Of a stretch of DNA of 34,483 nucleotides, positions 1-34,483 are shown piece after piece; the stretch's first letter is position 1; each line of letters starts with the position of its first letter. The position numbers and the translations under genes were made by a program. The stretch lies in NCBI GenBank assembly GCA_001817055.1, contig MHHP01000016.1, positions 1 to 34,483 of the forward strand, in the 5' to 3' direction. Origin of the DNA: Candidatus Andersenbacteria bacterium RIFCSPHIGHO2_02_FULL_45_11 (lineage in GTDB: Bacteria; Patescibacteriota; Andersenbacteria; UBA10190). The notes under the pieces were generated by a model. That model did not search any database and was not told the origin of the DNA. It saw only the letters and a program-made list of their open reading frames with translations.

Positions 1-1
1 T

Positions 2-2122
2 CTTCCCTATTCTTTTTGCGATAGCGTTGCAAAAGCAATTCCTCAATTTACAAATTTTGAGCAGGCGTTATCTCAGGCGGGCGAATTAAAAGATCTCTAT
101 ACGTCTGATCCACAGGCAAAGAAACTGATCGACATGGCAAAAAAGCTCGAGGGGGTATGCAGGCACGCAAGTACTCATGCGGCGGCCGTAGTAATTACCG
201 ATAAGCCGCTCACCGACTATGTTCCCCTGCAGCTCTCGAGCAATTCTGATGGTGATAAAGACACGGTAACGCAATATGCCATGTCCGCAGTAGAATCGTT
301 GGGGCTGCTCAAGATGGACTTCTTGGGCTTAAAAAACTTAACCATTTTACAAAAAGCACTTTCGATTATTGAAAAGCGGCACAATACAAAGATCGACTTG
401 GAGCAACTGCCTACCGATGATGCAAAAACATATGCACTCCTGCAAGAAGGTAAAACGGTTGGGGTGTTTCAGCTGGAATCATCCGGCATGCGCAGGTATT
501 TAAAAGAACTCAAACCCACAGAATTTGAAGATATTATTTCCATGGTAGCTCTGTACCGCCCAGGGCCAATGGATTCTATCCCCGACTTTATTGCAGCAAA
601 ACACGGCAAAAAAAAGATAACGTATATTCACGAAACATTGCGCCCTATTCTGGAGAAAACGTATGGCGTTATCGTAACCCAAGACCAGGTACTACAAATT
701 GCCCGGGAATTCTCCGGGTTCTCGTACGCAGAAGCAGACATCTTACGTAAAGCTGTAGGGAAAAAGAATAAAGAACTGCTAGATGAGCAGCGCCAAAAAT
801 TTATGGCAGGCGCAATCGCAACAAATAAAGTGGATGCAAAAACAGCTGAACGTGTGTGGGACTTTATCGAACCATTCGCACGATATGGGTTCAATCGTGC
901 CCATGCGGCATGCTACGCCATGATCGCCTATCACACCGCTTACCTAAAGGCGAATTATCTTCCGGAGTTTATGGCGGCGCTGCTCACCAGCGACGAAGGC
1001 AATACCGACCGGCAAGCAATTGAAGTGGCCGATGCCATGGCACTTAATATTTCTGTGTTACCGCCAGATATTAATGAAAGCGAAAAAGATTTTACGGTGG
1101 TGCGTGCAGAAGATGGCTCTGCCGGTATTCGCTTTGGATTATCTGCAATTAAAAACGTTGGCGATGGCGTAATTGAAGCGCTTGTTGCAGAACGTACTTC
1201 CAAAGGACAATTTGCCGATTTGCTCGACTTGTTCCGACGGGTTAATTCTAAAGACTTTAATCGTAAATCAGTGGAAAGCCTGGCGCGTGCGGGGGCTATG
1301 GACCGCGTAAGTGAACGTAATCACGTACTCACAAACACAGACGCTTTGCTTGAATTTAACAGGGCCATTCATAAGAAAATAGATGCGGGCCAAAAAGGCC
1401 TATTTGGAGGCGCATCCGCACCCGCACTTGCAGAGCCTCGCATCAATCTTGATCCCTGCCCCCCGGCAACTCGAGAAGAACGCCTTGCTTGGGAAAAAGA
1501 ATTGCTAGGTTTATATGTATCAGAGCATCCACTCCAAGACGTTCGAGATATTATCGGTCAAGTTGCAACGCCTATTGCCCAAGTCATGGGCGGGCGCGAT
1601 CAAGCCAAGGTCCGGATTGCGGGGGTTATTGCGCGCGCAAAAAAGATTATCACCAAGAAGGGTCAACCCATGATGTTTGTGCTCGTAGAAGACTTAACCC
1701 ATGCAATGGAAGTGTTGGTGTTCCCTAAATTACTAGAAGAAACTCCTGATATGTGGAATGATGGCGCGCGTATCATTGTTGATGGCACGCTTTCAGATAA
1801 AGACGGAGAAACAAAAGTGCTTGCAAACACCGTAAAGCCATTAACCAAAGATTCCCCCAAAATGGCAAACCGAGCCCAAAACGCAGAGCCTGCTCGCATT
1901 ACGATCATTATTCCCCCTACGCTCAATCGCGAAGGATTAGAACAGTTACGCTCCATGCTAGCATCGCAGCATAGCGATGAAGGTCTACCCGTAACACTTT
2001 CCATTCCACGCGGAGGGCAAACAACTACTATAGGGACACCGTATAGGCTCCAAAAAGGAGAGGTTGCTCTTGCGCCTATTTCAAAGATTGTCGGAAGTAT
2101 GGCAATCAGGTATCAATCATAG
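2..2122 (+). CDS. dnaE: DNA polymerase III alpha subunit, C-terminal ~700 codons (5' end outside window)
   Basis: The frame is open from nt 2 (LPYSFCDSVAKAIP... precedes the Met at 134), so the listed start at 134 is a window-edge artefact. PolIII-alpha motifs: GLLKMDFLGLKNLT, GVFQLESSGMRRYL, ALYRPGPMD, YGFNRAHAACYAMIAY. An OB-fold-like KGQPMMFVLVEDLT follows. Confidence 0.93.
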   Translation, partial: LPYSFCDSVAKAIPQFTNFEQALSQAGELKDLYTSDPQAKKLIDMAKKLEGVCRHASTHAAAVVITDKPLTDYVPLQLSSNSDGDKDTVTQYAMSAVESLGLLKMDFLGLKNLTILQKALSIIEKRHNTKIDLEQLPTDDAKTYALLQEGKTVGVFQLESSGMRRYLKELKPTEFEDIISMVALYRPGPMDSIPDFIAAKHGKKKITYIHETLRPILEKTYGVIVTQDQVLQIAREFSGFSYAEADILRKAVGKKNKELLDEQRQKFMAGAIATNKVDAKTAERVWDFIEPFARYGFNRAHAACYAMIAYHTAYLKANYLPEFMAALLTSDEGNTDRQAIEVADAMALNISVLPPDINESEKDFTVVRAEDGSAGIRFGLSAIKNVGDGVIEALVAERTSKGQFADLLDLFRRVNSKDFNRKSVESLARAGAMDRVSERNHVLTNTDALLEFNRAIHKKIDAGQKGLFGGASAPALAEPRINLDPCPPATREERLAWEKELLGLYVSEHPLQDVRDIIGQVATPIAQVMGGRDQAKVRIAGVIARAKKIITKKGQPMMFVLVEDLTHAMEVLVFPKLLEETPDMWNDGARIIVDGTLSDKDGETKVLANTVKPLTKDSPKMANRAQNAEPARITIIIPPTLNREGLEQLRSMLASQHSDEGLPVTLSIPRGGQTTTIGTPYRLQKGEVALAPISKIVGSMAIRYQS

Positions 2123-2124
2123 GT

Positions 2125-3267
2125 ATGGCATCTGTTCGCATCGGCTTATCTTCAGGCAGCATTGTACTCGCGGTATTTCTTCTTATTGCAGGTGCGGGGC
2201 TTATGGCAGCTGTTACCATTCTTCCCAAGGCTACCATTACTGTTCACCCCAAAGTTGTACCCCGCCAACTTTCAAAAGAAATTCTTTTATCTGCAAAAGC
2301 ATCTTCTCCTGATTATGTACGCTTTACCCTGCCCGCTAGTATCGTAGAAAAAGAAATCAATGTGCAAAAAACAGTAACCCAAGATAATTCGAATATCACC
2401 CCAGATTTTGCAACAGGCACGGTGAAGCTCACAAACAATCAAGATGAAGAGCAGCGCTTATTGCCCAAGACGCATCTTCGGCACGAAGCATCGGGAATAT
2501 TTTTCTTAACCAATGAGCGCGTGGTTATCCCACCTAAGGGCAATGTGAGCGTTGGCGTTACTGCAAAAGAAAAAGGTGCTGCGGGCGATGTTACCCCAGG
2601 CAAATTTGTCGTTGATAAGCTACCGGGGAATTTACAAAAACTGGTATTTGGGGAAAGTGCGAGTGCATTTTTAGGAGGCCAATCCGTGGCAACTGCACTT
2701 ACACAAGAAGCAATCGATGCAGCGCAAAAGGAAGTTCTCGAAGGGGCAAAAAATCAGGCTGCCGAGGAGCTTACGGTGGAAGCAAAAGGCAAGCAAATTC
2801 GGCCAGACCTTACTACTATTGAAGTTATCTCCCAACGCACGTCTGCACAGCCTGGCAGCCATGCAGTGTCGTTTACAGTGGAGGCGACTGCAAAGGCACG
2901 CGGATTTCTGGTTGAAACTCACGACATTGTAAGCCTTATGACGTTGGGCCTTCGAGCATCCGCTGAGTCTGATGAGGAGTTTCTTGCGTACGATACGCAG
3001 TCGTTCCAGCTCGCAATCACGCGTACCGATTGGAAAGCAGGCACTGCACGCCTTACTGCACAACTTACAGGAACATATGCGAAGAAAATAAGTCCGCAAG
3101 ATTTGGGGCGAGAAAATCTTGCCGGGCTTTCAAAAGAAGAAGTGATAGACCGGTTCAAAAACTCCTCCGCCATTGATCATGTAGACGTAACACTATCCCC
3201 GTTCTGGGTCCGCAGCGTGCCATCAAAAGAAACTCAAATCCGCGTTGAAGTCGCAAAGACAAAATAA
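2125..3267 (+). CDS. hypothetical protein with a single N-terminal membrane anchor
   Basis: ATG lies 2 nt after the dnaE stop. N-terminal hydrophobic helix IVLAVFLLIAGAGLMAAVTIL, then ~340 aa of soluble sequence. No family recognised. Confidence 0.7.
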   Translation: MASVRIGLSSGSIVLAVFLLIAGAGLMAAVTILPKATITVHPKVVPRQLSKEILLSAKASSPDYVRFTLPASIVEKEINVQKTVTQDNSNITPDFATGTVKLTNNQDEEQRLLPKTHLRHEASGIFFLTNERVVIPPKGNVSVGVTAKEKGAAGDVTPGKFVVDKLPGNLQKLVFGESASAFLGGQSVATALTQEAIDAAQKEVLEGAKNQAAEELTVEAKGKQIRPDLTTIEVISQRTSAQPGSHAVSFTVEATAKARGFLVETHDIVSLMTLGLRASAESDEEFLAYDTQSFQLAITRTDWKAGTARLTAQLTGTYAKKISPQDLGRENLAGLSKEEVIDRFKNSSAIDHVDVTLSPFWVRSVPSKETQIRVEVAKTK

Positions 3268-3269
3268 AA

Positions 3270-3296
3270 CGTCTTGCTGCAAGGCGCAGCAAGACG
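3270..3296. terminator. perfect 11-bp-stem hairpin between convergent genes
   Basis: CGTCTTGCTGC-aaggc-GCAGCAAGACG. On the minus strand it is followed by TTTTATTTT (3261-3269), giving an intrinsic terminator for the 3307-3744 gene. It also begins 3 nt after the + strand stop. Confidence 0.6.
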
Positions 3297-3306
3297 ATGA
3301 AGGTGG

Positions 3307-3744
3307 CTATTTTTGCACCAGCACAAAATATGCATTTTCCAGAAACTCAGTCTCAAAGGGTTCTAGTCTCAAATCAGTACCCTGCGCTTCTCGAGAAAGA
3401 CACGGTATTTTCCATCGCCCTGGGCCAGATGGCACACAAGAACCCAAGGCATACACTGGAAAAAACGCGTTCTGATATTCGGCGGACTGCGCCACTATGA
3501 GGAGGTCGTCCAATAGGCCAATTTCAAGACCATGCTCGCCGGCATACCTCTCAACAACTTTACTAAGCACCTTTTTACCGAAACATGCCAATTGTACTTT
3601 CCGAAATCCGGGAGCAGCCGTAAGCGGTATCTCCCCTTGTATAATCCGACTATCAACGGTAGAAAGCTGGCAGCCAGCAAGTCGGTCACCCAAAGTCACT
3701 TCCGGGCCCGGCATCACGTAGGCTAATCGTTTGATCTTTACCAT
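3307..3744 (-). CDS. hypothetical protein (145 aa)
   Basis: Longest ORF in the region. Strong RBS AAGGGGGA (3748-3755, minus strand) a few nt upstream of the ATG. The hairpin terminator is immediately downstream. No family recognised. Confidence 0.65.
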   Translation of the reverse strand: MVKIKRLAYVMPGPEVTLGDRLAGCQLSTVDSRIIQGEIPLTAAPGFRKVQLACFGKKVLSKVVERYAGEHGLEIGLLDDLLIVAQSAEYQNAFFPVYALGSCVPSGPGRWKIPCLSREAQGTDLRLEPFETEFLENAYFVLVQK

Positions 3745-3784
3745 GATTCCCCCTTAAAAGAGCAGTTCGGCGTTTCTTGCCTTG

Positions 3785-3793
3785 TGATATACT
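3785..3793 (+). promoter_or_regulatory. extended -10 promoter candidate for thrS
   Basis: TGaTATACT lies 22 nt upstream of the thrS ATG, with an AAGAG-like RBS in between. No convincing -35. Confidence 0.35.
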
Positions 3794-3815
3794 AGCATGA
3801 TACAAAAAAAGAGCT

Positions 3816-5036
3816 ATGGACAATGAAACCACTACACAACCAGATCATCGGAAACTCGGCCAAGAGCTGGATTTATTTACGTTTTCTGAGCACGTAGGCT
3901 CCGGCCTTCCGCTCTTTACCCCAAAAGGTACTGTTATTCGTAAACAGCTGGAAAACTTTCTTCTTTCTATCCTAGAGCCGCTCGGGTACGAACAAGTATG
4001 GATTCCGCATATCACCAAGCCGGAACTATATAAAACAAGCGGACATTGGGATAAGTTCAAAGATGACCTCTTTCACGTAAAAGGGCACAAAAATGACGAC
4101 TTTGTTATCAAGCCGATGAACTGCCCGCATCACACGCAGATTTATGCAAGCCGGTTGCGCAGCTACCGTGATTTGCCACTTCGCTTTGCAGAAATAACAA
4201 CCGTGTATCGCGATGAACAAGCTGGAGAATTACTAGGCCTTAATCGTGTGCGGTCTATCACCCAAGACGACGCACACATTTTCTGTAGGCCCGATCAGAT
4301 TCAAGAAGAGATTGCTCGCGTACTGAAAAGCATTACACAGTTTTATGGAGCATTTGATTTTGAACTTTCCGCCCGCCTTTCACTGCGAGACCCTAAGCAT
4401 CCTGAAAAGTATTTAGGCTCAGACGAGATCTGGAATAATGCGGAGAGAATTTTGGAAGAAGCCCTTCTCGCAAATAATTTCCCTACTCCAGAAAAAGCAG
4501 AAGGCGAAGCTGCATTCTATGGGCCAAAGATAGACTTTACTGCGAAGGATTCTCTCGGGCGCACGTGGCAGCTCGCAACCGCGCAGCTAGACTTTAATAT
4601 GCCAGAGCGTTTTGAGCTTGAGTACACCGCAGAAGACGGCAGCAAGCAGCGCCCCGTTATGATTCACCGCGCTATTCTCGGCTCTTTTGAGCGCTTTATT
4701 GCCGTATTGCTTGAGCATTACAACGGCAATTTACCCCTATGGCTCTCCCCCGTTCAAGTTGCCATACTTCCTATTTCAGAAGATCAGCACGACTATGCAC
4801 AAACAATTGCACAGCAACTCAAAGAACAAAAGATTCGCGTAACCATCGATGATCGATCAGAGCGCATCGGCAAAAAGATTCACGATGGATCTTCTCAAAA
4901 AGTTCCTGTGCTTATTATTATCGGCAAAAACGAAATGGCAGACGGCACCGTTACACTGCGCTCCAGCCTATTCGAAGAAAAACCAATCGCACTCGCAGAA
5001 GCAGTAGCAGCAATCACCGCAAAATCCAAACCGTAA
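3816..5036 (+). CDS. thrS: threonyl-tRNA synthetase, catalytic plus anticodon-binding domains only (406 aa)
   Basis: DHRKLGQELDLF start of the class II core, KPMNCPHH zinc site, and motif 2 region RFAEITTVYRDEQAGELLGLNRVRSITQDDAHIFC. C-terminal anticodon-binding domain (VQVAILPISE...VPVLIIIGKNE). Confidence 0.93.
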   Translation: MDNETTTQPDHRKLGQELDLFTFSEHVGSGLPLFTPKGTVIRKQLENFLLSILEPLGYEQVWIPHITKPELYKTSGHWDKFKDDLFHVKGHKNDDFVIKPMNCPHHTQIYASRLRSYRDLPLRFAEITTVYRDEQAGELLGLNRVRSITQDDAHIFCRPDQIQEEIARVLKSITQFYGAFDFELSARLSLRDPKHPEKYLGSDEIWNNAERILEEALLANNFPTPEKAEGEAAFYGPKIDFTAKDSLGRTWQLATAQLDFNMPERFELEYTAEDGSKQRPVMIHRAILGSFERFIAVLLEHYNGNLPLWLSPVQVAILPISEDQHDYAQTIAQQLKEQKIRVTIDDRSERIGKKIHDGSSQKVPVLIIIGKNEMADGTVTLRSSLFEEKPIALAEAVAAITAKSKP

Positions 5037-5042
5037 ACCATT

Positions 5043-5077
5043 TGTCATTACCCGGCTTGACCGGGTAATCCACGTCG
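5043..5077. repeat. REP-like 35-bp element, copy 1 (identical to 13472-13506)
   Basis: TGTCATTACCCGGCTTGACCGGGTAATCCACGTCG. Contains a 9-bp stem hairpin ATTACCCGG-cttga-CCGGGTAAT. Lies between the convergent thrS and Zn-ribbon genes. Confidence 0.85.
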
Positions 5078-5093
5078 CTACCTTGTCCGCAAT

Positions 5094-5279
5094 CTATTTT
5101 CTTCCGTACCTTTTTTCTACTTCTCCCTCAGCAAGCTCTTTACCAGACCATCTTCCGAAACGCGCCTTGCACGTATTACACACAATTTCACTCACGCCAT
5201 CGTAGTGCTCAGGTTCGCCATATGCATATTCCACCATTATAGTATCTTGGCTGCCACATTTTTTGCATGATGTTTCCAT
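5094..5279 (-). CDS. small zinc-ribbon protein (61 aa)
   Basis: Two CxxC pairs (CKKC ... CNTC). Starts 10 nt downstream of the Fic stop on the same strand. Confidence 0.55.
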   Translation of the reverse strand: METSCKKCGSQDTIMVEYAYGEPEHYDGVSEIVCNTCKARFGRWSGKELAEGEVEKRYGRK

Positions 5280-5288
5280 ATGCTTTGA

Positions 5289-6380
5289 TTAGTAACTTAA
5301 AAGATCTAATAGCTTTTCGTTGTAATATATATTCTCCAGCTTGTACTTGAACTTACCGACCAAGCCAAGAGATTCTAACTCTGTAAAGTACTTGGATGCA
5401 GTATTACGATGCACCCCCAAATATTCCGAAAGCTTTTTCTGAGTATAGAATGGATTTGAGAAAAGATAATCAAGCATTTGCGGCGTCATTATATTTGAGC
5501 TCTTCGTGTTCTGAATTTCCTTATATTCTTCCATGAGTTTTTTTATTTGAAGAATTTTCAACCTTGTCTCTGTTGCCTGCGCCTCAATCCCCTTCAATAT
5601 ATAGCTGACCCATTCTTTCCAATGATTGTTTTGTGTAACATCTAGTAAAAGCCTATAGTATTCGTCTCTATTTTCTAGAATATATTTACTCAGGAAGAGT
5701 ATTGGTAAATCAAGCCGGCCAACCATTACAAGATAGAGCACCATTAAAATTCTGCCTGTCCTTCCATTGCCATCAAGAAATGGATGCACGGCTTCAAACT
5801 GATAATGCATAATTGCCATTCGAATTAATGGATCAAGATCGTCAAAGCCCGTTTTGTTATTGAAATAATCTTCGAGATTTTTCAGCTTACTAAGAATGAG
5901 CTCTCGACCCTCGGGCGGCGTGTAGATAGCTTCATTCGTTTTACTGCTTCTTATAGCAACGCCAGGTATTGCGCGAATACCTTGTTTACTTGGTTCTAAG
6001 ATAGCTTGAATATCTATAAAGCTATTAGAATTTAAAAACTCCTGCTTCCCCAATAAATGAAACCCGTGCATGAGCGCGTCCCTATATTTAAGTATTTCCT
6101 TGTCAGCCCCTGCGAGTTCAGATTTTTCATACACAACATCGGCACGCAGTGCTTCAGCAACGGTAGTATTAATATTTTCAATCCCACTGCTTGCCACAGC
6201 CTCGCGAATAGATAAGGGCGAAACCAGAATAAGGCGGTTTGGCAAAATATGGGCAGCTCCCTTTAGTTCAAATAATGAGTTATTCGCCTTATTAACTAGC
6301 TTCAATAGCTCTACATCATCAAAATCTGCCAGAGGTGGCAAGTCTGGTAAATCATTGTACGGTTTCTTTGAGTCGAGCAT
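5289..6380 (-). CDS. Fic family protein (AMPylase-type) with N-terminal inhibitory motif and C-terminal wHTH
   Basis: Fic motif HPFLDGNGRTGR. N-terminal S-x-x-x-E-N inhibitory helix motif (SSGIEN). C-terminal HTH-like LSEYLGVHRNTASKYFTELESLGLV. Confidence 0.9.
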   Translation of the reverse strand: MLDSKKPYNDLPDLPPLADFDDVELLKLVNKANNSLFELKGAAHILPNRLILVSPLSIREAVASSGIENINTTVAEALRADVVYEKSELAGADKEILKYRDALMHGFHLLGKQEFLNSNSFIDIQAILEPSKQGIRAIPGVAIRSSKTNEAIYTPPEGRELILSKLKNLEDYFNNKTGFDDLDPLIRMAIMHYQFEAVHPFLDGNGRTGRILMVLYLVMVGRLDLPILFLSKYILENRDEYYRLLLDVTQNNHWKEWVSYILKGIEAQATETRLKILQIKKLMEEYKEIQNTKSSNIMTPQMLDYLFSNPFYTQKKLSEYLGVHRNTASKYFTELESLGLVGKFKYKLENIYYNEKLLDLLSY

Positions 6381-6403
6381 CGGTATATTTCTTTAGTATA
6401 TCT

Positions 6404-6463
6404 ATGCACAAATTTTATCATATTTTGTGCATAAAAGCCATCCCTTGCACAACGCTTGTGCAA
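6404..6463. promoter_or_regulatory. two operator-like palindromes sharing a TGCACAA half-site upstream of the Fic gene
   Basis: ATGCACAAA-N11-TTTGTGCAT (6404-6432) and TTGCACAA-cgc-TTGTGCAA (6445-6463). A TATACT -10-like hexamer on the minus strand lies between them and the Fic ATG. Confidence 0.4.
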
Positions 6464-6571
6464 ACTCAATCTTATATCTCTAAACAAAGGCCTTTTTATA
6501 AATGCTCTTTTAAGTTTCTCGGGCCAAACTCATCGCATTTTAGCGGAATACTCCGAAGACTACAACGATAA

Positions 6572-8218
6572 CTACCCAAACGTAAACGCGTAGAAGCGGA
6601 CACCGGGTTGTTTCGGTTTAAGTTCCAATAGGTACTCTCCGGCCTGGGCATCTTCTACTAGCGTATATAACGTGCTCTGTTTGATGGTAATGGTTCGCAG
6701 TAATTTACCGTCTTGCAGCACGTCTACCAGCGTATCAGTATCCGCTTCGGCAACTATGTATACATTCTTTGCGTTGTACCTATACAACACACTCGCATCG
6801 CGTACCGCCTGCGCGTATTCCTCGGATATATTCCAATCGCCAATAAGATACAGTTGATTTGGAATTATAAACGATGGCCGTACGCTATTCGCACGCACCT
6901 TGTTTCGCAATGCACCAAAATACGTTTCGGGGCTACGCGCAAAATTTTGAGGCGACGCAATGCGCTCCGCGGCAAGGTCAGAGCCTAGCGCGCTAGTAGC
7001 CTCACCCATCACCGTTGCCCGTTCATCTAAAAGCTCACGTATTTTCATCTCCGTTTCCTCATAATTGCCTTCGCCGGCATGGTCGTACACAATATTGCCG
7101 CGAATATCTATTAAGTATTTCCGTGGCCAATAATTGTTGTCGTACGCCTTCCATGTACCATAGTCGTTATCAAGAACAACCGGGTACGTAATCCCGAACT
7201 TCTGCATGGCAGCGCGTACGTTATCAATATTCTTTTCGAACGCAAACTCGGGCGTATGAATGCCGACAATCTCCAGCCCCTGGCCTTTATACTTCTCATA
7301 CCACGCCGTCATGTATGGGAACGTACGCTGGCAGTTGATGCAACTGTACGTCATAAAATCAACAAGAATAACCTTCTTGCCGATAAGCTCTTTCATCGTA
7401 ATACTATTAGTATTCACAAAGCCTGCGGGTTCTGTAATTTCAATATAATTTTGAGAAGCGGGCATCTGCGATTTGGCAGACGGCTTCGGCTCTTCTTGTA
7501 CTTTTTTAAGGAGTAGGTGTTCAATCTTTGTGATATCAAAATATCCGCTATCTAAAATCCTTGTTTCCAATTTCTTTTCATAGCCTGTTGCAATCATGAG
7601 GCCGAGAATTACGAAGAGTACGCCAATACCTTTTTTAAAGTATCCTGAAGAGTCTGCAACTACAGACAACTTGCCCGCAAGCCTTTGGCCAAATAAAGCA
7701 ATCAAAAGCAACGCTGCAGATAAGCCGGCAGTGTAGGTAAATAAATACACCGAGCCTTCTACAAAGCTCACAGGTAACACGGTAGCCAATATTACAAAGT
7801 ATGTTGGCGAGCAGGTAGAGAATACTGGGCCCAGCGCTGCGCCAATAAGCACGTCTCCTATAAAACTTTTCTTTTGATACCCTTCTCCTACTAGCTTATT
7901 AGATCCGGTTGCCAATGTTGCCACGCCTGGAATTTTTTCCCATATACTTGGGACGATGAGCGTGACTCCGAAAAAAACTAAAATCCCGCCAGACAAATAC
8001 GTCCATACATACGGTGGGACCATAATAAAAGTCGTAGACGCTTTCAGTAGATACGTAAATAGAATAATAGAAACAGCAAGCGACCCTACTACAACGTAGG
8101 GCGTTTTTTTACTTCTTCCAGATACGGTTGAACCTATAACAACGGGTAGCAACGGTAAAATACACGGAGCAAGTACAGTAAGTACACCCGCTACCAACGA
8201 AACTATAAGTAATGTCAT
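6572..8218 (-). CDS. DipZ-like fusion: CcdA/DsbD-type thiol-disulfide transporter, thioredoxin-like domain and C-terminal beta domain
   Basis: N-terminal polytopic region with LAPCILP and STCSPT cysteine motifs. TlpA/ResA-like domain with CxxC (YSCINCQRTFPY). ~150-aa C-terminal domain. The ATG overlaps the upstream thioredoxin stop (ATGA at 8215-8218). Confidence 0.85.
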   Translation of the reverse strand: MTLLIVSLVAGVLTVLAPCILPLLPVVIGSTVSGRSKKTPYVVVGSLAVSIILFTYLLKASTTFIMVPPYVWTYLSGGILVFFGVTLIVPSIWEKIPGVATLATGSNKLVGEGYQKKSFIGDVLIGAALGPVFSTCSPTYFVILATVLPVSFVEGSVYLFTYTAGLSAALLLIALFGQRLAGKLSVVADSSGYFKKGIGVLFVILGLMIATGYEKKLETRILDSGYFDITKIEHLLLKKVQEEPKPSAKSQMPASQNYIEITEPAGFVNTNSITMKELIGKKVILVDFMTYSCINCQRTFPYMTAWYEKYKGQGLEIVGIHTPEFAFEKNIDNVRAAMQKFGITYPVVLDNDYGTWKAYDNNYWPRKYLIDIRGNIVYDHAGEGNYEETEMKIRELLDERATVMGEATSALGSDLAAERIASPQNFARSPETYFGALRNKVRANSVRPSFIIPNQLYLIGDWNISEEYAQAVRDASVLYRYNAKNVYIVAEADTDTLVDVLQDGKLLRTITIKQSTLYTLVEDAQAGEYLLELKPKQPGVRFYAFTFG

Positions 8219-8778
8219 TTAGACTGTATCTGGCCCAGCAAGTCGACAAGTGTCGGTGATCCACTCCACTTTTTAATCATATTTCCCTGTGCATCTACCT
8301 GCACCAGCGTATGCTGATATGTTACCCCGTATTTTTGCTTCAACTCTGTCGAGGTGTCGTAATCTACATCTAAAATAGTTACACCGCCAGGAATCGTATT
8401 CAGATTTGCTGTAATATCCGCATCCAGAGCCTTGCATGTTGGGCACCATGGCGCTCGGAAAAATAACACCACACTCCCCTCATCAGCCAATGAGAGCTTA
8501 GTAGAATCATATGGTATATATGGCCCAGATTGCACAGCAACCGTTACGGTGCCATCGCCCATAGCTTCGGGACTTGGAGAATTAACAACCATCTCCTCGA
8601 TATCTTCCGCGCCCTGTATTGGCATTTGTGACGATACCCCCTCTTCTTGTTGCATCACCCCCTGAGTGCCTCTTGTATAATCGTCAGATTGTTCAGATTT
8701 CTTCATTTTTACCGCATACACTCCGCCTGCGATAATAATGACACCTAGTATAGCTAGACTAATTTTAAATGTATTCAT
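8215..8778 (-). CDS. membrane-anchored thioredoxin-like protein
   Basis: WCPTC active site. N-terminal anchor ISLAILGVIIIAGGVYAV. Start reassigned to the ATG at 8778, which is preceded by GAGGAG and lies 8 nt after the upstream stop. The longer ORF to 8856 would overlap the giant gene. Confidence 0.85.
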   Translation of the reverse strand: MNTFKISLAILGVIIIAGGVYAVKMKKSEQSDDYTRGTQGVMQQEEGVSSQMPIQGAEDIEEMVVNSPSPEAMGDGTVTVAVQSGPYIPYDSTKLSLADEGSVVLFFRAPWCPTCKALDADITANLNTIPGGVTILDVDYDTSTELKQKYGVTYQHTLVQVDAQGNMIKKWSGSPTLVDLLGQIQSK

Positions 8779-8786
8779 ACTCCTCA

Positions 8787-11700
8787 TTATACACGACGCG
8801 TGGTTGATCGGTAGATAGCGTATCCAAGCCCTGCAATCACTAGGGCAAGGAGCCAATACATCCAGTTTTTCCGTAGTGCGCTCGGAGAGTCTGCTTCTTG
8901 TGGCTCTGGTGTTGGAGATATAGTCTCCTGTTCTCCCGCAACTTCAGGAGACGTTGTTGGTGTAGGAGATGGTGACACCGATAGTGTCTGTGATACTTGC
9001 TGCCCAGATGTTGTCGTTCCGTACACTCGCCCACTTCCTGTTTCATATGCAATTTGTGTTCCCGTAACTACCGGTGCAGCAATCGTACTTGCTGGAGATT
9101 TCTTTGCTGTTGTCTTGGCGCCCAATACCCTTCCTGCAGAAGATGACGAAACTGTTGTGCTCGATGATGAATCTCCACTGCTTCCGCCAGTCCCCGCTCC
9201 GCCAGTTGTTGGTTCTGTGCCAAACGAGTATTCGTTACTTACCGATTCCGGTGAGCCCGCAGAAATCACACGGTAGAAATACGTAGTGTTGGAATTCAAC
9301 CCGCTAATAAGTACTGAATGATTTGTGACTTTGTTCGGCGCAACATCTAACAAGTCCGAAGAATTCGTATATCCATAATTAGGGCCACTTCCCAGTACTG
9401 GCACAGACGTTGTTCCAAATACCACGCGTGAAGTGGACGGATCGTCTGTAGTCCAGTCAATTCTTCGCTCTTGAGAAGGATTACTTGTAGTAATTGCGAT
9501 TATGCTTTGTTCGGATACTACAGGGGCAATTGCATATACTTCCGTCATAATTCCAGATGCATTAGAAGCGCCATCAATTGCGATTGCTTTCAGCGTTAAT
9601 GAATGATCAATAGTAACCGGGCCAGTATATAGCGTACTTGCAGATGTTGGAGTGCTACCATCTAATGTGTAATAGATAGTAAACGCATTTGCATCAGTAC
9701 TTGAGATCGTAACACTTTGGTCAACAAGGTAATCTCCACTTGGAATATTTGCAACCGGTGTTGTTGGAGCAATAGTGTCTACAACGTTTACCGTTCGAGT
9801 TACTTGTGTTGCTGAATTTCCTGCTGCGTCATTTACGTTATGTGTAACGGTATACGCTCCTACAGCATTGGTATTTACAGGGTTTACCGTAACAATATTC
9901 GCTGTGATGTTTCCGTCCACGTCATCAGATGCCGTTGCACCTGCATCCGTATATGTAGTTCCAAATTCAACGGTAACAGGCGTTGAACCTGCAAGTGTAA
10001 TGAGCGGCGCAGTAGTGTCAATTACTACCTGCGTTGAAACTACTGGCGTACTTTCATTTCCTGCATTATCAGTAGCTTTCACCGATACGGTATACGAACC
10101 TTCAGCTAATGTTGTGGTTGTAAATGAATACGTGTCATCTCCTGAGTTATAGCTTGCAAGATTCCAGTTCGATCCACCATCGGTGGTGTATTCAACTTTT
10201 TGAATTCCAGAATTATCATCAGTAGCCGTGCCTGTAAATGAAGGTGTTGTATCGTTTGTAGGAGATGCTATGGAATTGATTGTTGCGACCGGATTCACCG
10301 TATCTACATTTACTGTTCCAGTTACAGATTCAGCGCTTTCATTCCCTGCATTATCAACCGCCTTTACGAAGAAGTTCCATATGCCATCGGTCAACGAACT
10401 AATGTACGAAGCTGTAGCATCTGCTGTTTGGTCTGCAATAGTTGTTGCACCTTGTACTGCACGAATTACGTAATGAGATATATCCGACGCTGCGCTATTT
10501 ACTGCATTATCAACAGAATCTGCCCACGCCCATGTTTGCAACACAAGCTTAGTAGGACTTAGCGTAGAAGGTAGCCCAGGAATGGTTGGGGAAGATTTAT
10601 CGATTCTTACTTGCGTTGCCTCGGTAACAACAGCTTCCGTATTGCCAACTGCATCTACCGAGAAATATTTGATCGTATATATTCCATCAGTTGTCAGCGA
10701 TATGGTTGATCCGATATTGCTTCCAATAGTTGGAGTATCGCCATTTGTTGTGTAGTACGTAGTGTTGCATCCGGCTGCACCAACATCATTGCACGTTAAC
10801 GTAATCGTCACATCCTGGTTTGTCCAAGCACCATCAATTGCAGACGCAGTTGTTGCGGGCGCTGTTCGATCAATCGTTACTTCCCATGGGCCAGACCAAT
10901 CACTGCAATTCCCTAATGAGTCACACGCACGAACCTGCCAGTAGTAGGTTCCATTTGAAGTACCAGAAGCATCAATCTCAGAAGTACTCATTGCTCCGGA
11001 TGTATATATAGGTGAACTGAATGCATTGTTCGCACCTACTGCATCAGAGGTTGCAGACTGGTAATAATATGTAACTGGGTTATTAAGGCCATCAGAAACA
11101 TCTTCCCAGTTTAGGAGGAGGCCGGTTGCAGCTACCAGCGCCCCATCTGCAGGGCCCGTAAGCGCAGGTACGGCTGGAGCGTCGGCATCAATAAAGAATG
11201 GGCCAACATGCATTGCCGCAGACCAATTACCAGCGTTGTCTACCGTTCGCAGATGGAAGTAATGGGAGTCTCCTGCCACCAAACTCGAACTCGTTACGTT
11301 CGTAGTAGTTTCTTCGTCATCTTTTGTTGCATCTGGCGTAGTTATAGCATTGGTATCCCACTCGTATGAGAAGCCATCTACTCCAGATAGTGCATCGGTT
11401 GCGCCGCTAATAGAAAGATCGACGGTGGTGTCAGTTGACCATGTTGAAACTGTATGGCTCGTGGATGTAACTGTAGGGTTTACCGGTACCACACCATCAA
11501 TAGTAACCATCCATGGCCCAGACCAGTCACTACAGTTATCCAATGAATCGCAGGCACGAGCTTGCCAGTAGTAGGTGTTATCTGGTGAACCGGAAGCGTC
11601 AATTTCAGAAGCACTTAACGCACCTGATGCATATGGAGAGGAGGTTAGTGCGTTATTCGCGCCTACCACACTATTCAAAGCAGATTGATAATAATAACTA

Positions 11701-13346
11701 ACTGGATTACTAATATTGTTTGGATCAGTCTCGATTGACCAATCAAGCAGTACACTCGCCGGCTGCGTAATCGTTCCACTAACAGGGCCAACTAAAGACG
11801 GTACAGCTGGTGCAATAGTGTCAACAAACGTAATCGTTGCTGTATCTGTTACAACGGCAGCGTCGGTAGTATTTGTTGCGGTAAACACATCAACGGCAGG
11901 CGTAGTTGAAGTTACAGAGAATGTTACTTGGCCATTACTATCGCTTGGGCCAGAAGCTGCGCCTATCACTGGTGATCCAGCTCCAGAAGTTTTCGCGAGT
12001 GTTACTGTCTTGCCAGAAAGCGGATTTCCGAATTGATCCGTAATCGTAACCGTCACAACCGACGCAGTCGTACCATCTGCCTCAACCGTAGCCGGCACGG
12101 CAGCAATAGTGGACGCAGATGCGCTGAAAGCTCCAACTGTTTCTTGTAGGCCGGAAGTAGCGCTAACAGTATCTAGGGTTGCAGTTACTGTGCCACTACT
12201 CGAAACTGTGAAATCGCCCATCGCTAACGGCGTACCGTTGATCGGCCTAACCTTTGCTCCACTAAAGTGTAGTGTCGCATCGCAAGTTGCAGATGATGCT
12301 TGAGTTACATTAAAGCTAACACTTGTTGCTGTAGGGCTCTGAGAAGCCCACACAGGCTCAATACCATCAAGCTGTACCTTGTTAGCCGCAGCGCAACTAA
12401 GAGTATGCGTTTCTCGCACTACAGAAACTGCGCTCGATGTGTCAAATTCAAATCCAGACGGAACGTTCAAACTTAAAGTTCCAACACCGATTTGGCCAGG
12501 CACAGTTTCTACAAGACTTATAGTCGGCACAGTAGTGTATACGCCTGTTCCAGGTGCAGTTGCTGCCGTATCAGCCGAAACTGCGAAAATCGTGAAGTGG
12601 TCTAGGCCAGTAATCGTTACTGTAGATTCTTCTTGCGTAGCTTTTTGCGTAACGTCTTGCGCATTATCTAATTCACCTCTTGTTTCCGCATACTTCACTG
12701 TTACATCCTTCGCATTGCTTGGCTTTGGCAATGTTAAATTATAGCGGAACGATCCGTTTTCCATCGTGCTTGTAATATCGTAGGCGGTATCACTTACAGC
12801 ACCCAATTGCTTTTGTTCATCTTCAGTAAGTTTTACTTCTTTTATAGTAAGAGTTCCTGGAGTGTCTGGAAGTTTTGTAAACTTTACCTTCACAGCAGAA
12901 TTTTGCGGGGCCGTATATGTTGCGTGTACCGATACTGACTCTTTCGTAATTGCAGCACCATTGCTTGTAATATTCCAAGCGCCTTCTTCTGTATCTTGGC
13001 CCTGAGTTTTTTCTTCCTCAGCAACTGCTGGATCTGGCGCTACTACAGCTTCCGTAGTCTCTGCTACTGGGGATTCAGAAACTTCAGGAGCTGGGGTTAC
13101 GTCTGAGGTTGGTTCTGGTGCGGATTCTTGAGATGCTAAAGGTTCTTCCTCGACTACTATCTCAGTGGGAGCTTGGGATTCTTCTGGCGCAGGAGCCTCT
13201 TGCGGAACTTCTACTACAACGGGCGCACTCTCCCCCTCATCTGCAGATGCAACATTATATGCGATCCCTGGCAATACAGGCTGCAATACAAAAGATAGAA
13301 TAGTTAGAGCCGACCATACGCGCATCTTTTTCTTGAGCTTGTCCAT
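8787..13346 (-). CDS. giant secreted, C-terminally anchored surface protein with Ig-like, chitobiase-C-like and FN3 domains (1519 aa)
   Basis: - Signal peptide, then an acidic/Pro-rich spacer.
- Big_1-like segment (EADGTTASVVTVTITDQFGNPLSGKTVTL).
- Repeated DNAGN(E/W)S Ig-like modules.
- DDVDGNITANIV...NDAAGNSATQ module.
- Two chitobiase-C-like segments (FTIYYTLDGSTPT).
- FN3/PAP-N-like RIDWTTDDPSTSRV...NTTYFYRV.
- S/T/P linker and terminal TM WMYWLLALVIAGLGYAIY. Confidence 0.9.
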   Translation of the reverse strand: MDKLKKKMRVWSALTILSFVLQPVLPGIAYNVASADEGESAPVVVEVPQEAPAPEESQAPTEIVVEEEPLASQESAPEPTSDVTPAPEVSESPVAETTEAVVAPDPAVAEEEKTQGQDTEEGAWNITSNGAAITKESVSVHATYTAPQNSAVKVKFTKLPDTPGTLTIKEVKLTEDEQKQLGAVSDTAYDITSTMENGSFRYNLTLPKPSNAKDVTVKYAETRGELDNAQDVTQKATQEESTVTITGLDHFTIFAVSADTAATAPGTGVYTTVPTISLVETVPGQIGVGTLSLNVPSGFEFDTSSAVSVVRETHTLSCAAANKVQLDGIEPVWASQSPTATSVSFNVTQASSATCDATLHFSGAKVRPINGTPLAMGDFTVSSSGTVTATLDTVSATSGLQETVGAFSASASTIAAVPATVEADGTTASVVTVTITDQFGNPLSGKTVTLAKTSGAGSPVIGAASGPSDSNGQVTFSVTSTTPAVDVFTATNTTDAAVVTDTATITFVDTIAPAVPSLVGPVSGTITQPASVLLDWSIETDPNNISNPVSYYYQSALNSVVGANNALTSSPYASGALSASEIDASGSPDNTYYWQARACDSLDNCSDWSGPWMVTIDGVVPVNPTVTSTSHTVSTWSTDTTVDLSISGATDALSGVDGFSYEWDTNAITTPDATKDDEETTTNVTSSSLVAGDSHYFHLRTVDNAGNWSAAMHVGPFFIDADAPAVPALTGPADGALVAATGLLLNWEDVSDGLNNPVTYYYQSATSDAVGANNAFSSPIYTSGAMSTSEIDASGTSNGTYYWQVRACDSLGNCSDWSGPWEVTIDRTAPATTASAIDGAWTNQDVTITLTCNDVGAAGCNTTYYTTNGDTPTIGSNIGSTISLTTDGIYTIKYFSVDAVGNTEAVVTEATQVRIDKSSPTIPGLPSTLSPTKLVLQTWAWADSVDNAVNSAASDISHYVIRAVQGATTIADQTADATASYISSLTDGIWNFFVKAVDNAGNESAESVTGTVNVDTVNPVATINSIASPTNDTTPSFTGTATDDNSGIQKVEYTTDGGSNWNLASYNSGDDTYSFTTTTLAEGSYTVSVKATDNAGNESTPVVSTQVVIDTTAPLITLAGSTPVTVEFGTTYTDAGATASDDVDGNITANIVTVNPVNTNAVGAYTVTHNVNDAAGNSATQVTRTVNVVDTIAPTTPVANIPSGDYLVDQSVTISSTDANAFTIYYTLDGSTPTSASTLYTGPVTIDHSLTLKAIAIDGASNASGIMTEVYAIAPVVSEQSIIAITTSNPSQERRIDWTTDDPSTSRVVFGTTSVPVLGSGPNYGYTNSSDLLDVAPNKVTNHSVLISGLNSNTTYFYRVISAGSPESVSNEYSFGTEPTTGGAGTGGSSGDSSSSTTVSSSSAGRVLGAKTTAKKSPASTIAAPVVTGTQIAYETGSGRVYGTTTSGQQVSQTLSVSPSPTPTTSPEVAGEQETISPTPEPQEADSPSALRKNWMYWLLALVIAGLGYAIYRSTTRRV
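10858..11815 (-). repeat. internal duplication of a ~108-codon module in the giant gene (copies ~11490-11815 and ~10858-11183)
   Basis: Both copies encode APAVP...NPV(S/T)YYYQSA...GANNA...SEIDASG...TYYWQ(A/V)RACDSL(D/G)NCSDWSGPW(M/E)VTID. They are spaced ~207 codons apart. DNA similarity is visible, e.g. CCATGGGCCAGACCA...TGCCAGTAGTAGGT. Confidence 0.75.
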
Positions 13347-13471
13347 AGTGAAGAAATGTTAAAAACAATTATGTATAAAGTGTTCCTTTTCAATATACAC
13401 AATACAAGCCTATTTTGTTTTTTGTTTGTCCACAGGCCTTCGCTGAAGCTACGGCCTGCTAGGCAGTCCAC

Positions 13472-13506
13472 TGTCATTACCCGGCTTGACCGGGTAATCC
13501 ACGTCG
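13472..13506. repeat. REP-like 35-bp element, copy 2 (identical to 5043-5077)
   Basis: Same 35 nt in the same orientation. Ends 4 nt before the stop of the lipase-like gene, so it sits immediately downstream of that minus-strand gene and upstream of the giant gene. Confidence 0.85.
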
Positions 13507-13510
13507 AATT

Positions 13511-15337
13511 CTAGGTAGTCGGCAAACTGACTCCCTTTCCTTTGTAATACTGCATTGTATTTTTAAGCTTGTCCCAATCACCCTTATCCGTTAAATAGCG
13601 CTCTGCCCAGTAGTGCCATTCATCACTCGTTGGCGTGCGTCCGCATACTTCAAAAAATATTGTGTTGAGCGGTTGTAATTTTTCAATCGCGACTTTGCGA
13701 AGTTTTGGTTTCCTTGCCCTGAGCTTGTCGAAGGGTTTACTCCTTGCGCCAAGCACTTTCCCTTTCTTCGCAGTTTTTATTTCCGTGTCACGTCCAGGGC
13801 AACAATCCTTTTCATCGCCAGGGCCGCCAGATGCAGTTGTAATAACCGGCTTATCATTTTTAATTTCACTTACAACAGCCGCTTCGCCATCTTCTCCAAT
13901 CGTCACTGTAAACGATTCTTCTTTTCCCAGTATCGTAGTGCCGGTAAGCGTTGTAGATGTAGATTCCTCGGCATCTGTATGGGTCACAATAACTGTGTAT
14001 GGGCCGGTATCTGTTCCGGTGAGCTTTACCGTGTACGTTCCCGCTTCTAATTCTTTAATGATAATAACTTTCGGATTATCCGCCTCCTCATCATCACTTA
14101 TATCTATAAACGCATCATCCCCAAAGTCATTTGTACTTTTTGAAACCGTTTTACCAGAAGCATCCGTAATCGTAATATCAACTGGCGACAGCACTACAAA
14201 GCCAGTAAGCCACTGTGGCTCTTCGTAGGTAAATACTTTCGGAGTATCGTTCGTAATTCCAATTGCAGCTAACGCCTCATTTTGCGCATATTCTGGCAGC
14301 GCACTATGAGGAATGTTTCCTACTGTCACTTTACGAGATCCTATCAACGCACTGGATTTTAATACCGTAGTATCACCTTGTGTGTCATTCGGCTGCGGCA
14401 CGTCTTGCACAGGATGACCGTCGCGCCAACGTTCCAATTGCACGTCTTCTTCGCTTCGCGCATTCGTAAGCTCCACATTTCCAAGCGTGTTGTTATCGAC
14501 TCCTGCAATTGTCGTAACAACAGCTCGGCTAAATAGCTGAGTGCGCGCTGCAATCAATCCCTCTAAGAATGTATTACGCTCACCGGACGTTGTGAGCGCC
14601 CCGCTTTTATTCAAATAGTTATTGACGGGCAACAACTCTCTCAGAGATGGAAATATCTGGCGGAATGATTTGGGCTCAATATCTTCAATATTTCGACGTT
14701 TCCTAAGGGCACCTTCAATTTGATTCATATAAAATCTCAGGGGCGCACTCCATGTAGGTGGAAATATTCCACCTTCCCACGGTAAATATGCTCCGCTTGC
14801 TCCCAAATTAGGCGTACCTAGCATTACAAACTTATCTATCTCACCACGCGTAAAGTCGCTGCTTTTTATGTATCCCTGCGTCAGCAGCCCACCCATACTG
14901 TGCGCAATAATGTCTACTTTCCCCGTTTTTTGCTTTGCTTGTTCAATAATCGGATCCAAAAATTCATGCGCAGATTCCGCATTTGGCTGCCGCCAATCGT
15001 AATACGCAACAAACAAGTCCGTATCTTTCACATACCCTTCTGCTTCGAACCGCATCTCCAAGCCTTGATATATTTTATGGAATGGAACCGGTCCCCACGT
15101 ACCTCCCGATTTATCTGCAAATAAAGAAAAGCCATTAAATGAGCCAACAATGCCGGGTACAATGACAACGGCGTCTCGAGTTGCTCGGCACTCAGAAGAG
15201 CTAGGAAATGCAGTACACGGATCTGGCAATGGGGTTGGTGAATCGGGCGGCGCAACCCTTGTAAAGGCAAGAGTAGAAAACGAATACAAACAACCTACAA
15301 AACATAAGCCAAGAACTAATTTGTATTTACTAGCCAT
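13511..15337 (-). CDS. secreted alpha/beta hydrolase (lipase / LCAT / PGAP1-like) with beta-sandwich and DUF4214-like C-terminal regions
   Basis: Signal peptide MASKYKLVLGLCFVGCLYSFSTLAFT. YYDWR motif and nucleophile elbow AHSMGG. C-terminal GRTPTSDEWHYWAERYL resembles DUF4214. The ATG at 15337 is preferred over the GTG at 15346. Confidence 0.8.
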   Translation of the reverse strand: MASKYKLVLGLCFVGCLYSFSTLAFTRVAPPDSPTPLPDPCTAFPSSSECRATRDAVVIVPGIVGSFNGFSLFADKSGGTWGPVPFHKIYQGLEMRFEAEGYVKDTDLFVAYYDWRQPNAESAHEFLDPIIEQAKQKTGKVDIIAHSMGGLLTQGYIKSSDFTRGEIDKFVMLGTPNLGASGAYLPWEGGIFPPTWSAPLRFYMNQIEGALRKRRNIEDIEPKSFRQIFPSLRELLPVNNYLNKSGALTTSGERNTFLEGLIAARTQLFSRAVVTTIAGVDNNTLGNVELTNARSEEDVQLERWRDGHPVQDVPQPNDTQGDTTVLKSSALIGSRKVTVGNIPHSALPEYAQNEALAAIGITNDTPKVFTYEEPQWLTGFVVLSPVDITITDASGKTVSKSTNDFGDDAFIDISDDEEADNPKVIIIKELEAGTYTVKLTGTDTGPYTVIVTHTDAEESTSTTLTGTTILGKEESFTVTIGEDGEAAVVSEIKNDKPVITTASGGPGDEKDCCPGRDTEIKTAKKGKVLGARSKPFDKLRARKPKLRKVAIEKLQPLNTIFFEVCGRTPTSDEWHYWAERYLTDKGDWDKLKNTMQYYKGKGVSLPTT

Positions 15338-15412
15338 ATAAATCACGTAATGCCAGACTTGCAGCGATCGCCAGTATTAAATATGGAGCAAGTAACCCTA
15401 AAACTAGGCCTA

Positions 15413-15652
15413 CTATCGAAGCAATGATGATCTTTTTTCTAAATATTGTTCCATCTTTTTTATGAGCTGCTTCTTTCCTATAAAAAAATATACCCAGGGC
15501 AATAATGCGAAAATGAACGGTAAATAAATATAACTAGAGAGTAGCGTTTCAGAGAAAACAACAATCCACTTATCTTCTGCGCCTGGATAAACTGCCGGAT
15601 TCCTACCGTAATACTCCAAAATCTTATCAACTAGCATTCGTTTATTGTACAC
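15413..15652 (-). CDS. small membrane protein (79 aa), possibly frame-shifted at its 3' end
   Basis: Contains one hydrophobic helix (YIYLPFIFALLPWVYFFIG). Lies 14 nt downstream of the KilA-N gene. See the finding on the A6 run at 15433-15438. Confidence 0.4.
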   Translation of the reverse strand: MYNKRMLVDKILEYYGRNPAVYPGAEDKWIVVFSETLLSSYIYLPFIFALLPWVYFFIGKKQLIKKMEQYLEKRSSLLR

Positions 15653-15666
15653 CTATACTTACACAA

Positions 15667-16488
15667 CTATAATAATTTCTTAAGCGTTTTGTTTCCGGCC
15701 AATGATCGCATTTGGACGATGGCAATTTCATTAAGGGTCAACAATCGATCGGGTTGAGCTAGTCCCTGCCGAATAAATTCGGCGTTCAGTGATTCCAGAT
15801 TTGCCAGGCAAACGAGCTGGGTAACATCAGCATAATCTCTCATGTTTCCTTCTTTTCTTTTGTTGGCATCCTTCCAGGCTTTTGCAGTCAATCCAAATAA
15901 TGCAACATTCAACACGTCGGCTTCATTGGCGTACGTTATGTTTGCATTTTTTCTTGATAACTTTTGAGGAACTATAATATTTTCTTTGATTGCGTCAGTA
16001 TGAATCCTATAATTAATTTTCGTGAGCATCCTTTTTGTATCCCAGCCAAGTTCCAGCTTTTTATTTTCTTCCAGCTTTAGCCTTTGAAATTCTTTGATCA
16101 AATACAGCTTAAATTCCGGAGAAATCCATGAAGCAAACTCGAATGCGATGTCCTTGTGAGCAAATGTGCCTCCACCATAGCGCCCAGCCTTACTAATCAA
16201 TCCTACGGCATTTACCGACTCAATCCAACGCTTGGGCGTAAGAGAGAAACTATTTGCACCTGCCTCGTTTTTAAACACATCGAATTCGATGTGTTTAAAA
16301 TTAGGGTTATGCAAATGTTCCCAAATACCTAAAAACTCGACAGTGTCTCGATTTCTCATCCAGTTTTGAACAACGTACTCAGTCCGCTCCTTATCTTTAA
16401 ATCGAGCTATATCTGTTAATGAAATATAATCATTTTCATTCCGTTCAAAAGTATATACTTGGATTCCCTTGGCAATAATCTTCTTCAT
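15667..16488 (-). CDS. KilA-N domain DNA-binding protein
   Basis: N-terminal YISLTDIARFKDKERTEYVVQNWMRNRDTVEFLGIWEHLHNPNFK and GRYGGGTFAHKDIAFEFASWISPEFKLYLIKEFQRLK match the widespread KilA-N protein family. Confidence 0.8.
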   Translation of the reverse strand: MKKIIAKGIQVYTFERNENDYISLTDIARFKDKERTEYVVQNWMRNRDTVEFLGIWEHLHNPNFKHIEFDVFKNEAGANSFSLTPKRWIESVNAVGLISKAGRYGGGTFAHKDIAFEFASWISPEFKLYLIKEFQRLKLEENKKLELGWDTKRMLTKINYRIHTDAIKENIIVPQKLSRKNANITYANEADVLNVALFGLTAKAWKDANKRKEGNMRDYADVTQLVCLANLESLNAEFIRQGLAQPDRLLTLNEIAIVQMRSLAGNKTLKKLL

Positions 16489-16494
16489 TGTCTT

Positions 16495-16503
16495 ATTATA
16501 TCA
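16495..16503 (-). promoter_or_regulatory. extended -10 promoter (TGaTATAAT) 6 nt upstream of the KilA-N ATG
   Basis: Minus strand reads TGATATAAT-aagaca-ATG. There is no room for an SD or leader. Confidence 0.5.
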
Positions 16504-16550
16504 CTTTCGTACAAAAAACGAATGGCGGCATGCTATCTACTAACCTAGAG

Positions 16551-16556
16551 TATACT
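16551..16556 (+). promoter_or_regulatory. -10 hexamer TATACT 6 nt upstream of the bcp ATG
   Basis: TATACT-taccac-ATG(16563). No good -35 was seen. Confidence 0.35.
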
Positions 16557-16562
16557 TACCAC

Positions 16563-17030
16563 ATGCTCAAAGAAGGAACCAAGGCGCCGGAATTTACGGC
16601 GGAAGATCAATACGGCGACACTCATACACTTGCGCAGTATGCGGGTAAATATGTAGTGCTGTATTTTTATCCGAAAGACGACACTCCCGGATGCACCAAA
16701 GAGGCGTGCGCTATTCGCGACGCATGGTCGGATTTTGCAGATCATAAGATTGCCGTGCTTGGCGTAAGCGCTGATTCTGTAAAAAGCCATGAAAAGTTTT
16801 CTAAAAAATTTGGATTGCCGTTTCCCCTTTTATCAGATCCCGATAAAAAGATCCTCAACGGCTACGAAGTAATTGGAATGAAAAAGATGTGGGGCCGAGA
16901 ATATGAAGGTATTTTGCGTATCACCTACCTTATTGCGCCAGATGGCACTATTGCAAAAGTATATCCGAAAGTGAAGCCTGCAGACCACGCACAAGAAATA
17001 TTGGCGGATATTGCAGCGCTACAGTCGTAA
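16563..17030 (+). CDS. bcp: thiol peroxidase / peroxiredoxin Bcp (PrxQ type)
   Basis: YFYPKDDTPGCTKEAC active site with resolving Cys. ~155 aa when started at MLKEGTKAPEF (ATG 16563). The longer ORF from 16488 adds an atypical N-terminus. Confidence 0.9.
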   Translation: MLKEGTKAPEFTAEDQYGDTHTLAQYAGKYVVLYFYPKDDTPGCTKEACAIRDAWSDFADHKIAVLGVSADSVKSHEKFSKKFGLPFPLLSDPDKKILNGYEVIGMKKMWGREYEGILRITYLIAPDGTIAKVYPKVKPADHAQEILADIAALQS

Positions 17031-17043
17031 CCCTTTCACGTCT

Positions 17044-17514
17044 TTACCATTCGAGCTTCTTTGCAATACCAGAAAATCTTTTATTTGGTTCAAGTGTAAG
17101 CACGTGACCATCTCCATCAAACGTGCTAGTGAAGAATTCAAGAAACCCGCTGTGCCCGAGTATTGCAGGACTATTTCCATCATCGCTAAACCAAATAGAC
17201 GACGGAAATTCGTAAACTTCCTCTTCCACTGCGAGACGCAGCACACATTTACTACCAAGAAATAATTCTTCTTTGTGTTGCTCCAATCTTCCCCGTACTT
17301 CTGACTTCGTATTCCTGTCGATAAGAATTCCTGTTATTTCCTCAATATCAAGTAATGGGAATATTGTTTGATCTGAGCCGGTATCAACTAAAGCATCAAA
17401 ACGCATCACACCTTTGGGGCCTGAAAGCAAAACTGGAATTTTTGACTGATACAATAAACCAGATTCAAATCCGGGCGCTGGTGTGATCAGTGATTTTTTG
17501 TATGAAAATTTCAC
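17044..17514 (-). CDS. retropepsin-like (clan AA) aspartic protease
   Basis: ALVDTGSDQTIFP catalytic motif. A GTG at 17514 overlaps the stop of the upstream gene (GTGA). The TTG start at 17571 would overlap that gene by 60 nt. Confidence 0.7.
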   Translation of the reverse strand: MKFSYKKSLITPAPGFESGLLYQSKIPVLLSGPKGVMRFDALVDTGSDQTIFPLLDIEEITGILIDRNTKSEVRGRLEQHKEELFLGSKCVLRLAVEEEVYEFPSSIWFSDDGNSPAILGHSGFLEFFTSTFDGDGHVLTLEPNKRFSGIAKKLEW

Positions 17515-17726
17515 CCTCGAAATGCAGCACCGCCAAAACGTATATTCGCATCTGGCACCTTGTCGTACCAAACATCCTTCTCTCCAATCCTCTCTACTTC
17601 ACGATGAAGATCCGCCAAACGATCTGCACTTGCAACAATTCTCATATGGTCGTCACTCCATGCAATCCACTTGCCCGCATATTCAATCGGGACCGTCTGC
17701 GGAGTTTCTGTCTTAAGCTCGCTCAT
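17511..17726 (-). CDS. DUF5678-like small protein (71 aa)
   Basis: YAGKWIAWSDDHMRIVASADRLADLHREVERIGEKDVWYDKVP fits the DUF5678 pattern (GKWVA..dg.vv..g....el). Translationally coupled to the protease gene. Confidence 0.6.
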   Translation of the reverse strand: MSELKTETPQTVPIEYAGKWIAWSDDHMRIVASADRLADLHREVERIGEKDVWYDKVPDANIRFGGAAFRG

Positions 17727-17833
17727 ACAAATAGTATGCCTTTATTCGCAAATTGACACCAGTCTTTTTTTGGATTTAGCTGCAATATAGAGAACGTGCA
17801 CCTTCCAACCTACGAACAAAGAAAGGGTCTGTG

Positions 17834-18817
17834 ATGCAACTATCCACATACGATACGCTTCTTACATCCATTGCAGACAGGTTCTATCGGGATTTATCTC
17901 CAAATCAGAAACCTCCTCGCAACGAGTATCTTGCAAACCTCAAAAACGACCTTCTCGGCTTAACAGCGACAGTCGTAGATGATCCACCATGGATGCTGTG
18001 GCTCAAAGTGCAAGAACGCCGAATCAAGATGAACAACTTTGAATTCAAAAGTCTGTCCAAAGATAAGATTTCTGCAGAAGAGATTTTTTGTATGGCAGAA
18101 ATCGCCCTGCATCTGCGTGCCAACAGTTACCGCGCTCGCCTTACTACTGCAAGCATCGAATCTATATCTGGCGCTAAAATTGACCACAACGTCACGGCGA
18201 AAGATCTTGTAAATCTCCGTTTACCGGATTACCTGTGGATAGAGTGGCCATCGTTCCCCAAAAAGAGTTACGACCCCTGGATCACTCGCACTGTGGGCAT
18301 GTTTATCAGCAGATTCGTACTACTCGACGCTCCCCGTCATCGCCTTGTTACCATATTAGAACACCCAACTGCTGGGCAAACATACTGCCAAGAACTCATC
18401 AAGGCATTGGTTGAAAATACGATCGCGAATATCCCATGCCTTGGCTATCAACTCATCATTGTGCAACAAGACGATCATGGCTACCGCTATATACCCTGCA
18501 TGTTTGGACATGAGCTGGCCGAGCCCCTTACAACAATGCTCGCGCTCCACAAAGAAACCAGTGACCGCGATAAGCCAAAACATCTCAACGCTGAGCAAGT
18601 ATGGAGCAATGCAGCAATACGACTACTGCTTATTGCTGCAAGTAGGGGGTGGTTTACCGATCCTGCCAAGCAAATGTTTATCGAAGATGCTTCATCTGCG
18701 GTATTGCCCAACTCTCCTCATGTGTTATTTGCACGAAAAGGAACAAATGGACGAGAAATAGCCATTCGGCCTGATTACCACACCCAGTTCAAACCCTTTG
18801 CAATTACCAACGACTAG
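17834..18817 (+). CDS. hypothetical protein (327 aa), no recognisable domain
   Basis: RBS GAAAGGG (17821-17827) lies 6 nt before the ATG at 17834 (a GTG at 17831 is also possible). Followed by a clear intrinsic terminator. Confidence 0.65.
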   Translation: MQLSTYDTLLTSIADRFYRDLSPNQKPPRNEYLANLKNDLLGLTATVVDDPPWMLWLKVQERRIKMNNFEFKSLSKDKISAEEIFCMAEIALHLRANSYRARLTTASIESISGAKIDHNVTAKDLVNLRLPDYLWIEWPSFPKKSYDPWITRTVGMFISRFVLLDAPRHRLVTILEHPTAGQTYCQELIKALVENTIANIPCLGYQLIIVQQDDHGYRYIPCMFGHELAEPLTTMLALHKETSDRDKPKHLNAEQVWSNAAIRLLLIAASRGWFTDPAKQMFIEDASSAVLPNSPHVLFARKGTNGREIAIRPDYHTQFKPFAITND

Positions 18818-18827
18818 CTTCTCCTTC

Positions 18828-18857
18828 AACTCTGTTCACTCCGGACAGAGTTTTTTT
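18828..18857 (+). terminator. intrinsic terminator
   Basis: AACTCTGT-tcactccgg-ACAGAGTT followed by a T run (7 T in total), 11 nt after the stop at 18817. Confidence 0.7.
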
Positions 18858-18871
18858 ATACTTGGGCAAAT

Positions 18872-18900
18872 AAAAAGAGTCGATCATTGCTGACCGACTC
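18872..18900 (-). terminator. intrinsic terminator candidate for the 18919-20076 gene
   Basis: Minus strand reads GAGTCG-12 nt loop-CGACTC followed by TTTTT. Short stem. Confidence 0.45.
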
Positions 18901-18918
18901 GGAACATACGAACCTCTT

Positions 18919-20076
18919 CTAAAAAACAATCTGACGGTACCCATACTGGCGCATAATGGGCGTCATTGCTCTGTTGCTCGACGGGCACACCAATAGTGTT
19001 GAACGCAATCTGCTTGGGTTTTCAAACTTCGCAAAATGCGCCACATCCAATACCATCTTCCCGTCTGGCATTTCACGAAACACACTGTACGAAGGCGGAG
19101 TTGCCATCAACACGCCATCTTTTGTTTGAGGACAATCCTGATGAATTTCAAACATAAGCAGCGCAGGCTCACTATCATCACCCGGTACCTTGGCGTGCGT
19201 CACATACGGAATCCAATGGACCCATTCGCCCACTTTTTCACCGTTGGCCAGAATAAATCCAATCGGTTCATTTTGCGGTAGCAGATCTGTTAGGTACAAG
19301 ACACGCGATGGCCCACCCGGGTTTCCATACGCAAGCAGGCGCTCCCGATCTTCGTCTCGCACCAGGCGGCTGGACCGAAAATTTTCAGCATAGCCACTCT
19401 TGCCTAGAAACGTAACGAATCGTTTACTCCCTTCCCCGCCCGTATCACGGTGTTTTACAAACAACACTTTTTTCCCGCCATCACGAACGTCTTCAATCTT
19501 TAGCCGTCCATACGATGCTTCAGTATGCGACGGTAGAGCAAACTCAAAAATTCCGGCACTACATGCCACGAACAATGTTTGGGTAATGTAGTTCACTTTG
19601 ACACTACAAATGGGCACTGCGCCACGAACGCATGTAATTGCGGAAAATGCTCCGGTAACGGTAACTGGGGCTCCAAAAGATGCCTCCCACGCTTGGTATG
19701 CCTCGGGTGAATGCACCATTTTTCCAACGGTGATTTTTTTATCCGGCGCAGTTTCTAAAAATTTTGAGAACTGCAGTGAACGGTCTGTTGGGTCGCTGAT
19801 GAAGAACGTGCGAACGTTTCTTGGATCAGTCCCATTTGAGTATTTGGGAATTGCCGCGCTACGTTCTTCCGTAATCACAATGGCGTTAGCATCAAAGAGC
19901 GCCAGAGAATCCATAATGGTAATTTCTGGCCACGCATCGAGCCCCAACGTATCGGGCTTCCCATACAACTGCGCATGAGACAACGCCTCTTCCACACTGG
20001 CCTCCAACAAATTTGCGTTTGCAGACAATACGGCTCGGATAGACGCATTCAAGTACCCGCGCTCAATACCTTGCAT
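18919..20076 (-). CDS. hypothetical protein (385 aa) with weak inositol-monophosphatase/FBPase-like N-terminal motifs
   Basis: Good RBS AAAGGGGA upstream of the ATG. VITEE followed ~26 aa later by FISDPTDRS resembles the IMPase EE ... DPxD(G/S)(T/S) metal-site pair. The second IMPase motif (WD..A) was not found. Confidence 0.7.
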   Translation of the reverse strand: MQGIERGYLNASIRAVLSANANLLEASVEEALSHAQLYGKPDTLGLDAWPEITIMDSLALFDANAIVITEERSAAIPKYSNGTDPRNVRTFFISDPTDRSLQFSKFLETAPDKKITVGKMVHSPEAYQAWEASFGAPVTVTGAFSAITCVRGAVPICSVKVNYITQTLFVACSAGIFEFALPSHTEASYGRLKIEDVRDGGKKVLFVKHRDTGGEGSKRFVTFLGKSGYAENFRSSRLVRDEDRERLLAYGNPGGPSRVLYLTDLLPQNEPIGFILANGEKVGEWVHWIPYVTHAKVPGDDSEPALLMFEIHQDCPQTKDGVLMATPPSYSVFREMPDGKMVLDVAHFAKFENPSRLRSTLLVCPSSNRAMTPIMRQYGYRQIVF

Positions 20077-20096
20077 GATTATTCCCCTTTGTGAAC

Positions 20097-20150
20097 GAAC
20101 AGTCTAGCATCAACTGTTCTGCCATAAAATGCAGAACAGTGAAGTATACC
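20097..20150 (-). promoter_or_regulatory. -10-like TATACT plus a leader with three mutually exclusive pairing segments
   Basis: Minus strand reads TATACT-tc-ACTGTTCTGC-attttatg-GCAGAACAGT-tgatgctag-ACTGTTC-gttcac-AAAGGGGA-ataatc-ATG. The middle segment can pair with either flank. Confidence 0.35.
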
Positions 20151-20191
20151 CCTATGCACCCTACTGTCTAGTAAGCAATTACGATCGCAGC

Positions 20192-20416
20192 TTATACTCC
20201 CACCACTTCCATTAATTTTTTCGTACTTGTTCTGCCTGTAACTATTCTCACGCTTGTAGTGGGCACGTCGTAATATTCGGCAACTAATTCAATAATGGCC
20301 CAATTCGCTTTTCCTTTCTCCGGAGCTTCTTTGACGTGGACTATAAGGTTTTCATCATCCACTTTCTCTACCCTATTCTCCCGCGCGTGCACCTTCGCTT
20401 TCACGTAGATTTTCAT
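20192..20416 (-). CDS. DUF167 (YggU-like) protein
   Basis: EKGKANWAIIELVAEYYDVPTTSVRIVTGRTSTKKLMEV is the DUF167 signature. The ATG at 20416 overlaps the upstream stop (ATGA). Confidence 0.8.
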   Translation of the reverse strand: MKIYVKAKVHARENRVEKVDDENLIVHVKEAPEKGKANWAIIELVAEYYDVPTTSVRIVTGRTSTKKLMEVVGV

Positions 20417-21147
20417 AGTTTCGCCATCGCCTGCCGTTTCCAATCCTTTGGCATTTTTTCTATTGCGTATCGAAGCGCAACGCGCGACATTTTCGCTTTA
20501 TTTTTCATTACATATGCAAATACTTCGTTGGGGTATATATTACTCGCCTCTTTTAAGAGCCATCCGTAGCCTTTGCGTACCAAATCATCTTCGTCCGCCA
20601 TGAGCGCATCTGCTGCGGCAAATACGTCGGGCAATGTATTACTGCGCTTTATGGGGACAATAAGGGCAACGGCGGAAGCGCGGCGTACCCATCTGTTTTT
20701 GGATTTCCGCCACGGTACGGTTTTCTGTATAAGCTGCGGATAAGTTGCAAGCAGCTCCCCCAGCGCACCCGTACACAAATCGTCACACTTCGCCCAGTTG
20801 TTTACATAGTTTTTTACCCAGCGATCAAATACGACGAAATCCTTCGGCTCAAATTCCGTCCGCATTCTATATGCAAAATCGTACACAATCACCGAATCCT
20901 CTTGCATATTGGTTTTTAGCAACTCTTCGCACAACGCAAATATAGTAACCCTGAAGTGATGCGAAGCATCTACTGCGGGGCTTCGCTCAATTTTTCGAAA
21001 AAATTTACTTGCAATCTTTCGCACTATCGGGATCCGCACGCCATACAGCTCAATCCCCTCCTTGAAAAACCTCTGTTGCGATTTTTTGTAGGCAGGATCG
21101 GCGTTGAGTTTGAGTTCGGAGTGTATGGATTCAAGAAGGGATATCAC
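20413..21147 (-). CDS. DNA alkylation repair protein (AlkD/AlkC-like HEAT-repeat family)
   Basis: DPAYKKSQQRFFKEGIELYGVRIPIVRKIA, NNWAKCDDLC, WVRRASAVALI and DDLVRKGYGWLLKEAS match the DNA_alkylation family. The GTG start overlaps the upstream stop (GTGA). Confidence 0.85.
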   Translation of the reverse strand: MISLLESIHSELKLNADPAYKKSQQRFFKEGIELYGVRIPIVRKIASKFFRKIERSPAVDASHHFRVTIFALCEELLKTNMQEDSVIVYDFAYRMRTEFEPKDFVVFDRWVKNYVNNWAKCDDLCTGALGELLATYPQLIQKTVPWRKSKNRWVRRASAVALIVPIKRSNTLPDVFAAADALMADEDDLVRKGYGWLLKEASNIYPNEVFAYVMKNKAKMSRVALRYAIEKMPKDWKRQAMAKL

Positions 21148-21479
21148 AGGTTTTTAAGATAGTTCTCAATACGGCCACGATCCTCATTTTCCTTATTACC
21201 CTTAAAGTATATTTCAATATGGACAAACGTTATTGTTGCATCGTGGTACGCGTAGATGATACGCATCGATCTGTCGCGCAGGGTTTTACACGCTAATCGG
21301 GCTTTTACAATCTTCACATCCTCTTGAACGTGAATAATGGTGAAGTTCTTCCCTGCTCCCGTTGGCATTACAGAAATAACGGCCTCAAAATCACGTAAAT
21401 CCTTCTCAAGGCTTCTATATTTTTTTGAGAGTTTTTTTAATTCGCGAGCAAATTCCGGAAGTTGCTCAAAGTTGCTCAT
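21144..21479 (-). CDS. RelE/ParE-superfamily-like toxin (111 aa)
   Basis: N-terminal FARELKKLSKKYRSLEKDL and core RSMRIIYAYHDATITFVHIEIYFKGNKENED resemble HigB/Gp49-type toxins. Overlaps the upstream antitoxin gene by 14 nt. Confidence 0.65.
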   Translation of the reverse strand: MSNFEQLPEFARELKKLSKKYRSLEKDLRDFEAVISVMPTGAGKNFTIIHVQEDVKIVKARLACKTLRDRSMRIIYAYHDATITFVHIEIYFKGNKENEDRGRIENYLKNL

Positions 21480-22200
21480 ATTCTCTTACGGACGTTTCTT
21501 CCGGACGATAAAATACATATTCATAATTGAGCACTTCACGATCTTGGGCAACCCTCCATGGCGTATCACTATGCGACAACTCCGATAACTTACGAGCACT
21601 TAAATGCGCTAAGCGCTCCAACTCGTCATCAATATGTTTTAATTCTTGCCCGGATAAACTTGAAACGTCCGCTTCTTTCACGGGAATATATTTCGTCTGA
21701 TCGAGATCAAAATACTTACTTTTAACTTCGACTATCTTTCCGTTATCTTCCATATTCTTTACGAGCTTCGCAAACGATACCGGCGTTGGACCATACGTGT
21801 TTTTTATATACGTTGCACCTATAAGCTGCTCTTCGTATTTTTCGTAGTAATCGAAATCTATAAAATACAGTAATTTATATAACACTGTTTGCCCAATATT
21901 CGGACGGCTTCCTACTTTGCCTAATATATACAGCAGTACTTGCTGAAACTTCTGTTCGTTTTCTTTGGGAATTTCTCGAATATCTACCTTATCTAATGGA
22001 ATATATTCAGCAGAGCCGTCTTCTACCGCATCATGAGACATAGCAAAAATACGCGACAAGATTGCTTTCTGCTCCTCAGTGGGCTTAGCAATACCCTTTT
22101 CAAGCTTGATATACGTTGGACGCGAAATGCCAAGACTACTCGCAACATCCTGCTGTGAGAGCCCTACCAGTTTCCGTTTGCCTTGTATCCAACTAGCCAT
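21466..22200 (-). CDS. XRE-HTH plus DUF4065 (Panacea/SocA-like) antitoxin candidate
   Basis: HTH LSQQDVASSLGISRPTYIKLEKG. DUF4065-like KLLYFIDFDYYEKYEEQLIGATYIKNTYGPTPVSF. Confidence 0.8.
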   Translation of the reverse strand: MASWIQGKRKLVGLSQQDVASSLGISRPTYIKLEKGIAKPTEEQKAILSRIFAMSHDAVEDGSAEYIPLDKVDIREIPKENEQKFQQVLLYILGKVGSRPNIGQTVLYKLLYFIDFDYYEKYEEQLIGATYIKNTYGPTPVSFAKLVKNMEDNGKIVEVKSKYFDLDQTKYIPVKEADVSSLSGQELKHIDDELERLAHLSARKLSELSHSDTPWRVAQDREVLNYEYVFYRPEETSVREYEQL

Positions 22201-22206
22201 ACCGAT

Positions 22207-22263
22207 ATTGTATGGTATCTTCTTTATATTTACAAGTTTACATTATTATTTGTAACTTTGTAT
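22207..22263 (-). promoter_or_regulatory. sigma70-like promoter with overlapping imperfect palindrome, 6 nt upstream of the antitoxin ATG
   Basis: Minus strand reads TTGTAA(22230-22235)-N17-TACAAT(22207-22212)-atcggt-ATG(22200). The inverted repeat TTACAAGTTTACA / TGTAACTTTGTAT (22230-22263, 10 of 13 matches) covers the -35. Confidence 0.55.
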
Positions 22264-22327
22264 ACTACCAGCCGTCAATGTGGCCGAAGCTAACATTTTA
22301 TTCACCCTAATGAGTGACTGTTTCTTT

Positions 22328-22579
22328 TTACCAACTACGATAGCTCGAATACGGACTACGGTACCCCCTGCTTCCCGTATACGGGTTATAGTTGCCGCGC
22401 GTAGACCAATTATCGTATCGGGTTGAGTTCGGACTTGTACGATAGTGCGGCATTACGTACGTACCGCTACTGTGATAATATCCCCCTACCCTAGAATAAG
22501 CTTCCGCACCTTGAACGGAAAATCCAATTCCAATCATAAATAAACCGATCGCTAACAACGTAAATAAGTATTTTTTCAT
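22328..22579 (-). CDS. small secreted Tyr/Arg/Ser-rich protein (83 aa)
   Basis: Signal peptide MKKYLFTLLAIGLFMIGIGFSVQGAEA. The mature part is GGYYHSSGTYVMPHYRTSPNSTRYDNWSTRGNYNPYTGSRGY. Confidence 0.6.
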   Translation of the reverse strand: MKKYLFTLLAIGLFMIGIGFSVQGAEAYSRVGGYYHSSGTYVMPHYRTSPNSTRYDNWSTRGNYNPYTGSRGYRSPYSSYRSW

Positions 22580-22667
22580 ACTAGAAGCATACGTGCGAGC
22601 ATGCTGGATAGCAATGGAGAAAAATTATTTCTCGTATAGAACAAAATATGGCAACTTAGCGTTACAC

Positions 22668-25007
22668 CTATCTAGAATATTCCCGCACTCTATCCGTTTT
22701 CGCGTACAATTTTTGTTGAAAATCAAAGAAGATGGAGCGAATACTTTCAACACTTCCAAGCGCCTGCTCCGCATTCGCGATAGCGTGATATTTTAAGTTT
22801 AATAATATTGGCAGTTTTTCTTCATCTAGTTCTTCAACTCCCTTTTCTTCGTATTTCGACAGTACAAAATCCAGAAATTCTTTTTGCTCTTCGTTTAATC
22901 CTGAAAAGATTTTGTTTTTTGCTTGCTGCGCGCGATCTACTCTTGAAACTGGTTCTGTCAAAAATGAAATATATGTTAAAACATCAAACAAGTCGCTCTG
23001 CTCGGCATCAATCATTTTTTGTAATGTTTCCAATTCATCTTTTCCATATCCAATTGCAGACATTTTTTCTAGAAATACTTTGCGCGTAGTTGGATTCGAC
23101 CAAATTCTCCGCAACTCTTCTTCGCTCTTGAAAAATTCCGGCATAGCCCCAAACATATTGTCCATAAATTCCTGAACAGAAATTGGTTTACCATCGGAAC
23201 TCCAAAAAGAAGTGGAAATCATGTGCTGTATTTCTCGCTCTTTTCCATCACGTAACTTGATTTTCAGTTTTGTCTTTGGCTCTTCCGGACCCACATCATC
23301 CACGACTATATCCGTGTCTTGTGGCCCCTTTGGATACACTAATACCGCTGGTTTATCTTCGGTTACTTCCACGATCGGCTCTCCATCCCATTCCGGATCA
23401 GAAAAATGCTTATATGCATCTACAAAGTCATAAATCGTAAAATATTCTTTGCCATCAAAAAGTCTCGTACCTCGCCCAATAATCTGCTTGAACTCGATCA
23501 TAGAATTAACTGGGCGCATAAGAACAATATTCCGAATATTGCGTGCATCTACTCCCGTAGAAAGTTTTTGAGAAGTGGTCAAAATAGTTGGGATTGTTTT
23601 TTCATTATCTTGAAATTCACGTAGGTACTGTTCGCCTCGAGCGCCATCATTGGCAGTTACGCGAACACAATAATTAGGGTCTTTATTTTTCTTCATTTGA
23701 TTTACCAAATCACGAACGGCTAATGCATGGTCTTGTGTTGCACAAAATATAATCGTCTTTTCGTTTTGATTTATTTCATCTAATACCACTCGAACCCTTT
23801 TTGCTTCTCGCTCTTTAATAACGATAATTCGATTAAAATCCGGTTCTTCATACAGCTTGCCTTCTTCAACTTCCCCCTCAATCACTTGGTCATCAGATGT
23901 GTACCTGTAATCATCCAGCGTGGTACTGATTCTTTTTATTTTAAATGGTGTTAAGAAGCCGTCATTTACTCCCTGTTTAAGAGAGTATGTATATACGGGG
24001 TCTCCAAAATATTTGTATGTATCTACGTTGGCTTGCCGTTTTGGAGTCGCCGTTAACCCAAGCTGCACTGCTGGTGAAAAATATTCCAAAATTCCGCGCC
24101 AATTACTTTCATCGTTCGCACCCCCACGGTGACATTCGTCTATAATAATCAAATCAAAAAAGTCTGGTGGGTATTCTCCGAAATACGGCGTACCGCCTGG
24201 CCCACTCATGAACGTTTGGAAGATTGTAAAATAGACACTGCCCGACATCGGCACTCCACCTTTCTTGCGAATATCTAGAGGATTTATACGAACTCGTGCA
24301 TCTTCGTCAAACGCGGAAAATGCGTTAATGGCTTGGTCGGCTAAAATATTTCGATCAGCTAAAAATAATATTCTTGGCCTGCGAGCCCCGTCTCGCTTCA
24401 AGTTCCAACGGGTTTGGAATAATTTCCAAGCAATTTGAAATGCAACGGCCGTTTTTCCGGTTCCCGTTGCCATCGTTAAAAGTATTCTCTGTTTGTCTTC
24501 AGCTACGGCACTCAAAACATTGTGAACGGCAATTTCCTGATAATATCTTTTGCCATAGTCGCCCTCATTTGGAACACCTGCAAATTTTTCCTTCCACTCT
24601 TCGCCTGACGCGAACTGACCCGAATATCTTTTATTCCATAATTCGTCAGGGGTTGGAAAATTTGTAATAGTGCTTTCTCGTCCACTTTCCATAGACATTT
24701 CATAAATCTCTTTCCCGTTCGTTGCATAGGTATAATTAATCTGCATTTTTTGCGCATATGCTTTTGCTTGTGCCACGCCCTCACCTACAGCAAGCCCTTC
24801 CGCCTTAGCTTCTATCACTCCAATCTTTGTATTTTTATATACCAAAATATAGTCGGCAATCTCCGGTTTACTACGCTTCCCACCTACTTGAATTTTGCCG
24901 TCCGTAATACGAAATTCACGTAGTACTTTTGAACCCTCAATAACGCCCCAACCAGCTTCTTTGAGTTTTGGGTCAATATGTTCAGCTCGAGTTTCCGATT
25001 CGTTCAT
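22668..25007 (-). CDS. hsdR: type I restriction enzyme R subunit
   Basis: N-terminal SETRAEHIDPKLKEAGW. Helicase motifs TMATGTGKT and IIDECHRG. EcoEI-R-C-like tail (ELRRIWSNPTTRKVFLEKM...DLFDVLTYISF). The ATG at 25007 is preferred; the TTG at 25043 is the ORF-track start. Confidence 0.92.
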   Translation of the reverse strand: MNESETRAEHIDPKLKEAGWGVIEGSKVLREFRITDGKIQVGGKRSKPEIADYILVYKNTKIGVIEAKAEGLAVGEGVAQAKAYAQKMQINYTYATNGKEIYEMSMESGRESTITNFPTPDELWNKRYSGQFASGEEWKEKFAGVPNEGDYGKRYYQEIAVHNVLSAVAEDKQRILLTMATGTGKTAVAFQIAWKLFQTRWNLKRDGARRPRILFLADRNILADQAINAFSAFDEDARVRINPLDIRKKGGVPMSGSVYFTIFQTFMSGPGGTPYFGEYPPDFFDLIIIDECHRGGANDESNWRGILEYFSPAVQLGLTATPKRQANVDTYKYFGDPVYTYSLKQGVNDGFLTPFKIKRISTTLDDYRYTSDDQVIEGEVEEGKLYEEPDFNRIIVIKEREAKRVRVVLDEINQNEKTIIFCATQDHALAVRDLVNQMKKNKDPNYCVRVTANDGARGEQYLREFQDNEKTIPTILTTSQKLSTGVDARNIRNIVLMRPVNSMIEFKQIIGRGTRLFDGKEYFTIYDFVDAYKHFSDPEWDGEPIVEVTEDKPAVLVYPKGPQDTDIVVDDVGPEEPKTKLKIKLRDGKEREIQHMISTSFWSSDGKPISVQEFMDNMFGAMPEFFKSEEELRRIWSNPTTRKVFLEKMSAIGYGKDELETLQKMIDAEQSDLFDVLTYISFLTEPVSRVDRAQQAKNKIFSGLNEEQKEFLDFVLSKYEEKGVEELDEEKLPILLNLKYHAIANAEQALGSVESIRSIFFDFQQKLYAKTDRVREYSR

Positions 25008-25058
25008 ATATGGGTACAATGCAACATTTTCAGTATTTTGCAAAGCTCAAAGAAAAAC

Positions 25059-25451
25059 TTACAGCGTATCCCTAAGCTCAGAATAATTCTCAGCAATCAT
25101 CCTTTTCCAATTAGCAGTTTCATTACTGCCCCCTAAGTCTGTTTTCCCATACACAAGCAATATGGATACATACTGCTTATCCGGATACCACGCGACGATG
25201 CATCTATTACCAGATCCTTTTGGCGATTGCTTACTTTTTACAATACTAAATTCTGTTTTTACGATTCTTACATGTCCGAGATCAGCAATAGTTTTCGCTT
25301 TCTCTGTGAGAAGTAACCTGTCGATACGCTCAAGCTCTGCAATAATTGCGAGCAAGGTAACGTCCCAATGAGATTTATATTTTTTCTCAAAACTTTTTAT
25401 AAAGTGTCGCTGCGCAAACTGCTCAATTCGTACAGAATAATTCCCTTCCAT
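25059..25451 (-). CDS. RelE/ParE-superfamily-like toxin (130 aa)
   Basis: FAQRHFIKSFEKKYKSHW and GNRCIVAWYPDKQYVSILLVYGKTD follow the same pattern as the 21144-21479 product. Starts 5 nt after the antitoxin stop. Confidence 0.6.
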   Translation of the reverse strand: MEGNYSVRIEQFAQRHFIKSFEKKYKSHWDVTLLAIIAELERIDRLLLTEKAKTIADLGHVRIVKTEFSIVKSKQSPKGSGNRCIVAWYPDKQYVSILLVYGKTDLGGSNETANWKRMIAENYSELRDTL

Positions 25452-25456
25452 AGCGC

Positions 25457-26149
25457 TTAGTACACCAATGCGGAATCTTCTTGGGTTATAAGCTCATATG
25501 GAATAAGCTCATTTTCTCGACACAAAAAGTATGGCAGTTGATTGTGAGTAAAATTTACAATCTCGTTCGTTTTTTTATCTTTCCACTTCTTTGCAATTTT
25601 TTTCATCAATGCACTCTCGCCCTCAGACAACGTTTGAATTTTCTCGTTTTTGTTACTATCTGATTCGCTAATCAAAAACATCTCTTTGCCTTCTGTGTTT
25701 TTATGCTCAATGGTAATTTTCCCAGATTCTTCTAGCTCATCAATTGCACGAAAAAACGCATCGGGTACTGGGCCAAATGTTATCTTCCTATATTGCATAC
25801 CACTCATGCTTTCTAAGTTGTCATAAAACCACGCAAAGTCAGCAAGATACAACAGTTTGGCGAGTTTTGTTTTCGGAATTTTTCCGTCTTCCGAAACGTT
25901 CATACGCAGATATGCGAGTATCATGTGTTTGTATTTTTCCATATTTGGAATAACGCCAGACAACAACTCATCAACACCTATACCAAATAGCGTTGCTAAT
26001 TTCTTTGCTTCGTCCAGGCTCAGTTCCTGTTTACCCGCTTCAATGGCCGTATACGTTGGCCGAGATACACCGATTACTTGCGCCACCTGCTCTTGGGATA
26101 GCTTTTTCTCAATACGAAGCTCTTTTACTTTTTGTATATACATATTCAT
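25457..26149 (-). CDS. XRE-HTH plus DUF4065 (Panacea/SocA-like) antitoxin candidate, second copy
   Basis: HTH LSQEQVAQVIGVSRPTYTAIEAG. DUF4065-like KLLYLADFAWFYDNLESMSGMQYRKITFGPVPDAF. Start moved to the ATG at 26149 because the TTG at 26185 is the -35 box of a promoter. Confidence 0.8.
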   Translation of the reverse strand: MNMYIQKVKELRIEKKLSQEQVAQVIGVSRPTYTAIEAGKQELSLDEAKKLATLFGIGVDELLSGVIPNMEKYKHMILAYLRMNVSEDGKIPKTKLAKLLYLADFAWFYDNLESMSGMQYRKITFGPVPDAFFRAIDELEESGKITIEHKNTEGKEMFLISESDSNKNEKIQTLSEGESALMKKIAKKWKDKKTNEIVNFTHNQLPYFLCRENELIPYELITQEDSALVY

Positions 26150-26156
26150 GTATATA

Positions 26157-26185
26157 AGTATATGCCAAGAATGTAATATAGTCAA
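26157..26185 (-). promoter_or_regulatory. sigma70-like promoter 7 nt upstream of the antitoxin ATG
   Basis: Minus strand reads TTGACT-N17-TATACT-tatatac-ATG(26149). Confidence 0.55.
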
Positions 26186-26203
26186 TCAACTTTTGCTTAT
26201 TTA

Positions 26204-26231
26204 TTGACATATTTGGTAATAGGATTACAAT
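26204..26231 (+). promoter_or_regulatory. near-consensus sigma70 promoter for the KTSC gene
   Basis: TTGACA(26204-26209)-N16-TACAAT(26226-26231), then 5 nt to the GTG at 26237. Its -35 and the divergent promoter's -35 form the inverted repeat GTCAAT...ATTGAC. Confidence 0.55.
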
Positions 26232-26236
26232 GAGCG

Positions 26237-26509
26237 GTGCCAGATTCGTCGGGCTGGCAACTAATCAACCAAGAATCAAAGCACATGACTCCATATAAAA
26301 ATTTGTCTGGTGATTCGAGTGTCGATGCATACGAATATACAAGCAACAGTATTACTGTTCGATTTAATGACGGCATGCATTACCTATACTCAACACGTCA
26401 AAATCCAATGAGCGAAATCCTGCAAATGCAAAGTTACGCAGATGCTGGCAGCGGTCTAGGCACAATGCTTTCGACCAAGCCATATCATCCACACGATTCT
26501 AAGTGGTAA
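26237..26509 (+). CDS. KTSC domain protein
   Basis: VDAYEYTSNSITVRFNDGMHYLYSTRQNPMSEILQMQSYADAGSGLG fits the KTSC pattern (i..i.Yd...L.V.F..G..Y.Y..vp......l..A.S.G). The start is ambiguous: GTG 26237 or ATG 26285. Confidence 0.65.
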   Translation: MPDSSGWQLINQESKHMTPYKNLSGDSSVDAYEYTSNSITVRFNDGMHYLYSTRQNPMSEILQMQSYADAGSGLGTMLSTKPYHPHDSKW

Positions 26510-26537
26510 TGCAGTTCGAAAAAGTCGCACTTTACTA

Positions 26538-26568
26538 AAGAGTCCGTATACATTGCGGTCTCTTTTTT
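26538..26568 (+). terminator. terminator candidate after the KTSC gene
   Basis: AAAGAGTCC-10 nt-GGTCTCTTT (one mismatch) running into a T run. Overlaps the 3' end of hsdS on the other strand. Confidence 0.4.
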
Positions 26569-27718
26569 ATAATTCCCCCGCAAATGCTTTTTTAAGCACC
26601 GATTTTTTCAATTCCTCCAAATCAGCCAGTTTTTGCGTATAAATCGCCTCAAGTTTTTTCGTTTCCGCCGAAAGCGCATCGAGCTTGGTGACGATAGCCT
26701 TTTGATTGAGGAGTGGAGGGTATGGGATGGGAATAGCATTCAACATCTTTTGATTTAGTTTTGGCTGGGCCATTCCACTAACATACGGATTCAGCTTTAT
26801 AGAATTTAGATAATATTCTACAAACTTTTGAGTATGTATTTTTTCAAACCTTAATATATGCGCGTGGTTATTAACCCATGATTTACCGCTGATGGAGAAT
26901 GCGATTGGATATGTACGAGCCAGTAAGTTTGCCCCATCCTCTGAAACTAAAAGTAAATCATTATCAAAAATATATTCACCAACATAATCCACAACTCCTG
27001 ATGCACCATAATATGGGTATTCGCCAGAAGTACGGAACTTTTTTGTTATAGGGATTCTTTTATTGTCCATATTTTCAGAAATTTCATTCAGTTTTTTCTC
27101 CTCCCAATCCGTACCAGGATTCGCAAAAACACTCTGTAAATATGATCCAAAAAGTTCTTTTGAATTTTGTAGATTTTTTTCAGTATTTTCTTTCGCTTTC
27201 GATATTTTTGAGAGGATATCGTCTAGGATTTTTACGATGCGACGTTGCTCAGCGAGAGGCGGGATATGGAGTTCTAAACTTTGCAGCTTTTGAATTGTCA
27301 GTGTATCGACCGTTGCTCCATTACCTCGGTCGAGTTGGTCGAAAAAGAGGGGCGACTTTAACCACATATTAACGAACTCACTACGTACTTCGATGCCTTG
27401 TTTCAGCCATAAAACGCTTGCATCTTTAAAATAGAATCTGTCACTATCTCGTACCACATACGAATTCCCAATCGTTCCGATTGCAGTTAGGACAATATCA
27501 CCAGCTTGCGGAACTCCCGTTTGTTCCGATAGTTGAGCAAAGTGTTCTTCGGATATATATAATTCATTGTCCACAAAACCGTCGGCAGCCAATCGTGTTA
27601 TTTCCCGCCCACGATAAAAAGGGACTCCGCTTGTCTTCCATTGTGACTTCAAAACACGTTTACTTGAGCCAATTTGATAAAGCTCCCCAAGCTTTTTTGT
27701 TTGCCAGTTAATTTTCAT
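26567..27718 (-). CDS. hsdS: type I R-M specificity subunit
   Basis: Two target-recognition halves, each followed by a conserved helical spacer (LAEQRRIVKILDDILSKISKAKE and LLNQKAIVTKLDALSAETKKLE). The ATG at 27718 overlaps the upstream stop (ATGA). Confidence 0.9.
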   Translation of the reverse strand: MKINWQTKKLGELYQIGSSKRVLKSQWKTSGVPFYRGREITRLAADGFVDNELYISEEHFAQLSEQTGVPQAGDIVLTAIGTIGNSYVVRDSDRFYFKDASVLWLKQGIEVRSEFVNMWLKSPLFFDQLDRGNGATVDTLTIQKLQSLELHIPPLAEQRRIVKILDDILSKISKAKENTEKNLQNSKELFGSYLQSVFANPGTDWEEKKLNEISENMDNKRIPITKKFRTSGEYPYYGASGVVDYVGEYIFDNDLLLVSEDGANLLARTYPIAFSISGKSWVNNHAHILRFEKIHTQKFVEYYLNSIKLNPYVSGMAQPKLNQKMLNAIPIPYPPLLNQKAIVTKLDALSAETKKLEAIYTQKLADLEELKKSVLKKAFAGEL

Positions 27719-28320
27719 AATTTTCCCGAGCTCTGGCAAAAGTCTTTATCTTCTTTTGTAAAATATCTATTACTCTCTATATCTTGGTATTCAAGGTAAA
27801 TTTCATTATCCTTATTAGTTTTTTCAAATTTATTATTGTCATACGATGCATGTATCGCACCTCCAATGGGCAACCACCCCCATTTTTCAAACAAAATAAT
27901 CTTTTTACCAACTTCTTTGCCATTTTCAGTAATAGCCTCCTCTGTAATTTCATTTCCAAAATGGAGTTTGTATTTTTTATGCTGAATAATTATATGTCCA
28001 GAAATATCTTTAACAATGTTTTTTTGGTTTAGAAACTCTAAAGTAAAGCCATTGCTTTGAATATCTGAGGTAGAATTCACTTTCCAGTCCAATATTTTTC
28101 CTTGCCTCAAAATTACAGGCCTTAGAGCTGATTCAACGGTCTGATTGGCCATTCTGTGCGTGTCATACGCATACCAAATCAAAACTATTAAAGTAGCTAT
28201 CAATGCGAGTAAATTCAATGGTGCATAGAGTTCCGGGAATTCAAAAATTCCCACCACGATAACAGTGCCGAAAATAATCAACAAAACATCTATTCCGATT
28301 TCTTTTGCATGCCACGTCAT
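27715..28320 (-). CDS. unknown 2-TM membrane protein with ~140-aa soluble C-terminal domain (gene Y)
   Basis: TM helices IDVLLIIFGTVIVVGIF and LNLLALIATLIVLIWYAY. ATGA overlaps at both ends (28317-28320 and 27715-27718). No family recognised. Confidence 0.7.
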   Translation of the reverse strand: MTWHAKEIGIDVLLIIFGTVIVVGIFEFPELYAPLNLLALIATLIVLIWYAYDTHRMANQTVESALRPVILRQGKILDWKVNSTSDIQSNGFTLEFLNQKNIVKDISGHIIIQHKKYKLHFGNEITEEAITENGKEVGKKIILFEKWGWLPIGGAIHASYDNNKFEKTNKDNEIYLEYQDIESNRYFTKEDKDFCQSSGKL

Positions 28321-28901
28321 AATTGCAAGAATTTTTGAAGTAGCGGCTGTAGAATTTGCCAAATCGTCAAAGAATTCGCTGTAACTGAAATTGTTTCCGA
28401 AATGCCGCTCATAAGAGTTTTAATAACCGTCTTTTTACGATTTTCCGACTTCTGAAACAGTTCTTTAGTAATTACATCTAGACTTTCAAGAACTTCGCTC
28501 TGCTGCTCTTTCGATAAACCTTGTTCACTTAAAATTGCTTCTGAAAACTTTTTTATATTTTCTGCAAGCTCTATCTGTGATACTGAATATAAAGTATCAA
28601 TGGTTTGATCTAAATTTTGAATATTACTTGTATTGAGTATACCGATCTGGCTATCATTTATCGCGATATGATTAACTGTCGACCCTGCAACTAATATTGA
28701 TCTTTTTAATGGGTATCTGGCGCCAGTAGAAATGCCAAACATGGAGTCAATCGAATCGTGAATATAATTCATTTCTTCGCGCAATGCATCACTCTGTTTC
28801 TGCACCGTTCCTTGTAATAGCGCCCAGCATTGTAAGCATAAGGGGATTTTTTGTGGTCCTACCTCGCCCACAGCATTATTATCGCATTGGTTACACTTCA
28901 T
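28317..28901 (-). CDS. unknown zinc-ribbon plus helical protein (gene X)
   Basis: N-terminal CNQC-x15-CLQC. The C-terminal ~90 aa are helical/coiled-coil-like (ELAENIKKFSEAILSEQGLSKEQQSEVLESLDVITKELFQKSENRKK). The ATG overlaps the hsdM stop (ATGA 28898-28901). Confidence 0.7.
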   Translation of the reverse strand: MKCNQCDNNAVGEVGPQKIPLCLQCWALLQGTVQKQSDALREEMNYIHDSIDSMFGISTGARYPLKRSILVAGSTVNHIAINDSQIGILNTSNIQNLDQTIDTLYSVSQIELAENIKKFSEAILSEQGLSKEQQSEVLESLDVITKELFQKSENRKKTVIKTLMSGISETISVTANSLTIWQILQPLLQKFLQL

Positions 28902-30349
28902 ATTAATTTTTTAATATCAATGAGAAGCTTTCCATTTTCCTTATCCAACTTACCCATTTCCTCCAGTATCTCTTTCGGCTCACGCAAAAGTTCTTCATCC
29001 GTTTTGGTTGGATTTTTGACGGATAAATCGAATGTTACTTGGTTTATGCCTTCTATCTTTACGCTCCAAGAATTTTTGCTGTCTGCGTTGATTTTTTGGA
29101 GTTCTACAAATTCTGCTAAATCATTTTCGTTCAGCGGATTACCTTTGCCAAGATTGCGATCGAGATTGAGTTGGTAATACCAAATTTTCTTCGTCGGCTT
29201 ACCTTTTTCGAAAAAGAGTACAATAGTTTTTACTCCGGCGCCTTGAAAGGTACCACCCGGCAAATCAAGCACTGCATAAAGACTACAAGTTTCCAGTAGA
29301 AGCTTACGCAAAGAAACTGATGCGTTATCGGTATTTGAGAGAAATGTATTTTTAATAACTATGCCAGCCCTGCCGCCCGCTTTGAGAATTTTTATAAAAT
29401 GCTGGAGAAAAAGAAACGCAGTTTCGCCCGTTTTAATAGGAAAGTTCTGTTGAATTTCTCGCCCAATACCTGCACCAAATGGTGGGTTCGCCAGTACAAT
29501 ATCGTAGCGGTCTTTTTCTTGAATGTCGTTAATATTTTCTGCGAGCGTATTGATGTGTTTGATATGCGGCGCTTCAATGCCATGCAATATCATATTCATA
29601 ATGCCGATAATATAGGCCAAGGATTTTATTTCTTTGCCATAGAACGTTTTATTTTGCAGTATCGCCATTTGGCTGGAAGAAAGCTTTGTTTGGTTTTGCG
29701 TAAGGTAGTTAAACGCTTCCACCAAAAACCCTGCGCTACCGCACGCACCATCGTAAATAGTTTCTCCAATTTTTGGCGCAACTACTCTAACTATAGTTTT
29801 GATAAGCGGGCGCGGCGTATAGTACTCTCCCCCGTTACGTCCGGCATTCCCCATGTTCTTGATTTTTGATTCATATAAGTGCGATAGCTCATGCTTTTCT
29901 TCGTATAAACGGAAATGCATATCATCCACAATATTCAAAATTTCCCGCAATTTATATCCGCTAGAAATTTTGTTCTTCAGTTCTGAAAAAATTTCACCTA
30001 TTTTATATTCGATTGTATTTGGATCTTCTGCTTTAAATTTTTTCAAGTACGGGAAAAGGTTAACATTTACAAATTCTTTTAGGTCATCGCCATCCAACGC
30101 CTTGCTATGCTCAAGTTTATTGTCCGCCCCCTTAGGGCAAGCCCACGCATTCCAACGATACTCGGGAGCTAAAATATATTCATAACTCTTCCCCGCAAGT
30201 GCGAATTCCGTCTTCTTCGTTTCTTCCAGATCATCAAGGTATTTTAAAAACAAGATCCATGACGTTTGCTCTACATAATCAAGCTCTGTTGCAGAGCCAG
30301 AATCTGTATGTAGAATATTGTCTATATTTTTAAATGCTTGTTCAAACAC
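28898..30349 (-). CDS. hsdM: type I R-M DNA methyltransferase subunit (N6-adenine)
   Basis: HsdM N-terminal ELDYVEQTSWILFLKYLDDLE. SAM motif I YDGACGSAGFL. Motif IV VLANPPFG. GTG start. Confidence 0.93.
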   Translation of the reverse strand: MFEQAFKNIDNILHTDSGSATELDYVEQTSWILFLKYLDDLEETKKTEFALAGKSYEYILAPEYRWNAWACPKGADNKLEHSKALDGDDLKEFVNVNLFPYLKKFKAEDPNTIEYKIGEIFSELKNKISSGYKLREILNIVDDMHFRLYEEKHELSHLYESKIKNMGNAGRNGGEYYTPRPLIKTIVRVVAPKIGETIYDGACGSAGFLVEAFNYLTQNQTKLSSSQMAILQNKTFYGKEIKSLAYIIGIMNMILHGIEAPHIKHINTLAENINDIQEKDRYDIVLANPPFGAGIGREIQQNFPIKTGETAFLFLQHFIKILKAGGRAGIVIKNTFLSNTDNASVSLRKLLLETCSLYAVLDLPGGTFQGAGVKTIVLFFEKGKPTKKIWYYQLNLDRNLGKGNPLNENDLAEFVELQKINADSKNSWSVKIEGINQVTFDLSVKNPTKTDEELLREPKEILEEMGKLDKENGKLLIDIKKLI

Positions 30350-30355
30350 ATGCTA

Positions 30356-30384
30356 AATATAGCCGTAAATTTGCCGGTTTACAA
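30356..30384 (-). promoter_or_regulatory. sigma70-like promoter 6 nt upstream of the hsdM GTG
   Basis: Minus strand reads TTGTAA(30379-30384)-N17-TATATT(30356-30361)-tagcat-GTG(30349). No SD. Confidence 0.4.
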
Positions 30385-30408
30385 CATGAAATACGTACGG
30401 TTTGCGAA

Positions 30409-30436
30409 CATGGATCCCCGCATTCGCGAGGATGAC
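30409..30436. repeat. short REP-like element, CATGGATCCCC...CGAGGATGAC
   Basis: Shares both termini with the longer element at 31168-31219. Lies directly downstream of the radC stop. Confidence 0.5.
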
Positions 30437-30437
30437 G

Positions 30438-31145
30438 CTATTTCAACAACCCTTCTGTACGAAAGCTAAAATGATCGGTTTTGGTGACGATGACGTGATC
30501 TAGCAGACCTATGCCCATGAGCGTGCCAGCTTCTGCGAGGCGTTGCGTTACCGCAAAATCAGCTTCGCTGGGGTGTGGATCGCCAGAGGGATGATTATGA
30601 GCTACGGCGATGCTTGCGGCATGGTGGGATATGGCGATTTCGAACGTTTCGCGCGGATGCACGAGGCTGGAATTTAATGTGCCAACGGTAACGGGATCCG
30701 TACTCGCTACACGATTGCGATTATCGAATGAGATAACGAAAAAGTGTTCCCTATTCCAATCACGCATTTTCTTACGAACAATCTCTGCTATTTGGTTAGC
30801 CATTGCCACGGCTTCAGAATTGTTTTTCTTGCGCTCTTTCTTACGCTCCACTTTTATAACCCGTCTGGCAATTTCAAGACTGGCTTTGAGCTGCAACGCT
30901 TTTGCGGGGCCAAGGCCTTTGATTTGTTGCAAGTCTTCGAGCGATGCATTCACGATGGCCTCTAGAGTTTTAAACTGTTTCATTAAATCGCGCGCAATAT
31001 TCATAACCGATTGGCCGGCCACTCCCCTGCCAAGCAATACGGCTAGTAGTTCTTGCGCGGATATTTTATCAGCCCCTTCGCGCACCATACGTTCACGCGG
31101 ACGTTCATCGAGAGGCAAGTCGTGAACTGTGAAAGAATCGGACAT
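30438..31145 (-). CDS. radC: RadC-like JAB/MPN domain protein
   Basis: HhH-containing N-terminus (LEDLQQIKGLGPAKALQL) and JAMM motif HNHPSGDPHPSEAD. Confidence 0.9.
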   Translation of the reverse strand: MSDSFTVHDLPLDERPRERMVREGADKISAQELLAVLLGRGVAGQSVMNIARDLMKQFKTLEAIVNASLEDLQQIKGLGPAKALQLKASLEIARRVIKVERKKERKKNNSEAVAMANQIAEIVRKKMRDWNREHFFVISFDNRNRVASTDPVTVGTLNSSLVHPRETFEIAISHHAASIAVAHNHPSGDPHPSEADFAVTQRLAEAGTLMGIGLLDHVIVTKTDHFSFRTEGLLK

Positions 31146-31167
31146 TATGGCTATTTTATCATGGTTG

Positions 31168-31219
31168 CATGGGTCCCCTGGTCAAGCCTGCCTACCGGTC
31201 AGGCAGGTCCGAGGATGAC
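31168..31219. repeat. REP-like element CATGGGTCCCC...CCGAGGATGAC with internal hairpin
   Basis: Internal stem CCTGCCT-accggtc-AGGCAGG. Same termini and orientation as 30409-30436. Lies 23 nt upstream of the radC ATG. Confidence 0.5.
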
Positions 31220-31222
31220 AAC

Positions 31223-31396
31223 TCACTTCCCGCCAGATGCTTTTACGAAATTACTGTGCATGGTGGCGATGCCTGACACTTCCATACCTGCAAACATGTT
31301 TTCGGCTATTTGGGAACTATCACGGAATTCGCTGTCTTTTTCGAGAACGCCCGGATGCACTTCAAATGCGCGCGTAAAACGATTATCAGGCCAAAT
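31223..31396 (-). pseudogene. out-of-frame C-terminal remnant of the Pif1/RecD-like helicase
   Basis: A 57-codon open stretch in another minus-strand frame reads IWPDNRFTRAFEVHPGVLEKDSEF.... This resembles the C-terminal tail of Pif1-like helicases. It is too short for the ORF track. Confidence 0.4.
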
Positions 31397-32462
31397 CTAG
31401 GCTGATACCTTGGCTTTTATGGACTGTTATAGCCCACGCAAGGCGTAAGGGTAATTGCGTTATAGATGCTAGCACCCTGCCGTTATCTTCCACGCCCCAA
31501 TCCATTTCTTCCACGTCTATCTTGCGCCCTTCTTTTGTTTTTACTATGGGGTGACCATCCAGCTTACTAAAACCCTGTACAGTGCCGAGCGTTCCGTTTA
31601 CGAAATGTTCTTTCTGGTTATTCTTGGTGAACATTACTGCTGCCCCTATTTTTAACGAGAGGCGTTCTGGCGATAAGCACCCTTTTTGCAAACTTGCCAC
31701 CAATGCCTTTGCGCCTTTTGCGCGCATAGTAAATAGTTTTGCCTCGCCTGGTATCTTATTCAAGATATCCGTATTCACCCTATCTACGTCAACGTTATGG
31801 GAAAATAGCTTGGGAATATTTTGCGGAGCTGCGTGTTCACTTGTTCTTCTTTTTTCTAAATGCTCTATATGAATTGCATCGAAGCTATTACTGCGAATAG
31901 CTGATAGTAATTCTAAAAATGGTGTGTCATCTTGCCGATGCTGTTCGCTGATGTAGCACACAATAGGATTGGCCTCACGCCACGCAAGAGCGTCGTATGC
32001 AAAGGAGGTTGCCTGCGAGGTTCGGTTTACGGGCGGTAATTGGAAAAAATCCCCCACCAAAATAACTTGCAGGCCGCCAAACGGTTCTGGGGAATCTTTA
32101 ACTGCCCTACACACAGCATCCACCATATCGATCATATTTGATGCCAGCATAGACACTTCATCTATAATGAGCACACGGGCACGGCTGATTCTCTTGGTGA
32201 TGTATTCTCGCGAAGCGATGGCGTCTATATCATACTTGCTCAGACTATTCTTTATTCCGATTCCGCTCCATGAGTGGATGGTGATGCCGCCAATGTGCGT
32301 AGCCGCAATGCCTGTTGATGCCGTAATGGCAACGTCTATTTTATGCTCACGAAGATAGCGAACGTACTGATTTATAGTATGTGTTTTACCCGCACCCGGC
32401 TCCCCGGTGAGAAACACGTTGGCTCCTGTCTTTAAAATAGTAAGCGCCTCTTCTTGGGTCAT
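31386..32462 (-). CDS. Pif1/RecD-like SF1B helicase, ORF terminates just after motif V
   Basis: Walker A GEPGAGKTH, Walker B LIIDEVSML, VGDFFQLPPV, motif V ITVHKSQGISLD, then a stop. No YVA(L)SR motif VI. ATG at 32462. Confidence 0.8.
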   Translation of the reverse strand: MTQEEALTILKTGANVFLTGEPGAGKTHTINQYVRYLREHKIDVAITASTGIAATHIGGITIHSWSGIGIKNSLSKYDIDAIASREYITKRISRARVLIIDEVSMLASNMIDMVDAVCRAVKDSPEPFGGLQVILVGDFFQLPPVNRTSQATSFAYDALAWREANPIVCYISEQHRQDDTPFLELLSAIRSNSFDAIHIEHLEKRRTSEHAAPQNIPKLFSHNVDVDRVNTDILNKIPGEAKLFTMRAKGAKALVASLQKGCLSPERLSLKIGAAVMFTKNNQKEHFVNGTLGTVQGFSKLDGHPIVKTKEGRKIDVEEMDWGVEDNGRVLASITQLPLRLAWAITVHKSQGISLDLA

Positions 32463-32650
32463 CAAAGAGATCCTATTTTGAGTAACCGACGATTATGGCT
32501 TGGGGATGTGTTAAGCGCCGGAAAATCCTCAACATGCACCCATGCGAGGCCCGTTGATTTATGAAGTGCTTCCAATTCATCAAATGGCACATAGCCTTTA
32601 AGCAATTCTACGAGTGGTTGATCTTCTTCCATAGAACTACTGTAGCTCAT
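32462..32650 (-). CDS. small hypothetical ORF (62 aa)
   Basis: Its stop overlaps the helicase ATG by 1 nt (TGATG). No RBS and no recognisable domain. Confidence 0.3.
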   Translation of the reverse strand: MSYSSSMEEDQPLVELLKGYVPFDELEALHKSTGLAWVHVEDFPALNTSPSHNRRLLKIGSL

Positions 32651-32728
32651 TTTGGCTTTGTATGAAAAAGCCTATCGGGAACAGCAAGAAGAATTACCGC
32701 CATGTGACTCCGCTCAGGGCGATTTTGG

Positions 32729-33151
32729 TTATTTTATTAGCACGCTTACGAGCACGCCAGCTGTTACAAGTATGCCACCCAACACATTACCAACAGTTGG
32801 TTTTTCGCTTAAAAATACAAATGCGAGAATAATTGTAAGCGCAACACTCAGCTTATCAATCGGTGCTACGCGCGATGCTTCGCCGAGTTGTAATGCCTTG
32901 TAGTAAAAGAGCCACGAAAGCCCGGTAGCAATGGCAGAAAGAATAATGAAGGTCATGGAGTATTTGGAGATCTTTGCAATATCCCCCACGTTCCCCTGAA
33001 ACCATACAATAACCCATGCGAAACCGACAATCACCACGGTACGGATTGCAACTGCAAGATTACTATCTACTCCCTTGATTCCAATTTTCCCAAATATTGC
33101 CACAAGCGATGCAAAGAAGGCGGAGGCAATGGCGTAGATAATCCAGTTCAT
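32729..33151 (-). CDS. EamA-like small transporter (single EamA domain, 140 aa)
   Basis: Five hydrophobic segments. IYAIASAFFASLVAIFGKIGIKGVDSNLAVAIRT and PIDKLSVALTIILAFVFLSEK are typical of EamA. The ATG overlaps the upstream stop (ATGA). Confidence 0.8.
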   Translation of the reverse strand: MNWIIYAIASAFFASLVAIFGKIGIKGVDSNLAVAIRTVVIVGFAWVIVWFQGNVGDIAKISKYSMTFIILSAIATGLSWLFYYKALQLGEASRVAPIDKLSVALTIILAFVFLSEKPTVGNVLGGILVTAGVLVSVLIK

Positions 33152-33534
33152 AATGTTGCTATTTTATCATGGATCCGGAATGTTGCTATTGCGAGCAACG
33201 GCAGCTGAAAAAGCGGTGAAAGTCCGATCCCAAGCACAGTTGGCATCAGATGGCTATACGCCCAGCGACCTTCTATAAGAGCGCGCTGTTCGATAATGAC
33301 TGCTACGAGTAGCAGTATACATGCGGAAACCATATAGCGATGCCGCTTGTTCGGCGTATCAATGAAGTAATATACGCAGGTGATAATTACTGCGTCCCAT
33401 ACGCTAGCCTTTAGACAAAGTATCCAACAATCCCAACCTGAAACGCTTACACTGTATAGAGGCATTTGAACAAGCTCCCACACGGCATTGAGAATAAACG
33501 CTATGGCAAAAATAGATGCTAAACGCTTCAACAT
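33148..33534 (-). CDS. hypothetical polytopic membrane protein
   Basis: Four hydrophobic segments. First in-frame ATG is at 33534 (the track start at 33561 is TTG). Coupled to the EamA gene. Confidence 0.6.
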   Translation of the reverse strand: MLKRLASIFAIAFILNAVWELVQMPLYSVSVSGWDCWILCLKASVWDAVIITCVYYFIDTPNKRHRYMVSACILLLVAVIIEQRALIEGRWAYSHLMPTVLGIGLSPLFQLPLLAIATFRIHDKIATL

Positions 33535-33587
33535 TAGTTGCAGTATACATGGATTGCCCAATCAAGTTGGGCAATGACAACGAATTA

Positions 33588-34181
33588 TTACCTGTTTTTA
33601 CTTGTAAACAGATTTTCCCACCACTGGGTTGGGCTTGTAGTATATATGGCCTTACAAAGCTGCACTGCGCGCTTAAGCGTTAATTTGTGAATATGTGCGT
33701 TTTTACGATCACCACCCTTGCCTCTTAGCCATTCTGACGCCTCTTTGTTGCCCTGCCATTCATACTCACGAAGCAATAACGCTTGATCTAATAAATCGGC
33801 ATTTTTTGCGATGATAGATTCTTTTGATTTGCGCTCTGTGTACTCATCTACAAATTCTTTGAATTCTGGGAACGGCAATGTTCCCAGTTGCTCCTCGGTC
33901 ACTTCATCTTCAAAAATCTTTACATAGCGCTTATGAATCCAATTATGGTCACCCGTCCGTGCTTCCGCAATATCATGCAAGAGTGCCATCATTACTGTCT
34001 TATACGGATCTGCTTTTTCTTCTTTCGCCAGGATCCACGCAATAAGAGCTACGCGGTATGAGTGGGACGCAATAGTATCGGAATCGTCGTTGGTAAGCAG
34101 CGTCTGACGGTGCATGCGTGGAAGCTTTCGCATGGTGCCGATCTCGAATAGGAAGTTTGCGATACGCTTGTATTTCGTCAT
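33588..34181 (-). CDS. HD-domain phosphohydrolase (YfbR-like 5'-nucleotidase family)
   Basis: HSYRVALIAWILAK ... LLHDIAEARTGD gives the H...HD...D metal-site pattern. Confidence 0.85.
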   Translation of the reverse strand: MTKYKRIANFLFEIGTMRKLPRMHRQTLLTNDDSDTIASHSYRVALIAWILAKEEKADPYKTVMMALLHDIAEARTGDHNWIHKRYVKIFEDEVTEEQLGTLPFPEFKEFVDEYTERKSKESIIAKNADLLDQALLLREYEWQGNKEASEWLRGKGGDRKNAHIHKLTLKRAVQLCKAIYTTSPTQWWENLFTSKNR

Positions 34182-34217
34182 ACAAAAAGCGTACTCCCCC
34201 CTAGCAAAACGTCAATT

Positions 34218-34481
34218 TTACGCTTTCAGCTGTGTTGCAAGCTTGGCTACTTTTTCTACAATGATATTGGCAGTTTTGGCATGCATCTCAGAATTCTGCA
34301 ACTTGCCCTCTGCATCAAACGCCTCCCATACAATAGGGATCAACACCGCCTCGCGAACATCAAACATCTGCAGCTCTGCCGCAATCTGACGCCAATGCTC
34401 AATTGAGCGGGCGCCACCCGCGACTCCACCGTATCCTACAAATCCGATTGGTTTTCCATTCCATTCTTTATAGCCATAATC
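34218..34481 (-). CDS. NAD(P)H-dependent FMN reductase-like protein, C-terminal 87 codons (5' end outside window)
   Basis: Minus-strand frame is open to the window edge: DYGYKEWNGKPIGFVGYGGVAGGARSIEHWRQIAAELQMFDVREAVLIPIVW...KLATQLKA, stop at 34218-34220. Not in the ORF track because it lacks a start codon. Confidence 0.75.
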   Translation of the reverse strand, partial: DYGYKEWNGKPIGFVGYGGVAGGARSIEHWRQIAAELQMFDVREAVLIPIVWEAFDAEGKLQNSEMHAKTANIIVEKVAKLATQLKA

Positions 34482-34483
34482 CA

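What the first reader, a model, noticed from the sequence alone, without database searches (positions are those of the whole stretch)
27715..28901. Two uncharacterised genes translationally welded between hsdM and hsdS of a type I R-M operon
Read directly on the minus strand, all three junctions are 4-nt ATGA overlaps: hsdM/X (28898-28901), X/Y (28317-28320) and Y/hsdS (27715-27718). The four genes therefore form one tightly coupled unit.

- X (194 aa) has an N-terminal CxxC-x15-CxxC zinc ribbon and a long helical tail.
- Y (201 aa) has two TM helices and a ~140-aa soluble domain.
- I recognise neither as a known family.

Canonical type I systems have hsdM directly coupled to hsdS. Genes embedded in hsd loci are known to be defence effectors, for example the PrrC anticodon nuclease in EcoprrI and the rlo genes of Campylobacter hsd loci.

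A putative sensor-like Zn-ribbon protein and a membrane protein are co-translated with the methyltransferase. This suggests either an R-M-linked abortive-infection or backup module, or membrane tethering of the MTase. This is the best candidate in the window for an undescribed system.
Basis: partly seen in the sequence, partly recalled or inferred. Interest (0 to 1): 0.8.

Follow-up and report, generated by a model that had tools for sequence, protein, structure and literature searches.

The report
Two orphan genes inside type I R-M operon
A restriction-modification operon of an uncultivated ultra-small (CPR) bacterium carries two extra genes of unknown function fused in between its methylase and specificity genes; each recurs in related operons but independently of the other, so they look like two separate cargo genes, possibly anti-phage, rather than one new two-gene system.

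Summary
On the minus strand, hsdM / X (194 aa) / Y (201 aa) / hsdS are joined by three ATGA overlaps. X has a 4-Cys zinc ribbon and a helical tail. Y has a TM hairpin and a ~135-aa beta domain.

Neither protein matches Pfam, NCBIfam, PHROGs, PDB sequences or PDB folds. The one link is a weak match of X to PDC-M14B, an untested PADLOC candidate.

Related metagenomic loci change the interpretation: X and Y are independent modules.
- X is welded to the 3' end of hsdM in 7 loci. What follows it varies: nothing, a 3-TM protein, SLFN/AlbA_2, a RelA/SpoT protein. It is followed by Y only in this window.
- Y is welded to the 5' end of hsdS in 5 loci. What precedes it is hsdM, a HEPN protein, DUF3800 or X.
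- Both also occur outside hsd operons.
- Y's first ~8 codons copy the start of the adjacent hsdS, a scar of insertion at that junction.

Best reading: the hsdM-hsdS junction in this CPR lineage is a cassette hotspot holding two unrelated, uncharacterised embedded genes. A defence or backup role is plausible by analogy with Ronin and PrrC but untested. Moderate interest; a new variant of a known kind.

The parts
28898..30349 (-). hsdM, type I N6-adenine DNA methyltransferase (483 aa)
   Evidence: Pfam N6_Mtase 1.4e-62 and HsdM_N. PADLOC MTase_I 1e-152. 73-83% identical to the hsdM of related CPR loci.
28317..28901 (-). X: 194-aa protein with a 4-Cys zinc ribbon, a conserved linker motif (..NHIxIxxSxIGxLNTGxI..) and a C-terminal helical bundle. 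Its start overlaps the hsdM stop (ATGA).
   Evidence: Sequence. About 50 close homologues. 1226 clusters at 50% identity with E<=1e-3. C3, C6 and C22 invariant. AF2 model. No Pfam, NCBIfam or PHROG hit. Weak PADLOC PDC-M14B hit, E 1.4e-5; at least 50 of 110 relatives hit it, best 9.4e-10.
27715..28320 (-). Y: 201-aa membrane protein with an N-terminal TM hairpin, a conserved juxtamembrane motif (WYAYDTHRxANQT) and a beta-sandwich domain. Its start overlaps the X stop and its stop overlaps the hsdS start.
   Evidence: Sequence. About 45 homologues. AF2 mean pLDDT 89. Hydropathy. No family hit. No significant PDB fold match.
26567..27718 (-). hsdS, type I specificity subunit (383 aa from the ATG at 27718)
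   Evidence: Pfam Methylase_S 2.9e-41, two stretches. PADLOC Specificity_I 1.2e-104. The N-terminus MKINWQTKKLG matches homologues.
25059..26185 (-). Second embedded module, between hsdS and hsdR: an HTH-Panacea (SocA-like) antitoxin-type gene (25457-26185) and a 130-aa partner (25059-25451)
   Evidence: Pfam HTH_3 plus SocA_Panacea. The same pair recurs in L004/L005 and L034/L035.
22668..25043 (-). hsdR, type I restriction/helicase subunit (791 aa)
   Evidence: Pfam ResIII, EcoEI_R_C, Helicase_C, HSDR_N. PADLOC REase_I 2.4e-138.
30438..31145 (-). radC-like gene bordering the low-GC hsd island. It is a recurrent upstream neighbour of these R-M cassettes.
   Evidence: Pfam RadC 4.3e-41. RadC lies upstream of the R-M genes in L002, L032 and L034. 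GC is 0.49, against 0.34-0.40 for the island genes.

Best explanation
**What it is.** In this lineage of CPR/Patescibacteria type I R-M systems (hsdM 73-83% identical across loci), the hsdM-hsdS junction is a hotspot into which small cargo genes are inserted. In most loci the insertion preserves stop/start overlaps. The window carries two such cargo genes, X and Y, which are independent of each other.

**X.**
- X is a non-enzymatic zinc-ribbon and helical-bundle protein.
- It belongs to a large uncharacterised family and is distantly related to the PADLOC candidate PDC-M14B.
- It typically sits directly after hsdM.

**Y.**
- Y is a membrane-anchored protein with a beta-sandwich domain that I infer to be cytoplasmic.
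- It typically sits directly before hsdS.
- It entered by an event that duplicated the first ~20-30 nt of hsdS, so its N-terminus copies that of HsdS.

**Shown.**
- The operon architecture.
- The independence of X and Y.
- The recurrence of each junction.
- The insertion scar.
- The absence of any known family or fold.

**Inferred.**
- Both genes are co-expressed with the methyltransferase genes.
- They act as R-M-associated accessory or backup defence factors.

**Mechanism I commit to, at low confidence.**
- Y is a membrane-acting effector or anchor whose activity is restrained by, or coupled to, the HsdM2S complex, as RonA is in Ronin.
- X is an adaptor or regulator made in step with HsdM.
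- X and Y do not need each other.
For: **Junctions and gene identity:**

**X directly after hsdM with a 4-nt overlap:** window, L001, L008, L009, L010, L011 and L014.

**X embedded but not adjacent to hsdM:** L002/L003 and L016.

**The gene after X varies** (no slot proteins are homologous to one another):
- Y in the window only
- a 3-TM 146-aa protein (L001)
- a 203-aa protein (L002)
- a 216-aa protein (L008)
- hsdS itself (L009)
- SLFN_AlbA_2 (L010)
- a 125-aa protein plus RelA_SpoT/PDC-S33 (L011)

Sources.

**Y directly before hsdS with a 4-nt overlap:**
- window
- L029/L017 (DUF3800-Y-hsdS)
- L032 (HEPN-Y-hsdS)
- L040 (HEPN_Swt1-like-Y-hsdS; hsdM 82% and Y 73% identical to the window's)
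- L041 (hsdM-Y-hsdS, both junctions ATGA)

Sources.

**Insertion scar:**
- The 5' end of Y equals the 5' end of the adjacent hsdS: 19/19 nt in L040 and 21/22 nt in L032.
- In L029 both copies share a locus-specific Val codon.
- At least 16 of 25 aligned Y homologues start with the HsdS-like (N)WxxKK motif (my count).

**Other support:**
- Low-GC island: X 0.37 and Y 0.34, against flanks of 0.46-0.49.
- At least 50 of 110 X relatives hit PDC-M14B models.
- PDC systems were defined by embedding in BREX, DISARM or type I R-M loci (Payne et al., bioRxiv 10.1101/2024.01.29.577857).
- Precedent for an hsdMS-linked membrane effector: RonA/Ronin (bioRxiv 10.1101/2023.04.06.535777).
Against: - No experiment, and no recognisable catalytic or toxin motif in X or Y. 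The conserved positions of X are Cys, Gly, Asn and Ser, which look structural.
- Y occurs in plainly housekeeping neighbourhoods: between ArgRS and IleRS in L026, and after a Band_7 gene near dnaE in L023.
- Distant Y-like proteins in Acidobacteria, Methylophilaceae and Saccharibacteria are not in hsd loci.
- The two distant X relatives whose context could be seen (L036, L038) are not in hsd loci.
- The embedding may therefore reflect only a permissive insertion site, not a functional link with R-M.
- Context sample sizes are small: 13 X contexts and 8 Y contexts. They are biased towards contigs long enough to read.
- No multimer prediction could be run, so there is no evidence for contact between X or Y and HsdM or HsdS.
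Confidence: 0.55

Rival explanations
1. Modular R-M guard. X is a conserved sensor or adaptor made together with HsdM, and it partners with interchangeable downstream effectors. The effectors would be Y here, and a 3-TM protein, a toxSAS-like RelA/SpoT protein, a HEPN-like protein or SLFN AlbA_2 elsewhere. When a phage anti-restriction protein disables the methyltransferase, X releases or activates the effector and infection is aborted.
For: - X is the constant first gene after hsdM in 7 loci, while the following gene varies and is often of toxin or effector type.
- Solo X in L012 is followed by a HEPN-like protein.
- X relatives match PDC-M14B, the second gene of a two-gene candidate cassette.
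- PrrC and Ronin are precedents for guards linked to hsdMS.
Against: - L009 and L016 have X followed directly by hsdS, with no gene between them.
- L013 has X followed by an ABC transporter, and L004-L007 have X followed by a convergent gene.
- In L011 a separate 125-aa gene lies between X and the RelA/SpoT gene.
- The closest Y relatives pair with HEPN proteins or with hsdM directly, not with X.
- No PDC-M14A-like partner was found.
Confidence: 0.15
2. Accessory subunits of the methyltransferase. X (coupled to HsdM) and Y (coupled to HsdS) are lineage-specific structural or regulatory partners of the type I enzyme. They might control assembly, stoichiometry or membrane localisation of M2S in these very small cells. 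They would not be independent defence effectors.
For: - Strict stop/start overlap with hsdM (X) and with hsdS (Y) in several independent loci.
- No enzymatic motifs in either protein.
- Y's N-terminal residues are the same as the HsdS N-terminus.
- The X-only operon L009 and the Y-only operon L041 show that each can be the sole insert.
Against: - Closely related hsdM genes (82% identical) do without X (L032, L040), and most X-containing operons do without Y.
- Both genes exist outside hsd operons.
- The Y of L041 lacks the HsdS-like N-terminus, so that peptide is more likely a scar than a docking element.
- X evolves faster (45-72% identity) than hsdM or hsdR (66-83%).
Confidence: 0.15
3. Neutral or selfish passengers. 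The junction simply tolerates small in-frame-coupled inserts, and X and Y have functions unrelated to R-M or phage defence. Y, for example, could be a membrane housekeeping protein.
For: - Y lies between tRNA synthetase genes and next to a Band_7/SPFH gene.
- Distant Y-like and X-like proteins are not in hsd loci.
- Some slot cargo is of mobile-element type: AntA and PRiA4_ORF3 in L016.
Against: - Repeated, independent embedding of both families in R-M loci, including a type II R-M locus for Y (L034).
- The company they keep is of defence or toxin type.
- X is related to PDC-M14B.
- Solo X sits beside an SLFN-type helicase gene and a Panacea toxin-antitoxin-like pair.
Confidence: 0.15

Closest known systems
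PADLOC candidate PDC-M14 (protein B), from the guilt-by-embedding screen of Payne et al., bioRxiv 10.1101/2024.01.29.577857
   Same: - X residues 76-180 (conserved linker motif and helical bundle) align to the C-terminal ~100 positions of PDC-M14B profiles at E 1.4e-5.
- At least 50 of 110 wider X-family members hit these models, best E 9.4e-10.
- PDC systems were defined as cassettes embedded in BREX, DISARM or type I R-M loci, the same kind of context as here.
   Different: - PDC-M14B profiles are 261-276 positions long. X covers only their C-terminal part and has a zinc ribbon plus a long helix in place of their N-terminal ~150 positions.
- No PDC-M14A partner is present.
- PDC-M14 is listed only as a candidate in the text and tables I read; I saw no phage test of it.
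Ronin (RonA with HsdM and HsdS), Silas et al., bioRxiv 10.1101/2023.04.06.535777
   Same: A small membrane protein gene tightly linked to hsdM/hsdS. RonA is toxic alone, is held in check by HsdMS, and is released when anti-restriction proteins bind HsdMS. Y is likewise a TM protein translationally coupled to hsdS and hsdM.
   Different: - RonA is 61 aa with one TM helix. Y is 201 aa with a TM hairpin and a 135-aa beta domain.
- Most Ronin-carrying E. coli genomes lack hsdR altogether, whereas here hsdR lies 1.5 kb downstream in the same orientation.
- Sequence similarity to RonA was not tested because its sequence was not at hand.
- Toxicity and triggering are untested.
PrrC anticodon nuclease in EcoprrI, and the rlo genes of hsd loci
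   Same: An extra gene embedded within a type I R-M locus and thought to act as a backup when restriction is blocked (as summarised).
   Different: PrrC has an ABC-type ATPase domain and a HEPN-like nuclease domain (background knowledge). X and Y have neither: no Pfam or PADLOC hit of that kind.
Panacea (PanA) promiscuous antitoxin modules
   Same: One conserved small protein next to many unrelated toxin-like partners, which is the pattern that X shows with its variable downstream genes. Genuine HTH-Panacea pairs are present in the same island.
   Different: X has no Panacea or HTH domain. Several X loci have no adjacent toxin-like gene. No neutralisation data exist.

Membership tests
Type I restriction-modification system (host operon) | HsdM with N6_Mtase and HsdM_N; HsdS with two target-recognition domains; HsdR with helicase and nuclease regions | tested here: met
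   Pfam and PADLOC hits for all three subunits.
PADLOC PDC-M14 | Protein B matching the PDC-M14B profile over most of its length | tested here: inconclusive
   X hits at E 1.4e-5 but only profile positions 155-249 of 261. At least 50 of 110 relatives hit, best E 9.4e-10. This is a shared domain, not full-length membership.
PADLOC PDC-M14 | An adjacent protein A (FAM_02625) upstream of B | tested here: not met
   No PDC-M14A hit for Y or for any neighbour of X tested. The upstream gene here is hsdM.
Ronin | A small TM effector gene tightly linked to hsdS-hsdM | tested here: met
   Y has two TM helices and overlaps hsdS. In L041 it overlaps hsdM as well. This is an architectural resemblance only.
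Ronin | hsdR typically lacking from the locus; the system acts as a decoy | tested here: not met
   A full-length hsdR lies at 22668-25043 on the same strand.
Ronin | Effector toxic alone, suppressed by HsdMS, triggered by Ocr/ArdA | not testable with these tools
   Needs expression experiments.
Ronin | Sequence homology to RonA | not tested
The lengths differ threefold (61 aa against 201 aa).
PrrC/RloC-type embedded anticodon nucleases | ABC ATPase-like N-domain and HEPN-type nuclease C-domain | tested here: not met
   No ATPase or HEPN hit for X or Y in Pfam, NCBIfam or PADLOC.
Any curated protein family or known fold (Pfam, NCBIfam, PHROGs, PDB) | Significant profile or fold match | tested here: not met
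   - Pfam, NCBIfam and PHROGs: nothing below E 0.04.
- PDB sequence profiles: nothing below E 0.03.
- Foldseek against PDB: best E 0.037 for Y and 1.8 for X.
- BFVD: one unnamed viral protein at E 4e-5, TM-score 0.38, for Y.

The most novel reading that the evidence does not exclude
X is the conserved, HsdM-coupled sensor or adaptor of a modular 'R-M guard'. It pairs with interchangeable effectors: the Y membrane protein here, and 3-TM, toxSAS-like, HEPN-like or SLFN proteins in sister operons. It would convert inactivation of the type I methyltransferase by phage anti-restriction proteins into abortive infection. Y would be a new membrane effector class whose HsdS-mimicking N-terminus helps it dock on HsdM.
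Probability: 0.12. Interest if true: 0.8.

Novelty: new variant of a known kind. Interest (0 to 1): 0.45.

Why it matters
Genes embedded inside R-M, BREX and similar operons have proved a productive source of new anti-phage systems. PrrC and Ronin show that such genes can guard the R-M enzyme against phage anti-restriction proteins.

**What this locus offers.**
- Two families with no curated annotation. The X family is large: more than 1,200 clusters at 50% identity. I found it almost only in uncultivated bacteria.
- An unusually clean architecture, with X welded to hsdM and Y welded to hsdS.
- A visible insertion scar that shows how cargo enters the hsdM-hsdS junction without breaking translational coupling.

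**If either gene modulates restriction or aborts infection,** it would add a new R-M-linked defence component. It would also give a first functional handle on defence in CPR bacteria.

**If neither does,** the locus still documents a cassette hotspot inside a type I operon.

Tried and rejected
**Family and fold searches that found nothing.**
- Pfam, NCBIfam and PHROGs for X and Y.
- PDB sequence-profile searches.
- Foldseek against PDB for both models.
- Foldseek of Y against viral structures gave one unnamed hit at TM-score 0.38, which is uninformative.

**Collection searches that found nothing.**
- IMG/VR viral contigs with the X and Y alignments. The wider alignment A5 was too diverse to seed a scan.
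- tblastn of family consensus sequences: X against PLSDB plasmids and INPHARED phages, Y against PLSDB plasmids.
- Cluster look-ups for names and taxa returned almost only unnamed metagenomic proteins. The few names were Gracilibacteria, Minisyncoccia, Patescibacteria and one Deltaproteobacteria MAG.

**Ideas considered and rejected or left open.**
- *X-Y as a conserved pair.* Rejected on co-occurrence, which is seen in one locus only.
- *Y as a degenerate HsdS target-recognition domain.* Rejected, because no HsdS structure appears among the fold hits.
- *Y as an NfeD-like partner of SPFH/Band_7* (suggested by L023). Not supported by Pfam or fold hits, and seen in one locus only.
- *Solo X copies as remnants of broken hsd operons.* No hsdM remnant lies upstream of them.
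- *X as the antitoxin of the downstream gene.* Left open, but weakened by loci that have no downstream toxin-like gene.
- *PDC-M14 literature.* Only cassette tables exist, with no description or test.
Full report
**1.

On the minus strand the ORFs are as follows:
- hsdM, 28898-30349
- X, 28317-28901
- Y, 27715-28320
- hsdS, 26567-27718

Each pair is joined by ATGA, in which the stop codon of one gene overlaps the start codon of the next.

Pfam and PADLOC identify the flanking genes as a type I methyltransferase and a specificity subunit. They also identify a full-length hsdR at 22668-25043. An HTH-Panacea gene and a 130-aa gene lie between hsdS and hsdR.

No terminator-like site separates hsdM from hsdS on that strand.

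4-nt overlaps are frequent in this genome: by my hand count, 4 of about 19 other same-strand neighbour pairs in the window. Three in a row is therefore suggestive rather than remarkable. What makes the junctions meaningful is that they recur in other organisms (section 4).

**2. The two proteins**

*X*
- X has C3-x2-C6-x15-C22-x2-C25.
- The AlphaFold2 model (mean pLDDT 72) gives a small ribbon, a long helix (23-55), a low-confidence linker (56-92) and a helical bundle (93-191).
- The linker is nevertheless the most conserved stretch (..G..RYP...P..GGT.NNHI.I.NS.IG.LNTG.I..).
- C3, C6 and C22 are invariant across a 110-sequence alignment in which members are 23-66% identical to the window's X. 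This supports the ATG at 28901 as the true start.

*Y*
- The model is confident (mean pLDDT 89). It shows two hydrophobic helices, a helical extension carrying the near-invariant motif WYAYDTHR(I/M)ANQT, and a beta-sandwich at 69-200.
- Charge distribution suggests that both termini and the beta domain face the cytoplasm. This is inference.

*Searches of known families and folds*
- Neither protein matches Pfam, NCBIfam or PHROGs.
- Neither matches PDB sequences by profile search.
- Neither matches PDB folds.
- The viral structure library gave Y one unnamed hit at TM-score 0.38.

**3. Family sizes and the one database link**

- X has about 50 close homologues at 44-75% identity.
- In an exhaustive profile search of 1.84 billion representative proteins, X finds 1226 clusters with E<=1e-3 and 586 with E<=1e-10. 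Nearly all are about 195 aa.
- Y has about 45 homologues. Some have a ~70-aa insertion in the beta domain.
- More distant proteins share the TM-plus-WYAYDT module. They come from Acidobacteria, Methylophilaceae, a delta-proteobacterium and Saccharibacteria.
- Where a source names the organism, close relatives come from CPR bacteria: Minisyncoccia, Levybacteria, Gracilibacteria and Patescibacteria.
- Neither family was found in IMG/VR viral contigs or PLSDB plasmids, and X was not found in INPHARED phages.

The only hit to a described entity is PADLOC PDC-M14B.
- X residues 76-180 match the C-terminal part of those profiles at E 1.4e-5.
- At least 50 of 110 wider X-family members hit them, best E 9.4e-10.
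- PDC-M14 is a two-gene cassette. Payne et al. listed it as a candidate because it is embedded in BREX, DISARM or type I R-M loci. I found no test or description of it (bioRxiv 10.1101/2024.01.29.577857).

**4. Genomic contexts change the interpretation**

I fetched 43 related loci and annotated them with profiles of X, Y and the window's hsd proteins.

*X, close family: 13 distinct contexts*

| Context | Loci |
|---|---|
| Directly after hsdM, 4-nt overlap (7 loci) | window, L001, L008, L009, L010, L011, L014 |
| Inside the hsdM...hsdS interval, not adjacent to hsdM | L002/L003 (hsdM-NYN-268aa-X-203aa-hsdS-Fic-hsdR); L016 (hsdM-AntA-PRiA4_ORF3-X-hsdS) |
| No hsd gene visible on the contig | L004-L007 (an SLFN-type helicase gene and a Panacea pair a few genes away); L013 (followed by an ABC transporter); L015 (X split into two ORFs) |
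| Contig starts 178 nt before X, so upstream unknown | L012 (followed by a HEPN-like protein; no hsdS within about 6 kb) |

The gene after X differs from locus to locus:
- Y, in this window only
- a 146-aa 3-TM protein
- unrelated 203-aa and 216-aa proteins
- SLFN AlbA_2
- a 125-aa protein followed by a RelA/SpoT protein that matches PDC-S33 at E 4e-101
- nothing, as in L009 and L016, where hsdS follows directly

These slot proteins share no detectable homology with one another.

*Y: 8 distinct contexts*

| Context | Loci |
|---|---|
| Directly before hsdS, 4-nt overlap (5 loci) | window; L029/L017 (hsdR-hsdM-x-DUF3800-Y-hsdS); L032 (hsdM-HEPN-Y-hsdS); L040 (hsdM-HEPN_Swt1-like-Y-hsdS); L041 (hsdM-Y-hsdS, ATGA at both junctions) |
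| Type II R-M locus | L034 (RadC-MutH-like-Dcm-Vsr-364aa-Y) |
| Housekeeping neighbourhood | L023 (Band_7-Y); L026 (ArgRS-Y-IleRS) |

*What this shows*
- L040 has an hsdM 82% identical and a Y 73% identical to the window's, yet it carries a HEPN-type gene where the window has X.
- One MAG has X and Y under locus tags about 2,500 apart.
- X and Y are therefore separate modules. X is associated with the 3' end of hsdM, and Y with the 5' end of hsdS.
- Only this window, among the loci seen, has both.

**5. An insertion scar**

The N-terminus of Y in hsd-linked copies (MKTNWQTK/Q...) is the N-terminus of the adjacent HsdS (MKTNWQTKKLG...).
- At the DNA level the two starts are identical for 19/19 nt in L040 and 21/22 nt in L032.
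- In L029 both copies share a locus-specific Val codon.
- At least 16 of 25 aligned Y homologues begin with this (N)WxxKK motif (my count).
- The window's copy has diverged: MTWHAKEIG against MKINWQTKKLG.
- The Y of L041, which follows hsdM directly, lacks the motif. A docking function for this peptide is therefore unlikely.

The simplest reading is that Y entered at the very start of hsdS in an event that duplicated the first ~20-30 nt of hsdS. Y thus borrowed the hsdS start codon and first codons, and the ATGA junction was recreated at its 3' end.

The whole hsd island is low in GC: genes at 0.34-0.40, against 0.46-0.49 for the flanking radC and pif1-like genes. X and Y are the lowest.

A radC-like gene lies upstream of the R-M genes in L002, L032 and L034 as well.

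**6. What it most likely is**

*Shown*
- The hsdM-hsdS junction of this family of CPR type I systems is a cassette hotspot. Its contents turn over faster than hsdM diverges.
- X and Y are two independent occupants.

*Inferred*
- Both genes are co-transcribed with, and translationally coupled to, the methyltransferase genes.
- Both have R-M-associated accessory or backup-defence roles. This follows from the company they keep (HEPN, toxSAS-like, NYN, SLFN, DUF3800) and from X's relation to PDC-M14B.

*Mechanism I commit to, at low confidence*
- Y is a membrane-acting effector or anchor coupled to the HsdM2S complex. RonA of Ronin is the precedent: a 61-aa TM protein that is toxic alone, is restrained by HsdMS, and is released by Ocr/ArdA-type proteins (bioRxiv 10.1101/2023.04.06.535777).
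- X is a non-enzymatic zinc-ribbon adaptor or regulator made in step with HsdM.

*Rivals*
- X as a promiscuous guard with swappable effectors.
- X and Y as true accessory subunits of the enzyme.
- Both as passengers unrelated to defence.

The housekeeping contexts of Y and the non-hsd contexts of distant relatives of both families keep the passenger reading alive.

**7. Comparison with known systems, and novelty**

- The host operon is an ordinary type I R-M system.
- X shares a domain with PDC-M14B but is not a full-length member and lacks the A partner.
- Y resembles RonA only in being a TM protein welded to hsdMS. It is three times longer, and hsdR is present here.
- Neither protein has the ATPase or HEPN domains of PrrC.
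- Embedding of unknown genes in type I R-M operons is an already described phenomenon.
- New here are the two protein families, their separate and strict coupling to hsdM and to hsdS, and the duplication scar.
- I rate this as a new variant of a known kind, of moderate interest (0.45).

**8. Limits**

- The context sample is small and depends on contig length.

Noticed in passing
window 25059-26185 (minus strand), between hsdS and hsdR: An HTH_3 plus SocA/Panacea antitoxin-type gene (242 aa), followed 5 nt later by a 130-aa gene with no family hit. The same pair recurs in L004/L005 and L034/L035, which are the loci carrying solo X and type II R-M-linked Y. It looks like a Panacea toxin-antitoxin pair embedded in the hsd locus.
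   Followed up: partly
window 21144-22200 (minus strand): A second HTH-Panacea gene (244 aa) overlaps by 14 nt a 111-aa gene with no Pfam hit. The two Panacea proteins are paralogous (E about 2e-19), but the 111-aa and 130-aa partners are not detectably related.
   Followed up: partly
window 26204-26558 (plus strand): A 90-aa ORF (26237-26509) runs antisense to the hsd operon. It lies between the best promoter-like site of the region (11 of 12 matches, 26204-26231) and a terminator-like hairpin (26544-26558). It matches phrog_17428 at E 3.9e-15 but no Pfam family.
   Followed up: no
window about 22300-30400 compared with its flanks: The whole hsd island is low in GC (0.34-0.40 per gene). The radC-like and pif1-like genes next to it are at 0.46-0.49. 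A radC-like gene is the upstream neighbour of R-M cassettes in L002, L032 and L034 as well. This suggests a conserved integration or exchange site next to radC.
   Followed up: partly
Y homologues P0064, P0066, P0068-P0070, P0075, P0076 (e.g. L032 7001-7846): Long Y variants (271-281 aa) carry a conserved insertion of about 70 aa in the beta domain (LSDLEKxILLxLYExYK...GIRLxD). By eye it resembles a winged-helix DNA-binding module. This was not tested.
   Followed up: no
L011 2690-3724; L010 1648-2160; L016 817-2244; L012 797-1759: Cargo next to X in sister loci includes a RelA_SpoT protein matching PADLOC PDC-S33 (E 4e-101), an SLFN AlbA_2 protein, an AntA antirepressor-like protein with a PRiA4_ORF3 protein, and a HEPN-like protein.
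   Followed up: partly
L004-L007, around X (e.g. L004 7971-8558 and L005 7924-8511): The same solo X allele and downstream genes sit behind two different upstream neighbourhoods. One is housekeeping genes. The other is a transposase with a ParB-methylase region. X therefore lies at the edge of a variable region.
   Followed up: no
L015 97-645: An X homologue is split into two ORFs, which suggests a frameshifted or decaying copy.
   Followed up: no
window 5289-6380, 8787-13346, 15667-16488: Elsewhere in the window there is a Fic/DOC gene, a 1519-aa protein rich in Ig-like and surface-protein domains, and a KilA-N domain gene. A Fic gene also sits between hsdS and hsdR in L002.
   Followed up: no
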